Part shown: piece by piece, positions 1 to 64,000 of the stretch | Layout: each line of letters opens with the position of its first letter | Numbering within the stretch: the stretch's first letter is position 1 | DNA from: a virus | Taxonomy: Duplodnaviria > Heunggongvirae > Uroviricota > Caudoviricetes | DNA: 64,000 bases | Virus record (IMG/VR): IMGVR_UViG_3300042879_005260 | Location: 29,514 to 93,513 of that record | Reading direction: 5' to 3' (one strand) | Program-made: the position numbers and the translations under genes | The notes under the pieces: generated by a model | What the model was told of the DNA's origin: nothing | Databases searched by the model: none | The model's input: only the letters and a program-made list of their open reading frames with translations

Positions 1-31
1 AAAGTCAGAAGATTATTATGAGATTGGTAAA

Positions 32-592
32 ATGTGTATGGATGAAAAAATGCCTAAAAATTCAGAATCTCAAATGTTATCCGCAGTTGTTAAATGGATG
101 AAGAAAAATCTGCCTGAAAAAAAGTTTTTATATACTTGGGCAGATGGTATTGTTGGAAAAGTGGGATATGTTTACCAAGGGTCTAATTTTAATTATGGTG
201 GTTTTATTTGGACTGATATTTACATTTCAGCAACTGGTGAAAAAATACATCCTAGAAGTTCAAAAGCTCTTTTAATTGAAAACGCAGAATTTGTGGGTAA
301 AGATAAATTATTTTGGATGACACCAGATTTTATGGCATTTAAAGGCATTCGAAGAGTTAGAGGCAAACAATTTAGATATATTTACCCTTTAAATAAAGAA
401 GCGAAAAAAATATTAGAAAAAAATTCCACAGTTGATTGGCAACAAAAATACCCAAAAGAAGGTGATTTATTGTGGAAAGAACAAACAGGAAAAGGTGTTT
501 ATGTCAATCTAATTGGAAAACCTGAAATGGATTTAAGTGTTGTTGAATATAACCAGAAAAATGTTAATTCACATAAAAAATTAACGGTATAA
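32..592 (+). CDS. hypothetical protein (may start upstream of window)
   Basis: ORF track 186 aa; no recognisable motif. Confidence 0.4.
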   Translation: MCMDEKMPKNSESQMLSAVVKWMKKNLPEKKFLYTWADGIVGKVGYVYQGSNFNYGGFIWTDIYISATGEKIHPRSSKALLIENAEFVGKDKLFWMTPDFMAFKGIRRVRGKQFRYIYPLNKEAKKILEKNSTVDWQQKYPKEGDLLWKEQTGKGVYVNLIGKPEMDLSVVEYNQKNVNSHKKLTV

Positions 593-1156
593 AGTTACGG
601 TACCTCTTTTATATCCGTTAAAACCTTTAATTGTTTTATATTCAACATAATAAACATAGACACCAGATGGGCAATCATCACCGTTAAGTTTTCCATCCCA
701 AAAGTCATTAAAATTTTCAGTTGCAAAAACCAAACCACCCCATTTATTGTAAACAAAAATTTTTATTTCTGCCATGTAAGAAGATATTGGTTGCCAAATA
801 TCATTGAGATTATTACTATTTGGTGTAAAAGCGTTTGGTATTGTGATAATCGGGATTCTACAATTTATTACTTTAACATCGTAAATTTCAGGTTCAGACC
901 TACAATATAATGTGTTTTCAGAAAAAAGAATTATTTTATAATCACCAACATCCTTAAAGGTATATGTCATTTCTTTACCCGTAAAAGAAAAGATTGGCCA
1001 ATTGTTTAATTTAATTTCCCAATAATATTCACAATCAGGCGAACCAATCGAATTGTATGTAAAAGTATTGTTACTATCTTCACATAATTCTATTGTTTGG
1101 TTTTGTGAATAAAGATTGAAATTTATAAATAAGAAAAGTAATAAAATTAATCGCAT
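581..1156 (-). CDS. secreted protein with T9SS type B C-terminal sorting domain
   Basis: N-terminal signal peptide MRLILLLFLFINFNLYSQ; C-terminal IPNAFTPNSNNLNDIW...GVYVYYVEYK resembles gliding-motility/T9SS type B CTD. Confidence 0.55.
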   Translation of the reverse strand: MRLILLLFLFINFNLYSQNQTIELCEDSNNTFTYNSIGSPDCEYYWEIKLNNWPIFSFTGKEMTYTFKDVGDYKIILFSENTLYCRSEPEIYDVKVINCRIPIITIPNAFTPNSNNLNDIWQPISSYMAEIKIFVYNKWGGLVFATENFNDFWDGKLNGDDCPSGVYVYYVEYKTIKGFNGYKRGTVTLYR

Positions 1157-1157
1157 A

Positions 1158-1718
1158 TTAATTATGGCCTATTGGTGACAATATCGGTAATTGCATAACA
1201 TTTACGTTTATTATTGTTGTAAAGGTACAACCAGCGTTATTATAAGTATAAGTTATATTAAAAGAACCAGCACCACTATTAACAGGACAAAATGTTGTAC
1301 CAAAAACACCAGTTCCCGACCAAGTACCACCTGCTGGATTCGCTATTAAATTTTGGCAAGGAGCGTCTTCACACATGTCATTTAAAGTAACTACTATTGG
1401 GTTTACGTCATAAATAAAAACATCCAAAGTAACTAAAGGGCTTAAACAACCGACAGAATTACTAGCTTGAACTTGGACAGCGTTTGGTATTAAACCAGGG
1501 TTAGCGGTCGACCAATCTACTGTTATTTGATTTGTACCAGGACCTGATGTAATAACGCCAGGACTAACAACAGTCCAATTGTAAGTAAGTCCTGGTGTGT
1601 TTGGTACCTCATAAATTGAAACACCGGTTGACGAGTAACAAACTGTATCTGGGTTTACCGTTGTTAATTGGGCCATAACAGTTTTTGAGAATAATAGTAG
1701 TAATAATAGTTTTTTCAT
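1158..1718 (-). CDS. secreted Ig/PKD-like repeat protein
   Basis: signal peptide MKKLLLLLLFSKTVMA; Thr/Gly/Asn-rich repeats (ITVDWSTANPG); 1-bp gap to downstream T9SS-CTD gene. Confidence 0.45.
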   Translation of the reverse strand: MKKLLLLLLFSKTVMAQLTTVNPDTVCYSSTGVSIYEVPNTPGLTYNWTVVSPGVITSGPGTNQITVDWSTANPGLIPNAVQVQASNSVGCLSPLVTLDVFIYDVNPIVVTLNDMCEDAPCQNLIANPAGGTWSGTGVFGTTFCPVNSGAGSFNITYTYNNAGCTFTTIINVNVMQLPILSPIGHN

Positions 1719-1835
1719 ATTTTAAAATTGTTTATTCCAATATTTAGGCGGTATTAATTTAAGCTGCTTACTCACTTCCGATAAAAGTTTTAAAAGCTTT
1801 CTTTTTATTTTTTTGATTTTTCTTTTTTTAGCCAT

Positions 1836-2366
1836 TTATTTCCATCCTTTCCATTTAAAATATTGATAAGTCATTTGATAAAGTTCCACTGCTTTTGGGT
1901 ATGTTATCTCAAAAGTTTGTATTTCATTGTCTTTTACAATATCAATAAGATTTACGTTATTTAATAAAATAAATTTAAGTTTTTTTCGTGAGGCCTCATA
2001 ATAGGAATAAACAACCACATCATCGTTTTCTAAAAAATTAAAAGTTTTTTCTTCTTTAACTAATTTTAATTGGAATTTACTTTTGTCTGTGGTGAATAGA
2101 ATAAGACGTTTGTTTTGTAACAAATAGTCACCCTCAAAAGTGTTTTTAATTAATTTTGGTTCTAATAAACTTGATTTATTTTTATAGTATTGCTTTACGA
2201 TCAAAAAATCAGAGCTATCTTCATAACATAATGAAAACTCAACTTCTTCAGCATTATCACTAATTAATTTTGTAGAAGTAATTTCATGTACACTGTCACA
2301 TTGCGCATAAATCATATTTAAACACAGAAAAAACATTGTAGTAATTAAAGTTCTAAGTGCTGTCAT
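1836..2366 (-). CDS. secreted hypothetical protein
   Basis: N-terminal hydrophobic signal-like segment; 176 aa. Confidence 0.4.
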   Translation of the reverse strand: MTALRTLITTMFFLCLNMIYAQCDSVHEITSTKLISDNAEEVEFSLCYEDSSDFLIVKQYYKNKSSLLEPKLIKNTFEGDYLLQNKRLILFTTDKSKFQLKLVKEEKTFNFLENDDVVVYSYYEASRKKLKFILLNNVNLIDIVKDNEIQTFEITYPKAVELYQMTYQYFKWKGWK

Positions 2367-2377
2367 TTTTATTTTTT

Positions 2378-3622
2378 TTAATTTATCATAAGAATACGTT
2401 TTGTTATGTTATTACCTATTGTAACTATATAATTACCAGAAACAATGTCACCGACTTCAAAAGTTTGTGTACCAACAAATAAAATATTGTTAAATTTTTT
2501 AACACATTGGCCAGTTATATTGTAAATTTTAATATCACCACTTTTTTCTGTGACATTTTTAAAATTTAAAAAAATAAAATTTCTATCAGTAAAAACATCT
2601 ACAGTTTTATTTGTTTCTGAAAAAAAACCAGATGGATCCGAAATTTCAACAAGTACCGAATCTTCGGAAACACAAATACCATTGCTTGATTTTAATTTAA
2701 CAACATAAGTACCAACTTGGTTATAAACATGTGAAACCGTTGTTGAAATGGTGGAGTCAACCGCTGAACCATCACCAAAATCCCATATCTGACTTACTCC
2801 ATTAATAATTGTTGCATAAAAAATAATCGGGGTATTTATTATTCCAATAATTGGATTTATGTAATTAAATTGTATTTTAACAAAGTTAGTATTTGGGATT
2901 GTAACCCAATCCTCTATTATAAAACCATCTATTTGTAACAACATTTTATAGTTTCCAGATGTCAATAAAAAAAATATCGTATCAGATTCACCACTAAAAT
3001 CGGTAACAGTACCCAAAGTATCGTTTTCTGAGTTAATCAAAGTGATATCAACATCTAAAAAATTACTTAAATATTGAGTGACAATTAAACCACTACCATG
3101 TAAAACAGATTGTACCTGGCAAGGTTCTACGATTCCCGCCACAGTAAGAGGTGGGTGTATATGTATAAAAAACCTATTGTTAAATGTACCTGGAGTTAGT
3201 GAAACAGTAACACTGTTGTTTATTCTTAGGTTTTGTTTTAAACCTGTAATAGAATCTTCAATATAAATCATACTACTGGGTGGAAAACTACTAAAGTCAG
3301 AAACTGTTATTGTGTAATTTGCCAATGTTTGTATATAAAGGCCTAATGGTATTTTAAAATCTTTATTTAATTGACCCATAACGTTGATGGCCAATTTTTC
3401 ATTATCTATTATAGTGTAAATACTTGGGACACCTGGTAATGCCGCTAACATCTTTACACCGTCACTGCTTAGATTGAAACTATCACTTCCTAATGGGTCA
3501 AAATATATTACAGTTTCATCAGCACTATTATTACCTTGTAGTTCAATACACAATAGATTAGGTATTTCATTGGCGAATAAATTGGTTGTTATTAAGCAAA
3601 AAAATAGTAAAAACTTTTTCAT
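2378..3622 (-). CDS. secreted protein with T9SS type A (Por) C-terminal sorting domain
   Basis: signal peptide MKKFLLFFCLITTNLFA; C-terminus IKIYNITGQCV...GNYIVTIGN resembles Por secretion tail. Confidence 0.5.
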   Translation of the reverse strand: MKKFLLFFCLITTNLFANEIPNLLCIELQGNNSADETVIYFDPLGSDSFNLSSDGVKMLAALPGVPSIYTIIDNEKLAINVMGQLNKDFKIPLGLYIQTLANYTITVSDFSSFPPSSMIYIEDSITGLKQNLRINNSVTVSLTPGTFNNRFFIHIHPPLTVAGIVEPCQVQSVLHGSGLIVTQYLSNFLDVDITLINSENDTLGTVTDFSGESDTIFFLLTSGNYKMLLQIDGFIIEDWVTIPNTNFVKIQFNYINPIIGIINTPIIFYATIINGVSQIWDFGDGSAVDSTISTTVSHVYNQVGTYVVKLKSSNGICVSEDSVLVEISDPSGFFSETNKTVDVFTDRNFIFLNFKNVTEKSGDIKIYNITGQCVKKFNNILFVGTQTFEVGDIVSGNYIVTIGNNITKRILMIN

Positions 3623-3625
3623 AAA

Positions 3626-4222
3626 TTAATTGTGACTTATATTTGTTATATTAGGTAATGTAGTGTTTATTACACCATTGTAAATTGGAAAAGGCACTGT
3701 AGGACAAGAGTTATTAATCCAATTCCCCCAAGTACCGTCAGCACCTGCAGTCACTTGAATTAACAAACTTTGTGGTGTACAACTATTTGCAACAGTAACT
3801 TGAAAGCAAAAACTCCAAACACAAGTTGTTCCCTCATCTCCCCAATCATCGGAAGGGATGCCATTAAGTGGGCCATTAATACCAGAATCAAAAAACCAAC
3901 CTGGCCCAACCGCACCATTTGGTGTTAGATTATTAAATACCCATACCCATTGCCCACTACCTCCCCCACAATTTGCTGGTGCTGCCATTTGCTGTAGGTT
4001 CGTCCAACCTGAGCCTAAGTTAATATCGAAACCTTCTAACCAATTTGAACCAACATTTAAACCTGGCCAACCATTCATGGTGTAACACACTGTTACTACA
4101 GTACCTGGGGTATACCCACCAGCTGGAGGAGGTGGATTTAATGTAAATGTTTGGTTACCTACACATTGACCGTAAATAAAATTACTAATTAAGATGAGTA
4201 TAACTACTAAAAATCTTTTCAT
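3626..4222 (-). CDS. secreted Gly/Trp/Asn-rich protein
   Basis: signal peptide; ends ...NISHN like the 1158..1718 product (...PIGHN); paired with downstream T9SS-CTD gene. Confidence 0.4.
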   Translation of the reverse strand: MKRFLVVILILISNFIYGQCVGNQTFTLNPPPPAGGYTPGTVVTVCYTMNGWPGLNVGSNWLEGFDINLGSGWTNLQQMAAPANCGGGSGQWVWVFNNLTPNGAVGPGWFFDSGINGPLNGIPSDDWGDEGTTCVWSFCFQVTVANSCTPQSLLIQVTAGADGTWGNWINNSCPTVPFPIYNGVINTTLPNITNISHN

Positions 4223-4917
4223 ATTTTGGATAATAAATCGTAACCATCAATAACTTCAATATCGTGATCATGTACAAAAGATAAACGCCTTTCTTTATCT
4301 CTATCGTCATCTAAGTTTTTAAAAGTTGATATTAATAATAATTTCTTATTTCTTTGGTTGGCATCCATCTTTTCATAAGTATATTTTGTAGTATCCCAAT
4401 TTAAAGATTCTATGGTAAAAATTTTTGAATCAACTTCTTTATTTGTTAATAAATTTTGGCCAAGTTCATACCAAGAAAATCCTAATTTAAATAATTTTTT
4501 TTGAAGTTTATAGGTTTCCTTAATATCAATACCGTTATAAAATAAAATAATAAAATTACCTTTTAGTACCGGTAAACCTTTACTATCTAAAGAACTTTTT
4601 TGAATATGTAGTTCATTTTTCCAAGAAAAACCTTCTTTAAAAACTTTAACAAGGCCTTTGGAAGCTAAATCTTCAAGATGTGACTTACCAAAAGTACTTG
4701 TTGAGTAACCGTCTTCATCTTTAAAAATGTAAGCTTCATAAGTTTCATTATTATTATTTTGATAAAAATCTAATCTGTGTTCAGGGTCAAACTTCTGAAA
4801 TATTAAAATATCCCAATTATTACCGCTTTTGATTGCATATTTTCTACCCGGAACAAAATCTATTTTTTTAATTTCTTCGGGGTTTAGTACCCAATCGTAA
4901 TCATCAATTATTGACAT
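4219..4917 (-). CDS. hypothetical protein
   Basis: ORF track 232 aa. Confidence 0.4.
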   Translation of the reverse strand: MSIIDDYDWVLNPEEIKKIDFVPGRKYAIKSGNNWDILIFQKFDPEHRLDFYQNNNNETYEAYIFKDEDGYSTSTFGKSHLEDLASKGLVKVFKEGFSWKNELHIQKSSLDSKGLPVLKGNFIILFYNGIDIKETYKLQKKLFKLGFSWYELGQNLLTNKEVDSKIFTIESLNWDTTKYTYEKMDANQRNKKLLLISTFKNLDDDRDKERRLSFVHDHDIEVIDGYDLLSKI

Positions 4918-4975
4918 GTAAAATTATTTACTCTTAATTTTTAAATTCTTATTATTTGCATAAATATACAAAAAA

Positions 4976-5776
4976 ATGAATAAAATTCAAAAAATAATTC
5001 ACGTCGCTGACCTTCACATTCGTCTTTTCAAAAGGCATGACGAATATAAGGAACAATTTCAAAAATTTTTCGATGAATGTCGAAAACAAAAACCTGAACG
5101 TATTGTTGTTGTTGGTGACATTGTACATTCTAAAAATACCGTAACACCAGAATTAATAAGTATGGTAACTAATTTTTTTAATGAATGCACTAAAATAGCA
5201 AAAACAGTTGTTATTTTAGGTAATCATGATTTTTTAGTTAACAATTTAGACAGGATGGACACACTTTCACCTATATTTGAAAGTATGCAAAATCCAGATG
5301 TTATTTTTTATAAACACACTGGTTGTTATGTAGATGAGAATGTTGTTTGGTGTGTTTATGGGCATATGGAAGGATCCCAAAGACCTGAAATTGAAAAAGC
5401 AAGAGCAGAATATGGTGACGATAAAACTTATATTGGACTATATCATGATCCTTTGGTTGGTTTAAAAACGGCCATAGGTTTTGAATTTGAAGATGGCAAA
5501 GATGTTACTATATTTGAAGGTTGTGATGTGGTAATGTGTGGAGATATTCATTTATATGACGTTATGTATAATAGAGAAACACCGATTGTAATGCCTGGAA
5601 GTATGATAATGCAAGACTTCGGAGAAAAAGTTAAAGGACATGGTTACATACTTTGGGATGTTGAAACTAGATCTCATAAACAAATAGATATCCCTTCAGA
5701 TTATGGATTTTATACTTTTAAGATAAAATCTTTTGAGGATATTGAAAATGAATCTGAAAAATTGGTAAATGTCTAA
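4976..5776 (+). CDS. sbcD: Mre11/SbcD-family metallophosphoesterase nuclease subunit
   Basis: calcineurin-like motifs IHVADLHI, VVVGDIVH, GNHDF, GDIHLYD; lies upstream of Rad50/SbcC-like ATPase. Confidence 0.65.
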   Translation: MNKIQKIIHVADLHIRLFKRHDEYKEQFQKFFDECRKQKPERIVVVGDIVHSKNTVTPELISMVTNFFNECTKIAKTVVILGNHDFLVNNLDRMDTLSPIFESMQNPDVIFYKHTGCYVDENVVWCVYGHMEGSQRPEIEKARAEYGDDKTYIGLYHDPLVGLKTAIGFEFEDGKDVTIFEGCDVVMCGDIHLYDVMYNRETPIVMPGSMIMQDFGEKVKGHGYILWDVETRSHKQIDIPSDYGFYTFKIKSFEDIENESEKLVNV

Positions 5777-6362
5777 AGGTGATTTTAAAATAGAAAAAAT
5801 TACTAAAAAAGAGGCTGCAACAATTTTACTACATTATCATTATTTAAAAGATAAATCTAAAAGTTTTAAAAGTGGTTATAATTATGGCCTTTTTAAAGGT
5901 ACAGAATTATTAGGTGTTATTATTTTTACAGGTTTACCAGTCCCAGAATTGAGCAAAGGTATGTTGGGGTTGGAAAGAAATCAACAAGAAGGTTTATTTG
6001 AATTAAGTCGGTTATGCATACATCCCAAAATTCAAGGTCAAGAACATAATATAACCAGTTGGTTTGTTAGTAGAAGTATAAGAAAACTACGAAAAGAAAC
6101 AAATGTACGTTTAATATTAAGTTATGCTGATGCAGAATATCATGAAGGTGTTATTTATAAAGCATGTAATTTTACATATTATGGATTAACGGATTTTAAA
6201 AAAGATTTTTGGATACAACAAGAAGATGGTTCTTACATAAAACATTCCAGAGGCTCAATTAAAAATTTAAAAGGTGAATGGCGACCTAGAAGTCAAAAAC
6301 ATCGTTATATCCTTTTATTTGATAAAAGTTTAAATATTAAATGGAAATCCCATACGAAATAA
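5769..6362 (+). CDS. hypothetical protein
   Basis: ORF track 197 aa. Confidence 0.4.
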   Translation: MSKGDFKIEKITKKEAATILLHYHYLKDKSKSFKSGYNYGLFKGTELLGVIIFTGLPVPELSKGMLGLERNQQEGLFELSRLCIHPKIQGQEHNITSWFVSRSIRKLRKETNVRLILSYADAEYHEGVIYKACNFTYYGLTDFKKDFWIQQEDGSYIKHSRGSIKNLKGEWRPRSQKHRYILLFDKSLNIKWKSHTK

Positions 6363-6865
6363 AAGAAGAAATTTTAGAGTATTGTCGATTAAACAATATT
6401 AAAGAGACTGATAAGTTTATTTTTAAAATGATCCGCCAAGGATATACGGTTGAAAAATACGGCACCTCACCAATTGTGCCACAAGTAATTGAAAAAGAAA
6501 TTATTAAAGAGGTAGAAAAAATAGTTGAGGTTCCAGTTGAAGTTATTGTTGAAAAAGAAATTATTAAAGAAGTAATCAAAGAAGTGGAAAAAATAATTAC
6601 CGACGATAAACAGGTCCAAGAATTATTAGATAAAGTAGCTGATTTAGAGGTAAAATTGGAAGAAGAAAAACAAAAAGTTTCCAATAGTGAAATAAATAAA
6701 TTGTATCAAAAAATAAGTAATTTAGAAGCACTTTTAGAGTTAGAAAAAAACAGAAATAAAGTTGACAATAAAAATACAAACCCTTTTGGGGATAAAATTA
6801 AAAGTGCTATAAATTGGATATCTAAAGAAGATAGAGCAGAGAAAAAAGATTTATATGGTGAATAA
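6341..6865 (+). CDS. coiled-coil protein with internal tandem repeat
   Basis: KEIIKEVEKIVEVPVEVIVEKEIIKEV; underlying DNA repeat gaaaaagaaattattaaaga at 6490 and 6550. Confidence 0.45.
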   Translation: MEIPYEIKEEILEYCRLNNIKETDKFIFKMIRQGYTVEKYGTSPIVPQVIEKEIIKEVEKIVEVPVEVIVEKEIIKEVIKEVEKIITDDKQVQELLDKVADLEVKLEEEKQKVSNSEINKLYQKISNLEALLELEKNRNKVDNKNTNPFGDKIKSAINWISKEDRAEKKDLYGE

Positions 6866-6871
6866 AATTAT

Positions 6872-7264
6872 TTATCTTTCAAAGACATCACCTAAATCAT
6901 CAAATAGTTTTTTATATTCGTTTTTAATCCCTTCACTCAGTCCATCATCACTAAAAATTCTTAGAAAATGATTTAACAAAAATTCTAGATTAAAATTTTC
7001 AGCTTTTTCGTAGAAAAAATGACTATCAGTTTTATCTGGAATAATTTCACCTATAAAGTAATAAAAATTATTATTTCCATTTTCTTCATCTACAATATAA
7101 TCATAACCATTAAAAGATTTTTTACCTTTTAATTTTGTTTGAAATAATTTCATTAAAAATTCAGGATTTTTTGAAGCATCACTTGGTGGTATAATATTAT
7201 AATTTTCGATCCAATCAAAATCATCAAACTCTTCCCTTAATATTTTTCTTATAAGATTTTTCAT
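6872..7264 (-). CDS. array-associated family member (conserved N-terminal module only)
   Basis: N-terminus MKNLIRKILREEFDDFDW identical to family; start abuts distal end of mini-array A. Confidence 0.5.
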   Translation of the reverse strand: MKNLIRKILREEFDDFDWIENYNIIPPSDASKNPEFLMKLFQTKLKGKKSFNGYDYIVDEENGNNNFYYFIGEIIPDKTDSHFFYEKAENFNLEFLLNHFLRIFSDDGLSEGIKNEYKKLFDDLGDVFER

Positions 7265-7277
7265 ATTTTATAAATAT

Positions 7278-7378
7278 CAGGTCAACACCTTTCGTTTATG
7301 GGTCATCTCTAGCGCCGTGAAATTAAATGATGATCTAGGTCTGCTGTCAATACCTTTCGTTTATGGGTCATCTCTAGC
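7278..7378 (-). CRISPR. mini-array A: 2 repeats (36 bp), 1 spacer (29 bp)
   Basis: repeats 7278-7313 (degenerate distal) and 7343-7378 (gene-proximal, gctagagatgacccataaacgaaaggtattgacagc in gene sense); spacer 7314-7342. Confidence 0.6.
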
Positions 7379-7707
7379 ATACGCATACATAAGTCTTTGA
7401 TTTCCTGATTGTTAAGACCAAATTTTTGATTTAATTTTCTCCAAATTTTATCATAATTAACTAATAAAATCGGATTTTTTTCATCCCTATCCGCATCATC
7501 CGCCATTAAATTTAGCCCACTTTTATCCTTATATAACATCCAACCTGGATTTTTTTCCGAAGGAATCATCTTTAAATTTGACATAATTTCATATAAAAAC
7601 TCTTCAGCGGGAGAAAATTGTTTGGTGTTACCAATCAATTCTTCTGCCCAACCAAAATCATCAAATTGTTCTTTTAGAATTTGTTTTACTATTTCACTAA
7701 TTTTCAT
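7309..7707 (-). CDS. array-associated family protein (FDDFGW...LEMTHKRKVLT); 3' end runs into mini-array A
   Basis: homologous over full length to 21508..21873, 39154..39597, 52997..53419; C-terminal LEMTHKRKVLT encoded by first repeat; ORF tail is read-through of spacer. Confidence 0.55.
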   Translation of the reverse strand: MKISEIVKQILKEQFDDFGWAEELIGNTKQFSPAEEFLYEIMSNLKMIPSEKNPGWMLYKDKSGLNLMADDADRDEKNPILLVNYDKIWRKLNQKFGLNNQEIKDLCMRMLEMTHKRKVLTADLDHHLISRR

Positions 7708-7732
7708 TATATTTAGTCAATATCATATAAAT

Positions 7733-10108
7733 ATGTCAGTAAAAGAAAAAACTAAAATTACTATCCCATCAAAAGCAACTGTTAGAGTTCAGTGGGAGGA
7801 TGAACCACAAAACTATACTAAAGATAAAGTTAAAAGAATTGAACATTATTTTGCCGAAAAATATGGTGTTGAAAAAGTTCAGGTCATCTTTAAACCCAAA
7901 AAAGTTGATTCAGTTAATGGTGAGGTTGAAATGTCAATCACTGATAATGTTATGGACAGTAACTACCAAAGACGTTTATTTAAAGAATGGTTGGACAACA
8001 ACCAAATAAATGTTGATTGGGAACGTCTTTTACGTTTAGACGATAAGGTAAATGACAAGTTAAAACAAATTAGAGATGTTGAATATCGTTATCGTAACTG
8101 GTATATAAAGGAATTGGAATGGGATAATTTTTTATCTTATGGTGATGGTAATAAATTAACTTTTGATAATTTAAAAGGTGTCACCGTTATTACATCAAAT
8201 CCTGCAAATATGGGAGGTAAAACCGTTTTATCGGTGGACTTATTGTTGTTTTTATTTTTCAATGAAACCACCAGAACTAAAGTTGCTGCTCAAATTTTTA
8301 ATAAATTCAGAGATGTTAATCATGTTAGAGTTAAAGGGGTGATTACTATTGATGGCGGTGATTATATTATTGAAAGAAGTTTAAGTCGTTCCAAAAAAAG
8401 AAACGAAGAAGGTTATAATGTAAAAACTGATTTAAATTTTCAAAAAATAATGGCCGATGGTTCTATACAAAATCTAGAAGGTGAACAACGTCGAGAAACT
8501 GATGATTTTATTAGAAAATCTATTGGCAGTGTTGATGATTTCTTATTAACTATTATCGCAACCTCTGATAACCTGGAAGAATTAATCCATACTTTACCGA
8601 CACAAAAAGGTAAATTATTGTCAAAATTTATTGGTCTAGAAGTTATTGAACAAAAAGAAGAAATAGTAAAAGAATTAAAAAGTGCTTGGGCAAAAAATTT
8701 AAAATCTGACCAGTATAATACCGCAGATTTAACTGTTGAAATAGAAAATTTAAAAGAAAAAATTAAAACTTTGGGTTTGGACATTGAAACTTGTAAAACT
8801 CAAAAAGAAAATATTGAACAAGAGATTAAAGAAACTAATGATATAAAAGAAATTTTAATATCTCAGAAAATAACAATTGATAACGACGTTCTTAGATTAC
8901 GAATTACCGACATTGAAAGGGATATTAAAGACATCACAGATAAAGGTAAAAAATCAAAAGAAAAATACGATGTTTTAAAAGCCGAGTTTGATGCTTTAAC
9001 CGAGGTTGAGTACGATTCTCAAACACATAAAGAATGGAAACAACAATTAAGTGATTTAAACACAGCAAAATCACATAGAACCATCAAAAGGGATGGTGTT
9101 GTTAGTTTAATTAAAAATTTGGAAGAAGGAGAATTTTGTTCTTTATGTAAACAACCATTAAAAGATGTTGATCACTCTGAAGAAATTGCCGGAAATAAAT
9201 TGGCTTTGGAAGAATTAAACAAAAATATTGTAGATTTGGAAAAAGAAATTTTAACAGCAAAAACTGAAATTGAAAAATTAGATAAAATAAAAGAAAAAGT
9301 AGATGAATATGATAAAAAATCTTTAATGTTGGATAAACTTAATTTAGAGATTGATAATCTTAGGATGCAGTTGAAAGATAAAAAAGAGTTAAAAAAGAAG
9401 TACGAGGACAACATTGAAAACATTGAAAAAAATAAAGAACTAGATACTAAAATATTGGGTTACTCCTCTAAATTAGAAAGGTTAAACCGTGAAAGAGATG
9501 AGGTTTTAAATAGAAGCCAAAGAAACGCTTCTGAGATATTACGAGCAGAAGATACCATAACCAAAAATGTTTCTATCATTGAAGTTATTAAAACAGAAGA
9601 AGAAGTTAAAGTTATATTTGAAATCTATTCTAGAATGGTTGGTAAGAATGGTATTACAAAATTAATTATGAAAAATGTTATACCTTTATTAAATTCCGAA
9701 TTGGAGCGATTGTTAATTGATTCTGCTAATTTTAAATTATTGGTTGACATTAATGCAAAACAAGAAGTTGATTTTATCCTTCAAAGAGAAAATGAAAACG
9801 GACAGGAAATTTCCTATCTTTTGACTGAAGGTTCTGGGTTTGAAAAAACAATCGGTTCTTTGGCTTTAAGAATGGTATTATCAAGGGTTAGTCTACTACC
9901 AAAACCAAATATTGTAGTTTTAGATGAGGTTTTAGGTAAAGTTTCTAATGATAATTTAGAATTAGTGGGTAATTTCTTTCAAAAATGTTCTGAGATGTTT
10001 GAGAATATATTTTTAATTACTCATAACCCAACGGTCAGGGACTGGGCAACAAATATTATTGAAATCGAAAAAATAAATAATGTTTCTCTTTTGAAAATTA
10101 AAAGATAA
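7733..10108 (+). CDS. sbcC: Rad50/SbcC-family SMC-like ATPase
   Basis: Walker A-like NMGGKTV, long coiled coil, CxxC zinc hook CSLCKQPL, Walker B VVLDEV, H-loop LITHN; start moved to MSVKEK (7733) because track start 7622 overlaps the minus-strand gene. Confidence 0.65.
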   Translation: MSVKEKTKITIPSKATVRVQWEDEPQNYTKDKVKRIEHYFAEKYGVEKVQVIFKPKKVDSVNGEVEMSITDNVMDSNYQRRLFKEWLDNNQINVDWERLLRLDDKVNDKLKQIRDVEYRYRNWYIKELEWDNFLSYGDGNKLTFDNLKGVTVITSNPANMGGKTVLSVDLLLFLFFNETTRTKVAAQIFNKFRDVNHVRVKGVITIDGGDYIIERSLSRSKKRNEEGYNVKTDLNFQKIMADGSIQNLEGEQRRETDDFIRKSIGSVDDFLLTIIATSDNLEELIHTLPTQKGKLLSKFIGLEVIEQKEEIVKELKSAWAKNLKSDQYNTADLTVEIENLKEKIKTLGLDIETCKTQKENIEQEIKETNDIKEILISQKITIDNDVLRLRITDIERDIKDITDKGKKSKEKYDVLKAEFDALTEVEYDSQTHKEWKQQLSDLNTAKSHRTIKRDGVVSLIKNLEEGEFCSLCKQPLKDVDHSEEIAGNKLALEELNKNIVDLEKEILTAKTEIEKLDKIKEKVDEYDKKSLMLDKLNLEIDNLRMQLKDKKELKKKYEDNIENIEKNKELDTKILGYSSKLERLNRERDEVLNRSQRNASEILRAEDTITKNVSIIEVIKTEEEVKVIFEIYSRMVGKNGITKLIMKNVIPLLNSELERLLIDSANFKLLVDINAKQEVDFILQRENENGQEISYLLTEGSGFEKTIGSLALRMVLSRVSLLPKPNIVVLDEVLGKVSNDNLELVGNFFQKCSEMFENIFLITHNPTVRDWATNIIEIEKINNVSLLKIKR

Positions 10109-10120
10109 TTCTTATCTTTG
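10091..10120 (+). promoter_or_regulatory. Bacteroidetes-type promoter (TTG..19 nt..TATCTTTG)
   Basis: TTGAAA at 10091, TATCTTTG at 10113-10120, ATG at 10147. Confidence 0.45.
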
Positions 10121-10146
10121 TTGAAGATATTTATAAAAAAAAGACT

Positions 10147-10614
10147 ATGGACAAAAGATATTTACTAATTATTATTGGAGGTTCTGAAGGTATTGAACGT
10201 GACTTAAATTTTATAGCAAACGGTAATACTGGTGTTAATTTTATCGACGGAAAAGGAATGTTTATATGTACTTTTTATAGCCCGTATACAACAGCTGAAA
10301 TCCATGAAAAACTTGTACATAGGCCTGCTATGATGTTATTTGATATTACAAACTCTGAAAATTATGGTATTAATTTACCTTCAAAATACTTTATGGGTAT
10401 TTTTCCAGAAATTGAAAAAACGTTAGAAACAACACAAACAACTTTTGAAGTTAAAACCAAAAGCAGACGTAGTAATCCAAAAAAGAAAACCAGATCTAAA
10501 AAAGTTACGGAAGAATTTGACAATGTTAATGACATTCTAGACAAACTTTCTCGTAATAAATACGATAGGGCGTGTTTAACCGAAAAAGAAATTGAAATCC
10601 TTAATAAAGGATAA
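10147..10614 (+). CDS. hypothetical protein
   Basis: ORF track 155 aa. Confidence 0.45.
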   Translation: MDKRYLLIIIGGSEGIERDLNFIANGNTGVNFIDGKGMFICTFYSPYTTAEIHEKLVHRPAMMLFDITNSENYGINLPSKYFMGIFPEIEKTLETTQTTFEVKTKSRRSNPKKKTRSKKVTEEFDNVNDILDKLSRNKYDRACLTEKEIEILNKG

Positions 10615-10616
10615 AA

Positions 10617-11099
10617 ATGGAATATTATGCGGGTATTGGTTCCAGAGAGACGCCAATAGAATTAAAAGAAAAAATTAAAATTATTGTTGAACATTTAAAT
10701 CAGAAAGGATATATTCTCCGTTCCGGTGGTGCTGAAGGTGCGGATTCTTTTTTTGAAGAGTTTGCTGATAAAAAAGAAATATATTTACCGTGGCGAGGCT
10801 TCAATGGCAACCAATCTTTACTATTTAATCCTAGTACAGAAGCTTTTTTAATGGCCGAAGAATACCACCCAAATTTTAAAATGTTAAGTTATGGTGTTAA
10901 AAAACTGATGGCCAGAAATTGTCACCAAGTTTTAGGGCAAGATTTAAAAACACCTGTTGATTTTATTGTTTGTTGGACAAAAAATGGAAATATTAATGGT
11001 GGCACGGGTCAAGCATTACGTATTGCAAAAAAACTAAATATCCCAGTCTATAATTTATTTTTTGAAGAAAGCTTTCAAAATTTATTAAAAAATGTCTAA
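10617..11099 (+). CDS. SLOG/DprA-LOG-like Rossmann-fold protein
   Basis: GIGSRETP...SGGAEGAD motif typical of DprA/Smf-like SLOG domains. Confidence 0.4.
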   Translation: MEYYAGIGSRETPIELKEKIKIIVEHLNQKGYILRSGGAEGADSFFEEFADKKEIYLPWRGFNGNQSLLFNPSTEAFLMAEEYHPNFKMLSYGVKKLMARNCHQVLGQDLKTPVDFIVCWTKNGNINGGTGQALRIAKKLNIPVYNLFFEESFQNLLKNV

Positions 11100-11335
11100 A
11101 TACTTATATTTATATTTTGAAAAACCCCAAAAAAGGTATTATTTTTGTAAAAAGTTTTTGTGATAAAGAAAAATACAAACTCAAAAGAAGATTCTAAAAA
11201 GTGGGAAAGATTCCATGAATATGAGGACGCGATTGTTATTTGGCGTTATGATTCAAAAATTAGCCAAATAAATCCCTACGAAGTAGAAGTTAAATACAAA
11301 GAAGAAATTAAAAAAAAAACAAATAAAATAAAATT

Positions 11336-12160
11336 ATGAGTATCACAAACACTAAAAGGTTTATCGACAATTCCGAAGAGAGTATTTCAAAATATCTTAA
11401 AGATGTTAGAAAACTTTCCATGCTTAAACCAGAAGAAGAGGTGGAATTAGCGAAAAAAGCACAAGAAGGTGATTCTAAAGCTTTAGAGATATTGGTAAAT
11501 TCTAACCTAAGATTCGTTATTTCAATCGCAAAACAATACCAAAACCAAGGGTTACCATTGTCTGATTTGATCGCTGAAGGTAATTTGGGATTAATTAAAG
11601 CCGCACAACGGTTTGATCACAATAAAGGTTTTAGATTTATTTCATACGCAGTTTGGTGGATTAAACAATCAATTATCCAATCCTTGAATGATAATGCTAG
11701 AACTGTTCGCCTACCTGTTAACATCACCAATAATATTTCAAAAGTAAAAAAAGAAGTTGCCGCTTTTGAACAGGAAAATGGCAGAAAACCCGATACTAAT
11801 GAAATGGATTTGTCAATACTTAATCAACCTTATTGTATGTCTTTGAATGAAACCATTAACGAAGATGGTGATGAGATGTTGGATGTAATTGAAGACAACA
11901 CTTTTGTAAGCCCAGACCAATCCTTCCAAAGTAATTCCGATTTGTTGAAAAATGAGTTGGAGAACATACTTTCCACCCTTTCAACACGTGAGCGTAATAT
12001 TATTGAACTATATTTTGGTTTAAATGGAAGTGCTTTAACTTTGGAAGAAATCGGTGATGAATATGGTTTGACAAAGGAACGTATTCGCCAAGTAAAAGCA
12101 AAAGCTTTAAGAAAATTAAGATATAAATCTTTAAATTTGTTTAAATATTTAAACGACTAA
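11336..12160 (+). CDS. sigma-70 family RNA polymerase sigma factor
   Basis: region 2 DLIAEGNLGLIKAAQRFD...FISYAVWWIKQ; region 4 LTLEEIGDEYGLTKERIRQVKAKALRKLR. Confidence 0.8.
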   Translation: MSITNTKRFIDNSEESISKYLKDVRKLSMLKPEEEVELAKKAQEGDSKALEILVNSNLRFVISIAKQYQNQGLPLSDLIAEGNLGLIKAAQRFDHNKGFRFISYAVWWIKQSIIQSLNDNARTVRLPVNITNNISKVKKEVAAFEQENGRKPDTNEMDLSILNQPYCMSLNETINEDGDEMLDVIEDNTFVSPDQSFQSNSDLLKNELENILSTLSTRERNIIELYFGLNGSALTLEEIGDEYGLTKERIRQVKAKALRKLRYKSLNLFKYLND

Positions 12161-12246
12161 ATATCACCTAGATAAACCTCATAATGTATGGGGTTTTTTT
12201 ATTTTACTTTCTTTTTTTTAATCTTATATTTATTCTAAAATTAAAT

Positions 12247-12546
12247 ATGAAAAATTTTATTACAGATTTTATGGATAAATGGGCAAACAGAATTATGTTT
12301 TTTTTGGTCATTATTATTTTTCTCAAAACTTGTTCTACTAATAACAAAATTCAAAAAACAAATGAAGAATTAACAAAAAAAATAAACAAAATAGATAGTA
12401 TTGTAATAAATACGGCAACAAAAACTGATGTTAAGATAGAAGGTCTAAAATCGGAAAAAAGAATGATCCAATCAACCGATAGAAAAATCTTAGATGTCAA
12501 TAGACAAGCTGAGATTGATAAAGAAATCCAGAATTTAGAAAAATAA
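12247..12546 (+). CDS. small membrane/coiled-coil protein
   Basis: TM segment IMFFLVIIIFL then coiled coil; start chosen at MKNFITDF. Confidence 0.35.
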   Translation: MKNFITDFMDKWANRIMFFLVIIIFLKTCSTNNKIQKTNEELTKKINKIDSIVINTATKTDVKIEGLKSEKRMIQSTDRKILDVNRQAEIDKEIQNLEK

Positions 12547-13242
12547 ATGAATATATTCAGAAGAATAATAAAAGAATCTATAACGGAAACGGAATATAAC
12601 CGTTTAATCGGTGAAGGTTTAATAAAAACCCACAACCCAAACAAAGTTATTAGTATGTTAAATAGATTTCTTCAGAATACATTAGACGTTAGATTACATC
12701 AAGAAGATAGTTCCAACAGTTACGGTATTATTTTAGTGTACCTTAAAGAAGAATTCAAAAAAACAAAAATAAATGAATTACTTTCTTTCATGGATAACAT
12801 GGGTTATTACCCAGCAGGTTTCTTCGATAAACACAATAGGTTTGTTAAAGAATATGAAGAATTAGGTGATAGTTTATACGGTATTAGGTTTGAACCCAAA
12901 TTTGATTTGGAATATATACCAGAAAGTAGATATTTGTACCATGTAACAGACGGTAAACACATATCTAAAATAAAGAAAATAGGTTTAACGCCAAGAACAA
13001 AGTCTAAAGCATTATACCATCCAGAAAGGATATATTTATCAAAAACCTTTGATGATGCGGTAAACATAAGAACAATATTTACTTTAAGTAACTTAGAGTC
13101 CGATAGTGGTTTAGTGATGTTAAAAATTGATTTACAAAATTTATTTATTCATTTACGTGAAGACTCACAATTTAACGGAGGTGTTTATACCACTGATAAT
13201 ATACCACCAAATCACATAGAGATAATTGATTTAAAAAAATAA
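12547..13242 (+). CDS. hypothetical protein
   Basis: ORF track 231 aa. Confidence 0.45.
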   Translation: MNIFRRIIKESITETEYNRLIGEGLIKTHNPNKVISMLNRFLQNTLDVRLHQEDSSNSYGIILVYLKEEFKKTKINELLSFMDNMGYYPAGFFDKHNRFVKEYEELGDSLYGIRFEPKFDLEYIPESRYLYHVTDGKHISKIKKIGLTPRTKSKALYHPERIYLSKTFDDAVNIRTIFTLSNLESDSGLVMLKIDLQNLFIHLREDSQFNGGVYTTDNIPPNHIEIIDLKK

Positions 13243-13246
13243 AAAA

Positions 13247-13825
13247 ATGATTAATTGGTTTAAAAACAATAAAAAAGGCATAATTAGAGGTTCTTTTCTT
13301 GTACCTATTATACTAGTTATGATAATATCAATATCACATGTTGTTAGTTGGTACGATTTATCTAACCCTTTTAGTTGGGCTATACATCTTTCTTTGGCAA
13401 TAGAAATTGCGGCAATGAGTTCAATATCTGCAGCTTCAGTTAAGATTAAAGGGGGTGTTTGGTTTATTTTTGTTATTGTAACTCTAGTACAGTTTATTGG
13501 TAACATATTTTTTTGTTATAAAGACACCAATATCCAATCACAGGACTTTAAAGATTGGGTGGAATTAACTGCACCCATTTTTGATTTGATCGGTTCAGAC
13601 GTTACTGACATGGTAACTCAAAGAAGATGGTTAGCTTTATTACAAGGTGGGTTACTACCTATTATTTCTTTAGCTTCTTTACATTTTTTCATTAAATACG
13701 GTGATATGAGTGAAGATAAAAAAGAAGAAAAAATAGAATCACTAGAAAGTGGAAAAGAAGAAATAAAAAAACCGTTAACTATCGATATCACCACGAATAA
13801 TGAAGATCCTAATAGATTTTTTTAA
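13247..13825 (+). CDS. integral membrane protein
   Basis: at least four hydrophobic helices. Confidence 0.45.
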   Translation: MINWFKNNKKGIIRGSFLVPIILVMIISISHVVSWYDLSNPFSWAIHLSLAIEIAAMSSISAASVKIKGGVWFIFVIVTLVQFIGNIFFCYKDTNIQSQDFKDWVELTAPIFDLIGSDVTDMVTQRRWLALLQGGLLPIISLASLHFFIKYGDMSEDKKEEKIESLESGKEEIKKPLTIDITTNNEDPNRFF

Positions 13826-14422
13826 TTGATTGATTTTGAATCTTATATTTTACCAGAAAACAATTATTATAAAGAGACCCACCAAAAAACACAAATAATA
13901 ATTGGAAATACGAATAATGTCGCAATGCAACATTATGCAGGTTGGATTTATAGAATTAATGGTAAAAATAAAAAAACATCACATTTTACAATAAACAAGG
14001 AAGGTAAAATCTACCAACATTTTGATCCAATTTATTATTCTGATTTCTTAGGTAATGAACAAGATAAATTTTCTATTTCTATCGTATTAGAAAACTTAGG
14101 TTGGTTTAAAAAAGATTCTTTAAATAATAAATACGTAGATTGGCTTGGTAGGGTTTATGTTAAAAATGAAAAAGAAGTTTTAGTAAAACGTTGGCGAAAT
14201 CATATTTATTGGGATATTTATACTGAGGAACAAATGCTTTCTTTAAAAAAGTTAGTTTCTGAATTATGTAGTAAGTACGGTATTGAAAAAAAATCAGTAA
14301 ATACTAACGTCCATAATGAAGATATTGATTTATTTAATGGTATAACTTTCCGAAGCAATTACTACCAAGAATTAACAGATGTTAATCCTTCTTTTAATTT
14401 TGAGGTATTACAAGAAATTTAA
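13826..14422 (+). CDS. PGRP/amidase_2-like protein (possible T7-lysozyme-type N-acetylmuramoyl-L-alanine amidase, zinc ligands not all evident)
   Basis: SHFTINKEGKIYQHF and SISIVLENLGW segments resemble amidase_2 core. Confidence 0.4.
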   Translation: MIDFESYILPENNYYKETHQKTQIIIGNTNNVAMQHYAGWIYRINGKNKKTSHFTINKEGKIYQHFDPIYYSDFLGNEQDKFSISIVLENLGWFKKDSLNNKYVDWLGRVYVKNEKEVLVKRWRNHIYWDIYTEEQMLSLKKLVSELCSKYGIEKKSVNTNVHNEDIDLFNGITFRSNYYQELTDVNPSFNFEVLQEI

Positions 14423-14431
14423 AAAATTAAA

Positions 14432-14974
14432 ATGAAAAAACAACAAGACGACATTAGAAACATTCTTAGTAAGATTCGTAAACTACAAAAAGAAAACACT
14501 AAAATAGATGTCACAGGTACTGATGATGTTAGATCTTTTTTAGAGAATAAAAAAAGAGAAAAAATTTTAAAAAATTATCCAAATAAAAGTTTATTAACGG
14601 AAGAAGAAAACTATCAAGATTTAACAACAGAAGAACAACGAGAAGAAGAAAACAAGTTTAAAGAAGTAGTTTCTAAATTGGTAAAATTTGAAAAATTAAA
14701 AGTTTATCGGCAAAACGTTGAATGGTCTGGAGAATTGCTTCGTGAAAAAATTAAATGGGTTTTTTCTTTAAACGAAAACGACGGTTGTTATATCTCCATC
14801 GAAACCGAAGATATGTTACAATTAACAGACCAGGTTATTGAAACTTTAAAAAAATTAAAAGGTTATTATAGTGTCTGGGGTGATGATTGGGGTTCTAGAT
14901 TAACCGGGACACCTGAAAAAGGTGGTGAAACGGGTACTGCAGCACCAGAAGCTGGGGGTGAATTTGGTCTTTAA
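14432..14974 (+). CDS. hypothetical protein with Gly-rich C-terminus
   Basis: ORF track 180 aa. Confidence 0.4.
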   Translation: MKKQQDDIRNILSKIRKLQKENTKIDVTGTDDVRSFLENKKREKILKNYPNKSLLTEEENYQDLTTEEQREEENKFKEVVSKLVKFEKLKVYRQNVEWSGELLREKIKWVFSLNENDGCYISIETEDMLQLTDQVIETLKKLKGYYSVWGDDWGSRLTGTPEKGGETGTAAPEAGGEFGL

Positions 14975-14997
14975 TAAAAAAATTAATATAAATAAAA

Positions 14998-15426
14998 ATG
15001 GTTAAAAAATTTTTCACAGAATTAGACCTTAAAGGTTGGACAATTATTATTTTGGGTGGTATTCTTATTGTTATGTTTTTATATTTGATGTTAAAGCCTT
15101 CTGGCTGGCGAAAAAAAATTAAATATTACGAAAAAATTAACAAAGAATTACAAGATAAAAGAGATTCTTTAGATAAAGTTAATGCTGAACTTAAAAAATT
15201 AGCAATAAAAGATTCTTTGGAAATTGTTAAATATCAAAACCGGATTGATTCCGTTGCAAAGTTAATCGTCGTTAAAAACGCAGAAATATCAAAACTAAAA
15301 AAAGATGTTAAGGATACGGAACAAAAAATGAAAAAAACAAAAGAGGAAATTCAAAAATTAACTGACAACCCGATTAAAAGAACTGGTGACAGTTTGTTAG
15401 AATCTATTAAACAAAAAACTAAATAA
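14998..15426 (+). CDS. membrane-anchored coiled-coil protein
   Basis: N-terminal TM then K/E-rich coiled coil. Confidence 0.4.
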   Translation: MVKKFFTELDLKGWTIIILGGILIVMFLYLMLKPSGWRKKIKYYEKINKELQDKRDSLDKVNAELKKLAIKDSLEIVKYQNRIDSVAKLIVVKNAEISKLKKDVKDTEQKMKKTKEEIQKLTDNPIKRTGDSLLESIKQKTK

Positions 15427-15427
15427 C

Positions 15428-15928
15428 ATGAAAAACTTTTTATTTACTATTGTATTATTTTTATTCACCTTTACTATAAAGGCACAAGTTTCAGATTTAC
15501 CAAAATACTACATAGTTAATAATGATACTTTAGGTATTATTTTAACAGTAGAGCAGGTTCAAAAACTTGATAACGATGTTGAGTTATTAAATCTTTTTGA
15601 AAAACTACAAATAGATTGTGAAAATTTAACAACACATTATATTAAAATCATAAATTCTCTGGAAGAAAAAAATATTCTTATGGAAGTTTCAGTCAAAGAA
15701 TTAAAAAATAAAAGCAAAGAACAAGATGATTTAATAACAAATTTAAAATCACAATTAAAAAATTGTGAGATTAATAAAAATTTGTGTGATAGTATTTCAA
15801 AAAATAAAGACAAAGAAATTACTGTTTTAAAAGGTGAAATGGTAAAACAAAATATTAAAAAAGGTGCAAGTATTGTTGGTAACGTTATTTTGTTTGTGGT
15901 TTTAGTTACCTTAATTATAAAAATGTAA
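15428..15928 (+). CDS. signal-peptide coiled-coil protein with C-terminal TM
   Basis: MKNFLFTIVLFLFTFTIKA signal; C-terminal hydrophobic segment. Confidence 0.4.
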   Translation: MKNFLFTIVLFLFTFTIKAQVSDLPKYYIVNNDTLGIILTVEQVQKLDNDVELLNLFEKLQIDCENLTTHYIKIINSLEEKNILMEVSVKELKNKSKEQDDLITNLKSQLKNCEINKNLCDSISKNKDKEITVLKGEMVKQNIKKGASIVGNVILFVVLVTLIIKM

Positions 15929-15941
15929 AATTAAATAAAAA

Positions 15942-16256
15942 ATGAACCAGCAAATCCAAAGGTTATTAGAGGACATTAAAAATAATGGCAACAAAAAAGT
16001 TGTTTTATATACAATGACACATTGTCCCGCATGTAAAGAATTAAAAAATAAATTAAATCATTTGAACATAACGTATGAAAATGTAGAAATGGAAGGTAAT
16101 GATGATGTTTGGAAAATTTTAAAAGAAGAAGGTGGTAAAGATTATGTCCCACAAGTTAGAATTGAAAAAAAATTGATTAACGATTTTGATACCGTAAACG
16201 ATTTAATTGGGTTGGTTATTTCTGAAATGATTAATCGTAAAGTTATTATTAAATAA
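15942..16256 (+). CDS. glutaredoxin-like thioredoxin-fold protein
   Basis: VVLYTMTHCPACKELKNKL CxxC active site. Confidence 0.6.
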   Translation: MNQQIQRLLEDIKNNGNKKVVLYTMTHCPACKELKNKLNHLNITYENVEMEGNDDVWKILKEEGGKDYVPQVRIEKKLINDFDTVNDLIGLVISEMINRKVIIK

Positions 16257-16278
16257 TTTTTTAAAAAAAATAAAAATT

Positions 16279-16309
16279 AACCGTCTTAAAAAAAAAAGAC
16301 GGTTTTTTT
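16279..16309 (+). terminator. rho-independent terminator
   Basis: hairpin accgtctt...aagacggt followed by T-run. Confidence 0.55.
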
Positions 16310-16506
16310 GTGCTTTGCTGATATTTATATAAAAATAACAGAAAATAAAAAAAAATAAAAATGGCAAAAAAAGTATTACGCTACACAGAAGAACAATTTA
16401 TTACTCTTTTGGAAAATATCGTTAAAAAAGTAAAACAAGAAGAAAGACTTAACGAAAACAGAAACATTAACAGACCTACAAATCTAAGAAATAGACGTTT
16501 ACGTTA

Positions 16507-16791
16507 ATGAATCGAAATTTAGTAAAACAAATCCTTAAAGAAGAACTTAACAAATCAGATGAGGCTAAAATTAAAAAATTAGCTCGTGATGAATTTGATA
16601 AGATGATTAAGAAACACCTTAAAAGTGATGCACTAGAAAAGGTGATTTCGGATTTGGTTATTAAAAACATTAAAAAAGACAAACCAACCCAAAAAGAAGT
16701 TGCGAAAATAACAAAAGAAGTTTTAACAAAACTTTATAAAGTACTTTGGACCAAGAATAACTTTTGGTCTAACGATTTGGAAAATATTTAA
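16507..16791 (+). CDS. hypothetical K/E-rich protein
   Basis: ORF track 94 aa. Confidence 0.35.
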   Translation: MNRNLVKQILKEELNKSDEAKIKKLARDEFDKMIKKHLKSDALEKVISDLVIKNIKKDKPTQKEVAKITKEVLTKLYKVLWTKNNFWSNDLENI

Positions 16792-17951
16792 TGAAAACAG
16801 AAAAAGACCCAAGAGCAAAAGAAGGCATGCGAATTAAAATTATATCCATGTACGATGATCCAAATCCCGTTCAATCAGGAACCGAGGGTACCATAAAATT
16901 TATTGACGGTATGGGTAATATTCATGTTAAGTGGGATAACGGCAGAGTTTTGGGTGTTATTCCAGGTGTTGATGAATATCAGTTGTTAGAATCTAATATG
17001 GTGCCTAAAGCAGCTCCAGTACCTAAAGTTAAAATAACAGGTCCTAAAGGGAAACCTTCTAAAACCCCTGAAATAAAAGTTAAAGAAGGTAAAAAAGAAG
17101 TTAAAACAAATAAAAACCCAAAGGATAAAAAAGTTAAAACCGAAACTACTGCAGCTGCCGGTGGGGCTTCTACCGGTGCTTATGTCGGCCCAATGGGAGC
17201 TACAAAACCAATGTGGGGAAAAGGGCCGTTAACAACAAAAAAAGGTATTAAAGAAACCACTCTTTCAAGAGAGTCTAATATTGATGACACAACAGAAGAG
17301 GCTTGGGCAGATAAAAACAATGATGGATGGTGGTGGAATGATAATCCTGTTATTGATGGTGGTAAAATTGTCGACCCGTTGGCTAAAATGAAAACAACCT
17401 GGGATGATGATAATTTAGATATATCAAAAGAGTGGGACAAAGTTCAAACACTTAAAAAAGAAGACCTTTTTAGACTGGTAAAAAATCGTATTAATGAGGC
17501 AAAAAAAGATAAAAAACCCAATAAAAAAAAGGAAAAAGAAGACATTGAAGAAACAACAACTTTTGGTTCTGCTTTAGGTAGTGGTTCCCCAGTTGTACCA
17601 GCTTTTGCAGCAAAACAAGGTCAATGGAGAGCTTCTAAAAAAACTATGTATCCTGGTGGTAAAATTGTACAAAAAATAGACAACAGTGGCATTTTAAACC
17701 CAGTTAATGAGGCTAATACAGTAAAATACAACCCAGGTGGTAAATTTGTAAAAGTAAAAAAGAAATGTACCAAATTCCCTTATTGCAATCAAGGAGCTAT
17801 TGATAATCCGTTAGATGTATCGGATAAAATTAAAGGTGACGGTAACTATGTAGAAGAACAACTAATGAGAAATATTCATGAAGTTGCAATGGAAACAGGA
17901 AAAACTTTTGATGAGGTTTATAAAATTGTTAAAAATAACCTGGATAAATAG
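16791..17951 (+). CDS. Lys-rich protein with Cys-containing basic C-terminal tail
   Basis: KKKCTKFPYCNQGAIDNP tail shared in style with 26732, 41379, 43056 products. Confidence 0.45.
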   Translation: MKTEKDPRAKEGMRIKIISMYDDPNPVQSGTEGTIKFIDGMGNIHVKWDNGRVLGVIPGVDEYQLLESNMVPKAAPVPKVKITGPKGKPSKTPEIKVKEGKKEVKTNKNPKDKKVKTETTAAAGGASTGAYVGPMGATKPMWGKGPLTTKKGIKETTLSRESNIDDTTEEAWADKNNDGWWWNDNPVIDGGKIVDPLAKMKTTWDDDNLDISKEWDKVQTLKKEDLFRLVKNRINEAKKDKKPNKKKEKEDIEETTTFGSALGSGSPVVPAFAAKQGQWRASKKTMYPGGKIVQKIDNSGILNPVNEANTVKYNPGGKFVKVKKKCTKFPYCNQGAIDNPLDVSDKIKGDGNYVEEQLMRNIHEVAMETGKTFDEVYKIVKNNLDK

Positions 17952-17974
17952 ATATTTATTATAAAAACAAAAAC

Positions 17975-18958
17975 ATGTCAAAACTAAATAAATTAATTAA
18001 AGAAAACATTAACAACCTTTTAGAAGGCTCTGAGATGTTTGATGATATGACAGTTGCTTTTGGTGTAAAACACAAAAGTAATAATTTATCTGATGCCGAA
18101 AAAAATCAATTTGGACCAATGGGTCAACTAAAAACCGATAAAGGAGGTAGTTTTGAAAACCCAAATTTTCCTGGAAAAACAATTACCGATAAATCCAAAA
18201 AAGAGGCTGGTAAAGAAGCACAAGCTTACTACAAAGAAGTACTTAAAAAAGTTCAGGATTATCAAAATCCAAATGACGAAGAAGAATTTGATGCACCAAA
18301 AATACCAACAAACACTTCAGATAGTGAAACTGAAAATGAAAGGTTAAAACTAACTGGATATGATACTGGTGTTAGTGGTATGGAAGTAGTTATGGATAGA
18401 GCTGCTAAAAGTGGGGGTTCTGAGGCTACTAAGAAAAAATACAAAGAAAGAATGGACAAACTTCAAGGTGATAAAATGAATTACGATTACATGAAGAAAA
18501 GTGCCAGAAAAACAAATGATTTAAAATATACAAAAGATGCACAAAATGGCAGACCAATAAAATCACAAACATCAAAACAACCAGAGAATTTGGATGAGAA
18601 TAATGTTTATTATAATACCCTAGAAGAAAATACTTTTAAAGTAAAAGGTAAATTGGTTTCTGAAGAACAAGTTATTAAATTAGCAAATAAAGTTCCTTCA
18701 AGAATTAAAATTGATGAAACCACATTTGCAATTACTGACGGTGAAAACACATATAAAATGATTTGGGAAGGTGATTCAGAAACAGGGGAACCAGTAATTA
18801 CTAATTTTAAAAATAACCAAATGGTTAACGAAGATATTCAAAAAATGAAACACCTTTGGGGGTTCAAAACTAAAGATAATTATGAAACTAAAAAGAACAT
18901 AACCGAAAATGGTGATGAAGCTTTTAGGAGAATCTTTAAGATGGTAAAAAATAAATAA
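17975..18958 (+). CDS. Lys-rich hypothetical protein
   Basis: ORF track 327 aa. Confidence 0.45.
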   Translation: MSKLNKLIKENINNLLEGSEMFDDMTVAFGVKHKSNNLSDAEKNQFGPMGQLKTDKGGSFENPNFPGKTITDKSKKEAGKEAQAYYKEVLKKVQDYQNPNDEEEFDAPKIPTNTSDSETENERLKLTGYDTGVSGMEVVMDRAAKSGGSEATKKKYKERMDKLQGDKMNYDYMKKSARKTNDLKYTKDAQNGRPIKSQTSKQPENLDENNVYYNTLEENTFKVKGKLVSEEQVIKLANKVPSRIKIDETTFAITDGENTYKMIWEGDSETGEPVITNFKNNQMVNEDIQKMKHLWGFKTKDNYETKKNITENGDEAFRRIFKMVKNK

Positions 18959-18961
18959 TAA

Positions 18962-18987
18962 AAACCCCCGCCAAAGGGGGTTTTTTA
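18962..18987 (+). terminator. rho-independent terminator
   Basis: cccccgccaaaggggg hairpin plus T6. Confidence 0.7.
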
Positions 18988-19046
18988 TGCAATGCAATAT
19001 TTATAATAAAAAATAGTATTTTATATTATAATAAAAAATAAATATT

Positions 19047-19496
19047 ATGGATTTTATTGATTATGTTTCAAAACCAATGAATAAAGAAGACGTTATCTTA
19101 ATGTATAAGATTAATAACGTGATACCTGAAAGAAGTGGCTTATATCTTGATTTTTCAGAAACACTATTTGATTTAATAGTTTCTACTTATTTGGGTGATA
19201 ATATAATGAATGAAAAAACGGTAAAAGAACATTTTGATTGGTGTTGGTCTAAAACTATTAATATTTTTAAAAAAGAAAAAATACTTTTTGAAAACCAGGA
19301 ACTTTATGATTATTTTTTTATCTTATTTCAAGAAACATTTTATAACGAAAAAGATAAATCGGAAGTTAATTTCTTATTAAATTTTTGGCGAGACATTTTT
19401 AATTATTCAAGGGTAAAAACAAATTCAGAACTTGAATCTTTTTTGGAATTATATAAAATTTTTGATAAATCTTTAGTTAATTTACTTGATTTTTAA
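19047..19496 (+). CDS. hypothetical protein
   Basis: ORF track 149 aa. Confidence 0.4.
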   Translation: MDFIDYVSKPMNKEDVILMYKINNVIPERSGLYLDFSETLFDLIVSTYLGDNIMNEKTVKEHFDWCWSKTINIFKKEKILFENQELYDYFFILFQETFYNEKDKSEVNFLLNFWRDIFNYSRVKTNSELESFLELYKIFDKSLVNLLDF

Positions 19497-19509
19497 ATAT
19501 TAAATCTTA

Positions 19510-19764
19510 ATGTTAAATAAAAATGTTATGGAAAGAAAAGTTTTAGATTTGATTACAACAAAATATGTTGTCGAAAGAGCGAAAGCTGAAGTTGAAATTG
19601 AAAAAGCTGTTACCGCTAAAGCTTTTGAAAATAACATGGACATTGATAATTTCACTAATTCCATAATGACCAAAATTAGTAAATTACGTGAAATAAATTC
19701 AGATGCCCAATTATGGGAAAACATTGTCACTCAAATAGTAACACAAGTGCCTGAAAAGGAATAA
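19510..19764 (+). CDS. hypothetical protein
   Basis: ORF track 84 aa. Confidence 0.35.
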   Translation: MLNKNVMERKVLDLITTKYVVERAKAEVEIEKAVTAKAFENNMDIDNFTNSIMTKISKLREINSDAQLWENIVTQIVTQVPEKE

Positions 19765-19788
19765 TAACAAATAAATAAATGATTAAAA

Positions 19789-19974
19789 ATGGAACAAAAC
19801 AATTTAAACAGATTTAAAGAATTGGTTTCAGAGTTTGAAACAGACTATCTAAAGTTTACTGAAAAAGGTAACAAAGCGGCAGGAACACGTGCACGTAAAG
19901 CGTTACAAGAAATCAGAAATCTTTCAAAAGATATCAGAACTGAAATTAGTTCAGCCAAAAAAACAACAGCTTAA
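19789..19974 (+). CDS. hypothetical small protein
   Basis: ORF track 61 aa. Confidence 0.3.
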   Translation: MEQNNLNRFKELVSEFETDYLKFTEKGNKAAGTRARKALQEIRNLSKDIRTEISSAKKTTA

Positions 19975-20180
19975 TGTTAACAACTCTCTTAAATAAAATT
20001 TTATTTTTATTTTTCTTTTTGGCTTGTTTTAATATCTTAAAACACATCTGGAAAGTTTTTATAAAATTAAGAGAGGAAGATGTACCTAACAAATATGAGC
20101 TCCCTAAAAACGAGCTCATATTATTGGGTATTTCCATAGCTTATTTATTAACCACAATATTTACAGGAATTACAATATGA
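19974..20180 (+). CDS. small membrane protein
   Basis: two hydrophobic segments. Confidence 0.3.
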   Translation: MLTTLLNKILFLFFFLACFNILKHIWKVFIKLREEDVPNKYELPKNELILLGISIAYLLTTIFTGITI

Positions 20181-20587
20181 TACAAAACATATTTAAAGAA
20201 CTAGACCCATATCTTAGAGGTTTAAAAATAGCAGAAAATTACAATATAGTTGAAGTTTTACTTAAAAAAAGTTGGACTTATAAAGATTTTCTGCCTGAAG
20301 ACATCCAATTCAGTCAAACCAAAGAACATAGTAACAAAAATTACTATCACGGGGCTTTGTATTCGGAAAATAAAAATTTTGACCAAATGATTGAAATTCT
20401 AAAAGATATTGTTGAAAAAAATTTAGAAGAGGAAGAAAAAGAAAGGCTTTTATCATCTAAAGTAGAAGAACTTAAAAAAATGTTTCAAGAAACTTCTTTG
20501 GATAAATTAAAAGATTTGTCTTTTAATTATAACACAAAATTTGATGGCTCTACCCAAGAACTTCAACTCCAAGAAGAATCTAAGTAA
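20177..20587 (+). CDS. hypothetical protein
   Basis: ORF track 136 aa. Confidence 0.4.
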   Translation: MIQNIFKELDPYLRGLKIAENYNIVEVLLKKSWTYKDFLPEDIQFSQTKEHSNKNYYHGALYSENKNFDQMIEILKDIVEKNLEEEEKERLLSSKVEELKKMFQETSLDKLKDLSFNYNTKFDGSTQELQLQEESK

Positions 20588-20852
20588 TAGAATTGATTCT
20601 TTAAATAATTTAATTTATTGTACGGTTAAATATGATTTTACTTTAACTGATCAAAAAATAGATGAATTTGATGTTGAAAATGAAGTTACCGGAGTTAAAG
20701 AAGTTTATGCCTTAAACCAAGAACAAGCTAAAGCCAAAATAGAAAATTGGTTTACAGTTTTAAAAGAAAAAAATATCATAGAAAATTATAAAATTAATTC
20801 TATAGAGAACAAAAGTTTTTACGAAACTTTAAAAGATAAAAACATAATTTAA
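20541..20852 (+). CDS. hypothetical protein
   Basis: ORF track 103 aa. Confidence 0.35.
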   Translation: MMALPKNFNSKKNLSNRIDSLNNLIYCTVKYDFTLTDQKIDEFDVENEVTGVKEVYALNQEQAKAKIENWFTVLKEKNIIENYKINSIENKSFYETLKDKNII

Positions 20853-20853
20853 A

Positions 20854-21474
20854 ATGGTTCTTAATCAAAACATAAAAGGTTACAAATGTTTTATAAGATT
20901 AAGTCATTTCACTAAAAAAATCGAAGACCAAGACACTTTTCATGAAGGTTATGCTTTTGGGATTCAATCAGTAAATTCTAAAATACTTACTTTCCATGTT
21001 ATGACAGATTATGGGATGTTGCGTAGTAGGGTACCATTAAGTGAAATTTTTTTAAAAAAACCTACTAAAGATATTCCTTATCATTTTAAACAATTGTGGG
21101 ATTGTTTTTCAGAAAATGTATCAGTCATTGAATATGATTTTTTAAAAGAAAAACGTTGTCAAGTTATTTTAAGAGATTCAACAAAAATATGGGCAACTTA
21201 TTTATTCACGGTAGATTGGTTTAACAACGGATTTTCTGATGAACCATCAGATTATAAATGTGGCCATATTTTGGTTGCTGACGATGGTTATTTATTATGC
21301 CAACCAAACAATAGAATATTTTGGAAAGATTCAAACCTGGTCGTTAAAAAATTCCCAATTAATCCAAAAGAAATTAAAGTTGATACCCAATTGCTTTCGG
21401 TTGAAAACATTTCAGATAGATGGGTGTCAGAAGATTCAGATTCTTTTTATTACGATATTAATTTACAGGCTTAA
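20854..21474 (+). CDS. hypothetical protein
   Basis: ORF track 206 aa. Confidence 0.45.
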   Translation: MVLNQNIKGYKCFIRLSHFTKKIEDQDTFHEGYAFGIQSVNSKILTFHVMTDYGMLRSRVPLSEIFLKKPTKDIPYHFKQLWDCFSENVSVIEYDFLKEKRCQVILRDSTKIWATYLFTVDWFNNGFSDEPSDYKCGHILVADDGYLLCQPNNRIFWKDSNLVVKKFPINPKEIKVDTQLLSVENISDRWVSEDSDSFYYDINLQA

Positions 21475-21507
21475 AATTTTTATAAGTCATAAAGATATTT
21501 ATATCAT

Positions 21508-21873
21508 ATGAAAAACCTTATAAGAAAAATATTAAGGGAAGAATTTGATGATTTTGATTGGGTGGGGGAAATTAAACAATTTTCACCCGCTGAAGAGTTC
21601 TTATATGAAATCATGTCCAATTTAAAGGCGGTTACTTCGGAAAAAAATCCAGGTTGGATGTTTTATAAGGATATAAGTGGACTAAATTTAATGGCGGATA
21701 ATGTGGATAGAGATGAAAAAAATCCTTATTTATTAGTTGATTATCGTCAAATTTGGAGAAAATTACGTCAAGAATTTGGCCTTAATGAACAAGAAATCAG
21801 TAATTTATGCGTGCGTATGCTGGAAATGACCCATAAACGAAAGGTATTGATAGCTGCATCTCCCGGATTTTGA
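21508..21873 (+). CDS. array-associated family protein; 3' end is first repeat of mini-array B
   Basis: MKNLIRKILREEFDDFDWVGEIKQFSPAEEF...CVRMLEMTHKRKVL; stop lies inside spacer 1. Confidence 0.55.
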   Translation: MKNLIRKILREEFDDFDWVGEIKQFSPAEEFLYEIMSNLKAVTSEKNPGWMFYKDISGLNLMADNVDRDEKNPYLLVDYRQIWRKLRQEFGLNEQEISNLCVRMLEMTHKRKVLIAASPGF

Positions 21874-22115
21874 AACGGTGCAGAGCTGGAAATGACCCAT
21901 AAACGAAAGGTGTTTACAGCAAAAACTTGACGAACTTTTTTCGGAGTCGCTGGAAATGACCCATAAACGAAAGGTGTTTACAGCGCCAATTCATAATTCC
22001 TGGCAAATCCCTCTGCTGGAAATGACCCATAAACGAAAGGTGTTTACAGCTGTTACTGATGGTGGTATTGTGGCATACAGCTGGAAATGACCCATAAACG
22101 AAAGGTATTACTCCA
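21819..22115 (+). CRISPR. mini-array B: 5 repeats (36 bp), 4 spacers (30, 28, 30, 29 bp)
   Basis: repeats at 21819, 21885, 21949, 22015, 22080 (consensus gctggaaatgacccataaacgaaaggtgtttacagc; first and last degenerate at 3' end); spacers 21855-21884, 21921-21948, 21985-22014, 22051-22079. Confidence 0.7.
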
Positions 22116-22641
22116 CAAAATTAGTCCATTGGTCAGATTGTATTTCATTTAAATAAAAAGAATCAATACGACCAGTAGATTTCATTTCTTGACCCCAATT
22201 TTTAAAAGTACCAAAGTGTTTTGGGCGATCGTCCCATAATTCAATATCACGAATAGTTGGATATCTATATAATATTAAATCAAGATATTTTATTTTTTCG
22301 TTTAACGTACTACCACCTTTATTAAAAAAATAAAAATCAAAGTACAATTCGTTATCATCTAATATTTCTTTAACTAGACCCGCTAAAGATTCTAACCTAC
22401 CAGTGGACATAATCATCAAACAGTTAGGGTCTTCACTATATTTCAAATAATCGTTATAAACCTCTTTAATCGGTTCCATAGTCCAAACATTTCTATCTAA
22501 AGATTCTGGTCTACCCCACCAACCTTTATAAGCCCATGGTTTTCCGTAATAAGAGGCCCATTTTTCTTTATTCTCAGGTGAAGCAACAGGTGTGTCTATC
22601 AAAGTTCCGTCAAAGTCGAAATAACATAATTTAGTTTTCAT
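22108..22641 (-). CDS. HAD-superfamily phosphatase
   Basis: motif I FDFDGTL at N-terminus; 177 aa. Confidence 0.55.
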   Translation of the reverse strand: MKTKLCYFDFDGTLIDTPVASPENKEKWASYYGKPWAYKGWWGRPESLDRNVWTMEPIKEVYNDYLKYSEDPNCLMIMSTGRLESLAGLVKEILDDNELYFDFYFFNKGGSTLNEKIKYLDLILYRYPTIRDIELWDDRPKHFGTFKNWGQEMKSTGRIDSFYLNEIQSDQWTNFVE

Positions 22642-22706
22642 ATTTATTTTTCAATCTTATTACTTATAATTATCTAACAAATATAACAAATATAAACTTA
22701 TAAACA

Positions 22707-23102
22707 ATGAAACTTTTTTTATTTATTTTAATCGCCTATGGAATGTCAAACATAATTGTTTTTAGTTCCATTTTTAAAGGTTGGCGAACATTTTGGTCGA
22801 CTTTAAGTCCTAATTTTTTTGGTACCTTATTCAATTGCATGATCTGCTGGCCTTACTGGGAAGGGGTTTTAGGTTCCACAATTGTTTGGTCACCAACACT
22901 TTATTATGGATTAATTACAGAACCTGTAACATTTTTTGGTCTTTTTGAAATACCAAATGTGTTGACCGCAGCATTTTTGGATGGTTGTTTTACATCGGGA
23001 ATTGTTTGGTTAATTCATTCATTCCAAGAAGCGCTCGAAAGACATTTTAATGTTAACAATCATAATGACGATACCGAAGTAATTAATGTTGATTTTCCGT
23101 AA
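22707..23102 (+). CDS. membrane protein
   Basis: multiple hydrophobic helices. Confidence 0.4.
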   Translation: MKLFLFILIAYGMSNIIVFSSIFKGWRTFWSTLSPNFFGTLFNCMICWPYWEGVLGSTIVWSPTLYYGLITEPVTFFGLFEIPNVLTAAFLDGCFTSGIVWLIHSFQEALERHFNVNNHNDDTEVINVDFP

Positions 23103-23128
23103 ATAGAAAAAATAAAAACTAAAATTGA

Positions 23129-23156
23129 ACCCCACTTTATTATGTGGGGGTTTTTG
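23129..23156 (+). terminator. rho-independent terminator
   Basis: ccccac-loop-gtgggg hairpin plus T-run. Confidence 0.6.
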
Positions 23157-23597
23157 TTGATATTTATAAGTATGAGAGAATCAGTAGGTATTGTTATAAT
23201 AGCAAAAGAAACAAAAAATTTTTTATTACTACATAGAGTTAATAAACCAGTTGTCTGGTCAACCTTAACAGGTAAAATGGATAAAAAAGGTGAAACACCT
23301 TTGGAAACGGTTAAAAGAGAAATCTGGGAAGAAATTGGTGTTAACCCATCAAACATAAAAAACATCCAAGAAGTTGGGGTTACAAATAACGGACATCACA
23401 TTATGGTTGGTTTTGTTAATACCGAGTTTAAAATACCAAACCTTAAAAAAGATGAGAATGATGATTATGGTTGGTTTAATGAAAATAACCTACCATCACC
23501 AATGCATCAAAAATGGCCAGAAACTTTTCAATATGTAAAAAATTTCTTAAATTTAAAAGAAGAGATTAGAAAAATTAAAAAATTAATTAATGTATAA
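23142..23597 (+). CDS. Nudix hydrolase
   Basis: Nudix box GKMDKKGETPLETVKREIWEEIGV. Confidence 0.65.
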   Translation: MWGFLLIFISMRESVGIVIIAKETKNFLLLHRVNKPVVWSTLTGKMDKKGETPLETVKREIWEEIGVNPSNIKNIQEVGVTNNGHHIMVGFVNTEFKIPNLKKDENDDYGWFNENNLPSPMHQKWPETFQYVKNFLNLKEEIRKIKKLINV

Positions 23598-23784
23598 AAA
23601 AGACACATTTAAAAGTGAGGAATTAAAAATGCGACAAGATATTGTTGCAACAGAAATTAAAAAAGAAATTTTTATCCAAGAAATTAAAAACGGCTTAGGA
23701 GATGAAATACTAAAAGAACCGAATAAAAAACAAAAAAAGTTAACTATTTGGCAAAAAATTAAAAAAATCTTTTCACATGGGTAA
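23590..23784 (+). CDS. hypothetical small protein
   Basis: ORF track 64 aa. Confidence 0.3.
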   Translation: MYKKDTFKSEELKMRQDIVATEIKKEIFIQEIKNGLGDEILKEPNKKQKKLTIWQKIKKIFSHG

Positions 23785-24025
23785 TGTCATATTAAAAACA
23801 ACAACTTTAAAAGAATTTGTTGATTTTGCGTTTTCTTTAAAAGAAATGGAAGAAGTTAAAAAAAACGGATTTCCGATACCACATTCATTAACCTTTAAAT
23901 TAGATGATAGAAATCACCAAGCTTTACAAAAAGAAATTTTAAAGCAAAAAGAAATACCTTCACAAGAATTGGTAGATGTTTTTGAAATGGAACTGTATGG
24001 TATTACTTTTATTTTTGTTAAATGA
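23777..24025 (+). CDS. hypothetical small protein
   Basis: ORF track 82 aa. Confidence 0.3.
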   Translation: MGNVILKTTTLKEFVDFAFSLKEMEEVKKNGFPIPHSLTFKLDDRNHQALQKEILKQKEIPSQELVDVFEMELYGITFIFVK

Positions 24026-24603
24026 AATCAGATATTGATATTACGATTGAAAATGTTGCTTCATTAGATGAAGTGGGTAGAGGTTGCCTTTCTGGGCCCG
24101 TGGTCGCTGCAGCTGTAATTCTGCCTAAAGATTTTAGTTCACCTTTAATAAAAGATTCTAAAAAGTTAACTGAAAAACAAAGAGAAAAAGCTTTTGAGTT
24201 AATAAAAGAAGTTGCTATCGATTATGCTATTTCTTTTATCTCACCACAAGAAATTGACAGGGTTAATATATTACAAGCAACAATGACAGCTATGCACATT
24301 TGTTTAAAAGAACTAGAAAAACCTTTTCAACATATATTGGTTGATGGTAACTATTTTAAAAAATATAAAGAAACGGAACATACATGTGTTATAAAGGGTG
24401 ACAATACTTATTATTCTATTGCTGCCGCTTCTATTTTAGCTAAAGTCACCAGAGACGAACATATGAAAATGTTACATCAGGAATTCCCAATCTATAATTG
24501 GGTAAATAATAAAGGTTACGGTTCTAAAGAACATATAGAAAAAATTAAAAGTTTTGGTATTACCGAACATCACCGTAAAAGTTTTTTAAAAAACATTCTC
24601 TGA
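24022..24603 (+). CDS. rnhB: ribonuclease HII
   Basis: DEVGRGCLSGPVVAAAV catalytic motif; VDGNYF; 193 aa. Confidence 0.8.
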   Translation: MKSDIDITIENVASLDEVGRGCLSGPVVAAAVILPKDFSSPLIKDSKKLTEKQREKAFELIKEVAIDYAISFISPQEIDRVNILQATMTAMHICLKELEKPFQHILVDGNYFKKYKETEHTCVIKGDNTYYSIAAASILAKVTRDEHMKMLHQEFPIYNWVNNKGYGSKEHIEKIKSFGITEHHRKSFLKNIL

Positions 24604-24604
24604 A

Positions 24605-25084
24605 ATGCCGATTCCAAATGATATTTTAAAACTTATCACAGAAAATTGTGAAGAAAAAATAAATAATCATAAAAGAGTTGATGGTTTTTTTACTGAAAAG
24701 GCCATTATAGAAAATAAAGTTCGAGAATTATTTAAAACAGAAGGTATTAAAGTTGACGATATTGTTTGGATAAAAGATGTTTTTGTTTTACGGGAAAAAA
24801 TCAAAAACTTAAAAAATCCTTGGGTTTATCACTATAAAACTAATATGCCTTGGGTTTTGTTTTATAAAAGTTTTTATGAATCTTGTTTAAAAATAAAAAA
24901 CAAATCTTGTAAAAAATTTATTAATGAAGGCAAAGAAACTTATAATAAAATAGTTTTACTCAAAGACATATTAGATAATGTTGATGGTATTGTGGAAGCA
25001 ACGGAAAACAATACAACGGTTTATTTAGTGAAAATAGATGTTAATCTTATAAATTGTGATATTAAAAATTTTACCTTGAATTAG
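24605..25084 (+). CDS. hypothetical protein
   Basis: ORF track 159 aa. Confidence 0.4.
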   Translation: MPIPNDILKLITENCEEKINNHKRVDGFFTEKAIIENKVRELFKTEGIKVDDIVWIKDVFVLREKIKNLKNPWVYHYKTNMPWVLFYKSFYESCLKIKNKSCKKFINEGKETYNKIVLLKDILDNVDGIVEATENNTTVYLVKIDVNLINCDIKNFTLN

Positions 25085-25712
25085 TTCGATACAGGCGGTT
25101 ATATCCAATTCCCAATCTTTTATGGAGTCTTTTATACCAAACCTTACTACTTATCTTATCAACAATACCAAAAAACAAAATATCATTTATTTTATTTTCA
25201 TAACAATAAGTTCTAATCCTATTATATAACTTTAAAGCTTGTTCTGAATTTTTACAAGTCACCAAAAAAAGTTCCAAACTTTCAATAATTAATTTATTTT
25301 TTAAAACCAATAATTGTTTTGGATTCTTTTTTTCTTTTCTAACAAGAACTAAATTATCAAGAATTTCTTTTGCAGTTAATTTTCGATTAACATTGGTTAC
25401 ATTAAAAGTTTCTTCAACCCCATAAGGTGAAAAATCAATAATTATCCATTCAGGATCATTAGATTTCATCTCCACAAATTTACCAATCTCATTTTTCATT
25501 ACTTTATCTTTATCATTTTCATCTCTTTTTTTTAAAAGAAGAATTTCATAAGTAACATGTTCTAATTTTTTATTTTTATAAATTTTAGTTTTTGGAAAGA
25601 AAAAAGCTTGAGATTTTAGTTCCCGAAATTTATTATTAGCATCGTTTTTCCTGTTATATCGGTGTAAAATACTTATTTTACGTTTATTCTCTGTTAAAAC
25701 AATTTGAAACAT
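25071..25712 (-). CDS. hypothetical protein
   Basis: ORF track 213 aa. Confidence 0.4.
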   Translation of the reverse strand: MFQIVLTENKRKISILHRYNRKNDANNKFRELKSQAFFFPKTKIYKNKKLEHVTYEILLLKKRDENDKDKVMKNEIGKFVEMKSNDPEWIIIDFSPYGVEETFNVTNVNRKLTAKEILDNLVLVRKEKKNPKQLLVLKNKLIIESLELFLVTCKNSEQALKLYNRIRTYCYENKINDILFFGIVDKISSKVWYKRLHKRLGIGYNRLYRTNSR

Positions 25713-25753
25713 ATTTTTTATAATAAATATAAGAATACTAAAAATAAACTTTA

Positions 25754-26719
25754 ATGGCTGAAACTTTATACGATGTTTTAGGTCTTAACAAGACAGCAAC
25801 AAAAGAAGAAATAAAAAAAGCTTATCGTAATTTAAGTAAACAACACCATCCAGATGTTGGCGGTGATGAGGAGGTTTTTAAAAAAATATCCCATGCCTAT
25901 AACATTTTGTCTGATGATGACAAAAGAAAAAATTATGATAACCATGGTAGTGAAAAAAACCAAAGATTTAACCCATTTGCCGGTAATCCCTTTACCAATA
26001 TTAGAATGCGACCAAGACCTATAAACATTGAATTACGTTTAACGGTGGAGGAAGTTTATAACGGTTCTTTAAAAAAAATCCATTTTAAAGTTGAAAAACC
26101 CTGTAGCACATGTAACGGTGTCGGTGCAACGGAAACTAAACGCTGTGATGTTTGTGAAGGTAAGGGTGCGATTATTCATCAAATACAAAATATGCAACAC
26201 ATTACAATGTGTACTACATGTAACGGTAGTGGTATAATACCTATTAAAAAATGTAATACATGCAACGGTATCGGCAGACAATTAGTGTCAGAAAATCATG
26301 ATATCGACATACCTAAAGGGGTTACAGAAGGTAACACTTTAATCTTAGAAGGTTTTGGTAATCAAAATACAGCTGGTTATCGTGGTGATGTTTTTTTATT
26401 AATAAAAGTAGAACCACATCCTGTTTACACAATAGAAGGCCTTGATATTAGCAAAAAAGAAGAATTACCTTTTATTGATATGGTTTTAGGTTGTAATTAT
26501 GAATTAGAAACTTTAGGTGGTAAATTTAAAATTACAATACCAGAAAGTTGCGAATCAAACAAAATTTTTCGGTTAAAAGGCCAAGGTATTAAGGATGAAA
26601 ATTCTGGACGTGTTGGTGATTTATATGTGAAAGTAATACCTAAAATACCAAAAGAATTAACAACAGAAGAAAAAAATACTCTTTTAAGTCTTAAAAACTT
26701 TAGTAATAAATTTTCCTGA
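25754..26719 (+). CDS. dnaJ: DnaJ-like chaperone
   Basis: J domain with HPD (YRNLSKQHHPDVGGD); four CxxCxGxG zinc-finger repeats. Confidence 0.8.
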   Translation: MAETLYDVLGLNKTATKEEIKKAYRNLSKQHHPDVGGDEEVFKKISHAYNILSDDDKRKNYDNHGSEKNQRFNPFAGNPFTNIRMRPRPINIELRLTVEEVYNGSLKKIHFKVEKPCSTCNGVGATETKRCDVCEGKGAIIHQIQNMQHITMCTTCNGSGIIPIKKCNTCNGIGRQLVSENHDIDIPKGVTEGNTLILEGFGNQNTAGYRGDVFLLIKVEPHPVYTIEGLDISKKEELPFIDMVLGCNYELETLGGKFKITIPESCESNKIFRLKGQGIKDENSGRVGDLYVKVIPKIPKELTTEEKNTLLSLKNFSNKFS

Positions 26720-26731
26720 TATTTATTATTA

Positions 26732-28150
26732 ATGAACAAAAAAGAATTATTAACAGAAATTACAGGTGTACCAAAAGCTATAAATTTTTGGATTGAACAA
26801 TTATCAACCATAATAGCTGATTTAACTGAAGAATTGGTTGAAGAAAATAGTTTTAATGAAGTTAACGTTGAATATTTAACCTTAACTGAACCTAAAGAAA
26901 TAAAAAAAGGTATCGCACTAATGGATGGTTATAACGTTAGTGGTGAGTATATAAATAAAAAAGTTATTAAAAATTCTGGTGTCGGTAATGAAAAGGGGTT
27001 ATTACAAGATCCAAGATTCCAAAGTTATCCTCTTTATGCTCCTAAAATTTCTTTAGATGTTAAATTCATACCAGATGAATTTTATGATATAGAATTTAAA
27101 AGGCCTTATGACGGCATAGAAGGTGAACATGGATTCGATAGTGGAAGTAAAATGATTTCTAATATTGAAGGCGTTAAAATTTTTATCTTACAAGAGTTTG
27201 AGTTTGTTTTATATTTGCCAATGCGATATTTAAAAAATTTTAACAAAAACACAATTAAATCAATAATAAAACCAACAATAAACCACGAATTGGTTCACGC
27301 ATACGAACTTTACCGTAAATTAGAAACCAAAGAAGACCCGTTTCAGGGACAAGAAACTTTTTTAAACGTTATAAAAAAAGTTTTACCTGATACAAATTTA
27401 AAAATGGTTAATAAATTTATGCACTTAATTTATTTACATTTATATTTTGAAATAAATGCAAGAGTAAGTCAATTGTATCAGGAAATGGTTGAGGATGGTG
27501 TAACCAGAAAAGAAGAATTTTTTGAAGCAGTTAAAAAATCTAGTATCTGGGGAGAATTTAAAAAATTAGAATCTTTTAACGCGGATGAATATTTATCATA
27601 TTTAGTTACTAATTTTGGTGATCAAAAAGTTAAAAATTTCATTAAAAAATGGGATTCCAGTTTACAAACAATAAATACCATTTTTAAAGAACAAGGCATT
27701 TATAAAGGTAAATTTATGGATTTAGTACCAAAAGAAGCTAAAGAAAATCCAAAAGTCTTTTTTAAATTTTTTGAAAAAAGATTCCATAATAAAGCCGCAG
27801 AATTTAAAAGAAAAATATTACGTTTATATAATCTTGTTGTTAATAAGCCATTTGTTAATGAAAACAAACAAGTAGTTTGCCCCTCTTGCTCCCATGATTG
27901 GACAACGGAAGTAAATGATGAAAACCCTTATTTATGTCATATGTGTGGTTATGATGTAAAAGATAAAAAATATAAACAAAAAGAAATGAATCAGTTTTGG
28001 GATAAAGAATTACAAGAAAAATGGAGTAAAAAATATAAAAAATCCATAAATTGCAGTAACCCCAAAGGATTTAGTCAAAAAGCACATTGTGCCGCTAGAA
28101 GAAAAAGAAAAGCAGGTCAAAAAACAAAATCAAAATCACCTTTTAATTAA
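26732..28150 (+). CDS. HExxH motif protein with C-terminal zinc ribbon and basic tail
   Basis: INHELVHAYELY; CPSCSHDW...CHMCGYD; tail CSNPKGFSQKAHCAARRKRKAG. Confidence 0.45.
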   Translation: MNKKELLTEITGVPKAINFWIEQLSTIIADLTEELVEENSFNEVNVEYLTLTEPKEIKKGIALMDGYNVSGEYINKKVIKNSGVGNEKGLLQDPRFQSYPLYAPKISLDVKFIPDEFYDIEFKRPYDGIEGEHGFDSGSKMISNIEGVKIFILQEFEFVLYLPMRYLKNFNKNTIKSIIKPTINHELVHAYELYRKLETKEDPFQGQETFLNVIKKVLPDTNLKMVNKFMHLIYLHLYFEINARVSQLYQEMVEDGVTRKEEFFEAVKKSSIWGEFKKLESFNADEYLSYLVTNFGDQKVKNFIKKWDSSLQTINTIFKEQGIYKGKFMDLVPKEAKENPKVFFKFFEKRFHNKAAEFKRKILRLYNLVVNKPFVNENKQVVCPSCSHDWTTEVNDENPYLCHMCGYDVKDKKYKQKEMNQFWDKELQEKWSKKYKKSINCSNPKGFSQKAHCAARRKRKAGQKTKSKSPFN

Positions 28151-28151
28151 T

Positions 28152-28439
28152 TTATTCGTTTTCAGTAGGTATTTCTTTATCTTTGGTAAACCTTCTAATA
28201 GCTAATAAAGCAGAACCAATAGTAAATAATGCAACACTTTGCATGGTTATTGTTGTTAGTATAGCGTTTGTTTGATCATTTACATTACGTGTGAAAACAG
28301 CTTCTATTGAGGCAACACCAAAAACTAAAACTGAAACTATACAAGCAAAAAAGCCAACGATTTTACCTGGACTTGTACGACCTTTGGAGTCGTTAAAAAT
28401 TTCCCGCCATTCAAATTTATGTAAATTAGGTTTTTCCAT
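28152..28439 (-). CDS. small two-TM membrane protein
   Basis: hydrophobic helices; lone minus-strand gene between plus-strand genes. Confidence 0.35.
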   Translation of the reverse strand: MEKPNLHKFEWREIFNDSKGRTSPGKIVGFFACIVSVLVFGVASIEAVFTRNVNDQTNAILTTITMQSVALFTIGSALLAIRRFTKDKEIPTENE

Positions 28440-28487
28440 GATTTTCTTTTTTTATATAAATACTTATATTACATAAAAGAGATTATT

Positions 28488-28742
28488 ATGATTAAGAAAA
28501 AATTAAAAAAATTTCATTTTCAAACCCCAGAGAAAGACACAAGTTTAGCAGATTATTGGGGACCGATTGTTGAGGGTCTTATAAATAGACAACAGACTCA
28601 AGAGGTGTTATTAAATTTTGTACCCACAAATGTAAATATAACTTATACTGTTTTAGAAGATGGCTGGTATACTGATGGTTATTATGATACCACTTTTGTG
28701 AAAAGTGATATTATACCTTTTAATTTTAAAATTAAAAAATAA
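28488..28742 (+). CDS. hypothetical small protein
   Basis: ORF track 84 aa. Confidence 0.3.
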   Translation: MIKKKLKKFHFQTPEKDTSLADYWGPIVEGLINRQQTQEVLLNFVPTNVNITYTVLEDGWYTDGYYDTTFVKSDIIPFNFKIKK

Positions 28743-28748
28743 ATATTT

Positions 28749-28777
28749 TTGATAATTAAAAATATTTCGTATCTTTG
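28749..28777 (+). promoter_or_regulatory. Bacteroidetes-type promoter
   Basis: TTG at 28749, 18-nt gap, TATCTTTG at 28770-28777, ATG at 28793. Confidence 0.5.
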
Positions 28778-28792
28778 TAAAAAATAAAAAAC

Positions 28793-29002
28793 ATGGCAAC
28801 AGAAGATTTGATTAATAAACTTGAAAAAAAAGTAATTGGTTTAATGGGTAAAATTAAAAATAACGAAATTACACCCGCAGAATCTAAAATCGGTAAACCT
28901 TTAAATCTTTTAAAAGACTTAGATCTTCCACTTTATGAAAAACTTTTAGCAGAATATAAAATAGTTTTAGAAAATTATAAAAAAAATATTGACAATAAAT
29001 AA
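28793..29002 (+). CDS. hypothetical small protein
   Basis: ORF track 69 aa, preceded by promoter motif. Confidence 0.35.
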   Translation: MATEDLINKLEKKVIGLMGKIKNNEITPAESKIGKPLNLLKDLDLPLYEKLLAEYKIVLENYKKNIDNK

Positions 29003-29154
29003 CTTTTTACGATCTTTGTGTATATTTATTAATCAAATGAAAAATTTAACAAACATATTACCTTTTATGCCGACGGTGGAATTTCAGCTTAAAATAGCTA
29101 GGCTCGGGTTTTTGTTTAATTGTTAAATTTTAAATTTAATCAATATATAGAAAA

Positions 29155-29181
29155 AACCTGAGAATCTCTCAGGTTTTTTTG
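29155..29181 (+). terminator. rho-independent terminator
   Basis: cctgagaatctctcagg hairpin plus T7. Confidence 0.6.
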
Positions 29182-29208
29182 TTTTATGACTCTTTGAAAT
29201 ATTTTAAT

Positions 29209-29279
29209 GTCCGATGGTGTAACGGCTAACATTTCTGAATTTGACTCAGAAGATTTCAGGTTCGAATCCTGATCGGACA
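29209..29279 (+). tRNA. tRNA-Gln(UUG)
   Basis: acceptor GTCCGAT/ATCGGAC, anticodon arm TCTGA-ATTTGAC-TCAGA, T-arm TCAGGTTCGAATCCTGA. Confidence 0.7.
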
Positions 29280-29288
29280 ACCATAACC

Positions 29289-29361
29289 GGAGCTTTCGTA
29301 TAGCTGGTGCGTACGTTGGACTGAAAATCCAAAGGACTAGGCTCGATTCCTAGAGGCTCCA
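29289..29361 (+). tRNA. tRNA-Phe(GAA)
   Basis: anticodon arm TTGGA-CTGAAAA-TCCAA; T-loop CTCGATT. Confidence 0.7.
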
Positions 29362-29367
29362 CTGAAC

Positions 29368-29441
29368 GGCGTCGTAGTCAAGTGGTTTAAGACAGGACTC
29401 TCATAAGGTCCCATTCGGGGGTTCGAATCCCTTCGACGCTA
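29368..29441 (+). tRNA. tRNA-Met/Ile2(CAU)
   Basis: anticodon arm GGACT-CTCATAA-GGTCC; T-arm GGGGGTTCGAATCCCTT. Confidence 0.65.
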
Positions 29442-29446
29442 CAAAT

Positions 29447-29519
29447 TCTCCTGAAGCATTGCTGGCGATGCACCTGACTTGTAATCAGGATACAATCGGT
29501 TCGATTCCGGTCGGGAGAT
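29447..29519 (+). tRNA. tRNA-Thr(UGU)
   Basis: anticodon arm CCTGA-CTTGTAA-TCAGG; T-loop TTCGATT. Confidence 0.65.
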
Positions 29520-29525
29520 CCAAAT

Positions 29526-29597
29526 AGTTCTGTAACTCAATGGAAGAGTACCAAGCTTACATCTTGGCTGTCGTTAGTTCGATTCTAACCAGAACTA
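29526..29597 (+). tRNA. tRNA-Val(UAC)
   Basis: acceptor AGTTCTG/CAGAACT; anticodon arm CCAAG-CTTACAT-CTTGG. Confidence 0.65.
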
Positions 29598-29604
29598 CTT
29601 AAAT

Positions 29605-29679
29605 GCCTCCATGGCGGAATTGGTAGACGCGTCACTCTTAGAAAGTGAATTTTTGTAGGTTCGAATCCTACTGGGGGCA
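29605..29679 (+). tRNA. tRNA-Leu(UAG), short variable arm
   Basis: Leu-type D-arm GCGGAATTGGTAGACGC; anticodon arm TCACT-CTTAGAA-AGTGA; discriminator A; only 75 nt. Confidence 0.55.
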
Positions 29680-29690
29680 CAAAAAAATAT

Positions 29691-29721
29691 TTGGTAAATT
29701 AAAAAATTTTATCTATATTTG
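29691..29721 (+). promoter_or_regulatory. Bacteroidetes-type promoter inside the tRNA cluster
   Basis: TTG at 29691, 20-nt gap, TATATTTG at 29714-29721, directly upstream of tRNA-Glu. Confidence 0.45.
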
Positions 29722-29733
29722 TACAACAATAAC

Positions 29734-29805
29734 GGTCGGTTCATCTAAGGGTTAGGATACAAGATTTTCATTCTTGTCATAGGGGTCCGAATCCCCTACC
29801 GACTA
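29734..29805 (+). tRNA. tRNA-Glu(UUC)
   Basis: anticodon arm CAAGA-TTTTCAT-TCTTG; T-arm AGGGGTCCGAATCCCCT. Confidence 0.65.
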
Positions 29806-29876
29806 CAAAAGGTTGATTGGGAATTCGGTGAACCGATGAGGTGAGTGAAACTAATCATAAAGTTCTTTGATATTAT

Positions 29877-29964
29877 GGCTGGGTGGCGAAATTTGGTTAT
29901 ACGCGAAAGACTTAAAATCTTTTGGACCGTGAGGTCCGTGCGGGTTCGAGTCCCGCCCCGGCTA
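29877..29964 (+). tRNA. tRNA-Leu(UAA), class II
   Basis: anticodon arm AAAGA-CTTAAAA-TCTTT; long variable arm TGGACCGTGAGGTCCGT; T-arm GCGGGTTCGAGTCCCGC. Confidence 0.7.
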
Positions 29965-29970
29965 CTAAAC

Positions 29971-30047
29971 ATGGTGATAGAGGAGTCAGGTTTATCTCGC
30001 TTGGTTTGGGACCAAGAATTACGTGGGTTCGAATCCCACTCACCATA
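29971..30047 (+). tRNA. tRNA-Pro(UGG)
   Basis: acceptor ATGGTGA/TCACCAT; anticodon arm CTTGG-TTTGGGA-CCAAG. Confidence 0.6.
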
Positions 30048-30055
30048 CTAAACAA

Positions 30056-30128
30056 GCCCTCGTGGCGCAACGGTGAGCGCAGGATGCTTATATCATCAAG
30101 GCTGTTGGTTCGAGTCCAACCGAGGGTA
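30056..30128 (+). tRNA. tRNA-Ile(UAU) candidate
   Basis: anticodon arm GGATG-CTTATAT-CATCA gives anticodon TAT; T-arm GTTGGTTCGAGTCCAAC. Confidence 0.5.
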
Positions 30129-30227
30129 CTAAAAAAAATATTAATCCTAGATTAAAATGAAAATAAAATATAAATATAAACAGTAAGGTTAGTCCACTAC
30201 GAATGGGCTAACCTTATAAAATGTTAA

Positions 30228-30299
30228 CCGCTCGTAGCAAACTGGTGTAGGCAATAGACTTTTAATCTATGGGGCTGGGTTCGACTCCCAGCGGGCGGA
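30228..30299 (+). tRNA. tRNA-Lys(UUU)
   Basis: anticodon arm ATAGA-CTTTTAA-TCTAT; T-arm CTGGGTTCGACTCCCAG. Confidence 0.65.
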
Positions 30300-30324
30300 C
30301 AAAAACCAAATTAAATAAGATTAC

Positions 30325-30840
30325 ATGAAAAATGATATGATATTAGTTTTAAACTCTGATTACACACCACTGACGGTTGCAAGTGTTAACAGGGCTTTTA
30401 AATTAATTTATAAAGAAAAAGCTGAAATTATAATATCTAAAGGTTATATTAAAACTGAAAAAAAAGATTACGAAAAACCTTTAATAATTAGATTATATAA
30501 TCATATAACTTATCCGTATAAAAAAGCAACGTTATCCAGGTACAATTTATATAAAAGAGACAGTTATAAATGCCAATATTGTGGTTCCGATAAAAACCTA
30601 ACCATGGATCATATTTTACCAAGAAGCAGGGGCGGTAAAAATACCTGGGACAACCTGGTTACTTGTTGTAACAGATGTAACGTTTATAAAGGTGATAGAA
30701 CGCCAGAAGAGGCAAATATGTTTTTAATTAAAAAACCTTTTGCACCAAATCATTTATTTTTTATAAATAAAATGTATAAAACACACGAAGAATGGAAACC
30801 ATATTTAAAGGAAACTAAAAATGAACAAATTGATTTTTAA
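30325..30840 (+). CDS. HNH homing endonuclease
   Basis: CQYCGSDKNLTMDHILPRSRGGKNTWDNLVTCCNRCNVYKG HNH motif. Confidence 0.75.
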   Translation: MKNDMILVLNSDYTPLTVASVNRAFKLIYKEKAEIIISKGYIKTEKKDYEKPLIIRLYNHITYPYKKATLSRYNLYKRDSYKCQYCGSDKNLTMDHILPRSRGGKNTWDNLVTCCNRCNVYKGDRTPEEANMFLIKKPFAPNHLFFINKMYKTHEEWKPYLKETKNEQIDF

Positions 30841-30914
30841 ATATCTGGGTTGGTTACTTTACCCAGATGGTAAACAAGGAAAAGAACATAGGCATAAAAA
30901 TTTAAAAAATATTT

Positions 30915-31106
30915 ATGGAAAATAATAAAGCCATATTTGAAGAAGGTCGGGATTATTACTTAAAAGATGGTAAAGTCATTATGACCGAATATTATTTAAT
31001 TAAAAAAGGTCGTTGTTGTGGTTCGGGTTGTTTATTTTGCCCTTATGAACCTTTTCATACTAAGGGAACCACTAAATTGAGAAATATACCTAAAGATAGT
31101 TATTAA
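30915..31106 (+). CDS. small Cys-rich protein
   Basis: GRCCGSGCLFCPYEP cysteine cluster. Confidence 0.35.
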   Translation: MENNKAIFEEGRDYYLKDGKVIMTEYYLIKKGRCCGSGCLFCPYEPFHTKGTTKLRNIPKDSY

Positions 31107-31109
31107 AAA

Positions 31110-31141
31110 TTTTTTTTAATGAAAAAAAATACTTATATTTG
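31110..31141 (+). promoter_or_regulatory. Bacteroidetes-type -7 box (TTATATTTG)
   Basis: TATATTTG at 31134-31141 overlaps the track ATG at 31139, so the real start is probably ATG 31163. Confidence 0.4.
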
Positions 31142-31162
31142 TACCACAAAAAAAATAAAAAA

Positions 31163-31417
31163 ATGAACTGGATAAAAAAATTAATTCCCGCCTATGTTGA
31201 AGTTAGGTCTTTGTACTGGGTAAACTATTCTAAAAAAATGGACGCAGAACTAAATAGAATTTTTGAATCTATTGACAACGATGATTATGTAACAGCAGAA
31301 AAACTTATTGCTGAATTTGAATCAAAACATAGTCAAGGTGAAGTTCCTTTGTGGGTTGCTGTTGAAATGGCGGCAATACACAGAGCAAAATCAATGTTGA
31401 ATTTTTTAAATTCTTAA
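31163..31417 (+). CDS. hypothetical protein (start adjusted to MNWIKK)
   Basis: track ORF 31139..31417 trimmed because the promoter -7 box overlaps its first ATG. Confidence 0.35.
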   Translation: MNWIKKLIPAYVEVRSLYWVNYSKKMDAELNRIFESIDNDDYVTAEKLIAEFESKHSQGEVPLWVAVEMAAIHRAKSMLNFLNS

Positions 31418-31603
31418 TATAAAAACCAAAATAACTATGATAAAAAACAAGTACATTTTAATGGCGGCAGCTGCATTATCAGTTCCCTTCATTCTAGCAT
31501 GGACATTTAACCATGTCAATCCATGGCTCGCATTCGGAGCCGCACTATTTTTAGTATTATTAATCAATAACTATTTCACAACAAACAAAAACAACAATCA
31601 AAA

Positions 31604-32434
31604 ATGAAAACAAAAATGAAAACAAAAATGAAATCAATCCTTTTTAGCTTAATCGTAGTAGTAACCCTTAGCTCATGTGAGCGTGTCGCACCCAATTATT
31701 ATGGAGTTCTCATGGAAAACTACGGTAAAAATGGCAAAGAAGACTACTCGAAACAACAAGGGAGAGTAAACACAACTGCTCCAGGTACAGAACTGTTTCA
31801 AGTACCAGCTTTTGAACAAAGAGCCGCATTTACTAATGAAGACGGTACCGATCGTGTATTGAAGCTCAAAGCAGCAGATAACACTGAGTTTAATGCCAAA
31901 CCACTTTATTCCTATAAGGCAATGCCTAATCGAGTAGTTGATTTGGTATTTCAAAATGCTCGACTTGGTAGTGGTGATAGCTTTATGAAATCCCTAGAAG
32001 ATAATGTGTTAGAACCTCATATTTACGATTTAATCAAAGAAGAAAGTAGAAAATACATTACTGACTCTCTTATGGCTAATGGTGGTTCATTAAAGTTTGA
32101 AGAGCGAGTACAAGCTCTAGTTAAGAAATCTTTCGAAGACAAAGGTTTAGAGTTAATTACCTTCAGTGCAAACCTTGACTTCAGTGATAAAGTAAAAGCT
32201 AAAATTGATTCTCGTAATGAAGTAAATACAAACATATCAGTGTTAGATCAACAAATTGCTGAGCAGAAAAAGAGAAACGAATTGGCTGAATTACAAGCAC
32301 AGGAAAACATAATCAAATCAAGAGGTATTACTCAAGAGTTGTTGCAACAACAAGCACTTGAAAAATGGAATGGTGTGTTACCAAGTACTTGGGCTGGGAA
32401 TGGTAGTTTACCTTTTGTAAAAGCAGTTAAGTAA
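31604..32434 (+). CDS. SPFH/band-7 domain lipoprotein
   Basis: lipoprotein signal ...TLSSC; prohibitin-like core with C-terminal coiled coil AEQKKRNELAELQAQE. Confidence 0.55.
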   Translation: MKTKMKTKMKSILFSLIVVVTLSSCERVAPNYYGVLMENYGKNGKEDYSKQQGRVNTTAPGTELFQVPAFEQRAAFTNEDGTDRVLKLKAADNTEFNAKPLYSYKAMPNRVVDLVFQNARLGSGDSFMKSLEDNVLEPHIYDLIKEESRKYITDSLMANGGSLKFEERVQALVKKSFEDKGLELITFSANLDFSDKVKAKIDSRNEVNTNISVLDQQIAEQKKRNELAELQAQENIIKSRGITQELLQQQALEKWNGVLPSTWAGNGSLPFVKAVK

Positions 32435-32443
32435 TAAAGGTTT

Positions 32444-32520
32444 AGTCAGGTGGCTGAATTGGCGACAGAGGCACTCCATTAGACAATGGGTGGATGCAGG
32501 TTCGAGTCCTGTCCTGACTA
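32444..32520 (+). tRNA. tRNA-like element with aberrant anticodon region
   Basis: acceptor AGTCAGG/CCTGACT and T-arm GCAGGTTCGAGTCCTGT are canonical, but the central region forms an extended CCATT-AGAC-AATGG hairpin instead of a 7-nt anticodon loop. Confidence 0.4.
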
Positions 32521-32540
32521 CTAAAAAATTAAAAAATAAA

Positions 32541-32570
32541 TTTGACTTTAAATAAAAAACACTTATATTT
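32541..32570 (+). promoter_or_regulatory. Bacteroidetes-type promoter (TTGACT..19..TATATTTG)
   Basis: TTGACT at 32541, TATATTTG at 32563-32570, ATG at 32596. Confidence 0.5.
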
Positions 32571-32595
32571 GTATTAAAATCAAACATTTAGACTT

Positions 32596-33510
32596 ATGAA
32601 AAAGAACTCACTCTCAACTGCCGGACTTTCGTTATCTCAAGCACAATCAATTAGTAATCTTTGTAATCAAAGAGCTAAAGATATTGAGGCGGATTTAAAA
32701 AATGTTAATAATGTTGAGAAGGTTTTAAAAATAAACAATGAAGTTTATGTTGAAACGACCGCAAAAAAACTGCCTGAAAATACCATAGAGATTTTATCAG
32801 AGAAAGCAAAATTACATGCTTGTCAGGCATTTTTAATGGAAAACATAAAAGCCAAAGATCAGTTGATAACTGAATTACAACGTAAAGTTTTTGTTTCTAA
32901 TTTAGAAGAACCTAAAATACCAGAATATAAAACATACGATGAATTACCTTTGGTGAATGAAGTTTGGGGTTGGGGCCAGCTTTCGGTTTCTGAATATAAT
33001 GAATATTTGGAGGCAGAGGCTTACGCATCCCATATTGGACAGTTTATCCATAAAGACGGTAAATTGGACACTCTTCGTAGAGAACTACCAAATATTAAAA
33101 CTTTGGAGTGGATTACGATTAAAGATGGTGAAAAAACACCTTTAAAGGTTACTATTCACCACACTCAGAGCCAATTATTGGAATTACATGAAAATTTGGC
33201 CGCAATGCACCGTAAATACGAACAACGTGTTAATTACTTTAAAGCAAAAGTAAAAAACATGGTAACCGAAGAAAATGCTCGTATTTCTAAGGAAAATGCA
33301 TTTAAGTTGGCGGAAGTAATAAAAGAAAACGAAATTCTTGAAAAAGAATTCACCAACCTGTATAAAAATTACCAATCTGAAAACCTAAAATTGAAACAAG
33401 ATTTTGAGGTGAGTCGTCAAGAACAAATTAAAGAAGTTTCTTCTTTAAGAATTCAGGTGGACCCAAGATTTCAAGAGGTTGTTAATTTTTTTTTAAGTAA
33501 AATGGCATAA
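32596..33510 (+). CDS. coiled-coil hypothetical protein
   Basis: ORF track 304 aa. Confidence 0.4.
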   Translation: MKKNSLSTAGLSLSQAQSISNLCNQRAKDIEADLKNVNNVEKVLKINNEVYVETTAKKLPENTIEILSEKAKLHACQAFLMENIKAKDQLITELQRKVFVSNLEEPKIPEYKTYDELPLVNEVWGWGQLSVSEYNEYLEAEAYASHIGQFIHKDGKLDTLRRELPNIKTLEWITIKDGEKTPLKVTIHHTQSQLLELHENLAAMHRKYEQRVNYFKAKVKNMVTEENARISKENAFKLAEVIKENEILEKEFTNLYKNYQSENLKLKQDFEVSRQEQIKEVSSLRIQVDPRFQEVVNFFLSKMA

Positions 33511-33849
33511 TGAAGGTGGTTCAAAAGTAAGCATAAGCCGATATTTTGAACTTTTGTATTTGGTGGTTTGGTTCTTAATGTAATGAATATTACTCAATAA
33601 TTAATTTACATTTTTTTATCATCTAGGTGATAAAAATACCAAACCGCTTCCTTACAAACTTTAAAAACTGAGATAGAACTCACGGTTAGACAGGTTATCC
33701 TATAGTGGAAGAATTGGCTAACAAATTGAGACTTGGTTTTTGGCTTTGTCTTTGATGTGAGGAAGGTCTTTGATTTAGTTTTTGATTTAGACGTTATCTA
33801 CACACCAAATCACTAAATAACTTCATAAAACATTAGTTCTTTAAATTTT

Positions 33850-34121
33850 GCACCTGTAGCTCAGTTGGATTAGAGCAACTGCCTCAAATCGGGGGTGTTA
33901 TGTCAGAAATGACATAATAGAATTCATCAAATTCGGGGAATCCTGTAAAATGGTAATCCCGAGCGAAGCCTGAAAAGGAACGTGTAGAGACTTGACGGTG
34001 AACACCTAAGTTAGAATCTAATAAGGTGATGGGAAAGTCCAGACCACAAACGTAAATGGTAGTGAAAACTATAGTGGTATGTCTAAGCAGTAGGTCCCAG
34101 GTTCGAATCCTGGCAGGTGTA
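33850..34121 (+). tRNA. tRNA-Arg(UCU) interrupted by a group I intron
   Basis: 5' exon GCACCTGTAGCTCAGTTGGATTAGAGCAACTGCCT (33850-33884); 3' exon TCTAAGCAGTAGGTCCCAGGTTCGAATCCTGGCAGGTGTA (34082-34121). Spliced product closely matches bacterial tRNA-Arg(UCU). Exon ends in U, intron ends in G. Confidence 0.6.
33885..34081 (+). ncRNA. group I intron (trnL-intron-like core), ~197 nt
   Basis: GGTAATCCCGAGCGAAGCC resembles the trnL intron GGGCAATCCTGAGCCAA element; GTGTAGAGACTTGACGG resembles the catalytic-core GCAGAGACTCAATGG; P7 pairing GACUU/AAGUC present. Confidence 0.55.
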
Positions 34122-34341
34122 CAATGAGTAAGAGATACTCAGCAGTCTTTGGTTCAAGACTCATTTAACAATGAACCCGTTCAAACTGGACAGCGGAATG
34201 CCAGTTCTTAGGGTCAAAGGCGCCAATCACAGCTCCTCCTTCGTAGTGTGACTTTTTTAATAGGGGATGCCCTGTAGGTTTCATCAATAGGAAAAAAACC
34301 GGAATGACTACTCACCTGGAATCTCAAGGTGGGGAAATTTA

Positions 34342-34433
34342 GTCGGGTGGCGGAATTGGTAGACGCTGGCTTGAGAAGAATGTAGAGAGAGCCTTAAAGG
34401 ACATTCAATACAGGTTCGAATCCTGTCCTGACA
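34342..34433 (+). tRNA. tRNA-like element (Leu-type D-arm), anticodon arm unresolved
   Basis: GGCGGAATTGGTAGACGC D-arm and AGGTTCGAATCCT T-arm; 3' half nearly identical to the 32444 element; middle forms a GAATGT...ACATTC hairpin with a 17-nt loop. Confidence 0.35.
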
Positions 34434-34455
34434 ACTAAAAAAAATACAAAAATAC

Positions 34456-34486
34456 TTGATAGATTAAAAAATATTTAGTATCTTTG
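34456..34486 (+). promoter_or_regulatory. Bacteroidetes-type promoter P1 in RNA island
   Basis: TTGATA..20 nt..TATCTTTG (34479-34486). Confidence 0.5.
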
Positions 34487-34597
34487 TTATGTTCTTTGGA
34501 AAGGAGGTCTGGTGTGAACCTGAGATATTTGAGATTCCCGATAAGGGAACGATTTTAAGCGACTCAGTAGCACATTCCAAACAACAAAAAAAATATT

Positions 34598-34628
34598 ACA
34601 AAAGTACTTGACAAATTAAAAAATGTTT
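34598..34628 (+). promoter_or_regulatory. Bacteroidetes-type promoter P2 (near-duplicate of P1)
   Basis: TTGACA..20 nt..TATCTTTG (34621-34628); ~50-bp block nearly identical to P1. Confidence 0.5.
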
Positions 34629-34634
34629 AGTATC

Positions 34635-35810
34635 TTTGTAAGACAAAATCGGGAAACCGAATCGTTCTTTGAAAAAATAGATTATCCGTTCAGGTGAAAG
34701 TAAGTTCTTCGGAACTATGATAACTTGATAAAGATATTGGGCCGTGTATAGTCCTTAAATAAACTACGAAAGTAGGATAAAGTGAAATCATCTGTGTTAG
34801 TGGTTTTGCGTCTTGGGAAACCGAGGTCGAGTACACAAGTGGGATATCATCTAACCTTTAGTACTGAGGGCAACGCTTTAGGGAAAATGGTTAGATGACT
34901 AAGCAATGTGGATTGTTTAGTTGAGGTGGGAACACCGATAAGAATAACCCATAGGAATCTTACAAAAAATGTGATTATCCAGTTACATTATTGTGGGTTC
35001 CAATACAAGAGAGGACTTAAAACCGAAAGGTAAGATGGAGAACGAGTGGTGTCGCTACCATCCCTATCAAAGATTTACCAAAATCTTGATATGAAGTAAT
35101 CTTAAAATATGGAAATGGGGACATTTCACTGAGTAGTTTGGTATTCTTTTCTTCAAAAGAGAACGGAGCCTACGACGGACCACTACTTGGACACATCCAC
35201 AACACAAAAACTTTATTATGAAAATTAAAGTCCATTTAATAAATAATTCTAAAGCAAAAGTGTTCGTCAGGTGTTGATGAAAGGTGATTACATAGTCATG
35301 AGTTGTTCATGGCACACTGAGACCGCAAGTTGATGTGTATTCTTGTGAAAAACCTCTAGTCCCGCAAGGATCAACTGGGGAGGCATCCTCGGAGAGAGTT
35401 GAGTAGAAAGAGAGTAGTTGGCACCTCTAGGAGTTGTATACCTAAAAAACCATCACTGAGAAATACTTCTCAAAAGGAAGTGGAAATAAAGGGAAACAAT
35501 AATCCTTTTAAAGGTTCTCACAAAAAACGTGTATTCTCAGCGTAAGTTTTAAAAAATATTTTAAAAGTAAAAAATCAAAACCACTGGTTAAACCCACTGG
35601 GGATTAGGCTCTAATGATGTCCACCCTTTGGTAAGTACTCACAATAGGCCGGCTTCTTTAATGGCTGATACGTGTATAAGTCCGAGCATAAAACACGAAC
35701 TCTACTTACTTTGTGAAATTACTGCCAATTGCAGACTACTATGTGGAATAAATAGATGACCTTCTGAACATAAAGATAAGTGCTCTTGGTTTGATTTTGT
35801 TATAATATAA
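34635..35810 (+). ncRNA. candidate large structured non-coding RNA (~1.2 kb, unknown family)
   Basis: downstream of promoter P2; no ORF above 60 aa on either strand; locally GC-richer than genome; many local hairpins; T-arm-like GGTTCGATTCC near 35855. Confidence 0.3.
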
Positions 35811-35959
35811 GGCGGGCGGACAGGTTGGTATCTGAGGAAGTCTCATAAGCTTCAAAAATCTGGTTCGATTCCAGAGCGTCGCAACTAATGTGTCACCAAT
35901 CCCTGGTTCAAATTGGTGGTCTCGGTGAAAGGTACTAGTCCTATTTCACCCAAACATAA

Positions 35960-36030
35960 GCGAGTATAGCATAAAATTAATGCGCCGGTTTTCCAAACCG
36001 AAGAAGGTGGAGAGTTACCATCTACTCGCT
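35960..36030 (+). tRNA. tRNA-Gly(UCC) candidate with atypical D/T loops
   Basis: acceptor GCGAGTA/TACTCGC; anticodon arm CCGGT-TTTCCAA-ACCGA; T-stem GGTGG/CCATC with non-canonical loop AGAGTTA; D-loop lacks GG. Confidence 0.4.
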
Positions 36031-36039
36031 CAAAAATAA

Positions 36040-36110
36040 GCGGTATTTGTGTAGTGGTAAGACATGACATTGCCAATGTTAAGACGTAAGTTCGATTCTT
36101 GCATACCGCT
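36040..36110 (+). tRNA. tRNA-Gly(GCC)
   Basis: acceptor GCGGTAT/ATACCGC; anticodon arm TGACA-TTGCCAA-TGTTA; T-arm GTAAGTTCGATTCTTGC. Confidence 0.6.
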
Positions 36111-36156
36111 CTATTGATTTTTTTACATTGTAAACATATATTTATATTAAAAAAAT

Positions 36157-36708
36157 ATGAAAGATAAATTTGATGATTTTGGTGACGACTTTTTTGGTCG
36201 TTGGGAAGAGTTTAATAGATTAATGGTTAACTCACCTTTGATAAGAGATGAAATGGAAAAATTTCTTCGAATGCTAATGGATTCCAATGATTTAAATAAC
36301 GAAATTTCAAATATTAGAATCATACCTTTGAATGCTTATAAGCCAAATGATATTGATTCTTTTGATATTCCAGAAAACGAATTGGATGTTGAAAAAGGTG
36401 AAAATGAAAACGGTAAATGGGAAACTAAAAGTTGGACATCTCCAGATGGTTCTATGAGTTTTAAATCTTTTAGTATGTCATCAACACCCGAAGAATTTTT
36501 TTATAAAAATTTAATGTCAGATCTTTTTCAAACTGGTGACAATAGAAATTCAAAAAAATATACTACAGAAGATTTGAAAAATTTTAAAATAGAAAAACTC
36601 CAAAAATCTTTAAATGCCGCAGTTGAAGTTGAAGATTATGAAAAAGCTGCGGAACTTAAAAAAATGATTGAAAAAATAAAAGAAGAAAATTTTGATAATA
36701 AAAAATAA
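36157..36708 (+). CDS. acidic protein with UVR-like motif
   Basis: C-terminal LQKSLNAAVEVEDYEKAAELKKMIEKIK resembles UvrB/UvrC (UVR) domain. Confidence 0.4.
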   Translation: MKDKFDDFGDDFFGRWEEFNRLMVNSPLIRDEMEKFLRMLMDSNDLNNEISNIRIIPLNAYKPNDIDSFDIPENELDVEKGENENGKWETKSWTSPDGSMSFKSFSMSSTPEEFFYKNLMSDLFQTGDNRNSKKYTTEDLKNFKIEKLQKSLNAAVEVEDYEKAAELKKMIEKIKEENFDNKK

Positions 36709-36727
36709 TTTTATATATTTGTGATAT

Positions 36728-36890
36728 ATTTATAAAACAGAAAATGAAAAATTGGCAAAACATATCGATTAACCATAGTAACCGAATTAGTTCGGAATGT
36801 ATGAGGTGTGTCTTGTCCAGATTTAAGGTATAATTATTTTTATAAAAAATTGGATAACCCACCTCAAGAAATTTGATGGTGGGTTTTTTG
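36728..36890 (+). ncRNA. candidate small RNA (~160 nt) between promoter and terminator
   Basis: TTGATA..TATATTTG promoter at 36692-36721; terminator hairpin 36856-36885 plus T-run; only a 29-aa ORF inside. Confidence 0.3.
36855..36890 (+). terminator. rho-independent terminator
   Basis: aacccacc...ggtgggtt hairpin plus T6. Confidence 0.6.
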
Positions 36891-37006
36891 TTATTTGACA
36901 TATTGGAAATAAATTGGAGAGTTAAGCAGATGCATTGGAGCGTCGACCAGCTTTGAAACCTGGGTCTCGTTAAATTGAGTGGGGGTCGGGTCCTCAGCTC
37001 TCCGCT

Positions 37007-37081
37007 GTGTCTGTAGCTTAGATGGTTTAAAGCGTCTGATTGTGGTTCAGAAGACCGTGGGTTCGAATCCCACCAGACACC
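37007..37081 (+). tRNA. tRNA-His(GUG)
   Basis: acceptor GTGTCTG/CAGACAC; anticodon arm TCTGA-TTGTGGT-TCAGA; T-arm GTGGGTTCGAATCCCAC. Confidence 0.65.
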
Positions 37082-37087
37082 TTATAG

Positions 37088-37159
37088 GGGGGTGTAGCTC
37101 AGAGGCAGAGCAAACTACTGTTAATAGTTAGGCCGAGATTTCAAAATTCTCCATCCCCG
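37088..37159 (+). tRNA. tRNA-Asn(GUU)
   Basis: acceptor GGGGGTG/CATCCCC; anticodon arm AACTA-CTGTTAA-TAGTT; T-loop TTCAAAA. Confidence 0.55.
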
Positions 37160-37165
37160 CAAAAT

Positions 37166-37238
37166 AGTACCGTGTCTGAACGGTTTAGGAACTATCCTGA
37201 TAAGATAGGAAAAGTGGGTTCGACTCCCACCGGTACTA
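37166..37238 (+). tRNA. tRNA-Ile(GAU)
   Basis: acceptor AGTACCG/CGGTACT; anticodon arm CTATC-CTGATAA-GATAG; T-arm GTGGGTTCGACTCCCAC. Confidence 0.65.
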
Positions 37239-37244
37239 CAACAT

Positions 37245-37326
37245 GCATCTGCTCATTGGTGTGACCAACCGGCTCCAACCCGGTAATGCGTAAGCGTGGT
37301 TAAGAGTTCGAATCTCTTCGGATGCG
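37245..37326 (+). tRNA. tRNA with anticodon CCA (Trp?) and long extra arm, atypical
   Basis: acceptor GCATCTG/CGGATGC; anticodon arm ACCGG-CTCCAAC-CCGGT; T-arm AAGAGTTCGAATCTCTT; 82 nt. Confidence 0.4.
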
Positions 37327-37331
37327 CAAAA

Positions 37332-37418
37332 GGAAGATAGGTAAATATTGGTTTGTTACAACATCCTGCTAAGATGTCCCAGGTAAAACTGGTGAGGGTT
37401 CAATTCCCTTGTCTTCCG
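37332..37418 (+). tRNA. tRNA-Ser(GCU), class II
   Basis: anticodon arm ACATC-CTGCTAA-GATGT; long variable arm CCCAGGTAAAACTGGT; CCA encoded. Confidence 0.65.
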
Positions 37419-37424
37419 CCAAAT

Positions 37425-37499
37425 AGTCCCATAGCTCAACGGATTTAGAGTACAGTGCTACGAACACTGCGGTTGAAGGTTCAAATCCTTCTGGGACTA
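37425..37499 (+). tRNA. tRNA-Arg(ACG)
   Basis: acceptor AGTCCCA/TGGGACT; anticodon arm CAGTG-CTACGAA-CACTG; T-arm GAAGGTTCAAATCCTTC. Confidence 0.65.
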
Positions 37500-37540
37500 C
37501 AAACATTTACTAAAAAAAGAAAATTTCATATTATTCAAAT

Positions 37541-38041
37541 ATGATTAAGAAAAATATTAAAAAACATTTTCTTCTTGAAAATAATGTTAATTCTTTAACT
37601 ATAAGTGGTCCTGGTCTTACTCTTGGTCAAAGTCTTAATATTGTTATGAATAATGGGATTGTGTTAACACAACCAATACGTTATTGTTTATCAATACAAC
37701 GTAACCAAGGGGTCAAAAGATTTTATGTTAACCTTTTAAACCCTATATCTTATGTATATAATAACAATTTTAATCGAGAATGGTTACCACTGCATTTAAA
37801 AATTACAGATTCTATTAATTGTGACTCACCCCAAGAATGGTTTCAGGATTGGTTCTTCGATGATCAACAACAAGGTACTTTTTTAACCTTAGAAAAAATT
37901 AACCCTACAGGTGAAATTACTGGTTGTTATAATTTTCACAATTCTTTTTTACAAGAACTCAACAATGAAGTTGTTTTTGATAGATTGGTAAATCCTATAG
38001 AAATTAAGATTAAATACGCTAATATGAATGTTTTGTTTTAA
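37541..38041 (+). CDS. hypothetical protein
   Basis: ORF track 166 aa. Confidence 0.4.
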   Translation: MIKKNIKKHFLLENNVNSLTISGPGLTLGQSLNIVMNNGIVLTQPIRYCLSIQRNQGVKRFYVNLLNPISYVYNNNFNREWLPLHLKITDSINCDSPQEWFQDWFFDDQQQGTFLTLEKINPTGEITGCYNFHNSFLQELNNEVVFDRLVNPIEIKIKYANMNVLF

Positions 38042-39105
38042 ATTCTATCATAAACATCTTCTTCAAAGTAAGGTAGAACTTCTTTTCTACTAGGATATTC
38101 ATCAAACCTTGGAGACCAAAGTTGCCCATTTTCCGTTAACATATTTTCAAATAAACTTTTAAATAGATAAGAGTCAAAATCATGACAATCATCACAATAT
38201 TCTTCAGGATTTTCAACTTTACGGTTATTTAAACAATGTTCAAAACAACCATAAAAATAATCATTAATCACCCCTTCAAATAAGTCAGTAATATCAAATT
38301 TTAAAAAATATTTGGTTCTACCTTTTTCGTTAGTTGTGGTACCCTCAATAGGTTGACCAAATACATCTGTTATGGCTTCTTTTATAGATTTATAAATATT
38401 GTCAGTTGTGGCAACATTATAAGCACTATCATAAGCCCAACCAAACTCTCTTTTTAATTCTAAAAAAGTATCGTCATCATCTATTAAACGACCTAAAGAT
38501 TCTGGGTTTTCTGTTAACCAATTAAAATATTCGTTATCCAATAGACGTTCTTTTCCTCCGGACATTAAATCTTCAACATAATAGATTTCTCTTTTCTCTG
38601 GTAAATTACCAAAAATATCTAATTGTTTTGGGTTGTAATTATCAGGGATAACATATTCTTTTTTAATATGTTTTAAAATATATTCATAAAGTTTATTATT
38701 ACCTACAACACCTTCTAACCAAACATCATTAAACCAACTGCCGTAGGTATCGTTATAAGGTTCCCACCAATTGTTTTCATCACAAAATATTTTTTCAACC
38801 AACCAAGAATTAACTATACCGTATTGGGTTAAATTATCATCATTTTTGAAAAAACCAGTAAAGTCACAAAAACCATCTACCGTCATCATAATTCTATCAC
38901 CTTCTAAATTTATATCACTAAATTCGGAGGCTAGTATTGGCATGATTCTTTTTTTAAGGTTTACACTTTTTGATTTGCCGTAATTTGCACGATACCAAAG
39001 TATGCCAGCCGGAATTTCAACTGTTTCAACATTATCAATTAAATCTCCCACCCAATCAAAATCATCAAATTCTTCTCTCAATATTTTTCTTATAAGGTTT
39101 TTCAT
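38038..39105 (-). CDS. array-associated family member (conserved N-terminal module fused to an unrelated 330-aa body)
   Basis: MKNLIRKILREEFDDFDWVG then unrelated sequence; start abuts distal repeat of mini-array C. Confidence 0.5.
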   Translation of the reverse strand: MKNLIRKILREEFDDFDWVGDLIDNVETVEIPAGILWYRANYGKSKSVNLKKRIMPILASEFSDINLEGDRIMMTVDGFCDFTGFFKNDDNLTQYGIVNSWLVEKIFCDENNWWEPYNDTYGSWFNDVWLEGVVGNNKLYEYILKHIKKEYVIPDNYNPKQLDIFGNLPEKREIYYVEDLMSGGKERLLDNEYFNWLTENPESLGRLIDDDDTFLELKREFGWAYDSAYNVATTDNIYKSIKEAITDVFGQPIEGTTTNEKGRTKYFLKFDITDLFEGVINDYFYGCFEHCLNNRKVENPEEYCDDCHDFDSYLFKSLFENMLTENGQLWSPRFDEYPSRKEVLPYFEEDVYDRI

Positions 39106-39118
39106 ATTTTATAAATAT

Positions 39119-39286
39119 CAGGTTAACATTTTTCGTTTATGGGTCATCTCCAGCTATGCCATTGGTAGCAGAGTGGTCTCTAACGCTGTCAATACCTTTC
39201 GTTTATGGGTCATCTCCAGCCAAAGTTCCCACGTTTTAAAAAGACATGCAGCTGTCAATACCTTTCGTTTATGGGTCATCTCCAGC
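39119..39286 (-). CRISPR. mini-array C: 3 repeats (36 bp), 2 spacers (30 bp each)
   Basis: repeats 39119-39154 (degenerate distal), 39185-39220, 39251-39286 (gene-proximal); spacers 39155-39184 and 39221-39250. Confidence 0.65.
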
Positions 39287-39597
39287 ATACGCACGCATAA
39301 GTCTTTGGTTTCCTGATAGTTAAGACCAAATTTTTGACTTAATTTTGACCAAATTTCATCATAATCAACCCATAAACAAGGGTTTTTTTCATTTCTATCC
39401 ACATTATCCGCCATTAAATTTAGCCCACTTTTATCCTTATATAACATCCAACCTGGATGTTTTTCCGAAGGAACCGCCTTTAAATTGGACATAATTTCAT
39501 AAAGAAATTCTTCAGCGGGGGAAAATTCTTTAATTTCCCCCACCCAATCAAAATCATCAAACTCTTCCCTTAATATTTTTCTTATAAGATTTTTCAT
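39154..39597 (-). CDS. array-associated family protein; 3' end runs through mini-array C
   Basis: MKNLIRKILREEFDDFDWVGEIKEFSPAEEF...CVRMLEMTHKRKVLT; ORF tail is in-frame read-through of repeat-spacer units (each 66 bp). Confidence 0.55.
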   Translation of the reverse strand: MKNLIRKILREEFDDFDWVGEIKEFSPAEEFLYEIMSNLKAVPSEKHPGWMLYKDKSGLNLMADNVDRNEKNPCLWVDYDEIWSKLSQKFGLNYQETKDLCVRMLEMTHKRKVLTAACLFKTWELWLEMTHKRKVLTALETTLLPMA

Positions 39598-39610
39598 ATT
39601 TTATAAATAT

Positions 39611-39844
39611 CAGGTCAACACCTTTCGTTTATGGGTCATCTCCAGCTCAAATCAACTTCAATCAAAGTCCGATTCAGCTGTCAATACCTTTCGTTTATGG
39701 GTCATTTCCAGCACCCTCGCCCGGATTGTTGGAGGTGAAAAGGCTGTCAATACCTTTCGTTTATGGGTCATTTCCAGCCAGCGAATGTGAAGCGTGACAC
39801 CTCCGGTTGCTGTCAATACCTTTCGTTTATGGGTCATTTCCAGC
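39611..39844 (-). CRISPR. mini-array D: 4 repeats (36 bp), 3 spacers (30 bp each)
   Basis: repeats 39611-39646 (degenerate distal), 39677-39712, 39743-39778, 39809-39844; spacers 39647-39676, 39713-39742, 39779-39808; spacers about 50% GC in a roughly 30% GC genome. Confidence 0.7.
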
Positions 39845-41346
39845 ATACGCACGCATAAGTCTTTGATTTCTTGTTCATTAAGACGAAATTCTTGATTTAA
39901 TTTTAACCAAATTTCATCATAATCAACCCATAAATAAGGATTTTCTTTATCTCTATCCGCATCATCCGCCATTAAAGTAACCCCGCTTTTATCCTTATAT
40001 AACATTAAACCTGGATTATTTTCCGAAGGAACCACCTTTAAATTGGACATGATTTCATACAAAAATTCTTCAGCGGGTGAAAATTGTTTGGTGTTACCAA
40101 CTAATTCTTCTGCCCAACCAAAATCATCGGATTCAAATAAATTATTTATAATATCTTGAACTTCTTTTTGGTAGATACCAATTTTTTTAAACTTAATTCT
40201 ACCCGATTCAAGATGTTTTAAAAAATCAATAACATAATAACCAATTTTATGTTTTATACCATTAACTGAGTCTTCCCAGGAAATTATAAAATCATCATAC
40301 CCATCTTCCACTCTTAACTCTTCTATTTTATATTCTTCATTTGGTTTGTTGGTATAATAAAAAATAGAACCTATATAATCTTTTGGGTTTTGAAACTTAT
40401 TTTCTTTATTTTCATATAAACTACTTATTATATCATAAGCGTTTGGTAAATCACCTAAATTTTTTAAAACAAAAAAACCATTATTTAAATATTCAATAAG
40501 GATACTTATTGTCATTGTAGAATATTCTGTCATTGGTTCACCATCTTCATTTAGATCATCAGGGTCTTCCCATTCAATGTCAATTAAGTCAACAGAACTA
40601 TCTTGATCCCAAATACGATATACCACAAATTCTTCAGGGCTATAAAACTCAAATCCAATTAGATTTTCATCTTTTAAAAAATCAAATTTACCTTCCAATA
40701 ATAAAGAATTATTTTTTTCTTTATTTTCTTGAATTTTATTTTTGTTAAATAAATTTTTTAAACCATGGGTACCAACAGCCATAATAATACCACTCAAAAG
40801 TTCTTGAACATTATTAATAGTAAAACCTTTTTCTGTGGTTAAATTTTTAATAAAATCTAAAACCGGAACTGATAAAAATGTAAAACTTAAAATATCTAAT
40901 AAATCGTTAATCATGTAACCAAATTTTTTACCAAATATTTTAAATAAATTGATTGTTTTGGAAATAAAATTTAAAACTGGTGATATTTCTTTTTCAAGGC
41001 CTCTTTCTTTAATCTTATCAACAACCTCATCAATTTCTTCTTTTGGTTTTGATAGGATAATATAAATCGCAACAATTGTTAAAAGTGCAACATCATAATC
41101 CGTAACATTTAAATTTTTATTTTCTAACAAAGATTTAACTGGGCCAATAAAAGCGGAAATACCAACTCCATAAGTCATTATAAAGTTGAAATTACTTTTT
41201 AGCTGTGAAATGATTTCTTTTAACACTGGATTAGTTTTTACATCGAAACCTTTATTAATTATATTTTCATTTAAAGAATTAAGTTTACCTTTAAGATAAA
41301 CCTCTTCTAGTAGTAAATTTAAAGAGATATTAGAAATGTTACCCAT
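39658..41346 (-). CDS. large protein (562 aa) whose C-terminal ~130 aa is the array-associated family domain; 3' end runs through mini-array D
   Basis: ...FESDDFGWAEELVGNTKQFSPAEEFLYEIMSNLK...CVRMLEMTHKRKVLT; N-terminal ~430 aa unrelated. Confidence 0.55.
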   Translation of the reverse strand: MGNISNISLNLLLEEVYLKGKLNSLNENIINKGFDVKTNPVLKEIISQLKSNFNFIMTYGVGISAFIGPVKSLLENKNLNVTDYDVALLTIVAIYIILSKPKEEIDEVVDKIKERGLEKEISPVLNFISKTINLFKIFGKKFGYMINDLLDILSFTFLSVPVLDFIKNLTTEKGFTINNVQELLSGIIMAVGTHGLKNLFNKNKIQENKEKNNSLLLEGKFDFLKDENLIGFEFYSPEEFVVYRIWDQDSSVDLIDIEWEDPDDLNEDGEPMTEYSTMTISILIEYLNNGFFVLKNLGDLPNAYDIISSLYENKENKFQNPKDYIGSIFYYTNKPNEEYKIEELRVEDGYDDFIISWEDSVNGIKHKIGYYVIDFLKHLESGRIKFKKIGIYQKEVQDIINNLFESDDFGWAEELVGNTKQFSPAEEFLYEIMSNLKVVPSENNPGLMLYKDKSGVTLMADDADRDKENPYLWVDYDEIWLKLNQEFRLNEQEIKDLCVRMLEMTHKRKVLTATGGVTLHIRWLEMTHKRKVLTAFSPPTIRARVLEMTHKRKVLTAESDFD

Positions 41347-41378
41347 ATGATATAAATATATGGAATATTGTAGTTTGT

Positions 41379-42092
41379 GTGATATTTATTTATAAATCAA
41401 ATTTAATTATGAAAAATATAATTACACTTAATGAAAATCAACTTGAAAAATTGGTTAAAAAAATTATCCAAGAAAATGATGAAAAAGAAAGCAATCGTTA
41501 TATGTTTTTTTCCAATCTAGAACAAATGCATAGGCAAACAGCAATGTTGTTGGAAATGGATGAAGAAACAATAACAAATATATTGGAAAACGGTCATGAT
41601 TGGGCACAAGACCATATCGCAGAAGCAAAAAATAATATGGACCAAGTTTTCGATTTTTTAATGAACGAAACTAAAGGTGGTGACCACGAGTATGATGACT
41701 ATGATGATGACTATGATGATGACTATGATGATAATGAGATGATGGTTATGGAACCGCAACTAGAATCTTATTTAAGAGAAAATTCTGATAGAATTATAGA
41801 TTTTGATGAATTTGGTTTTACTGAATTACTTCCTATAAATGAAGCTAAAGGTAAGGGTGCTTGTGCTAATAGAGGTTTAAGTAAACCATGGTTAACACCT
41901 GGTGGTCCTAAAAAACGTTCTGTTTGTGTTAAAAACGCAAGTGGTAATGTGGTTAAAGTAAACTTTGGTGACCCAAATATGAGAATAAAAAAGTCTAACC
42001 CAAAAAGACGTAAATCTTTTAGAGCTCGTCATAAATGTAGTAACCCAGGTCCTAAATGGAAGGCAAAATATTGGAGTTGCCGCGCGTGGTGA
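41379..42092 (+). CDS. protein with acidic DDYDDDYDDDYDD repeat and basic Cys-containing C-terminal tail
   Basis: codon-level tandem repeat at 41694-41740; tail ...HKCSNPGPKWKAKYWSCRAW. Confidence 0.4.
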   Translation: MIFIYKSNLIMKNIITLNENQLEKLVKKIIQENDEKESNRYMFFSNLEQMHRQTAMLLEMDEETITNILENGHDWAQDHIAEAKNNMDQVFDFLMNETKGGDHEYDDYDDDYDDDYDDNEMMVMEPQLESYLRENSDRIIDFDEFGFTELLPINEAKGKGACANRGLSKPWLTPGGPKKRSVCVKNASGNVVKVNFGDPNMRIKKSNPKRRKSFRARHKCSNPGPKWKAKYWSCRAW

Positions 42093-42978
42093 TCATCAAC
42101 TCAATACCTTTATAAGATTTTAACTTACCTTTAATAACTTTAGTTATATTTGACCTATCTAAATTATTTTCTTTACAAAATTTAGATAGGTCATTTTTTA
42201 ATATTTCCATAATTAAATTTTTGTTTCTATCGTAAAAATTTACCACTTCAAGATTTAAATTATCATATTCTTGACATTTTGTTAAAATTTTATTGTCAGT
42301 TTGTTGAGTATCTAAAAAACAATAGTAACCTTTATTTCTTTTAATATTTTTTATATGACCCCTTAATGTATTAGTAAAAAAATGTATTTTTAAATTATTT
42401 TTTTCACAAAAATCTTCTAAACTTTTAATTCTTAAAATATTGTTTTGGGCATCAACTAAAACCCAATTCTTTGCTTTATTTTTATTTTGTTCTACTAATC
42501 TAGATGTGTTTTTTTGGCTTATTTTATTTTTATGTTCCTGACTAAATTTTTTACCCTTATTAGACATAATGAATTTTTTAACTTTTTCTTGATATTCCAC
42601 ACTATTTAAAGTTTTTTGCCATTTTTCCGATTTTTTTAAACCGTCAGAAATTATTTTAGATAAACATTCAGACACCATTCGCATCCTGTTTTTTTGACCA
42701 CCACCTAAAATATTGTACCCATTGGGTGTTATAGAGCTTAATTGTTTTATCCAGTAAATTTCTTTTTCATCTAATTCTTCTAAAGTTGAAGCCTTATCTA
42801 TTATTTCCCATTCAAAATTTTCTATACCATATTTTTTTATGGCATTTAAAAACGGCCTATTACTTTTATCAAGTTTTGATTCTTTTAAATGACCTTTAAT
42901 TCTTTTATCTAAATTTCTAATTGTTTGACCAATATAGATTTTGTTATTTATTTTATTTTTAACTCTGTAAATTATCAT
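42052..42978 (-). CDS. GIY-YIG homing endonuclease
   Basis: MIIYRVKNKINNKIYIGQT...R..KGH GIY-YIG motif; 308 aa with extended C-terminal region. Confidence 0.7.
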   Translation of the reverse strand: MIIYRVKNKINNKIYIGQTIRNLDKRIKGHLKESKLDKSNRPFLNAIKKYGIENFEWEIIDKASTLEELDEKEIYWIKQLSSITPNGYNILGGGQKNRMRMVSECLSKIISDGLKKSEKWQKTLNSVEYQEKVKKFIMSNKGKKFSQEHKNKISQKNTSRLVEQNKNKAKNWVLVDAQNNILRIKSLEDFCEKNNLKIHFFTNTLRGHIKNIKRNKGYYCFLDTQQTDNKILTKCQEYDNLNLEVVNFYDRNKNLIMEILKNDLSKFCKENNLDRSNITKVIKGKLKSYKGIELMITTRGNSNILPSI

Positions 42979-43055
42979 GCTTATTGTATATTTATAATAT
43001 AAATATGCATAATTTTTAATGGAGTTATGAATTATGGTAAAAAATTTAAAAATAC

Positions 43056-43517
43056 ATGAAACATATAATTAAAGAAATATTATTACAAGAAGCAAAGAAA
43101 AAAGATGACCGTTGTACCAGGATTGCTAAACGTAAATACGATGTTTGGCCTTCTGCTTACGCATCAGGTGCAGTAGTTAAATGTCGCCAAGGTAAAATTT
43201 GGAAAAATGAAAATTTAGAATATGATGATTTTTTATTGTTTGAAAACGATGAATATGAAAATATTTTAATTGAGGAATCTAAAAAAGATTTTAGTAAAGA
43301 AAAAGAAGAAGGTTTACATGGTTGGTTTGCAAGACAAGGCGGTAGTGGTAAAGGAAAAGGCTGGGTAGATTGTAACACCTGTAGAACCGATAAAAAAACA
43401 GGTAGAAAAAAGTGTAAAACTTGTGGCCGTCAAGAAGGTGAAAAAAGAGCTAAATACCCAAGATGCAGACCAACACCATCACAATGTAAAGGATATAAAA
43501 GACCGGACGAAAGATAA
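43056..43517 (+). CDS. basic Cys-rich protein
   Basis: C-terminal CNTCRTDKKTGRKKCKTCGRQ...CRPTPSQCKGYKRP. Confidence 0.4.
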   Translation: MKHIIKEILLQEAKKKDDRCTRIAKRKYDVWPSAYASGAVVKCRQGKIWKNENLEYDDFLLFENDEYENILIEESKKDFSKEKEEGLHGWFARQGGSGKGKGWVDCNTCRTDKKTGRKKCKTCGRQEGEKRAKYPRCRPTPSQCKGYKRPDER

Positions 43518-43518
43518 A

Positions 43519-45789
43519 ATGCCTTATAGAGTAGATCCTAAAAATAAAAAATGTGTGCAAGTTAAAAAATCGGGCAAATGGCAACGTAAAGGTTGTACAG
43601 ATGGCCCTGTTAAAAAATATCTTGCGGCATTATACGCAAATACCGAAGATATTACTGAATCAACCGAAAATCAATTTGATTGGGTAGAAAATATCATTGG
43701 TAAGATTTCTTTTGGATCTTTTAAAAAACATCTTAAAGAGGGTGATAAAGTTATTTTAAGTGGTGAAATAACTGATGATATGGGTGAAACTTGGTGCTCT
43801 GTAGAAGAAGAACCTTTTTCTGTTGAAGAAATTACAGCCAATAATTCTATATATTTAAAATGGGTCAGAGATGTGAGTGAAAGACCTGCTGATTGGGAAT
43901 CTATAACAAATGATTTTGATGTTATTTATTTTACGAAAGATACCGAAGAATATGATAATAACTTAATAGTTACCATTTTTAAAGACATAAATTTAAACGA
44001 AAATACTGAAAATTCTGAATGGTGGGAAGATGTTATGGAAAATAGATTAAAATTTGGTAACATAAGAAAACATTTGCAAGAAGGTGATATCATAAATTTA
44101 ACCGGTGATTTAAAGGATAGTGACGGCAATATTGAATTGACTTTAAATGAGGAACCTTTTATTGTGGTACGTAATGTAAATGAAGGTAAAATGGTTATAT
44201 TAAGATTTTTAAACTTTTCAAAACCAGATGATTTACCTAAAGGTTGGGATGTTGTTGCAAATCTTGGTAACGGTGATGTTTATTTTAGAAATTTCACCAA
44301 AAAATATGATGATGAACTTATTGTTACATTTAACGATGATAATAGATTAAATGAAAATTTTGAAGATTCTGAATGGTACATGGATATTATAAATGACCCT
44401 GGTAGTGTTTTAAACTTTAAAGGGAAAGAGATTATGATAGATGTTAGAGGGTTATCTTTTGAAGAAAAATTAAGGTTATTAAAAATTATAACACCATATG
44501 TTAATGAAAGTAATATTGAAAGAAACCAAAATAGTTCAGAACAAGATGATTGGGCACCTGAATGTTTATTAAGAAGTACTAGGGTTATGAGTATAAGTTT
44601 ACATTGTGGTACTGAAGAAACTGATTACATACCCGAATCAGGGAACTTTTGTTGTCTTACATATAGTTACGAACATGAAGAAAATACACCAAAAGAACTT
44701 ATTTTACCACTAAATGCTAGAGATATTTTAAATTCATATCATCTAAATGAATCTGATTTTGATTGGATTAATGATCTTTTAGAAAAAAAACCACCTTTTC
44801 CACCACCAAATACTCCGGTAACAATGGATAATTGGGATCAATATAAAACGGTTAAAGTCATTAGGGGTAAAGATTGGGATTGGGGTGATCAAGATAATAA
44901 TGGTTTTGGTAAAATAGTTGGTGAACCTTTTAATGAAACCGAGGGCAATGAATGGTGGATAGAAGTTAAATGGGATAATGGTCACAAAAATAATTATAGA
45001 GTTGGTGAGGTGTATTATGACCTTTATTTTTACACACCAGAAATTTGGATAAAAAATCCTTATGAAAAAAAATTAAATGAATCAAATCGGCATAAAGGTT
45101 TTGTTAATTTAATAAAAGAAGGAAAATATGATAAAATAACTGGTCTTGCTGTTAAAGATATCATGCGTATTTTAAATACCATCACGGAAAAAGATAAAAA
45201 AAAATCTAAATACAGTTTCTCACTACCAAATGATTTAAAACTTAAAAATCAAAATGAATATTACCAAGAAGGCCTGCAATTTGGTATTAATTTGGAAATT
45301 TATTACGTTGATAATTTAAATTCTGGGGAAGATTTCGAAGTTGTTTCGGTTATTACAAAAGATAGATATGTTAGGGATTACGAACAAGAAAATAATATAT
45401 TAATAAAAATCAAAATAAAAAAAGGCACAGATAAAACAATCTTTAATAGAATATACTATAAATTAAATGAAGATATTAGGCATGAAATAGAACATTTTAA
45501 ACAATCAGGGCCTAATTTAATTCCAGGTAGACCAAAGCCAAAAGATTCTAAGTATTTTAAAACAACATTTGGCCATCATAAAAATTTGGCAGAAATACCT
45601 GCTTTAGTTCACGGTTTTTATCGTCGAGCAAAAAAAGAAAAAAAACCTTTAGATGTTGTCATGATAGAAGATTTGGATAAAGAAGTAACAAGAGGTGATA
45701 TAAATTTAAAACAAAAAGAAAAATTATTACAGATTTGGATTGATTACGCGAAACAAAATATCCCAACTGCCATTTACAAAAACTTTTAA
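43519..45789 (+). CDS. large hypothetical protein with C-terminal HExxH module
   Basis: start moved to MPYRVDPKNKK (track ORF overlaps upstream gene); C-terminal RHEIEHFKQ...KKPLDVVMIEDLD homologous to 62195..63178 product. Confidence 0.5.
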   Translation: MPYRVDPKNKKCVQVKKSGKWQRKGCTDGPVKKYLAALYANTEDITESTENQFDWVENIIGKISFGSFKKHLKEGDKVILSGEITDDMGETWCSVEEEPFSVEEITANNSIYLKWVRDVSERPADWESITNDFDVIYFTKDTEEYDNNLIVTIFKDINLNENTENSEWWEDVMENRLKFGNIRKHLQEGDIINLTGDLKDSDGNIELTLNEEPFIVVRNVNEGKMVILRFLNFSKPDDLPKGWDVVANLGNGDVYFRNFTKKYDDELIVTFNDDNRLNENFEDSEWYMDIINDPGSVLNFKGKEIMIDVRGLSFEEKLRLLKIITPYVNESNIERNQNSSEQDDWAPECLLRSTRVMSISLHCGTEETDYIPESGNFCCLTYSYEHEENTPKELILPLNARDILNSYHLNESDFDWINDLLEKKPPFPPPNTPVTMDNWDQYKTVKVIRGKDWDWGDQDNNGFGKIVGEPFNETEGNEWWIEVKWDNGHKNNYRVGEVYYDLYFYTPEIWIKNPYEKKLNESNRHKGFVNLIKEGKYDKITGLAVKDIMRILNTITEKDKKKSKYSFSLPNDLKLKNQNEYYQEGLQFGINLEIYYVDNLNSGEDFEVVSVITKDRYVRDYEQENNILIKIKIKKGTDKTIFNRIYYKLNEDIRHEIEHFKQSGPNLIPGRPKPKDSKYFKTTFGHHKNLAEIPALVHGFYRRAKKEKKPLDVVMIEDLDKEVTRGDINLKQKEKLLQIWIDYAKQNIPTAIYKNF

Positions 45790-45829
45790 AATTTTTATTA
45801 TTATCCTATAATTTTTAATTTTTAAAATC

Positions 45830-46033
45830 ATGGGAAAAAACGCGAAAGAACATCGTAAACGTGTAGAAGCACGTAACCGTAGAATTGAAACTACAAGAAA
45901 TAATTTTAGAAAAAAGTTTCAAGAAGAACTTTTAAAACAAATCGAACACCAAAAAACCCTTCAAAATGAAGAAGGTACCGTTGTTTCTGAAATAAAAAGG
46001 GTTAATCCTGAAATTGAAAATGATGCTGAGTAA
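45830..46033 (+). CDS. small basic protein
   Basis: ORF track 67 aa, Arg/Lys-rich. Confidence 0.35.
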   Translation: MGKNAKEHRKRVEARNRRIETTRNNFRKKFQEELLKQIEHQKTLQNEEGTVVSEIKRVNPEIENDAE

Positions 46034-46048
46034 AAAAAAATTATTATT

Positions 46049-46678
46049 ATGGAAAATATAGTGGAAGAGTATAAAATTGTTGATCGTGAAATTAAATACG
46101 AGGGTAGTAACAATTTTAAAATAGAAGAAATAACTTTACAAAAAGGTGATAAAAAAATTAAAAGACAGATTTTTGACAGGGGTAATGCAATTGCCGCACT
46201 TGTTTATAACACCGAAACCAAAAAATTTCTTTTTGTAGATCAATACCGTGCAGGAACAAACGGTAATATGTTAGAAATTGTTGCAGGTGGTATTGAAAAA
46301 AGTGAAAAACCAGAAGATGCTGTTAGACGTGAAATTGCGGAGGAATTAGGTTATAAAGTAGATAAGATAACTCACATTAAAGATTTTTATGTTTCACCTG
46401 GAGCTAACACAGAAATTACTGCACTTTTTTATGTTGAGGTTAGTGAAAAAATTTCTGAGGGTGGTGGTGTCGATGATGAAGATATTAAAATTGTTGAAGT
46501 TGAAGATTTAGGTTTGAGTGGTAATGTTTTTTTCGAAAACATAGATAATGGCGTATTAAAACCACCATATCAAATGATAGACGCAAAAAGTATTATTGCA
46601 ATAAATTGGTGGGTTTCAAATAGTATGATGAAATCTCTTTGGACAACAATTTCTGATTTTAAACTCAAATCTATTTAA
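46049..46678 (+). CDS. Nudix hydrolase (ADP-ribose pyrophosphatase-like)
   Basis: Nudix box GGIEKSEKPEDAVRREIAEELG. Confidence 0.6.
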   Translation: MENIVEEYKIVDREIKYEGSNNFKIEEITLQKGDKKIKRQIFDRGNAIAALVYNTETKKFLFVDQYRAGTNGNMLEIVAGGIEKSEKPEDAVRREIAEELGYKVDKITHIKDFYVSPGANTEITALFYVEVSEKISEGGGVDDEDIKIVEVEDLGLSGNVFFENIDNGVLKPPYQMIDAKSIIAINWWVSNSMMKSLWTTISDFKLKSI

Positions 46679-47292
46679 TGAAAACAATATTTTGGTGTGT
46701 TAACGCACAAGAGGATTTTTTTGAGGGTGGCGTAATCAACATAAAAGGTTCTAACGAAATTAAACCTAAAATAAGCCAATTAACCAATTTCGCTAAGGAA
46801 AATAAAATAAAAACAATTACTGTTGTTTCTTGGAATAAAACAGATGAGGAATGGTTTTCTAAGGATCCAGATTATGTTAAAACTTTTCCACCACATTGTA
46901 TTGAAAACACAAAAGGAACTAATATTATTTCAGAAGCTTTGCCAGACAATAATTATTTTTTAATAAAAAATGATATCCCATATATAATATTTCCTGAAAT
47001 ACATAAACATAGAAATATTATTATTTTTAAAAATAATATTAATTTGATTGAAGGTAATAAATTTGCTGATAGTATTTTAAATAATCTAGGTACCGTAATA
47101 ATGGAAAGACCAAAATATATTGTTTACGGTGTTGGAGCTAATTTGGTAGCTAAAGATTTAACTAAACGTGGTTATGAGGTTAAAGTTGTAAAGGACGCGT
47201 CAGTTGATTTTCCTGGTTTTGAAATTAATTTAGAAGAAAATAATATTGTAACTACAACAACAGAAGATTTACTAACAACACAAGTAGTTTAA
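46678..47292 (+). CDS. isochorismatase/nicotinamidase-family hydrolase
   Basis: IFWCVNAQEDFFEGG...TITVVSWNK...FPPHCIENTKGTN matches isochorismatase-like (PncA-type) signature ...DxQxDF...PPHCv.GT.G. Confidence 0.5.
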   Translation: MKTIFWCVNAQEDFFEGGVINIKGSNEIKPKISQLTNFAKENKIKTITVVSWNKTDEEWFSKDPDYVKTFPPHCIENTKGTNIISEALPDNNYFLIKNDIPYIIFPEIHKHRNIIIFKNNINLIEGNKFADSILNNLGTVIMERPKYIVYGVGANLVAKDLTKRGYEVKVVKDASVDFPGFEINLEENNIVTTTTEDLLTTQVV

Positions 47293-47307
47293 TATAATAA
47301 AAAAAAT

Positions 47308-47913
47308 ATGGAATACACAGAAGAAGAACTTATAGAAGTTGTTCAGAGATGGGAACACACTGGACTTTTATCTAATTTACCACTTTACGAAAAACAAGAG
47401 TTAGCACCACTTTTTGATAACGCTACAAGAGTATTTTTATCTAAAAATTTAGACGAAATAACAAATGATTTAGTGGAAACAGTTTTATACCCCATCTGTA
47501 GACGCCTATATAGACGTGTTGGTTTAGATTTTAATATCGAAAACATGGTTGATTCATTGATTAAAAAAGTTAAAGAAGACAAAGAAATTTTATTAAAAAA
47601 CAATATTGATAGTAGGGTAAATTCTGTTGTTGTATTTTCGGTCAATTTTGCGGATATTTATGAAGATGAAACTACTAATAAAAAACAATTTGATGATGAT
47701 GAATACCTCGATAGAGTTAATAAACTTTTAAATACAATGAAAGAAATTCTTATAAATAAAGAAATGGTTTCTTTTGTGGATAGAACCCAGGATAATTGGG
47801 AGGTTATAACTTCTGATGGTAAAAAATCTGATAAACAAATAAGACATTGGAATCAAAAAATAGCTAGGGAAGTTTTTGAAACCATTTTAAAAGATACAAA
47901 CAAAGGCATATGA
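47308..47913 (+). CDS. hypothetical protein
   Basis: ORF track 201 aa. Confidence 0.4.
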   Translation: MEYTEEELIEVVQRWEHTGLLSNLPLYEKQELAPLFDNATRVFLSKNLDEITNDLVETVLYPICRRLYRRVGLDFNIENMVDSLIKKVKEDKEILLKNNIDSRVNSVVVFSVNFADIYEDETTNKKQFDDDEYLDRVNKLLNTMKEILINKEMVSFVDRTQDNWEVITSDGKKSDKQIRHWNQKIAREVFETILKDTNKGI

Positions 47914-48653
47914 ATGAATGGATACGTAAAGGTGCGGTAGTATTTTCACTTGCAACAAGTAAGGTGGAAAAGGATTTATTGGCACAAAATGAAAGTGAAG
48001 ATATCTTACGTAATAATCATGCTATTATAAATCCTTATAGTAGCAATAAATTAATGAATGATCTTAAGCAAGGTAATGTAACTCGTGAAGTAAAAGAGTT
48101 TCGTAGGAGACATTATCAAATTTTAAAAGAATCCGCTAAATATAAATTTAAAAATGGACAACTTTTATCGGAAGAAGAAGCAAAACATATGAAAATTACA
48201 CAAGGTGATCCCCATGATACTTACCCTGTGGAAGTTGTTTTCAATAATAAACCAATCGGGGCGGCTTTATATGGAACACAAGAAATAAGACCACTAAAGG
48301 TTAAAAGAGGTGTTATTCCAAGGTATAAAATAGAAAATCATACTTCAGTAGTACATATTAGAAATGTTGATGGAGAATATAAACTTTTAGATTTTTACAT
48401 ACCAAAATCTACTGATAATCATTTATTATTGAATGAATTAGAAAATTTAAAATTAAACAAAAAAATAAACGATTTAGTTAACATCACTGAATGTAGTTTT
48501 ACGACTCAAGATTCTGAGATGTTAAATTTTTCATATAAAGTAGTTGCTTTCCATAAAGTTGTTGAATACAATAACAATTATATTGTTAAATTATTTGCAG
48601 AAGTTGTTGAAGACGGTCGATGGATTGCGGATTGGACCCAGATAATTGACTAA
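47910..48653 (+). CDS. hypothetical protein
   Basis: ORF track 247 aa. Confidence 0.4.
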   Translation: MNEWIRKGAVVFSLATSKVEKDLLAQNESEDILRNNHAIINPYSSNKLMNDLKQGNVTREVKEFRRRHYQILKESAKYKFKNGQLLSEEEAKHMKITQGDPHDTYPVEVVFNNKPIGAALYGTQEIRPLKVKRGVIPRYKIENHTSVVHIRNVDGEYKLLDFYIPKSTDNHLLLNELENLKLNKKINDLVNITECSFTTQDSEMLNFSYKVVAFHKVVEYNNNYIVKLFAEVVEDGRWIADWTQIID

Positions 48654-48691
48654 AAAAAAATAACTTTATTTATATTTATATTAAAAATATT

Positions 48692-48997
48692 ATGAACTTT
48701 AAATTACCAAATTTTAAAAAAAGAACACCTACACAAATTAATAAAAGTGTTGCAGAAGGTGATTACACCGGTGGATACCAATTCTTACCTTGGTTATTTT
48801 ATTATCAAAAATTGGTTCTTGTTGCTTTTTTTCTTAATATCTTTTTCGGTGTCAAAGCTTTTGGAATTTATATAAATGCCGGTAACGAAACTTTTACAGC
48901 AATTGTTTCCGTATATTTTGGTTTATTAATCCCTTCTCTTATTGTTTTTTTACTTGTTCGTGAGTATAAACAAAAAAAGAAAGGCATATCAAAATGA
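48692..48997 (+). CDS. small membrane protein
   Basis: two hydrophobic helices. Confidence 0.35.
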   Translation: MNFKLPNFKKRTPTQINKSVAEGDYTGGYQFLPWLFYYQKLVLVAFFLNIFFGVKAFGIYINAGNETFTAIVSVYFGLLIPSLIVFLLVREYKQKKKGISK

Positions 48998-49497
48998 CAT
49001 TTAAAATTAAAAAAGGTAAACATTATTGTGATCAATTTTTATATAAACTATTAAACCTTTTTAATTTTAATAAAAAAATAGAGTATATTGTTAAATTTGA
49101 CAGTTCTTGCATTTACGAATTAAATAAAGAAGACCAATTGGATATTAATAAACTTTTTGGATTTTCTTCTGGATTTTCACACCACCAAAACTCAGTTCGC
49201 TTTGGTTGGAACTATATAGAAGGTAAAATAGTTTTATATGCTTACTGTTACGATGATGGTAAAAGAATTAAATCATATATTTGTCGTGTAGATGTTGAAG
49301 ATGAAATTAAATTGACTATATTTGTGGAAAATGATGCTTACGTTTTTGAAGTTCAAAAATTAAAATTAGGTTCCAGGTCAAAAGTTAAAATGTACAAAAC
49401 AAAAAAGTTTTTATTTGGTTACAATTTGTGGCCATATTTTGGTGGCAATAATGTTGCACCACACGAAATGTCAATTCAAATGACTAAAGTTAATTAA
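48994..49497 (+). CDS. hypothetical protein
   Basis: ORF track 167 aa. Confidence 0.4.
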   Translation: MTFKIKKGKHYCDQFLYKLLNLFNFNKKIEYIVKFDSSCIYELNKEDQLDINKLFGFSSGFSHHQNSVRFGWNYIEGKIVLYAYCYDDGKRIKSYICRVDVEDEIKLTIFVENDAYVFEVQKLKLGSRSKVKMYKTKKFLFGYNLWPYFGGNNVAPHEMSIQMTKVN

Positions 49498-49505
49498 TTA
49501 TATTT

Positions 49506-50030
49506 ATGAGAGAAAAAAAAGTTTCACATCGTTTGAATGCGGAAATTAAACATCGCCAAATTAGGATTATTGGTGACGGTATTGAATCAAAAGTTTGTTC
49601 AGTTTTTGAAGGTATTAAAATTGCAGAAAGTTTGGGTGCGGATTTGGTGGAAATAAACTCAACAAATAACCCACCGATTTGTAAAATCATAAAATATGAT
49701 AAGTTTTTATATGAAGAGAAAAGAAAACAAAAAGAAATTGAAAGACGTAATCGTGAATTACGGGTCGATATTAAAGAAATTAGGCTAACACCTAACATAG
49801 ACACCCATGATATTCAATTTAAAAGCAAACATGCTGCAAATTTTTTATCTCAAGGTGATAAAGTTAAAATTGTAATGCAATTTAAAGGTCGTGAGATTGC
49901 TTATACTGAAAAGGCGGAAAAAACAATCTTAGAATTTGTTCAAAACTTAACTGACTATGGTGCGGCTGAAAGTCTACCTAAAATGGAAGGTAAAAAAATG
50001 TTCATTATAGTTTCACCACGTAAAAAATGA
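49506..50030 (+). CDS. infC: translation initiation factor IF-3
   Basis: HRLNAEIKHRQIRIIGDGIESKVCSV...DLVEINSTNNPPICKIIKY...ELRVDIKEIRLTPNIDTHD...QGDKVKIVMQFKGRE matches IF3 N- and C-domains. Confidence 0.75.
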   Translation: MREKKVSHRLNAEIKHRQIRIIGDGIESKVCSVFEGIKIAESLGADLVEINSTNNPPICKIIKYDKFLYEEKRKQKEIERRNRELRVDIKEIRLTPNIDTHDIQFKSKHAANFLSQGDKVKIVMQFKGREIAYTEKAEKTILEFVQNLTDYGAAESLPKMEGKKMFIIVSPRKK

Positions 50031-50100
50031 ATCGAATAGCAGTTTCAACTAGAATTTCAGTTGTTATCCTTATTTTTTTAATTGTTTACTTGTTGAGTCT

Positions 50101-51573
50101 TTAAACAATACGTTTTCGTACCCATCTCGTTTCATTTGTTTGTGTTTTTTTAACCACTTTATACCCTTCTGTAGACACTTTTTCTATGCGATTATAAGTT
50201 TCTCTATTAATTCTTTTACCGTTACTTAATTGAATACTTTTTTCTGCAACCCTAGTAACTTTTAATTTTTCCCCACTACCCCATCGTCGAAATCCAGATC
50301 TATAAATAACCGTATCACCAACTTTTAACTCACTAGGTCTTATAAATTTATTTACTTTTATTTTTAAATCATTAAAAACATCAACCATATTGTTAAAAAC
50401 AACCTCAACTTCTTGAAGTGTAAAATTTCTTAACACATTAAAAAATGTAAGATTAGATACATTTAAATCGTCAAAAAAGTCAACCTTTATACTATTATAA
50501 TCGATAATATTGTCCGAATCACTAAAATTTTTGAAATAATCCCATTTATAAATTACTGTAGCTGATTTTACGGGTAAACCAATTCCTTTTTCTAAAATCA
50601 AAATAGGATATCCTATTATTTCATCATATTCAAGTTTAAATTTATCTTTAAAATAATTTTCCTGATTTTTATTACGTGTGTCAATAATTATATAGTACTC
50701 AATTGTAGAATTTTCATCTAATTTTTTTTCAGCAAAGAAAAGACTATTCTTTTTTATATCTTCTAAATCTAAAGTATTTCTTTTTTCTAAAATTTTATAA
50801 AATTCATCTATGTAATTTTTGATTTTTTGTTTAATTGTCTCACCCATTAAATTTAAACCTAAGTTAACTGAAAATTTGGCATCTTCCATGTCGTAAAACT
50901 CCCATTCCATTTCATTTTTTAAATCCTTAAAATATATATAAATCGCAAATTTATAGGAATTTGCATCGGGTTTTAACAAATTCACACCTTTTTTATCTAT
51001 TACAAAAATTAAAATACCATCTTCGACATAGTTTTGAAAATAATTAGTATTCGAGGTTGAAACACACCAATTGGAATGTGCTCCATACTGACAAGAGGCT
51101 TCGTGTGTTAAAGGTGTTACCACTAAGTATCTATCATCTTCATATATTTTTATCCTAGATGCGTTTTTAGGGATTATTTTTTCAAAATATTGACATAAAA
51201 TATCTATTGATTCTACTGAATAAACATTGATATCTTTTGGTGATTTTAAAATTCTTTGTACAGTGGAAATAGGGCCACCATCTTTAAAAGCTTCAGTAAC
51301 ATTTTTTTCATTTAAACGATTATAATTGTCATGAAAACATTTAGTTGCGTTAACAGTTTTTTCAATAGACGCTTCAATATCGTCAATTTCCTGTTGTAAT
51401 CTAATAACCTCTTTAACCATCCATTCCAAATATTTGTTATTACCAGAGGGATCATTTATTGAAAGGTCTTTTATCCAGATTTCAGATAATTTTTCAGAAT
51501 ATTTTTTTACCATATCTTCTAAACGACCTTCATTTAGTAATGTTTCTAAAATAATATAGTTAATTGACTTCAT
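50101..51573 (-). CDS. paralogous-family protein A (PL-T-EAS..YGA..WC motif)
   Basis: DDRYLVVTPLTHEASCQYGAHSNWCVSTSN shared with 52115..52975 and 61286..62179. Confidence 0.45.
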   Translation of the reverse strand: MKSINYIILETLLNEGRLEDMVKKYSEKLSEIWIKDLSINDPSGNNKYLEWMVKEVIRLQQEIDDIEASIEKTVNATKCFHDNYNRLNEKNVTEAFKDGGPISTVQRILKSPKDINVYSVESIDILCQYFEKIIPKNASRIKIYEDDRYLVVTPLTHEASCQYGAHSNWCVSTSNTNYFQNYVEDGILIFVIDKKGVNLLKPDANSYKFAIYIYFKDLKNEMEWEFYDMEDAKFSVNLGLNLMGETIKQKIKNYIDEFYKILEKRNTLDLEDIKKNSLFFAEKKLDENSTIEYYIIIDTRNKNQENYFKDKFKLEYDEIIGYPILILEKGIGLPVKSATVIYKWDYFKNFSDSDNIIDYNSIKVDFFDDLNVSNLTFFNVLRNFTLQEVEVVFNNMVDVFNDLKIKVNKFIRPSELKVGDTVIYRSGFRRWGSGEKLKVTRVAEKSIQLSNGKRINRETYNRIEKVSTEGYKVVKKTQTNETRWVRKRIV

Positions 51574-51687
51574 TTTGATATCTTTTTAATTTCTTTTTAA
51601 TAAATAAATATCTAAAGTTTTGTTTGACTTAATATTTTTATTTCTTTATTTTTAAAAGCATATTCTATATTACTCAAAAAAATAAAA

Positions 51688-52113
51688 ATGAAAACAATAA
51701 TTGATGAAACCCTGATTATTAATTTAAAACCAGAAATCATTAAAGACGAAACTAGAGGTCTCATAGGTGCAAAGTTTAAATGGGGTATTTTGGCTAAACC
51801 TGAAATTATCTCAAAAGATGAAAATGGAGTAAAAGTTTTCTGTCCAAACAATATCGATCCTAAAATTGGTATCAGAGACGTACAATCTATGCGTTTATTT
51901 TCTATACACATTGTTAAGCAAATGATTGAAAACAAAGAACAAATAGATCAAACAGAAGTATATTCAAAAATAAATTTTGAGTTACCTGATGATATTAAAA
52001 ATTTTATTGTTAAAGTTCTAGAGGAGTTGGAAATTAAAGTCCTGGATGAAATCTTTTATCACAATAATCCAATAAAACCTATAAAAGAAGAAATTAAAAA
52101 AATATCAATTTAA
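51688..52113 (+). CDS. hypothetical protein
   Basis: ORF track 141 aa; co-directional with downstream genes. Confidence 0.35.
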   Translation: MKTIIDETLIINLKPEIIKDETRGLIGAKFKWGILAKPEIISKDENGVKVFCPNNIDPKIGIRDVQSMRLFSIHIVKQMIENKEQIDQTEVYSKINFELPDDIKNFIVKVLEELEIKVLDEIFYHNNPIKPIKEEIKKISI

Positions 52114-52114
52114 A

Positions 52115-52975
52115 ATGGGAAAAAAAGAACTTAAAGAACAAAATCCAGATTTAATATTGGATTTAGTTGAGGTCATAAATAAATTTGATCCAACAAAAAC
52201 AGGGAAACTTACTGCTTTTTTAATAAAAATGTTTCGAAAAGGTATAACTAAACATTTTGTTTTTGAAAATACTCAAAAAATAGTAGGTAATAACGACCTT
52301 GAAAATGTTTGGATTAATTTTTTATTTGACTGTTATGGTGATGAAAATTTAAAACATTTAAAAGAATATTCTGAACATTTAGAAGCAGACAGAATTCCTT
52401 TGGGAAAAAGAGATATTAATAAAATAGAAAATTGGGATGAATTGATTAATATTGTCTCAAACGCTAAAATTAAATTGGCAGAAAAAAAATTAAAAAAAGA
52501 GATAATGGTAGTTTTCGAAGATGAGGATTATTTGGTTGTTAGACCTTTAAGTTTTGAGGCTTCTACGACTTATGGTTCTGGTACTAAATGGTGTACGGCT
52601 TCAATAAATAATCCAGATTATTTTTATCGTTATTCAAAAAAAGGCGTCCTATCTTATCTTTTTGATAAAAAAAATAATAAAAAATTTGGTATCATCTATG
52701 AAAAAGAAAATAATTCTATTTCTTTTTGGAACGAAAAAGATGATCGTCTAGATAGTATTGAAACAAATTTACCAGATTTTTTACTTAAATTTGTTTACGA
52801 ATATTCAAAAAAAGAAGAAAGTAATTATTATTATTTCACAACAATAATTAAAGAAATTTGTGATAAAAATTTATTTGGAATGGATGAAGGTGTGTTGGTT
52901 GCAATGCCAACGGAACAAGAGTATGTTCATAGAGAGGAAGAATTTATTTATGATAACAACAATCTAAATTTTTAA
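52115..52975 (+). CDS. paralogous-family protein A member
   Basis: DEDYLVVRPLSFEASTTYGSGTKWCTASIN. Confidence 0.45.
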   Translation: MGKKELKEQNPDLILDLVEVINKFDPTKTGKLTAFLIKMFRKGITKHFVFENTQKIVGNNDLENVWINFLFDCYGDENLKHLKEYSEHLEADRIPLGKRDINKIENWDELINIVSNAKIKLAEKKLKKEIMVVFEDEDYLVVRPLSFEASTTYGSGTKWCTASINNPDYFYRYSKKGVLSYLFDKKNNKKFGIIYEKENNSISFWNEKDDRLDSIETNLPDFLLKFVYEYSKKEESNYYYFTTIIKEICDKNLFGMDEGVLVAMPTEQEYVHREEEFIYDNNNLNF

Positions 52976-52996
52976 ACAGACGGATATTTATATTAT

Positions 52997-53419
52997 GTGA
53001 AAAACCTTATAAAAAAAATATTAAGAGAAGAGTTTGATGATTTTGATTGGGTGGGGGAAATTAAAGAATTTTCCCCCGCTGAAGAATTTCTTTATGAAAT
53101 TATGTCCAATTTAAAGGCGGTTCCTTCGGAAAAAAATCCAGGTTGGATGTTATATAAGGATAAAAGTGGGCTAAATTTAATGGCGGATAATGTGGATAGA
53201 AATGAAAAAAACCCTTGTTTATGGGTTGATTATGATGAAATTTGGTCAAAATTAAGTCAAAAATTTGGTCTTAACTATCAGGAAACCAAAGACTTATGCG
53301 TGCGTATGCTGGAGATGACCCATAAACGAAAGGTATTGACATCTGATGGCCTGCCTGCACGGTTTCTTGTTTTGCTGGAGATGACCCATAAACGAAAGGT
53401 ATTAACCTCATATTTATAA
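52997..53419 (+). CDS. array-associated family protein (apparent GTG start); 3' end runs through mini-array E
   Basis: VKNLIKKILREEFDDFDWVGEIKEFSPAEEF...CVRMLEMTHKRKVLT; ATG at 52994 is followed by TGA, GTG in frame. Confidence 0.5.
   Translation: MKNLIKKILREEFDDFDWVGEIKEFSPAEEFLYEIMSNLKAVPSEKNPGWMLYKDKSGLNLMADNVDRNEKNPCLWVDYDEIWSKLSQKFGLNYQETKDLCVRMLEMTHKRKVLTSDGLPARFLVLLEMTHKRKVLTSYL
53308..53409 (+). CRISPR. mini-array E: 2 repeats (36 bp), 1 spacer (30 bp)
   Basis: repeats 53308-53343 and 53374-53409 (degenerate distal); spacer 53344-53373 tgatggcctgcctgcacggtttcttgtttt. Confidence 0.6.
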
Positions 53420-53422
53420 AAT

Positions 53423-53806
53423 ATGAAAAATTTTATAAGAAAAATATTAAGAGAAGAGTTTGATGATTTTGATTGGGTGGGGGAAATTAAAGAATTTTCC
53501 CCCGCTGAAGAATTTCTTTATGAAATCATGTCCAATTTAACAATGATTCCTTCTGAAAATTATCCAGGTTGGATGTTGTATAAAGATGAAATCGGAAGAA
53601 TATTAATGGCTGATGATATTGACCTTAATGACGGGGCTCCAAGTTTATTAATATCTTATCATGGAATATTTCAAATTTTAAGAAATAAGTTCAAACTTGA
53701 ATATGGTGAGATGGTGAAATCATCTAAAAAAATATTTAATTTGGTACACAAACGCCAAGTTGATGCTGTCGGAGCACTTTATAACTTACATTTATCACAA
53801 TTTTAA
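53423..53806 (+). CDS. array-associated family member with diverged C-terminus (no array)
   Basis: MKNFIRKILREEFDDFDWVGEIKEFSPAEEF... ends LVHKRQVDAV instead of LEMTHKRKVLT. Confidence 0.5.
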   Translation: MKNFIRKILREEFDDFDWVGEIKEFSPAEEFLYEIMSNLTMIPSENYPGWMLYKDEIGRILMADDIDLNDGAPSLLISYHGIFQILRNKFKLEYGEMVKSSKKIFNLVHKRQVDAVGALYNLHLSQF

Positions 53807-53815
53807 CGGTAAAAT

Positions 53816-54043
53816 TTAAGCTTTTTTTACCACATCTTTAACAAAAGAACGTAGTTTACCATCTTCCATTATGATTTCAAAAATAGGTACCATGTCTGGA
53901 TACATACTTTTTAAAGTTTCATCAGGAATCATGTAACTTTCAACTTCATACATATCTGCGACACGTCCTTTTAAAGGTGGGTTAAAACTGGTAATTAAAA
54001 CGTTATCGTTAATTTTCATATTGTTTATTATGGTTTTTTTCAT
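53816..54043 (-). CDS. hypothetical small protein
   Basis: ORF track 75 aa. Confidence 0.3.
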   Translation of the reverse strand: MKKTIINNMKINDNVLITSFNPPLKGRVADMYEVESYMIPDETLKSMYPDMVPIFEIIMEDGKLRSFVKDVVKKA

Positions 54044-54615
54044 TTTTTAGAATTTTTTTCAATATTATCAAAAAGAACTTTAGACATTCTTAATTCTGTT
54101 TTCATCCCACTAAAATTAAGTAAAATACCATCATAGTAAACTTCACTAATTAATTTATCTAAAATAATATTTTCTTTTTTATCGTGAATTGTTTTTTGGA
54201 TAAATTTAAACTTATTAAAATCAAAAGATTCTTCAGTTACAAAAATAACATCCATAAAAACACCTTCTAAGGTTTGTAAAGAAGTCATAACAACGTCACT
54301 AGTAACTGGGTAGTTATAACCTTCTTCCTCAATTAAAGAAAATTTATTAAAAACACAATCTTCTAAAACATTTATTGGCATATTAACTATTTCTTCATTA
54401 TTTACTTGTATTATTATATCACCTTTTTTAATACCAAAATCGTGAAATTCCTTTTTAATCTCCCAATTTTTTTTTAAAATTTTATTTAGATTTTTATTCC
54501 AAACATTATTAAGGGTTTCTGAGTTTTCTATCTCTTGATAAACATTTTTTGTGATGACGCCCCTCACGACATCGTAGCCTTCAGTTCCTTTAAGAATTAT
54601 TCTTACGATATCCAT
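54040..54615 (-). CDS. hypothetical protein
   Basis: ORF track 191 aa. Confidence 0.4.
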   Translation of the reverse strand: MDIVRIILKGTEGYDVVRGVITKNVYQEIENSETLNNVWNKNLNKILKKNWEIKKEFHDFGIKKGDIIIQVNNEEIVNMPINVLEDCVFNKFSLIEEEGYNYPVTSDVVMTSLQTLEGVFMDVIFVTEESFDFNKFKFIQKTIHDKKENIILDKLISEVYYDGILLNFSGMKTELRMSKVLFDNIEKNSKK

Positions 54616-54734
54616 AGTATATTAAATTTAAGATTGTTATTGTTAACCTTAACTTTTAATAAATATCTTCTCGGTCAGACTCTTAAATTATTTAAAGTTT
54701 AATTTTTAATTAAAACCTATATATTTATTTTTAT

Positions 54735-54920
54735 ATGTTAATAGTTAAAGTCACAGGAAAAATAGATTCAGCAATTAAAGCTTTACGTTCAAAAGTTATT
54801 AAAACCCGCCAAATGCGAGAACTTAATGATAGAAGAGAATATAAAAAAGATTCAGAAAAGCGTAGAGAGATGGTAAAGAAGGCAATTCACGTTCAAAAAA
54901 AATATAAAAACAAAGATTGA
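54735..54920 (+). CDS. rpsU: ribosomal protein bS21
   Basis: 61-aa basic protein MLIVKVTGKIDSAIKALRSKV...RREYKKDSEKRREMVKKA follows the S21 pattern (IKV..AL+.F+....+....RRRE.YEKP). Confidence 0.55.
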   Translation: MLIVKVTGKIDSAIKALRSKVIKTRQMRELNDRREYKKDSEKRREMVKKAIHVQKKYKNKD

Positions 54921-54923
54921 TTT

Positions 54924-55826
54924 TTATATTTTTTGCATCCAAACCCTTTTATCTGGTTGATTATTCATTAAATCAACAAAGGTTGCATTTTGTATAACAC
55001 CATCAGATATGAATGTCGCTTGAATTTGACCACTCCAATCACCGTTAAAAGTAGTGAAATTATAGAGAGAAAGGCTTTTCATATTATTACCAACTATACC
55101 CGATAAACTATAATTTTTAGGGGTCGAATTATTCCAGATATATTCTGTTTCTGAAATAAATGTAATTGTATCATTCACTGTTATGTTAGTTAAATTATCT
55201 AAATAATTAGTTAAAACCCAAGTAGTACCTGCTAATGTCTGTACTGGTGAACCAAGGTTGATAAGCCCACCATATTCATAACCATATGGTACAGATGGTA
55301 TAATTGGTGTTATTCCCGGGTTAGAAGTAAAAGTTAAGATTGTGTAAAATTTAAAATTACTGTTGTTACTATTTCCATAACTTTCATAAATTTTAAAAGA
55401 TATAAAATCATTATATCCCGAAATTATTTCCATGATTCTGGAACTTCCATTTTCCAACCCAATAACTTTATAAACACCAGGAAGTACTTCAAAATCATAA
55501 ACTAAAACGTTGTTTAATGTAAATTTTTTATTATTTTCAGAAAATTGCCAGGTTGTTACGTTTTTAATTATGTTATCAATTGGTAAAAAAGTGGTACTAA
55601 AAACATCTAAATTACTTTCTGTTTGGTTTACACCAAAATGGTCATAATATGTAAATGTATTTCCGTCTAAATCTTCGATAAAAACTTTTGCATCGTACAA
55701 AGTCCAAACTTTATTTAACGGACTTTGTGAGGCTGTTGGATATTTCTCATAAAAAGTGCTAGGTTTAATTTCTTCTTTGTTACAACATATAAGAAAAAAA
55801 TAAACTAAAAATATTAAATATCGCAT
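54924..55826 (-). CDS. lipoprotein, hypothetical
   Basis: MRYLIFLVYFFLICC signal with lipobox-like Cys. Confidence 0.4.
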   Translation of the reverse strand: MRYLIFLVYFFLICCNKEEIKPSTFYEKYPTASQSPLNKVWTLYDAKVFIEDLDGNTFTYYDHFGVNQTESNLDVFSTTFLPIDNIIKNVTTWQFSENNKKFTLNNVLVYDFEVLPGVYKVIGLENGSSRIMEIISGYNDFISFKIYESYGNSNNSNFKFYTILTFTSNPGITPIIPSVPYGYEYGGLINLGSPVQTLAGTTWVLTNYLDNLTNITVNDTITFISETEYIWNNSTPKNYSLSGIVGNNMKSLSLYNFTTFNGDWSGQIQATFISDGVIQNATFVDLMNNQPDKRVWMQKI

Positions 55827-55832
55827 TTTATT

Positions 55833-57674
55833 TTAAATTTTGATTTTGTAATTATTGGGTAGATGATTTTTATTTAAAAAATTAATTAATTCTTCTGCAA
55901 TTTTATCGTTTTCATCGATTGGTTTTTGGTTTCCTTTTGTTGGGTAATTACCACTATGTTGAGCCTTTCTAAAAATCAATGATTCTTTATAAATTTTATC
56001 TAAAGTATTATCTTCATAAATAACTATGCACTTCTCTTCAAAAGAAGTTGGTTCGTAAACTTCTTTAATGTTAATCGTTGTATTTTCTTTATTTATTTTT
56101 TTTGTTATCGGCAAATACACCTCAAGAGTGGAACCAGAATTTTCTGTTTGTATATGGAAAATACGTGAATACCCATTTTTTACCTTATTACCGTAACCAC
56201 CAACACAATGACCCATCATTTGGCCTTCAGATTTAAGATCAATAACGGTTGTTAACTCTTTAACATTTTTTGCCCATTTAAAATCTTTAAGGTCAATTTT
56301 ATCAACCAATTCTTTGGTGTTTGTTTCTTTTTCTTTTTTAAAAATTTCTAAAATAACATCATTAGTAATAGTATTACCTATTAAATCTTTATATTCTGAC
56401 CAATTCAAGGTTTCCAAAGAACCAATAAACCATTGGCCTTCTTTGTTTGTTAGATTTTTTATAAATTTAATAATTTGATAAGTTTCTTCTAACGTATTAG
56501 TGTGTTTTAAAAAATTACGCAATCTACCGTGTTCATGACAAAATTCATCGACATAATCAACATGTTTAACATTAAAATTACATTTATAATAATCTTTTTT
56601 TGACATCAACATCTCAAAAGTAAACCTATAGGAATTATAAGTAGGTTTTATTTCTGATTTATTCTTATCATCATCATTTCGAACCACTCTTTCCCAAACA
56701 TCTTCAACAGACTTTTTATCCAAAAAAACATTTTTATAAAATATTTTATTTATTTTATTTTGTTCACTTTTGTTACGATAATTATACATCAAATCCCAAA
56801 TCTTTTTTAATTTCGACATATTGTCAACAGATTCAAAGATGTCAAAATTTAACACAGGATCATAAGACCACAAGTTTTCTTTAATTTCGACATCATTGTG
56901 ATATTGTAAATCACTTGGTTTTAAAGGCCTTAAAATAAAATATTTTTCTATTTCATTTTTAAATTTATCATATTTTATTTTTGTTTCAGGGCCAATAATT
57001 TTGTTGATAGTTCTGTTGTTAAGGTTTTTTGCTGCAGCGGTTAAAAATCGCATTTCGTGTTTTATATCACAATAAGCGTTTAATTCTTTTATTTTTTTAA
57101 ATAACCTGATACTGCTCTGGATAGGTGAACAAGGGTTTATAACTCTGATTTGTTTGGTTTTTAAAAAATCCACAAATTCTGGTGTGTATATGATTTTTTC
57201 AGATTCTAAATCCAAACCGGCTTTACAACAATTTAAATCAAAACCGTCGATAACAACGTATTTTTCATTTTTATCACCATTACCCTTTTTATAAATATAA
57301 TTAATATTGTTGATTAAACCATTACGTGAATGGTTCACTACCCTCATCATAGAACCAGTTTCTGTTATGAAAATACGACCATAATGATCATCAACAATCT
57401 GTAAACCACTTTCAGTGATAAATGTTGTTGGGTACCAATTATCTTTAATCGATTTTACACCATTAATATTTGATTTTTTTTCTTCCTCGACACGGTGATA
57501 AACATCAATATCATTAATTACAGGTTGGCCACCGTGAACCATGGATGTTAGAATATTGGATACGGAGCCACCTGCGATAAAATCTTCGTTATTAATTTTA
57601 TCAATGTTAACGTATCTTTTTAAAATTTCTAAAACTTTATAGTAAGTTTCTTTTGAATCTAAAAACTGTTTCAT
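55833..57674 (-). CDS. hypothetical protein (613 aa, start adjusted)
   Basis: track start 57755 lies inside a terminator hairpin; the ATG at 57674 (MKQFLDSK) is preceded by TTATATTTG -7 box. Confidence 0.45.
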   Translation of the reverse strand: MKQFLDSKETYYKVLEILKRYVNIDKINNEDFIAGGSVSNILTSMVHGGQPVINDIDVYHRVEEEKKSNINGVKSIKDNWYPTTFITESGLQIVDDHYGRIFITETGSMMRVVNHSRNGLINNINYIYKKGNGDKNEKYVVIDGFDLNCCKAGLDLESEKIIYTPEFVDFLKTKQIRVINPCSPIQSSIRLFKKIKELNAYCDIKHEMRFLTAAAKNLNNRTINKIIGPETKIKYDKFKNEIEKYFILRPLKPSDLQYHNDVEIKENLWSYDPVLNFDIFESVDNMSKLKKIWDLMYNYRNKSEQNKINKIFYKNVFLDKKSVEDVWERVVRNDDDKNKSEIKPTYNSYRFTFEMLMSKKDYYKCNFNVKHVDYVDEFCHEHGRLRNFLKHTNTLEETYQIIKFIKNLTNKEGQWFIGSLETLNWSEYKDLIGNTITNDVILEIFKKEKETNTKELVDKIDLKDFKWAKNVKELTTVIDLKSEGQMMGHCVGGYGNKVKNGYSRIFHIQTENSGSTLEVYLPITKKINKENTTINIKEVYEPTSFEEKCIVIYEDNTLDKIYKESLIFRKAQHSGNYPTKGNQKPIDENDKIAEELINFLNKNHLPNNYKIKI

Positions 57675-57722
57675 AAAAATTATTTTCTGATTACAAATAT
57701 AAAAAATTTTATTGATATTATC

Positions 57723-57749
57723 AATAAAAAAACCCCTGAATTCAGGGGT
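57723..57749 (-). terminator. rho-independent terminator for minus-strand ncRNA
   Basis: cccctgaattcagggg hairpin followed on the minus strand by T7. Confidence 0.55.
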
Positions 57750-57756
57750 TTTCAAA

Positions 57757-58236
57757 AGGCCAAGGATTTATCCCCTGACTCCACCACCTAATTTTTACTG
57801 ACAAAAACAAGGAAAAAGATTTAAAGTGGAGATGTTGGGTGCCGCCCCCAAGTCTTGTTCTAACTCAAAAATGTCTTCTACATACTTAGGATAAAGTTTT
57901 CTAACTTTCCAAAAATATTCAGTTCCCTTATTGTACAGTTCGGTTTACTAACAACTTTACCTCTGCCATCTTATCTTTTCCAAGGTTAAGATGTTACCTG
58001 ATTCGGACTTCTGTTCCTAGGTTATCTGTCTACCGACCCGACGTTGTGTTAATCTTAGATTACGCTACAACTTCTGCCCCTTCAGTAGCAAAGCTACCTA
58101 CAGTTGCGTTTGCGAATACATCGCCATTTGGAATTTTGAGAGTTGGTTTTTAAGAGCCACCCTAACAAGTCTCTGTATGCTTACACATAATCGATTATTA
58201 GCCAATCAATTCTATTTCATCCCCATATTTTCAAAG
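57757..58236 (-). ncRNA. candidate ~480-nt structured ncRNA (unknown family)
   Basis: minus-strand promoter TTGACC..17..TTATATTTG at 58243-58274; terminator at 57723-57749; no ORF; visibly GC-richer than flanks; transcript would start near GGGGAUGAAAUAGAAUUGAUUGG. Confidence 0.35.
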
Positions 58237-58242
58237 AACAAT

Positions 58243-58274
58243 ACAAATATAAGAAACTTTTTTTAAATGGTCAA
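58243..58274 (-). promoter_or_regulatory. Bacteroidetes-type promoter (minus strand)
   Basis: reverse complement reads TTGACC, 17 nt, TTATATTTG. Confidence 0.45.
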
Positions 58275-58275
58275 A

Positions 58276-58467
58276 TTAAAGACTACCTAATGCGGCCGCT
58301 AATCTTTGTAGTTTTATCATTTCTTCTTTTAATTCTTTGATTCTTTTATGATCTTCAGGTGTTAAATTAAAATTAGATTCGATTAAACTTACTTCTCTTG
58401 TTAATTTATCGTGTTCTAACAATAAACTATTAAATTGTTTTGCCTTTTGTTCTACATTTGTATTCAT
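58276..58467 (-). CDS. hypothetical small coiled-coil protein
   Basis: ORF track 63 aa. Confidence 0.3.
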   Translation of the reverse strand: MNTNVEQKAKQFNSLLLEHDKLTREVSLIESNFNLTPEDHKRIKELKEEMIKLQRLAAALGSL

Positions 58468-58604
58468 AATATATTTTTAAATAAATATACCTAATATTTA
58501 TATATTATAAATGTTGTTTTATATGAAAAATTTAATTCGTAAAATAATAAAAGGTGAAAGGGATTATTTACTAAAATGACATAAAACTTAAAAGAAGAAT
58601 TTAA

Positions 58605-59210
58605 TTATTCACCATGATGGTCAACGTTAGAAATTTCTCTTTTTACCATTATTTCTTTAATTTCCTGGTAAGAAATCGGTTTATAATCAATACAGTTACA
58701 ACCAACATCGAGTACTTTTCGTCGATAATAATCTTGGTTTGATTTTATTAAACTGCCGTGGCAGTGCCCATGGATCATCCAACTGCCGTGATGTGCCCTA
58801 TTCCAACTAAGGATTGGATAATGACTCATTACTATTTGTTGATACCCATTTGCACCTCTTGCTTTTTTGTTGTCATCATCTTTAACCCAAATTTCGGTTC
58901 CATATTCGTGAATAGATTCCCAACGGTCAAGTTTAACAATATCTTTCATGTTGTCATGGTTTCCCATAATAAAATGTATTTTACCGTTAACAGAGTGTAC
59001 AAACCATTTTGCAACATCGCTACGACCAAAGCTTAAATCACCTAAATAATAAACAATATCTTCAGGTTGAACCACTTGGTTCCAGTTTTTAACTAATTCA
59101 GCGTGCATCTCCTCAACGGTCGCAAAAGGCCTGGAATCGTATTTTAAAACGTTTTTGTGACTTAAATGTAAATCACTTATAAAATATATGTTTTGAGTTT
59201 CGTACCTCAT
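58605..59210 (-). CDS. metallophosphoesterase (Ser/Thr phosphatase-like)
   Basis: ISDLHLSH, GDLSFG, GNHD, MSHYP, GHCHG motifs. Confidence 0.65.
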   Translation of the reverse strand: MRYETQNIYFISDLHLSHKNVLKYDSRPFATVEEMHAELVKNWNQVVQPEDIVYYLGDLSFGRSDVAKWFVHSVNGKIHFIMGNHDNMKDIVKLDRWESIHEYGTEIWVKDDDNKKARGANGYQQIVMSHYPILSWNRAHHGSWMIHGHCHGSLIKSNQDYYRRKVLDVGCNCIDYKPISYQEIKEIMVKREISNVDHHGE

Positions 59211-59398
59211 ATGGAATAATCAACTTTGTGTTTTGATTTTCTAGAATAATCCTTTACGGATTTGTGTGTTTGGTTTTTTGGACGATTGTGGAAACCAGAT
59301 TCAATCATCTCATTCCTGCGATTTGCTTTGTTTGCCTTAACCAAAGTACTTTTGGTGATATGTATTGTCATTGTTTTCATACCACAAAGATAAATCAA
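59207..59398 (-). CDS. hypothetical small basic protein
   Basis: ORF track 63 aa. Confidence 0.3.
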   Translation of the reverse strand: MIYLCGMKTMTIHITKSTLVKANKANRRNEMIESGFHNRPKNQTHKSVKDYSRKSKHKVDYSI

Positions 59399-59425
59399 AA
59401 AAACATATTGGCAAAATATTTTATC

Positions 59426-59932
59426 TTATTTTATATCATAAGAAATATCCTTTTCTTTCAAAACATCTTCAATAACCGGATTTGGTTTTGTTAATATAAC
59501 TTTAATAATATATTTATTCAAATTTGTAACATCCCCAAAGACCCTTTCTTCCATTTCATCGTATTCCCTACCACCAAATTGTGAATAAGGTGTTATTTTA
59601 TAATTTTGTGAAATTTTATCGCCATCTAAAACAAATTGTACATTATCATCTGTTCTTATATAATTTTTGTTCCTAGTAAAAGAAATAAATTCTTTCATTT
59701 TTATTTTATCTTTCGGTATCAAATTACCAAAAATAAAATAAAAATCTTCGGGTTTATTTCTAAAATCTGTTACAATATTGTTTGTGTATGATTGTGCAAC
59801 TAACTTATTGTCTTTTAAAATATTTATCGCATTTATTGGTGATGTGTTATGATATAAAATACCAACTTTTTTCCCTTCAGTAAGATTTACATTTTTAAAC
59901 TTTTCAATAAGTAACCTCATCTCTTTACTCAT
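59426..59932 (-). CDS. hypothetical protein
   Basis: ORF track 168 aa. Confidence 0.4.
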   Translation of the reverse strand: MSKEMRLLIEKFKNVNLTEGKKVGILYHNTSPINAINILKDNKLVAQSYTNNIVTDFRNKPEDFYFIFGNLIPKDKIKMKEFISFTRNKNYIRTDDNVQFVLDGDKISQNYKITPYSQFGGREYDEMEERVFGDVTNLNKYIIKVILTKPNPVIEDVLKEKDISYDIK

Positions 59933-59960
59933 AATTTTGTTTTATAAATAAATATATAAG

Positions 59961-60347
59961 TTAGAAGTTTTGTTTTTTAAAATTCTCCAGGTAAGAAACA
60001 ATATTGACCTTTCCAACGGGATTGGCGGAATGTACTTTATATTTTGGTAATTTTAAATTGTTATCAAGACAGTACTCACACAACCATTTTGCGGCATCAT
60101 ATCCTGTTTTTTCTTTAAAATTAGCTTCCATTGGGTCAGGTGGACTTTCATGGCCACCGTTGTTATAAAACCATCTTGTATGTTCAAAACCAAGGTCATG
60201 GTCAAAACTAATAAAATCTGGAAGGCCAAACTTTTGGATAAAATTAACAAATTCGTGGTAATTTCTGGCTATGGCCCAATCTTTGGGTTTATAATTTGGG
60301 TATATCATGTTGATATCCCTAACGTCATCTAAAAAAAGATTTTTCAT
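59961..60347 (-). CDS. hypothetical protein
   Basis: ORF track 128 aa, adjacent to DHFR. Confidence 0.4.
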   Translation of the reverse strand: MKNLFLDDVRDINMIYPNYKPKDWAIARNYHEFVNFIQKFGLPDFISFDHDLGFEHTRWFYNNGGHESPPDPMEANFKEKTGYDAAKWLCEYCLDNNLKLPKYKVHSANPVGKVNIVSYLENFKKQNF

Positions 60348-60363
60348 TTTACAAATATAAGTA

Positions 60364-60831
60364 TTATTTTTTTCTTATCCAAGTCTGATATTTAAAGTTT
60401 TCTTTTTGTTCTTTAAAATAAGAACGCCAATCTTTTTCACTATATTCGGGAAAATAAGTATCACCATGGTATTCACCATCAACAACGGTGGCATATATCC
60501 TATCTATCATTGGGAAAAACTCTTTATAAATCTGGCCACCACCAATAACAAAAACTTCTGCGTCTTTTGAAACTTCTTTAATAACTTCTTTAATGTCGTG
60601 AAAGACCAAACAATTTTCAGCTTTAAAACTTTTATCTTTGGTTAAAATAATGTTAAGTCTATTGGGTAAAGGTTTCCCTATGGACTCAAAAGTTTTTCGA
60701 CCCATAATAACGGCATGGCCCTGGGTTAACTTTTTAAAACGTTTTAAATCTTCAGGAAGGTACCACAATAATTTGTTGTCACCGCCAATTAAAAAATTTT
60801 TATCGTGAGCAACAATAGCAGAAAGTATCAT
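60364..60831 (-). CDS. folA: dihydrofolate reductase
   Basis: MILSAIVAHDKNFLIGGDNKLLWYLPEDLKRFKKLTQGHAVIMGRKTFESIG...VIGGGQIY matches DHFR. Confidence 0.8.
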   Translation of the reverse strand: MILSAIVAHDKNFLIGGDNKLLWYLPEDLKRFKKLTQGHAVIMGRKTFESIGKPLPNRLNIILTKDKSFKAENCLVFHDIKEVIKEVSKDAEVFVIGGGQIYKEFFPMIDRIYATVVDGEYHGDTYFPEYSEKDWRSYFKEQKENFKYQTWIRKK

Positions 60832-61013
60832 TTTATTAATTCTACCTTATAAATTTCTAAAAGTTTTTTGGGTTCTAGGTTTTTAATATCAGCAAAAAAT
60901 CGAATTGCGATTTCTAAACTTTCGGTTTGAACCTTTTTAAGGGTTTCACCAGATTTGTTTACTAGTTTATATTCTTTCATACGTGAAGTTTTTTTTATGT
61001 AAAAATAAATCAA
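60828..61013 (-). CDS. hypothetical small protein
   Basis: ORF track 61 aa. Confidence 0.3.
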   Translation of the reverse strand: MIYFYIKKTSRMKEYKLVNKSGETLKKVQTESLEIAIRFFADIKNLEPKKLLEIYKVELIK

Positions 61014-61285
61014 AAAATATAAAAAGTAAAAATATTTTTGTTTTTTTTTAGAGTGAGGAGGGGATTTTCACCCCTCGATGTCTCTTTTCGTGTTAAATCT
61101 AAAGGTACCTGATTTAGACCTTATAATTTGAGGCCAAACTTTCCGTCAAAAGTTCGCGTATGTCCTCCGCCACTCACTACTAAGAACAAATATAAGAAAT
61201 AAAAATTAATTTATCAACAGCTGACACCATTTTTTATTTCACCCCATTCTGGCATCTTATTTTATTTTGATGATATTTATTTAGT

Positions 61286-62179
61286 ATGACAAATATAGTA
61301 AAGAATATTATATTAGAACAACTTTTATTTGAAAATAGAAAACAAAAAATTACTGATTACTGGATATCTGCTTTAGAAAAATCAGGTCTTAATTTAAGAT
61401 ATCACTATACTGATACCACTATTAAAACTGTTATCGATTATTTATCAACCCAGGATCCTTCCAATGCAAACAAATATCTTGATTGGCTAACAAAACAAGT
61501 TTTTGGAAACCAGGTTTCTATGTTTAGTGCTAAAATGCACGCTGAACTTGATTATTACCATAAAAATTTACATAGAATAACACCAGATTTTTTAAATTAT
61601 TTAAGAAATTTAGAAAATGTTGGTTTAAGTTATGCAACGGATGAAAAAAAAATATTAAAAAACCCAAAAGATATTAACTCATTTTCAAATACTGATTCAT
61701 TAAAGTTTTTTAATGAAAATCTAAAAAATTTTAAAACCAAAGGCCAACTTTCAAAAGAAGAAATTGAATCAAAAAAAGTAATTAAATTATACGAAAGCCC
61801 ACACGTCTCGGTTGTTGTACCTTTAACAATGGAAGCTTCTTGTCGATATGGTGCAGGAACCAAATGGTGCACTGCGGCAAGACAAGAAAACGCTTTTGAA
61901 CATTATAATAAATTTAATGTATTAATTTATGTAATCCCCAAAAATCCAATAACGCCAGGTGTAAAATTGGCAATTCAAATACCACTCAAACAAACCGCAC
62001 CAGCAGGTTACCATTTCACGGCTTATGATGAAAAAGATCATCTGATACCGAATAAATTTGATATGTATGAAATTTTAATGATCTATATTAGAGATAAAGA
62101 CAACAACCCATTACCTATGGAGGCCCAAGACGTTGAAAAAGAAATTTGGCATTATTTTTTTCAACAAAGTGAAAATTAA
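61286..62179 (+). CDS. paralogous-family protein A member
   Basis: SPHVSVVVPLTMEASCRYGAGTKWCTAARQ. Confidence 0.45.
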   Translation: MTNIVKNIILEQLLFENRKQKITDYWISALEKSGLNLRYHYTDTTIKTVIDYLSTQDPSNANKYLDWLTKQVFGNQVSMFSAKMHAELDYYHKNLHRITPDFLNYLRNLENVGLSYATDEKKILKNPKDINSFSNTDSLKFFNENLKNFKTKGQLSKEEIESKKVIKLYESPHVSVVVPLTMEASCRYGAGTKWCTAARQENAFEHYNKFNVLIYVIPKNPITPGVKLAIQIPLKQTAPAGYHFTAYDEKDHLIPNKFDMYEILMIYIRDKDNNPLPMEAQDVEKEIWHYFFQQSEN

Positions 62180-62194
62180 AGATAATTATTATAA

Positions 62195-63178
62195 ATGAAA
62201 AATTTAATTACCGAGGGTAGATATGATAAAGTAACCACTGATGTTTCCAGAGAAATTGTGGAAACGGTTAAAAAAGGCCGTAAAAGTTTACAAACTAGAA
62301 TTAAACTCTTTGAAAGAACTTTTGTTGACATTAGTGTTTACATGCATTATGATGATAAAAAATTCATTAATGTTTATGGTGCGGCATATATAAACCCTAA
62401 AAGCATTAGAAAGTACTATAAAAACAAAAGAATTGTTTTACATATAGACCTCCCAATGTCATTAAAATTAAGAATGAAAACATTATCAGGTTTAATACCT
62501 GAAATTAAAAATATTGTTCGCCACGAAATTGAACATATAACGCAAAGTAAGTTTACCGATAGAGAACGTAAAAACTTTTTTTCACAAAGCAGAAATTATC
62601 CTGGAGATATAGAATATTGGGAATACCTAACGGAACCATATGAGGTTGAAGCACATGTTAGAGGTTTATATAAAAAAGCAAAAACAGTTAAAAAACCTTT
62701 AAATGATATGCTTCAAGATTATTTTAACTATTTAGGGGAACCTGAAGTTAATATGGATTCTGATGAAATTGACGCAGTTAAAAAAGCTTGGATTGCGTAT
62801 GCGAAGAAAAATCTTCCACAAAACGAAATGCGAAAATATGGTTATTTTGATGAAGAAGGCGTTGAAGAAGTAAATTATATCCGGGAAAATCATCGAGTTA
62901 TGGGTTTTAGGTATAAAAACCCCGATGTTAATGTTAGAATTAGCTTTAATACAACACCAGAAACAGGGAATATAAGATTTAAATTGATGGATATGATGGA
63001 TGAATTAGCTGTTAAAGTTAATTCGGTTATGGGGGGTGGTGGTAACTTGAATACTTATGTTATCGATATTAACGTATATGACGAAGTTGAAGCTCAAAAA
63101 ATTATCAATGATATGCGGTTGAAATTGTTATTAAATGGTATTATTGTTGATGATATCACTTACACGATAAAAAAATAA
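62195..63178 (+). CDS. HExxH-module protein (paralog of C-terminus of 43519..45789)
   Basis: RHEIEHITQ...KKPLNDMLQDYFNYLGE...AWIAYAKKNLPQ. Confidence 0.45.
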   Translation: MKNLITEGRYDKVTTDVSREIVETVKKGRKSLQTRIKLFERTFVDISVYMHYDDKKFINVYGAAYINPKSIRKYYKNKRIVLHIDLPMSLKLRMKTLSGLIPEIKNIVRHEIEHITQSKFTDRERKNFFSQSRNYPGDIEYWEYLTEPYEVEAHVRGLYKKAKTVKKPLNDMLQDYFNYLGEPEVNMDSDEIDAVKKAWIAYAKKNLPQNEMRKYGYFDEEGVEEVNYIRENHRVMGFRYKNPDVNVRISFNTTPETGNIRFKLMDMMDELAVKVNSVMGGGGNLNTYVIDINVYDEVEAQKIINDMRLKLLLNGIIVDDITYTIKK

Positions 63179-63186
63179 ATTTAATT

Positions 63187-63384
63187 ATGTTATTTTTAGA
63201 TAAAAACGGTAAAGAAATCAAACTTAAAGATTGTTTAGATGTTCCGTTAGATATTTTCTCTAACGGTGTTGTAACTAAAGACGAAAACAATAATCTCGCT
63301 TTGGAACTAAGATATGAATCTAAAAAAATACCATTACATAGTCTTAGTGAAAATATTTTTAAGTATATAAAAATATTAAATTAA
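63187..63384 (+). CDS. hypothetical small protein
   Basis: ORF track 65 aa. Confidence 0.3.
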   Translation: MLFLDKNGKEIKLKDCLDVPLDIFSNGVVTKDENNNLALELRYESKKIPLHSLSENIFKYIKILN

Positions 63385-63398
63385 AATTTATATAATCG

Positions 63399-63470
63399 AG
63401 GCCAGAGCAGAAATCGAATCTGCCTAAGGGTTTTTGCAGAACCCCACCTAAACCACTCGGTCATCCGGCC
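63399..63470 (-). tRNA. tRNA-Cys(GCA)
   Basis: reverse complement: acceptor GGCCGGA/TCTGGCC, anticodon arm GGGTT-CTGCAAA-AACCC, T-arm GCAGATTCGATTTCTGC. Confidence 0.55.
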
Positions 63471-63477
63471 ATTATTG

Positions 63478-63550
63478 TGGACCACAACGGAATCGAACCG
63501 TTAATTTCACTTGAATGCAAATCAAGTGCCCTACCTTCGGGATGTAGCCC
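63478..63550 (-). tRNA. tRNA-Ala(UGC)
   Basis: reverse complement: acceptor GGGCTAC/GTGGTCC with G3:U70; anticodon arm CTTGA-TTTGCAT-TCAAG; T-loop TTCGATT. Confidence 0.55.
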
Positions 63551-63564
63551 ATTTAATATTTTTG

Positions 63565-63637
63565 CGGTCCACACGGGAGTTGAACCCGTTCCATACTCCG
63601 TGACAGGGAGATATCTTAACCGTTTGACCTGTGGACC
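63565..63637 (-). tRNA. tRNA-Asp(GUC)
   Basis: reverse complement: acceptor GGTCCAC/GTGGACC, anticodon loop CTGTCAC, T-arm ACGGGTTCAACTCCCGT. Confidence 0.55.
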
Positions 63638-63641
63638 AGGG

Positions 63642-63729
63642 TGGGTGTGGTAGGACTCGAACCTACGATGTTTAGTCTAAAGACCTTTGATTTACAGTCA
63701 AAGCCAATCGCCACTATGGTGACACACCC
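63642..63729 (-). tRNA. tRNA-Tyr(GUA), class II
   Basis: reverse complement: acceptor GGGTGTG/CACACCC, anticodon arm TTTGA-CTGTAAA-TCAAA, long variable arm, T-arm GTAGGTTCGAGTCCTAC. Confidence 0.6.
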
Positions 63730-63748
63730 GAATATTTTAAAAACAAAA

Positions 63749-63786
63749 ACCCCACAACTTTTTAGGATTACCTGTAAGTTGTGGGG
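63749..63786. terminator. bidirectional hairpin (11-bp stem) flanked by A-run and T-run
   Basis: ccccacaactt...aagttgtgggg. Confidence 0.45.
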
Positions 63787-64000
63787 TTTAAAATTTTTAG
63801 TTTTTATCTTGTTATGAGAAAAGATTAAACACACCACAACCAATAACGTCACAATACGCTTTACAATCGGCTTTTGTTTTATATGTGTAATTCTTTTTCA
63901 TTTTCTTTTTTTTTATTTAAGGGTTTTAGTTGTTGACAAACCCCGTTCTGTATTTGCCTTTTATGGGGTGATTCTATTAAACCCGTTTAGAATCACAACT

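Follow-up and report, generated by a model that had tools for sequence, protein, structure and literature searches.

Surface adhesins and phage cargo of the type IX secretion system

[quoted passage not shown] An AgI/II-type adhesin fold has been reported for the tip of GhpA. Type B cargo bind PorP/SprF-like shuttles of narrow specificity, and the gene of the cognate shuttle is often a neighbour of the cargo gene (PMC12618676, PMC9143113); orphan cargo of this type are known as well. Two T9SS adhesins, SprB and RemA, are regarded as flavophage receptors.

Bacteroidota phages also carry genes for proteins with T9SS sorting domains, at variable or moron-like positions and with presumed secretion by the host. 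Type A cargo was found in 'Cryophage' (Bellas et al. 2020, PMC7468147) and T9SS sorting-domain proteins on crAss-like BACON contigs (de Jonge et al. 2019, PMC6949934); in these hypervariable cases, type A CTDs are borne by enzymes, PA14 or BACON proteins. A preliminary description of the DNA analysed here, in which phage T9SS cargo was called unusual, was overstated on this point, type A cargo having been reported in 2019 and 2020. As far as the searchable literature shows, where we found no report of type B T9SS cargo in phages or of a split architecture for a phage T9SS adhesin, what is new at the present locus is the type B cargo and its conserved split form.

Gene content of the locus

The stretch analysed (the window, 64,000 nt) is half of the 122.6-kb genome of a large phage of freshwater Bacteroidota. 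The genes of the block at 581..4222, all on the minus strand, and the gene preceding it are as follows, in the order of transcription, with a slash at the predicted signal-peptide cleavage site.

P6, 4219..4917, minus strand: 232 aa, upstream of A, its stop overlapping the A start (ATGA); without signal peptide or family match
A, 3626..4222, minus strand: 198 aa, secreted, Cys-rich beta-sandwich, putative 'tip' domain; signal peptide ...IYG/QC; conserved C-terminal tail ...ISHN
P4, 2378..3622, minus strand: 414 aa; signal peptide, domain of ~230 aa, PKD domain, type A T9SS CTD; inserted gene
P3, 1836..2366, minus strand: 176 aa, secreted ORFan; signal peptide ...IYA/QC; part of the insertion
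37-codon ORF, 1722..1835, minus strand: very basic product, MAKKRKIKKIKRK...; 0 nt from P3 and 3 nt from B; read from sequence
B, 1158..1718, minus strand: 186 aa, secreted, putative 'stem' piece; signal peptide ...VMA/QL; PKD_6 and a second Ig-like domain (GGTWSGTG); tail ...SPIGHN
C, 581..1156, minus strand: 191 aa, secreted, putative 'anchor' piece; signal peptide ...LYS/QN; Ig-like domain and type B T9SS CTD (CHU_C)

The preliminary description had arranged A, P4, B and C as two back-to-back cassettes, each made of a secreted protein and a CTD protein. Its four ORFs are all present on the minus strand at the coordinates above, and the spacings of 1-3 bp that it gave can be read at the two junctions: ...ISHN-TAA-ttt-ATG (3 nt, in frame) between A and P4 (3626/3622), and ...IGHN-TAA-t-ATG (1 nt) between B and C (1158/1156). 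Its gene list was without P3, the third secreted ORF, and without the 37-codon ORF, and it passed over the C-terminal motif common to the two CTD-less ORFs, A and B.

By inspection, all five secreted proteins of the block begin with a signal-peptide-like sequence (MRLILLLFLFINFNLYS/Q for C, MKKFLLFFCLITTNLFA/NE for P4), with Gln at the predicted +1 position in four of them. For C, the same layout with Gln at +1 is found in 7/7 divergent orthologues.

Sorting domains and phage context

Both of the CTDs noticed previously were recovered in HMM searches, with the types assigned to them then. C scored 55.5 bits with the type B profile TIGR04131 (cut-off 35), over profile positions 1-80 of 85, and 60.6 bits with Pfam CHU_C (PF13585, cut-off 27). 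The type A matches of P4 are marginal, with 26.0 bits against a cut-off of 23 for TIGR04183 and 27.0 against 27 for Pfam Por_Secre_tail; the assignment is strengthened by six full-length homologues that bear PF18962. The P4 tail (...IYNITGQCV...GNYIV...KRILMIN) is laid out as is usual for type A, and the protein also contains a PKD domain (38 bits). B matched PF19408 (37.8 bits). With the NCBIfam and Pfam profiles no CTD was found in A or B, and neither protein has a known way of crossing the outer membrane. No match to P3 was obtained in Pfam, NCBIfam, PHROGs or PADLOC; PHROGs gave none for six proteins of the block, and the PADLOC models of known anti-phage defence and exclusion systems none for any of the seven proteins, 37-codon ORF included.

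A bacterial origin of the region had been envisaged, but Mom-like genes and SbcCD flank the block, the window contains 21 tRNAs, the synteny is identical in at least six metagenome contigs, and genes for the Gp23 capsid protein, the prohead protease and the tail sheath are present in relatives, all of which places it inside a phage genome; a DNA search of INPHARED with window positions 1-8000 gave no match. A 50-mer of gene A had no exact counterpart in IMG/VR, so that the contig of the window itself was not retrieved from that collection. The host is a member of the Bacteroidota, as had been proposed, judging from the T9SS domains, the Gln at signal-peptide +1 and the closest cellular homologues, which are in Flavobacteriales/Bacteroidia metagenome-assembled genomes (MAGs).

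A conserved three-gene unit and its insertion

A is carried by 111 IMG/VR contigs, of which 80 loci were examined. A, B and C follow one another in that order in 62/80 and without interruption in 60/80, in many unrelated neighbourhoods on contigs of 128-317 kb. In most viral loci B comes directly after A, with A-B spacers of 7 to 14 nt, and in most loci C starts within 0-3 nt of the B stop; B-C junctions either change frame or overlap (TAATG). A and B nearly always end with TAA, and ~95% of the loci keep the tails (...IxHN and ...PIxH[ND]). The split three-gene form is thus conserved, and it is the trio A-B-C, not a pair of a secreted and a CTD protein, that constitutes the conserved unit.

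The three ORFs that separate A from B here, P4, P3 and the 37-codon ORF, represent a lineage-specific insertion. P4 is found at this place only in the lineage of the window and in two other loci (L045 and L046), P3 is present in close relatives only, and a remnant of the P3 3' end lies in the A-B spacer of two more (L011 and L012), where it marks an indel site. The N-terminal domain of P4 is usually located near the C-terminus of giant proteins, where PKD and Por_Secre_tail follow; P4 is probably a second cut-down host surface module put between A and B, and it fits the description of the type A cargo of Cryophage and crAss-like phages, from which the conserved, split trio stands apart by its type B CTD and its mimicry of a host adhesin.

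Two independent two-gene cassettes, each joining a CTD-less protein to a CTD carrier or anchor (A with the type A protein P4, B with the type B protein C), would agree with the tight spacings of 3 nt and 1 nt and with the A-P4 junction layout, TAA-NNN-ATG, which is the same in L045 and L046. Moreover, the ...IxHN tail that A shares with B means that A could in principle dock on P4 in this lineage. We nevertheless consider this reading quite unlikely: in 60/80 of the examined viral loci A is followed by B and C without P4, the A-B-C order mirrors a single host protein (see below), the members of the two pairs, when tested, were not paralogous, and the P3 remnant in L011 and L012 sits between A and B. 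The A-P4 pairing is a secondary adjacency made by the insertion, and the apparent two cassettes result from an insertion into a three-gene unit, which corrects the reading of the locus.

Relation to host adhesins

In all 26 cellular loci, from Bacteroidota MAGs, the A domain forms the N-terminal part of a single giant protein, with no split case. These proteins (768 to over 2366 aa) continue with Ig-like repeats and end with a type B CTD (CHU_C), i.e. they have the domain order of SprB and GhpA, and so does the trio. Identity with the MAG proteins is 31-48% for A, at their N-termini, and 35-39% for C, at their C-termini; B matches their repeat region several times. In a blastp comparison with a 1347-aa adhesin, A corresponded to residues 17-189, B to the repeats and C to the last ~90 residues.

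Fused versions of 505-683 aa exist in some T4-like phages, where they adjoin T4-type capsid genes. A, mature B and mature C, conceptually spliced, aligned colinearly with the fused forms; Gln followed 14/14 of the internal signal peptides in this alignment, and the conserved C-terminal tails were homologous to the linkers that separate the domains of the fused form. The split version is equivalent to the fused chain severed at two linkers, each resulting piece being equipped with a new signal peptide. A single fission event was not supported, split forms being monophyletic in 0/50 bootstraps of an A-domain NJ tree (a crude one, of 170 columns).

A profile of the fused form matched the Ig repeats and CTD of the T9SS substrate GhpA (E = 6e-37), whereas the A domain has no sequence match to SprB or GhpA. 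The predicted model of A is confident and adhesin-like, with a fold that resembles AgI/II-type adhesin domains; Foldseek against the PDB gave only weak matches for A (TM at most 0.46). Taken together, homology and architecture indicate, with high confidence, a miniature host adhesin in three pieces. The trio derives from the SprB/GhpA class, and may at best work in a similar way, without being a strict member, since it lacks the single very large polypeptide: the phage version totals ~525 aa, is usually made of three polypeptides with their own signal peptides, and was found with no adjacent PorP/SprF or PorE gene.

Since they correspond to parts of a larger host architecture, the genes could be the decaying, functionless remains of a captured adhesin gene. 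We give this virtually no credence, because the ORFs are intact and of constant length in more than 100 protein clusters, down to ~50% identity, with invariant cysteines, and because a signal peptide has been acquired by every piece.

The pieces could also be rejoined at translation, by frameshifting or by read-through of TAA by an ochre suppressor tRNA. ARAGORN does call a tRNA with anticodon TTA at 32444..32521, A and B nearly always stop at TAA, and P4 is in frame with A. Rfam confirmed the tRNA, but its anticodon loop has 8 nt, which makes the TTA call doubtful; TAA ends 54/68 long ORFs, whose in-frame extension has a median of 6 codons, and behaves as an ordinary stop. Read-through was rejected on these two grounds and on the out-of-frame B-C junctions. 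With the A-B spacers of 7 to 14 nt and the full signal peptide at the start of each downstream gene also speaking against it, rejoining of any kind is highly improbable.

A further alternative is that the proteins are virion parts, a Hoc-like Ig decoration or a fibre binding the ligand of the host adhesin, with vestigial secretion signals. Ig-like domains are common on virions, and fused or split genes adjoin Gp23 and prohead protease genes in one locus (L121) and tail sheath genes in another (L010); elsewhere the neighbourhoods are non-structural (helicase, RNA ligase, SbcCD, Mom). Hoc-like proteins are cytoplasmic and without export signal, whereas signal peptides and Gln at +1 are kept on all three pieces in divergent loci, and the CHU_C domain is kept well above cut-off. 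Periplasmic export being incompatible with virion assembly in the cytoplasm, a structural role is very unlikely.

Possible role during infection

The reading that we favour, as reasonably probable, is that the phage carries in this trio a miniature of a giant type B adhesin of the host, displayed on the surface by the T9SS. The three genes, closely coupled and all coding for a Sec signal peptide, would provide a distal adhesin-like tip (A), a stem of two Ig-like domains (B), and an Ig-like domain followed by the type B sorting and anchoring domain (C). During infection, Sec would export the pieces, with cleavage in front of Gln. The host T9SS would then take over C, which a PorP/SprF-like shuttle of the host would keep at the outer membrane, and P4 would leave by the PorV route; A and B would either dock on C through their ...P-I-x-H-N tails or have a periplasmic action. 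The dependence of C on a host shuttle would follow from the lack of a PorP/SprF-like gene in the part scanned: no PorP_SprF Pfam match was found among the window ORFs of 276-386 aa or, from precomputed Pfam assignments, among the neighbouring genes of related loci. This search is limited by the window being half of the genome, and the host could supply the shuttle.

Since A and B are without CTD, they could instead be periplasmic or released decoys, not displayed with C, which would for example bind a host envelope or T9SS component and block the secretion and gliding machinery used by incoming phages. T9SS and gliding genes are indeed the main targets of flavophage resistance mutations, and A is disulfide-rich, as expected of a periplasmic or extracellular protein. 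However, the trio is colinear with a surface filament and, in the fused forms, A must travel with the CTD, which argues for the cell surface as the ancestral site of action; decoys are therefore unlikely, if less so than a structural role.

As far as can be judged from sequence, surface display of the miniature adhesin would most likely remodel the surface of the infected cell. It might compete with or mask the full-length host adhesins that serve as flavophage receptors, which would exclude other phages and spare progeny from loss on infected cells; alternatively, it might confer a new adhesive property. The roles proposed earlier (superinfection exclusion, receptor masking, adhesin function) are plausible as a group, each specific purpose being, by itself, doubtful at best. 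Phage proteins that have signal peptides and end up in the envelope of the infected host include T5 Llp, phi80/N15 Cor and the lambda Lom/Bor class. We propose a functional analogy only: the trio has no sequence or fold relationship with them and its putative route, the T9SS, differs.

Chaperone-usher pili and the type V pili of Bacteroidota are made of separately exported subunits joined non-covalently by a terminal strand. By analogy, the separately exported Ig-like pieces of the trio could join by their terminal tails, which secondary-structure prediction models as coil; unlike such pili, the trio shows no sign of an incomplete Ig fold, a chaperone, an usher or lipoprotein processing. A bolder and rather improbable version makes the split functional: once exported by Sec, A, B and C would associate again through these tails as a mini-filament held together non-covalently, and the CTD-less subunits would get across the outer membrane as passengers of C and its type B CTD; in the lineage of the window, the A tail might also dock on P4. 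If true, this would be the first piggy-back export through the T9SS and the first phage-built surface appendage displacing host receptor adhesins, and docking on P4 would give one tip domain two alternative anchors.

If the trio is indeed displayed, stray T9SS-tagged enzymes are not all that many large phages of freshwater Bacteroidota carry: they also keep a conserved, minimised version of the type B host filament. This would point to a deliberate rewiring of the infected surface through the secretion and gliding apparatus that is needed for flavophage adsorption. The split form raises the question of whether CTD-less proteins are exported by association with a CTD-bearing partner; C (~190 aa) and the fused form (~525 aa) are natural minimal type B cargo, useful for the study of shuttle recognition.

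A few minor features of the locus can be added. A scan for sigma-70 promoters and terminators was uninformative (36 sites versus 29 expected, with a model ill-suited to Bacteroidota promoters). The 37-codon ORF is annotated as a gene in four other loci (L001, L003, L005 and L006). P6 is linked to the trio in close relatives only, the order P6-A-... being found in L040-L042 and L045.

The adhesin gene block and its sorting signals

In our ORF reading of the window, a tightly packed block of genes on the minus strand spans positions 4917 to 581.

Genes of the block (coordinates, strand, name, product)
4219..4917, minus, P6, 232 aa, no family match
3626..4222, minus, A, 198 aa, no family match
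2378..3622, minus, P4, 414 aa, PKD domain and marginal type A sorting domain
1836..2366, minus, P3, 176 aa, no family match
1722..1835, minus, 37-codon ORF, very basic (MAKKRKIKKIKRKLLKLL...)
1158..1718, minus, B, 186 aa, PKD_6 domain
581..1156, minus, C, 191 aa, type B sorting domain

The C-termini of C and P4, which the preliminary description had assigned to T9SS sorting domains (CTDs), do match the corresponding HMMs: C is of type B (TIGR04131, 55.5 bits for a cut-off of 35; CHU_C, 60.6 bits for a cut-off of 27) and P4 is marginally of type A (TIGR04183, 26 bits for a cut-off of 23; Por_Secre_tail, 27.0 for a cut-off of 27). The close gene junctions that it reported are also real, with ...ISHN-TAA-ttt-ATG between A and P4 and ...IGHN-TAA-t-ATG between B and C. 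Signal-peptide-like N-termini are present on A, P4, P3, B and C, and the predicted mature N-terminus is Gln in four of these five proteins, which fits the preference of Bacteroidota for Gln after signal peptidase I cleavage. The 37-codon ORF is wedged between P3 (TAAATG) and B (3 nt), and is a gene call in some metagenome annotations.

The conserved unit is the A-B-C trio

The A family comprises at least 162 clusters of about 197 aa, and relatives of A are encoded by 111 IMG/VR contigs. On distant contigs of 128-317 kb, a PKD_6 gene (185-188 aa) comes immediately after A and a CHU_C gene (186-195 aa) after that, and the neighbourhoods around the trio on these contigs are mutually unrelated. 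When 80 IMG/VR loci were classified with HMMs built from the trio proteins, the order A, B, C was found in 62, uninterrupted in 60; six had a single fused ORF, and most of the remaining loci were interrupted by contig ends. P4 was found, as in the window, in two loci in total: it lies between A and B in L045, and L046 reads A-P4-B before the record ends. The conserved unit is thus the trio A-B-C, and the proposal of two cassettes (3626..4222 with 2378..3622, and 1158..1718 with 581..1156) is not borne out; nor was any paralogy found between their supposed members. One locus (L104, 445..1836) has an extra 463-aa B-like ORF of the PKD_6 type upstream of the trio.

The close relatives L011 and L012 are without P4, and the 121-nt A-B spacer of this 76%-identical relative (L011 8595..8715; L012 6793..6913) is a remnant of the P3 3' end (…FEVTYP…ELYKM…). 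A P4/P3-type insertion was therefore lost there, and A and P4 are neighbours only secondarily, at a site prone to indels. Full-length relatives of P4 are few: some are phage-borne, and one lies on a cellular contig of 1.5 Mb. The first ~230 residues of P4 make up a common domain (3817 matches) that usually precedes PKD and a type A CTD close to the C-terminal end of giant proteins; from this arrangement, P4 resembles the base module of a host surface protein, shortened and provided with its own signal peptide. For P3 and the 37-codon ORF, no relatives were found outside the close lineage.

Cellular adhesins related to the trio

Among 185,579 species genomes scanned, 26 loci with an A-like domain were detected, all in Bacteroidota MAGs (Flavobacteriales, Bacteroidia, Chitinophagales and Saprospirales), with a GC content of 42-48% and some on contigs of 0.8-1.3 Mb. 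In all 26, a single long protein (768 to over 2366 aa) begins with this domain, and every complete example ends with a CHU_C-type tail (…GxVxLxR); the split form was found in none of them. With blastp, the three phage proteins fall in order along a 1347-aa adhesin: A residues 1-173 are 47% identical to its residues 17-189, B matches its central GGTWSGxG Ig-like repeats several times, and C residues 107-191 match its last 90 residues. The closest cellular homologues of the adhesin genes are at 42-48% GC and the tRNA-rich phage at about 28%. In Flavobacteriales MAGs, the A-domain adhesin is one of three consecutive large CHU_C proteins of about 1900, 1350 and 660 aa (L016, 190..11975; also L013, L021 and L025), and no PorP/SprF gene was found within the 6-kb flanks of that cluster.

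The AF2 model of A is confident (pLDDT 89.7, pTM 0.83) and shows a beta-sandwich whose 14-residue tail is unstructured. A Foldseek search of the PDB with this model gave weak matches only, and the only clear viral structural match was an 800-aa GEVED-domain protein of virus NIOZ-UU157. GhpA, the giant type B adhesin of Aureispira, is matched by the profile of the fused phage form (E = 6e-37) via its Ig repeats and C-terminal sorting domain.

Fused phage forms

The six fused ORFs (505-683 aa) are colinear with A+B+C minus the two internal signal peptides. The fused-form family has 163 matches of 510-610 aa, all with PF13585, and occurs on T4-like phage contigs. When A, mature B and mature C of the trios were joined conceptually and aligned with the fused proteins, the split form corresponded to the fused chain cut within two inter-domain linkers, as in fused …TSPISH·VMDTVCV… versus split …PIxHN-stop, signal peptide, Q-LTTxNPDTVCY…, and Gln follows the internal signal peptide in 14 of the 14 cases examined.

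On a crude NJ tree of the A domain, the window's group falls with the fused viral forms and nine cellular adhesins cluster with a large clade of split forms, which lends no support to a single fission event. This scatter of the split clades implies that fission or fusion recurred, or that domains were exchanged. In this comparison of cellular loci (L013-L025) with viral A domains, the nine cellular proteins, from Flavobacteriales, nest beside the largest split phage clade, apart from the other cellular proteins, which suggests that the tip domain has been exchanged between phages and hosts.

The block lies inside a phage genome

The window has a uniform GC content of about 28% and contains 21 tRNA genes; Mom-like genes are found on either side of the block, which SbcD- and SbcC-like genes adjoin.

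Other features of the window (coordinates, strand, description)
32..592 and 5769..6362, plus, Mom-like DNA-modification paralogues flanking the adhesin block
11336..12160, plus, sigma-70-family factor, regions 1.2, 2 and 4
25754..26719, plus, full-length DnaJ chaperone (J domain, CXXCXGXG zinc domain, C-terminal domain)
29208..30300, 36040..37500 and 63398..63729, three tRNA clusters, 21 genes in total
31604..32434, plus, SPFH/Band 7 protein
32444..32521, plus, tRNA (ARAGORN: suppressor, anticodon TTA; Rfam tRNA 36.9 bits)
42052..42978, minus, GIY-YIG endonuclease
43423..45789, plus, 788-aa protein with MIB_HERC2 domain (40.9 bits) and weak OB-fold match
55833..57755, minus, PcfJ-like protein

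An amidase-like gene and a NUDIX gene are also encoded, and no cellular housekeeping genes were seen in the window. No virion genes were recognised within these 64 kb; relatives with the same gene family have two tail sheath genes (L010) or a T4-type prohead protease and a Gp23 capsid protein (L121). The same block with the same neighbours is present on at least six metagenome contigs, and the exact A protein is recorded on a 122.6-kb contig. From the GC content, the tRNAs, the Mom and SbcCD neighbours, the lack of housekeeping genes, the repeated synteny and the virion genes of relatives, we concluded that the block sits inside a phage genome and not at a prophage edge; this settles the doubt, raised in the preliminary description, as to whether the region might belong to a bacterial chromosome. 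Its further view that T9SS cargo is unusual for a phage was overstated: type A CTDs were described on variable genes of ‘Cryophage’ in 2020, then called a unique occurrence (PMC7468147), and sorting-domain proteins were noted on crAss-like contigs (PMC6949934). The searchable literature yielded no description of a phage with type B (CHU_C) cargo or with a mini-adhesin derived from the SprB/GhpA class, and none of the split architecture.

A search of INPHARED with the DNA of window positions 1-8000 found no relative of the genome. The sole catalogued match for A is a weak one, in a 642-kb uncultured ‘huge phage’ (LR756502.1, 514984..515370; 32.6% identity over residues 46-173). In close relatives there are up to three Mom-like paralogues in a row (L001, 13631..14997), and a 386-aa gene a few kb from the block (L001, 16058..17218; L002, 8309..9469) has a precomputed Pfam match to DruA, a Druantia defence component unexpected in a phage. 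The MIB_HERC2 domain is better known from eukaryotic E3 ligases.

Possible role of the trio

PorV serves type A cargo. Type B cargo is exported by Sec, then by the T9SS, and specific PorP/SprF-like shuttles retain it at the cell surface (PMC12618676, PMC9143113). Among the window ORFs of 276-386 aa, none matched PorP/SprF, and the phage would rely on a host shuttle to place a short tip-stem-anchor adhesin (A, B and C, respectively), together with P4, on the infected cell surface. SprB, RemA and similar T9SS-secreted adhesins are considered to be flavophage receptors, and resistance mutations cluster in T9SS/gliding genes. By inference, the trio would probably serve to compete with full-length adhesins or to mask them, which would exclude other phages and protect the progeny; an alternative that fits the same evidence is that it confers a new adhesion on the infected cell. 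A role of the trio proteins in the virion is unlikely because their export signals are conserved.

Whether for masking or for adhesion, A and B, which have no CTD, would first have to reach the surface. Their tails (…[LV]G[PNA]IxHN for A, …L[ST]PI[QS]H[ND] for B) are conserved in about 95% of the loci, and the rare variants covary: both end with HY in L118 and both are without the terminal Asn in L058 and L059. This joint change hints at a partner or process common to the two tails, and our preferred guess is that each would dock via its tail onto the next subunit.

Stop codon read-through by the tRNA that ARAGORN calls a suppressor is unlikely, since this tRNA has an 8-nt anticodon loop (UUAGACAA), TAA otherwise terminates genes normally in the window, and B and C do not share a frame at their junctions. 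The stem of this tRNA also has a mismatch, and the tRNA may decode as a Leu-UAG-like tRNA, a quadruplet reader or a suppressor.

Follow-up and report, generated by a model that had tools for sequence, protein, structure and literature searches.

CTS-type internal proteins of phage T4 are dedicated anti-restriction factors. Gene shuffling in T4-type phages is reportedly mediated by PeSLs, mobile regulatory cassettes said to have been described by Arbiol, Comeau & Krisch 2010. In T4 the capsid-targeting sequence (CTS), MKTYQEFIAE, is removed from the internal proteins by a single cut, and IPI-III are described as highly basic (PMC8442874). Its occurrence on IPI, IPII, IPIII and Alt goes back to Mullaney & Black 1996 and Repoila et al. 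1994, as these are quoted in PMC3012670, PMC8442874 and PMC5694885. The protease gp21 cuts after Glu, the sites in Alt being ITE and LTE, and the ejection-protein paralogues of phage SPN3US have kept identical N-terminal 15-mers (PMC5694885). The internal proteins of T-even phages are diverse, the CTS being their sole common part (PMC3012670).

How does the present locus compare with these systems? In the 64-kb window, by which we mean the whole stretch of phage DNA that was analysed, six ORFs start with an 18-residue module of the pattern MKN[LF]I[RK]KILREEFDDFDW (table 1). The original prediction, that at least seven ORFs have near-identical first ~18 codons, was right in that the repeated module is real, but only these six are full starts; the rest are a variant, a remnant and a stump. 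The ~20 bp upstream, taken to belong to the module, proved not to be specific to it. What is shared there is a stretch of ~13 nt (ATATTTATAWNAT), a genome-wide gene-start motif that the window contains 32 times, 11 being expected; many of these sites precede module-free genes.

The module itself appears bipartite. An 11-residue N-terminal leader, MKNLI[KR]KIL[KR]E (spelled MKNLIKKILKE…), with the character of a basic amphipathic helix, is followed by an acidic and aromatic linker, EEFDDFDW in the window and E..[DE]F.W in other copies. The leader terminates in I-L-[KR]-E, with I8, L9 and E11 invariant; as a protease motif, L-x-E carries little information.

Table 1. Positions of module genes, gene-start motifs and mini-CRISPR arrays in the window. 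Module match is given as identical residues out of 18.
Feature	Position	Strand	Module or leader position	Module match	Remarks
F3 gene, 130 aa	6872-7264	-	7211-7264 (codons 1-18)	18/18
Gene-start motif ATATTTATAAAAT	7265-7277	-			between terminal repeat and ATG of F3 gene
Array A	7278-7378	-			2 repeats of 36 nt, 1 spacer of 29 nt; distal repeat degenerate at 3' end
F1 paralogue, 132 aa	7309-7707	-	7648-7707	8/18	variant leader MKISEIVKQILKEQFDDFGW; 3' end into array A
94-aa ORF	16507-16791	+			distant leader-like start MNRNLVKQILKEEL…
F1 paralogue, 121 aa	21508-21873	+	21508-21561	18/18	final conserved codons (LEMTHKRKVL) are repeat 1 of array D
Array D	21819-22115	+			5 repeats, 4 spacers; no leader gene after it
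F2 gene, 355 aa	38038-39105	-	39052-39105	18/18	body unrelated to F1 and F3
Further ATATTTATAAAAT sites	39106-39118, 39598-39610, 53410-53422
Array B	39119-39286	-			3 repeats, 2 spacers
F1 paralogue, 147 aa	39154-39597	-	39544-39597	18/18	in-frame through two array B repeats
Array C	39611-39844	-			4 repeats, 3 spacers; distal spacer common to locus L010, two proximal spacers window-only
Fusion protein, 562 aa	39658-41346	-			unrelated N-terminal ~400 aa and C-terminal F1 domain
F1 paralogue, 140 aa	52997-53419	+	52997-53050	16/18	GTG start; through array E
Array E	53308-53409	+			2 repeats, 1 spacer
Divergent F1 paralogue, 127 aa	53423-53806	+	53423-53476	17/18	no array; C-terminus keeps HKRxV, not the repeat sequence
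Leader stump	58523-58579	+		10/18	MKNLIRKIIKGERDYLLK, then stop after 18 codons; ninth, truncated copy, probably a remnant

What follows the module? The bodies had been described as diverging completely, which does not hold: the genes at 21508, 39154, 52997 and 53423 are paralogues of one family, F1, and only those at 6872 (F3) and 38038 (F2) carry unrelated bodies. The F1 paralogues, which match one another over ~115 aa at 55-82% identity, further include the ORF at 7309-7707 and the C-terminal 150 aa of the fusion protein. By profile comparison (hhalign) the F3 body is unrelated to F1 beyond ~60 columns, and the similarity of F2 to F1 and to F3 is limited to 21-26 N-terminal columns. Two internal copies of the module had also been proposed. 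That at 7309 is in fact N-terminal, a variant, while the fusion protein does hold an internal remnant, a module that has lost its first half (IINNLFESDDFGW, 40114-40152). Another protein with an added N-terminal domain, P0132, keeps the DF.W half at the old site and starts with MKKIIKEILKEE at its new N-terminus; that the leader was regained there indicates that its position matters. Homologues of F2 at 28-59% identity and of F3 at 32-71% identity carry the leader as well; it is ancestral in these two unrelated families and not a local graft.

None of the eight module ORFs gave a significant match in Pfam, PHROGs or PADLOC, nor did PDB sequence profiles give one. Might F1 be no real gene but a CRISPR leader region annotated as one? 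This was ruled out by a dN/dS of ~0.3 and 154 homologues, as well as by a confident AF2 core and an intact paralogue that has no array. In the AF2 models of F1, residues 1-20 have a mean pLDDT of 52-55 as against >90 for most of the core, and in F2 residues 1-28 fall below 50; the leader is thus predicted as a low-confidence helix that is unanchored, making no confident contacts with the core. A Sec or Tat signal peptide, for which we required a positively charged n-region and then a core of 7 or more hydrophobic residues without a break, was rejected from the sequence itself: L4-I5 and I8-L9 are split by K/R and an E/D-rich segment follows, leaving no such core.

In 1.18 Mb of related viral loci MKNLI[KR]KIL[KR]E starts 179 ORFs, whose bodies, of 69-619 aa, fall into 57 clusters unrelated by BLAST. 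Since the loci were fetched by way of the leader pattern, the density of leader genes is biased, but the count of distinct bodies is not. Could so short a likeness be accidental, that of Lys/Ile/Leu-rich N-termini in a genome of 26-36% GC? MK starts are indeed frequent in AT-rich genomes. However, the degenerate back-translation of the first eight codons occurs at 8 sites in the window where 1.34 are expected, a number reached in 0 of 100 shuffles, and the 33-nt degenerate leader pattern occurs in more than 115 IMG/VR stretches among the matches listed, as against two occurrences in 596 Gb of cellular genomes, many of them AT-rich. One of these two lies in a contig of a Prochlorococcus single-cell genome, a contig just as long as one of the viral contigs in IMG/VR. 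The shuffles and the distribution between viruses and cells refute a chance origin, to which we assign practically no probability; the leader is virus-specific. Among cultured phages, blastn and tblastn returned no relative and no leader. The carriers are uncultured, AT-rich, T4-like myoviruses of one large lineage, and their hosts are probably freshwater Bacteroidota. A full-length DnaJ is encoded by the phage, as is bS21.

The relatives also tell us about the head. In one leader-bearing locus, L012, we found a Peptidase_S77/gp21-family protease (PF03420, 2.5e-28; L012:10513-11304), a gp23-family capsid protein (Gp23, PF07068, 2.3e-68) and a hyper-acidic coiled-coil scaffold (L012:7012-8565). 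An F1 gene with its array lies between the protease and scaffold genes, and a 226-aa leader-bearing gene comes after the capsid protein gene and a homing-endonuclease gene. The same set of protease, scaffold and capsid genes is present in seven other leader-bearing loci (L034/43/54/59/65/85/3), and the leader-bearing contigs that encode them include the one sharing a spacer with the window. From these relatives we infer a like set for the window's own phage, the genes themselves having been found in related contigs, outside the window; apart from the F1/array units, the similarity between the head-gene contigs and the window is limited to weak protein similarity. The capsid proteins of the lineage (n=81) conserve L-[LI]-[NT]-E, a low-information motif, ~15-20 residues before an FPIVRR block. 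In 1.07 Mb around 80 homologous capsid genes (60-76% identity) there was no N-terminal leader of the MKNLI type, so that leader genes do not regularly belong to the head module. The same 1.07 Mb holds variants of the leader without the MK start in a few head-region proteins, as leader-like motifs at domain boundaries. This type of capsid protein occurs in more than 600 IMG/VR stretches, and many relatives may be without leader genes.

If the leader is not a regular companion of the head genes, what accompanies it in the window? Five short arrays, with 16 repeats of 36 nt in total and spacers of 28-30 nt, lie beside the module genes. The module had been said always to follow an array's distal repeat; four of the five arrays do lead directly into a leader gene, but array D does not, and in related loci the rule fails for 7 of 17 multi-repeat arrays, which lead into other sequence, three of them ending in a visible hairpin and T-run. 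From their sequence the arrays are best described as type VI-B-like mini-CRISPR, the first repeat being the 3' end of the F1 gene. We know of no earlier description of a CRISPR first repeat that is the coding 3' end of a conserved gene, and this overlap is a more unusual feature than the leader. The repeat (core ACCCATAAACGAAAGG) ends in GCUG…CAGC in the window and in GUUG…CAAC in three related loci (L001/L004/L011). A hairpin is predicted for it (z = -3.0); covariation in the repeat was not significant and not above controls. The 29 unique spacers have a mean GC of 40%, as against about 28-31% in phage DNA, and among related contigs the distal spacers are common, the proximal ones differ and the distal repeats are degenerate. 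An adapting CRISPR array is in general marked by spacers that are unique and foreign in composition, by polarised gain and loss and by a degenerate distal repeat, and all of these are present.

Neither PADLOC nor Pfam detected Cas genes among the large ORFs of the window or of the array-bearing loci. A 19-mer of the repeat is absent from the GTDB representative genomes (185,579 genomes), Rfam returned no CRISPR-DR match, and searches for spacer targets in the window itself, 1.2 Mb of related loci and IMG/VR came back empty. One 22-mer spacer match, in a metagenome contig of 61% GC, lies inside a low-complexity palindrome and was judged to be chance. In having 1-4 spacers per array, several arrays per genome and no nearby cas, the arrays resemble virus-borne mini-CRISPR (Medvedeva et al. 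2019, PMC6858448); the 36-nt repeat, the 30-nt spacer and the complementary 5'-G[CU]UG / CA[GA]C-3' ends are those of type VI-B arrays (Smargon et al., bioRxiv 10.1101/092577), and polarised spacer turnover is found in such known systems as well. Unlike type VI-B, the repeat has an A-rich loop (CAUAAACGAAA) with no poly-U, and cas13b (+/- csx27/28) is not adjacent; unlike known arrays, the first repeat coincides with the coding 3' end of the conserved F1 gene.

How has one module come to be kept on so many genes? The original prediction had offered hitch-hiking with the array end, and locally this holds. Over the terminal repeat, ATATTTATAAAAT and the 54-nt module, the F3 gene at 6872 and the F1 gene at 39154 agree at 102 of 103 nt, then at 21 of 66, while the F1 genes at 39154 and 52997 have identical bodies and differing modules. 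Nucleotide alignment of the junctions, proposed as a search for breakpoints, bore fruit, placing the exchange boundaries at codons 12-19. Two leader alleles (MKNLI… and MKI.EIVKQILKE) each occur on F1 and on F3, and between different families the modules are somewhat more similar within a locus (0.69) than between loci (0.62). Within this genome the array-adjacent copies have been homogenised along with the terminal repeat of the array, and since many genes share the leader sequence, it also provides a homology stretch for exchange. Together with the leader stump at 58523, these facts might suggest that the 18 codons are conserved purely as a recombining cassette, array end plus gene start, with no function for the peptide. 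As the sole explanation this is largely refuted, and we hold it to be quite improbable. It does not account for a leader on 57 body clusters, in array-free loci (such as L013 and L015, the latter with four leader genes in succession) and on homologues down to 28% identity. Nor does it fit with upstream sequence that is not conserved between contigs, with family membership being a better predictor of the module across loci (0.77) than a shared locus (0.69), or with a module dN/dS of 0-0.28 (0-0.14 in five of six paralogue pairs) at a pS of 0.14-0.41. Across 131 unique copies the synonymous codons vary while the amino acids are fixed, at Leu, Ile, Arg/Lys and Asn (TTA/CTT/CTA, ATT/ATC/ATA, AAA/AGA/CGT). 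We conclude that the module is under selection at the level of the peptide. The same codon freedom tells against an element acting in RNA, that is, an A/U-rich signal for initiation or ribosome selection on the Shine-Dalgarno-less, possibly bS21-modified, ribosomes of Bacteroidota, the peptide being a by-product; the hydrophobic periodicity (L4, I5, I8, L9) is likewise a feature of proteins, and a minority only of the genes carry the leader. Such a signal could explain the extreme A-richness of the sequence, ATA at codon 8 in 93% of copies, which hints at some nucleotide-level constraint, AAA at codons 2 and 7 in ~88%, and the genome-wide ATATTTATA gene-start motif; the phage encodes bS21, and selective translation has been proposed (PMC9723584). 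Even so, we give it little chance of being right.

If it is the peptide that is selected, what might the peptide do? Our best though tentative reading of the leader is a capsid-targeting and cleavage signal like the T4 CTS, an answer that is quite possible though short of probable. This was the alternative in the original prediction, and its support is circumstantial: selection on the peptide, an unanchored helix, an I-L-[KR]-E end to set beside I-A-E, ITE and LTE in T4, and T4-type head genes (gp21-family protease, scaffold, gp23) in leader-bearing contigs. As the prohead assembles, the protein would attach through its basic helix to the hyper-acidic scaffolding core; a cut by the prohead's gp21-family protease would follow, after the invariant Glu of I-L-[KR]-E; and the mature protein, from residue 12, would stay in the head and enter the next host with the DNA. 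Against this stand the lack of a leader of this type around the 80 capsid genes, the finding of head genes in relatives and not in the window, the low information of L-x-E, the hint of nucleotide-level constraint at codon 8, the number of leader genes, at least six in 64 kb being many for packaged proteins, and the nature of some cargo, one 510-aa leader-bearing family being a CCA-adding/poly(A) polymerase-type enzyme (PF01743), odd as a passenger of the capsid. Such cytoplasmic-type enzymes would sit more easily with an interaction or regulatory tag unrelated to the capsid, which we consider conceivable but rather doubtful. Its carriers would, for instance, be brought to one hub of the phage or host, such as a chaperone, a protease, RNA polymerase, the ribosome or the membrane; or the tag would time their removal as an N-terminal degron. 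A low-confidence AF2 amphipathic helix followed by an acidic and aromatic linker would be in keeping with it, as would the phage's own full DnaJ and bS21 and the location of leader genes mainly in accessory regions, not in head modules. The N-terminal recognition motifs of ClpX also start Met-basic-hydrophobic. However, a tag of this kind leaves unexplained why the helix ends in an invariant Glu, why the leader is confined to viruses and why leader-like motifs lie at the domain boundaries of head-region proteins.

Were the leader a capsid-targeting and cleavage signal, a sequence tag would predict which proteins are brought into the cell by very abundant uncultured T4-like phages of fresh and marine waters. 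Dozens of ORFan families would become candidates for anti-defence or takeover functions of the first minute, and the leader could serve as a portable tag to package foreign proteins. Whatever the leader does, the physical fusion of F1 to VI-B-like mini-CRISPR arrays suggests that phages manipulate RNA-targeting CRISPR. A bolder combination, which we think unlikely, is that the leader marks a large, fast-turning repertoire that is loaded into the capsid and co-injected with the DNA, and that one F1 transcript supplies a protein together with crRNAs of the phage's choosing, by which the host's Cas13b is hijacked or jammed. In that case sequence alone would disclose what anti-defence arsenal hundreds of uncultured phages inject, and the overlap of gene and array would make a phage counter-CRISPR module of a new kind.

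Of the described systems, the propeptides of SPN3US gp53/gp54 and of the phiKZ inner body likewise place an identical N-terminal 15-mer on strongly diverged paralogues (PMC5694885). Their cleavage after Glu is by a gp21-related protease, and a like cut is predicted here; they belong to one paralogous family and have A/S-x-E, whereas here the bodies are unrelated and the end is I-L-[KR]-E. With the T4 CTS the leader shares a length of ~10-11 residues at the N-terminus, the MK start and the hydrophobic-x-Glu end (I-A-E in T4). Both are common to otherwise unrelated, polymorphic, non-essential-looking proteins, both would belong to a lineage with a gp21-family protease, a scaffold core and a gp23-family capsid protein (here known from relatives), and in both the conserved 5' ends lie at recombination boundaries. 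The two differ in that there is no homology to MKTYQEFIAE beyond the pattern MK-polar-hydrophobic…hydrophobic-hydrophobic-x-E; the present leader is strongly basic, that of T4 slightly acidic, and an acidic and aromatic linker follows it. Its cargo bodies are mostly small and acidic (median pI 4.8) and those of T4 basic, a difference that weighs against a CTS-like function, and far more families are involved, 57 clusters. As with the PeSLs, hyperplastic accessory genes are flanked by short conserved stretches at gene starts, and these offer homology for modular exchange; but PeSLs are non-coding units of promoter and stem-loop, whereas the unit described here is mainly coding and is selected as a peptide.

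A degenerate back-translation of MKNLIRKI matches eight sites in the window against an expectation of 1.34, a count that none of the shuffles attains. On translation, the 18-residue module is the start of six ORFs, and the original prediction of some 18 shared N-terminal codons stands for these six, at 16-18 of 18 residues; three more copies are diverged or truncated (see the table). One of the three, a leader-only stump, is probably the relic of a lost leader-bearing gene. What follows the module? Complete divergence, as predicted, does not hold for most of the ORFs: 21508, 39154, 52997, 53423 and 7309, together with the C-terminal part of a 562-aa ORF (39658-41346), are paralogues of about 115 residues (family F1), and other bodies occur only in the 38038 gene (F2, 355 aa) and the 6872 gene (F3, 130 aa). 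The upstream bases are shared, as predicted, but they belong to ATATTTATAWNAT, a motif that stands directly before many start codons of the genome, with 32 sites where 11 would be expected, and that may be a promoter of the phage or an element in translation start.

Several lines show F1 to be a genuine protein: databases contain 154 relatives with identities as low as 56%; its dN/dS is about 0.3; a paralogue without an array is still intact; and AF2 predicts it with confidence, including the helix and strand that the repeat encodes. Comparison of the fold with solved structures gave no match.

Coordinates of features in the window and, where a locus is named, in related viral loci
Feature	Coordinates	Strand	Remark
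Module ORF (F3)	6872-7264	-	18/18 match
Module ORF (F1)	21508-21873	+	18/18 match
Module ORF (F2)	38038-39105	-	18/18 match
Module ORF (F1)	39154-39597	-	18/18 match
Module ORF (F1)	53423-53806	+	17/18 match
Module ORF (F1)	52997-53419	+	16/18 match; GTG start
Variant-leader ORF (F1)	7309-7707	-	N-terminus MKISEIVKQILKEQFDDFGW
Internal module remnant	40114-40152		IINNLFESDDFGW; within 39658-41346(-)
Leader-only stump	58523-58579	+	MKNLIRKIIKGERDYLLK, then stop; intergenic gap between minus-strand genes
ATATTTATAWNAT sites, examples	10127, 18997, 36138, 41347, 42988, 48672
Mini-array	7278-7378	-
Mini-array	21819-22115	+
Mini-array	39119-39286	-
Mini-array	39611-39844	-
Mini-array	53308-53409	+
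PKD protein, 414 aa	2378-3622	-	type IX secretion C-terminal sorting domain; at Pfam threshold
SbcC/LmuB-like ATPase	7736-10108	+
Sigma-70-family factor	11336-12160	+
DnaJ, full-length	25754-26719	+	J domain, zinc finger, C-terminal domain
tRNA, anticodon UUA	32444-32521	+	ARAGORN 'tRNA-Stop'; Rfam tRNA, 36.9 bits
Group I intron	33875-34062	+	RF00028, 61 bits; adjoins tRNA-like sequences
GOLLD RNA, full-length	35129-35543	+	Rfam RF02032, 306 bits; tRNA-rich region
GIY-YIG homing endonuclease	42052-42978	-
Ribosomal protein bS21	54735-54920	+	PF01165 on identical gene in L119
Putative scaffold, 517 aa	L012:7012-8565	-	long DEDYM repeat run; C-terminal coiled coil
Long leader-like motif	L126:5977-6255, L185:5761-6726, L193:14103-15734, L195:5834-7060		also minus-strand ORFs in L204, L189

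Rather than a local graft, the module is an old and widespread element. The homologues that F2 (28-59% identity) and F3 (32-71%) have elsewhere likewise begin …I[KV][KRQ]IL[KR]E…[DE]F.W. In profile-profile comparison, the likeness of F2 to F1 or F3 is confined to 21-26 N-terminal columns, while that between F1 and F3 covers about 60. The module has two parts, a near-invariant, basic amphipathic leader of 11 residues, MKNLI[KR]KIL[KR]E, and a variable acidic/aromatic linker (Trp in 57% of proteins; mean charge of residues 12-26, -2.9). Further unrelated bodies stand under the same start in related loci, array-free ones included; L015 has four consecutive leader genes and no array. Across 1.18 Mb of fetched loci, 179 ORFs start with the leader, a density biased by retrieval with the leader pattern; the diversity of their bodies, 57 BLAST-unrelated clusters of 69-619 aa, is unaffected by that bias. 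The degenerate DNA pattern of the leader occurs in more than 115 IMG/VR stretches among the matches listed, whereas 596 Gb of archaeal and bacterial genome sequence contain just two. One of the two lies on a contig of 63,985 nt from a Prochlorococcus single-cell genome, equal in length to the viral contig IMGVR_UViG_2716884754_000003. None of the cultured phages searched has the leader, and no Pfam or PHROG family corresponds to it.

The window itself is phage-like and AT-rich (about 28% GC); besides a GOLLD RNA and a group I intron it has 21 or more tRNA genes, among them the one with anticodon UUA, a possible ochre suppressor. The main clue to a Bacteroidota host is the PKD/type IX protein. 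Together with the sigma factor, DnaJ and bS21, it is consistent with the freshwater Bacteroidetes bS21 myoviruses (PMC9723584).

On what does selection act? Between F1 paralogues the module has a pS of 0.14-0.41 with replacements nearly absent; of six pairs, five have a dN/dS of 0-0.14 and one has 0.28. Codon choice for Leu, Ile, Asn and Lys/Arg varies among 131 unique leader copies, codon 8 being ATA in 93%, and there is no conservation between contigs upstream of the ATG. We infer from this synonymous variation, the few replacements and the unconserved upstream sequence that selection acts mainly on the peptide. AF2 renders the leader as a low-confidence helix that makes no confident contact with the core: mean pLDDT is 52-55 for F1 residues 1-20, against more than 90 for most of the core, and below 50 for F2 residues 1-28. 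Where fusion has added a new N-terminal domain, in the 562-aa ORF and in the protein P0132, only the DF.W half is kept at the old site, and the new N-terminus of P0132 again begins MKKIIKEILKEE. Loss at the one site and regain at the other tie the leader to the N-terminal position.

Recombination also acts on the module locally. The terminal repeat, start motif and 54-nt module of the F3 gene agree with those of F1 gene 39154 at 102 of 103 nt, and beyond at 21 of 66; for F2 the figures are 96 of 103 and 28 of 66. Identity ends at codon 12 in L002 and codon 15 in L003. Alignment of the junctions, the check proposed with the original prediction, places the breaks at codons 12-19. The genes 39154 and 52997 lie 13 kb from each other, on opposite strands, yet 84 codons of their bodies agree without even a synonymous difference; between the two modules, 3 of 54 nt differ, a pattern that indicates recent gene conversion with its boundary at the leader. 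Two leader alleles, MKNLI… and MKI.EIVKQILKE, are each found on both F1 and F3. Homogenisation within loci is detectable but modest: over all loci, modules of different families are 0.69 identical in the same locus and 0.62 between loci, and family membership (0.77) is the stronger predictor.

What might the peptide do? In T4 the capsid-targeting sequence (CTS) at the N-terminus, MKTYQEFIAE, brings all internal head proteins to the scaffolding core (PMC8442874), and the gp21 protease cleaves after Glu, making a single cut beside the CTS of internal proteins; in Alt it acts at ITE-6 and LTE-619 (PMC8442874, PMC5694885). L012, from a contig with a spacer common to the window, has in transcription order a T4 gp21-family protease (PF03420, 2.5e-28), a 179-aa protein, an F1 gene with its array, a hyper-acidic coiled-coil putative scaffold directly upstream of a gp23-family capsid gene (PF07068, 2.3e-68), a homing endonuclease and a leader-bearing 226-aa protein. 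Seven further leader-bearing loci have the same head genes. The leader ends I-L-[KR]-E; L-[LI]-[NT]-E is conserved about 15-20 residues before the FPIVRR block in 81 capsid proteins of the lineage. Head-region proteins of related contigs have a longer motif akin to the leader, K.II.LTE.D…IVKRV[IL]NE[QE], which lies at N-termini and, internally, at domain boundaries; of two homologues, the one in L204 carries the long form and the one in L189 a short one, MRNIDNIIRKVIKEQ.

Of the mechanisms considered, a leader akin to the T4 CTS has the best support: its basic helix would attach to the acidic scaffold, the gp21-type (S77) protease would cleave after E11, and the mature protein would travel in the head. 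We hold this tentatively, at somewhat less than an even chance, because 80 related capsid genes have no N-terminal leader of this type in flanks within 9 kb; because the cargo is acidic, whereas T4 internal proteins are basic (PMC8442874), and includes a CCA-adding-type enzyme; because L-x-E is a weak motif; and because the head genes come from relatives and not from the window. An interaction or degron tag independent of the capsid is somewhat less likely and the nearest competitor. The predicted hitch-hiking with the array cassette is real as local block exchange, given the sharp block boundaries and the homogenisation, but it overlies an older, functionally conserved peptide whose identity family predicts better than locus; as sole explanation it is improbable. 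Hardly more can be said for a translation signal read in the RNA, with synonymous codons so free to vary, and to chance similarity, at eight sites against 1.34, we give practically no credence.

The fusion of the F1 gene to a mini-CRISPR array is a more unusual feature than the leader. A 36-nt repeat, GCTGGAAATGACCCATAAACGAAAGGTATTGACAGC, recurs in 16 copies with unique 28-30-nt spacers between, in five arrays. In each array the last 12 conserved F1 codons (LEMTHKRKVLTA) serve as repeat 1, and since the 66-nt period equals 22 codons, F1 ORFs stay in frame through further repeats until a spacer stop. Spacer GC is 33-57%, against 28% for the genome. Distal array ends carry degenerate repeats; related contigs have distal spacers in common and differ in F1-proximal ones, and array C shows two additional proximal spacers relative to L010 and L005, a polarity that matches CRISPR adaptation. 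The repeat folds as the expected hairpin (z = -3.0), the covariation test was not significant, and no spacer targets were found in the window, related loci or IMG/VR. By the published definition of type VI-B arrays (bioRxiv 10.1101/092577), the 36/30-nt sizes, the 5'-G[CU]UG…CA[GA]C-3' ends and the spacer-then-repeat order agree. Unlike type VI-B, the repeat has an A-rich rather than a poly-U loop, no cas genes were found among the large ORFs of the window or of array-bearing loci, and none of 185,579 representative genomes contains the repeat.

The leader is robust and widespread as an observation and inferential as to function; it points to a sequence tag by which the injected proteins of a very large group of uncultured phages might be recognised. 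T4 internal proteins are otherwise a diverse anti-restriction set with only the CTS in common (PMC3012670), and the leader, not described in the literature found, would be a new instance of the same CTS/propeptide principle.

Follow-up and report, generated by a model that had tools for sequence, protein, structure and literature searches.

Array A, located in the analysed 64,000-nt stretch of phage DNA (hereafter the window), is a small CRISPR-type array in which the final 12 codons of a phage gene serve as the first repeat. The window contains five such arrays (A to E), and these arrays probably arise by a CRISPR-type insertion that duplicates the repeat. As the best reading of the data we regard a gene-anchored array to which an adaptation module of the host would add spacers and which a host effector would use, a reading to which we assign about even odds of being correct. 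The arrays and the genes belonging to them are listed in Table 1.

Table 1. Arrays, repeats, spacer, junction and genes in the window (positions refer to the window)
Feature	Position	Strand	Description
Array A	7278-7378	-	2 repeats
Array A, proximal repeat	7343..7378	-	36 nt, within gene A, encodes ..LEMTHKRKVLTA; sequence GCTAGAGATGACCCATAAACGAAAGGTATTGACAGC
Array A, sole spacer	7314..7342	-	29 nt, 38% GC, AGACCTAGATCATCATTTAATTTCACGGC; translated tail DLDHHLISRR
Array A, distal repeat	7278..7313	-	GCTAGAGATGACCCATAAACGAAAGGTGTTGACCTG; 3' end decayed
Junction motif after array A	7262..7277	-	ATATTTATAAAATATG; its ATG is the start of gene 6872-7264
Gene A	7309..7707	-	132-aa family member
Downstream gene	6872..7264	-	130 aa; only start motif and N-terminus MKNLIRKILREEFDDFDW family-like
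Gene B	21508..21873	+	121-aa family member
Array B	21819..22115	+	5 repeats, 4 spacers (30, 28, 30, 29 nt)
Array C	39119..39286	-	3 repeats, 2 spacers, then junction into 355-aa gene 38038-39105
Gene C	39154..39597	-	Family member; ORF open through both array C spacers
Array D	39611..39844	-	4 repeats, 3 spacers, then junction into gene C
Gene D	39658..41346	-	562 aa; family domain at C-terminus
Gene E1	52997..53419	+	Family member
Array E	53308..53409	+	2 repeats, 1 spacer, then junction into gene E2
Gene E2	53423..53806	+	Family paralogue with decayed repeat region (..VHKRQVDAV..), without array

Looser scans of the window revealed 16 copies of the repeat, distributed over the five arrays. 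With a 33-nt core of the repeat and at most three mismatches, 13 matches were obtained in the window compared to none in 100 shuffles. In each of the window arrays, the first repeat comprises the codons for the last residues (..LEMTHKRKVLTA) of an open reading frame (ORF) of about 120 aa, and these ORFs belong to one protein family. The initial annotation, made from the sequence alone, had claimed that arrays A, C, D and E are followed by the same junction and that the unit is modular and present at four or more loci. Both claims hold true. The junction motif ATATTTATAWWAYATG was found at seven sites of the window (0.29 expected), all seven of them at family-type start codons, and the combination of gene and array occurs at five loci. 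Among these, array B carries no junction and its end abuts a convergent gene (22108-22641). In a search for a tracrRNA-like anti-repeat, no solitary copy of the repeat was found in the window. A sigma-70 promoter within the repeat (TTGACA) was considered as well and rejected, since no -10 element stands at the proper distance and the scan did not rise above chance level.

At locus A, the minus-strand reading of positions 7278-7378 agrees with the order described before, i.e. a repeat, a 29-nt spacer and a degenerate repeat leading into gene 7264..6872. Compared to the proximal repeat, the distal repeat shows a mismatch at position 28 and changes in its last bases. The description of gene 7707..7309 as ending in the proximal repeat is correct for the conserved domain, which ends there, but the ORF itself runs through the proximal repeat and the 29-nt spacer up to a TAG at bases 3-5 of the distal repeat. 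If the distal repeats of arrays A and D are read in the frame that the repeat has within the gene, they give KVLT and then a TGA stop, in appearance the native or original end of the gene. In a similar way, the placement of array A between two family genes could be maintained for gene A, whereas gene 6872-7264 shares only its first approximately 20 codons with the family and the repeat-carrying family domain is absent. In relatives, this 130-aa downstream gene directly adjoins SbcC.

The connection between gene and repeat is not restricted to the window. A set of 48 related metagenomic loci (12 from IMG/VR and 36 from metagenomes) was collected by the repeat alone, without use of the gene in the search. 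In the window and these loci together, 62 of 62 arrays begin within the 3' end of a family gene, and all repeat copies sit in arrays of two to five repeats, inside or just after the gene, with one to four spacers per array. Repeat searches in IMG/VR and metagenomes never showed the repeat apart from the family gene, and a search with two patterns in bacteria and archaea, covering one genome each of 185,579 species (GTDB), resulted in no match. The family comprises 111 clusters at 90% identity, all of them metagenomic and none with a Pfam domain, while an exhaustive profile search yielded at least 151 clusters at 50% identity. The family protein showed no match in Pfam, PHROGs and PDB sequences, and none by tblastn in 50,697 deposited phage genomes. 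A comparison of the repeats with Rfam gave neither a CRISPR-DR nor any other family, at gathering thresholds or at E-values up to 10.

Within the family, the repeat sequence varies together with the protein end. Subfamily-specific repeats fit their own C-termini, as seen for GTTGTATGAGACCCATAAACGAAAGGTATTAACAGC, which belongs to ..MLYETHKRKVLT, and for GTTGTGGGAGACCCATAAACGAAAGGTGTCTACAGC, which belongs to ..MLWETHKRKVST. In distant members (LEEDYKLKGFTP, LGEHYNLRGVTP, MWETLKLKDITP, VEEAYKIKVETT and about 15 others), the respective C-terminus recurs every 22 residues, a period observed in about 20 clusters. On the DNA level, L057, L058, L060 and L061 carry 36-nt repeats of their own, mostly 30-31-nt spacers and a decayed last copy. 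The ruler of 36 + 30 nt is fixed down to approximately 25% protein identity. Contigs harboring arrays of distant members are phage-like, with lengths between about 100 kb and 561 kb. In some phages, in-frame units of gene plus array are fused to polyproteins (P0141, P0158).

Conservation within the family protein is highest in the repeat region, and may in part stem from the protein motif. Several of the codons used in the repeat are rare in this phage, namely CTG (1% of Leu), AAG (7% of Lys), CGA (9% of Arg) and GAG (13% of Glu), and the GC content of the repeat amounts to 47% compared to 29% for the phage genome. The occurrence of rare codons in the part with the highest conservation points to selection on the nucleotide sequence. 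The 36-nt gene end is held constant at the nucleotide level.

A total of 81 unique spacers was determined, of which 64 comprise 30 nt, 12 comprise 29 nt, four comprise 31 nt and one comprises 28 nt. While 79% are exactly 30 nt long, the other 21% change the reading frame, including the spacer of array A. The spacers showed a mean GC content of 39-41% compared to 29-30% for the phages. In addition, their base composition is symmetric (A ~ T and C ~ G), a pattern that pieces of double-stranded DNA should show. Altogether, GC content and symmetry are what fragments of foreign double-stranded genomes would give. The spacers are mutually unrelated, also at the amino-acid level, and no residual likeness was seen between neighbouring spacers. 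Protospacers were found neither for 88 spacers in 614 kb of related phage DNA, nor for 29 spacers in 50,697 deposited phage genomes, nor for five spacers in IMG/VR (exact 22-24-mers).

A comparison of related arrays showed that growth occurs at the side of the gene. Array D comprises three spacers, while L010/L005 contain only the distal one and the two gene-proximal ones are absent. L022 contains three spacers, two of which are extra and gene-proximal, whereas window array E carries only the distal one. The same holds true for L003 with two spacers and L009 with only the distal one. In all three pairs, the distal spacer is common and whole 66-nt units are added on the gene side. For the pair of L001 and L003, an extra deletion or recombination is needed beyond polar growth. 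In other cases no spacer is retained: the array at the position of array B in L019/L043 has no spacer in common with array B, and the syntenic arrays of L014 and L047 have nothing in common. The terminal repeat decays at positions 31-36, with position 32 being less affected.

Spacer turnover, as anticipated in the initial annotation, was observed for arrays B, D and E, for L003/L009 and for the gene body of P0012, but not for array A, whose spacer is identical in every copy found. These copies comprise L052-L056, which are near-identical strains with the same gene A and spacer, and the tails of P0007, P0012 and P0013, in which gene bodies sharing 76-89% identity with gene A precede the DLDHHLISRR tail. 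In P0009/L008, the P0012 gene body is linked to two different spacers. In L063-L065, SbcC is 88% identical and the 130-aa gene is present, while gene A and array A are missing, which indicates that the unit of approximately 445 bp is an insertion in this lineage. Furthermore, the sequence of L052 switches from window position 7211 to position 52983 within the 68-nt junction and 5' conserved region. This switch is what a recombination joining the inverted junctions at loci A and E is expected to yield. The switch in L052, the array A spacer behind varied gene bodies and the P0012 body with other spacers indicate that arrays and gene bodies are reshuffled by recombination, besides the gain of spacers.

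The typical components of a CRISPR system were not detected together with the arrays. Among the 74 ORFs of the window, which covers about half of the phage contig, no cas1, cas2, cas9 or cas13 was found, and neither cas13b nor csx27/csx28 lies beside the window arrays or beside the arrays in L057, L061 and L062. PADLOC reported 'Cas9' matches, which were rejected: each consists of a single ORF, no ORF of the window exceeds approximately 830 aa, and they are most likely matches to an HNH domain. A non-coding AT-rich leader is absent and coding sequence stands in its place. The notion of an adaptive (immune) acquisition, which the initial annotation had brought up, could not be substantiated, since the searches for protospacers, cas genes and a matching host array were all negative.

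The constant insert length, the exact duplication of a fixed segment, the polarity and the terminal decay suggest the footprint of a Cas1-Cas2-type integration. To our knowledge, there is no other process that gives this combination of constant inserts, exact duplication, polarity and terminal decay. An integrase would cut both ends of the gene-proximal repeat, duplicate this repeat and add the insert in a Cas1-Cas2-like manner. The most likely source of the integrase would be an adaptation module of the host acting in trans, comparable to the VI-B array of Flavobacterium columnare, which has no cas1 or cas2 and receives its spacers in trans from a II-C module (PMC8092290). The array would then be transcribed as the 3' tail of the gene mRNA. 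In several relatives, a stem-loop and a T-run, i.e. a terminator, follow straight after the last repeat. From the transcript, guide-plus-repeat RNAs with a 36-nt Cas13b-like hairpin could be formed, and these could supply the host effector with guides that are harmless or chosen by the phage, serving either as a decoy or in the conflict with other elements. It has been described that an excess of non-targeting crRNA sequesters Cas13b and lowers the defence (PMC13187072). A VI-B/II-C host system as the partner is a tentative assignment, and a decoy function is more doubtful than this. Two window proteins carry sorting domains of the type IX secretion system (T9SS), namely Por_Secre_tail and CHU_C, which point to Bacteroidota as the host phylum; the source phage and its relatives are uncultured and most likely infect Bacteroidota. 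Against a reading that involves host proteins stands the observation that repeat and protein diverge together within the family, which is awkward if the repeat has to fit a host protein.

The arrays resemble the type VI-B arrays of Bacteroidota in the 36/30 geometry, which is also found in CRISPR-2 of F. columnare with its 36-nt repeat and 30-nt spacers (PMC5395568), in a whole-repeat hairpin (predicted here), in the GYUG..CARC ends, in the growth at the presumed transcription-start end and in the probable host phylum. Cas13b binds the hairpin of the whole repeat, and its crRNA has the order guide then repeat (PMC13187072). In the hairpin predicted for the phage repeat, ((((..(((.(((...))))))..)))), a 2-nt internal loop separates the 4-bp terminal stem GYUG/CARC from an inner stem. 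Across 35 repeat variants, the pairing is retained in 88% of the cells compared to 27-49% with slid partners, with modest covariation. The ungapped identity amounts to 18-22 of 36 positions for the F. columnare VI-B repeat and to 16-21 of 36 for the PspCas13b repeat (shuffle p <=0.01; two references only), and the phage repeats resemble these VI-B repeats more closely than they do the II-C repeat of F. columnare. The likeness is equally good in the reverse orientation and may therefore reflect only hairpins with GYTG..CARC ends. Differences were observed as well. The inner stem of the phage repeat comprises 3 bp compared to about 6 bp in Cas13b repeats, its loop is A-rich instead of U-rich, and the arrays are phage-borne, lack cas13b and csx27/28 and show coding sequence in the place of the leader. 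A hairpin between leader and repeat, as known for VI-B, gave no signal (7.2 cross pairs vs 6.3 in shuffled leaders). Due to the likeness in reverse orientation, the short inner stem, the limitation to two references and the missing leader-repeat hairpin, and since the protein motif dictates part of the sequence pattern, the apparent kinship to type VI-B is considered a lead and not a proof of membership.

Apart from the extension by a host module, the data can be explained in other ways. The main alternative is an autonomous system of the phage, in which the DNA or RNA encoding the C-terminal helix of the family protein would be recognised by this protein itself or by another one of the phage, which would either direct the 30-nt insertion or use the repeat-spacer transcript as guides without Cas, i.e. 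a CRISPR-like system of independent origin. The strict link of gene and array (62/62), the divergence of the repeat together with the gene at a ruler that stays constant to approximately 25% protein identity, and the finding that the repeat occurs neither apart from the gene nor in the genomes of 185,579 species are in line with such a system. Nonetheless, we consider it unlikely, since a 120-aa protein without nuclease or integrase motif is hardly an integrase, the window offers no candidate enzyme, and the fold matches are too weak to back nucleic-acid binding. Moreover, the 36/30 geometry and the GYTG..ACARC ends as in the VI-B arrays of Bacteroidota are explained most simply by the use of that machinery. 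Somewhat less probable again is a fully self-contained, gene-anchored recorder, in which a small phage protein would recognise the nucleic acid that codes for its own C-terminal helix and, together with a hypothetical phage enzyme, would insert 30-nt fragments and duplicate this 36-nt segment, with an origin independent of Cas1-Cas2. If this were true, the likeness to VI-B would be a convergence, or these genes might even be the source of such repeats. The arrays could also be functionless scars ('neo-CRISPR'), left by a host adaptation complex that integrates off-target at a repeat-like gene end where the C-terminal tail is tolerant. The formation of new arrays by off-target integration has been documented (Nivala et al. 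2018, as cited in 10.1101/148544), the terminal copy of arrays A and D reads as a native end with KVLT and stop, the arrays are short with one to four spacers, and no targets were found in the deposited phage genomes and the 614 kb of related phage DNA. Scars are improbable nonetheless, because the arrangement has persisted in a family of at least 151 clusters (50% identity), very distant members included, several arrays occur per genome, and the rare codons are retained in a repeat that shows the highest conservation within the gene; a chance resemblance would not persist in this way.

Two further explanations do without a CRISPR-type insertion. On the protein level, the arrays could encode a hypervariable or repetitive C-terminal tail in which the 22-aa period is selected, for example as a varying binding surface. 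Since 36 and 30 can both be divided by three, many ORFs stay open through one or more units, and gene-plus-array units are fused in frame in P0141 and P0158, a translated tail is conceivable. However, the spacers are no freer of stops in the frame of the gene (32 of 64 stop-free) than in the other two frames (46 and 33), which indicates that the repeats act at the nucleic-acid level. In addition, the 21% of spacers which deviate from 30 nt shift the frame, the ORF of gene B stops seven codons into the first spacer of array B, and no likeness among spacers is seen at the level of amino acids, which together make a selected protein tail very improbable. The lowest probability, close to negligible, is given to a tandem duplication of the 66-nt unit by slippage or unequal crossing-over with subsequent divergence of the unconstrained part. 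Direct repeats and several paralogues would allow unequal recombination, and recombination at junctions was indeed seen. In contrast to this expectation, the spacers within an array are dissimilar, nearly identical phages carry wholly different spacers, the GC content of the spacers lies 10 points off that of the genome, and mutation cannot erase 30 nt and at the same time spare the adjoining 36 nt.

CRISPR arrays are usually viewed as non-coding loci beside cas genes, and those of viruses as copies of arrays of the host. Mini-CRISPR arrays that lack cas genes have been described in archaeal viruses and several phages; their repeats match a host array, they are non-coding and lie behind a leader, and their spacers are mostly directed against related viruses. 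The arrays described here agree with these mini-arrays in the number of one to four spacers, the lack of cas genes nearby, the occurrence of several arrays per virus genome and the presumed dependence on the host, but they start with a repeat formed by the end of a conserved coding gene, and neither a matching host array nor a target was found. A second analogy exists to the omega-RNA of TnpB/IscB, where an RNA scaffold overlaps the 3' end of the protein gene and a guide-length segment follows directly after it. The phage scaffold likewise overlaps the 3' end of a gene and is followed by a guide-length segment, whereas the phage protein comprises 120 aa without RuvC or HNH, several scaffold-guide units are present and transposon ends are missing. 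As for Racr and viral solitary repeats, an excess of phage-encoded CRISPR-like repeat copies could titrate a Cas protein. Those consist of a single repeat with its own promoter and without spacers, in contrast to the arrays of two to five repeats with spacer turnover, which are predicted to lie within an mRNA. Compared to the neo-CRISPRs of Nivala et al. 2018, as far as they are described in the citing work (10.1101/148544), a pre-existing non-CRISPR sequence likewise serves as the repeat and is duplicated with each insertion; those were sporadic laboratory events, while the arrangement in the phages is conserved across a large and old family with selection at the nucleotide level.

In the literature searched, we found neither arrays in which the end of a conserved protein-coding gene serves as the first repeat nor several gene-end arrays per genome which are kept in distant relatives without a matching host array. 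Phage mini-arrays, solitary repeats and off-target neo-CRISPRs are already known, and the new aspect is the gene-anchored arrangement. It offers a natural case for the origin of arrays from ordinary sequence and for the upkeep of viral arrays without cas genes, and the arrays may illustrate ways in which CRISPR memory is borrowed, used as a decoy or reinvented by viruses. With a host VI-B/II-C system as the partner, they would represent the first type VI arrays in viruses and a route to flood Cas13b with phage guides. A viral VI-B-like array would be new because a survey of viral solitary repeats comprised every CRISPR type except VI (PMC10651486). If the partner is a phage protein instead, the arrays would represent a new kind of system. 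In either case, array finders that discard repeats inside ORFs will miss gene-anchored arrays.

With regard to the closest phages, a megablast search with 6 kb gave no match, and the tblastn matches of SbcC, which showed only about 30% identity, belong to uncultured phages and to a Microcystis phage.

In L052, a strain near-identical to the window, the side of the locus A array (about 7278-7378, minus strand) is fused directly to the side of the locus E array (about 53308-53409, plus strand). Positions 3430-3497 of L052 were aligned with both 7211-7277 and 52983-53050 of the window, and the switch point lies inside the 68-nt stretch formed by the junction and the 5' conserved region. Recombination between inverted copies is expected to yield exactly this join, and such an event at loci A and E would invert approximately 46 kb.

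The start-region motif ATATTTATAWWAYATG is common to seven genes of the window (7262, 21495, 39103, 39595, 41344, 52984 and 53410). Six of the seven also share the N-terminus MKNLIRKILREEFDDFDW, the exception being the 562-aa gene starting at 41344, which begins with MGNISNISL instead. In some genes with the shared motif and N-terminus (130 aa, 355 aa) the bodies are unrelated. The same N-terminus was likewise found after an array in L058, a very distant phage.

One family paralogue carries no array. Drift has altered the part of it that corresponds to the repeat (..NLVHKRQVDAVGALYNLHLSQF), its ORF extends to a later stop, and it may represent a former array site that has decayed. In other phages, a single ORF joins up to five gene-plus-array units (metagenomic family proteins P0141, P0158, P0138 and P0173), with every spacer open in frame. 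These in-frame fusions may be a variant that is translated, or they may owe their appearance to ascertainment. The tandem repeats adjoining locus A are an ordinary protein repeat and have no relation to the arrays.

Features in the window and in the related locus L062
Feature	Position	Strand	Details
PKD-domain proteins	2378-3622	-	C-terminal sorting domains for type IX secretion (Por_Secre_tail, CHU_C); likewise one further ORF
Short tandem coding repeats (EKEIIKEVEKIV..)	6489-6600	+	In 174-aa ORF 6341-6865
tRNA genes, about 21, one cluster	29208-37499; 63565-63637	+; -	
Group I intron match	33875-34062		61 bits; among the tRNA genes
GOLLD RNA, full-length	35129-35543	+	306 bits vs gathering score 150
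Family paralogue	53423-53806	+	
P0141 (760 aa)	L062 4001-6283		Fused gene-plus-array units

The type IX secretion sorting domains of the PKD proteins indicate a host among the Bacteroidota. The GOLLD RNA is located within the tRNA cluster of the phage. Several ORFs of the window comprise an unusual set of host-like genes, encoding translation initiation factor IF3, a sigma-70 factor, DnaJ, DHFR, RNase HII, two Mom-like proteins and the RNA-repair domains cREC_REC and HAD_SAK_1, and a ribosomal protein S21 gene was found in near-identical contigs (L049, 1174-1359).
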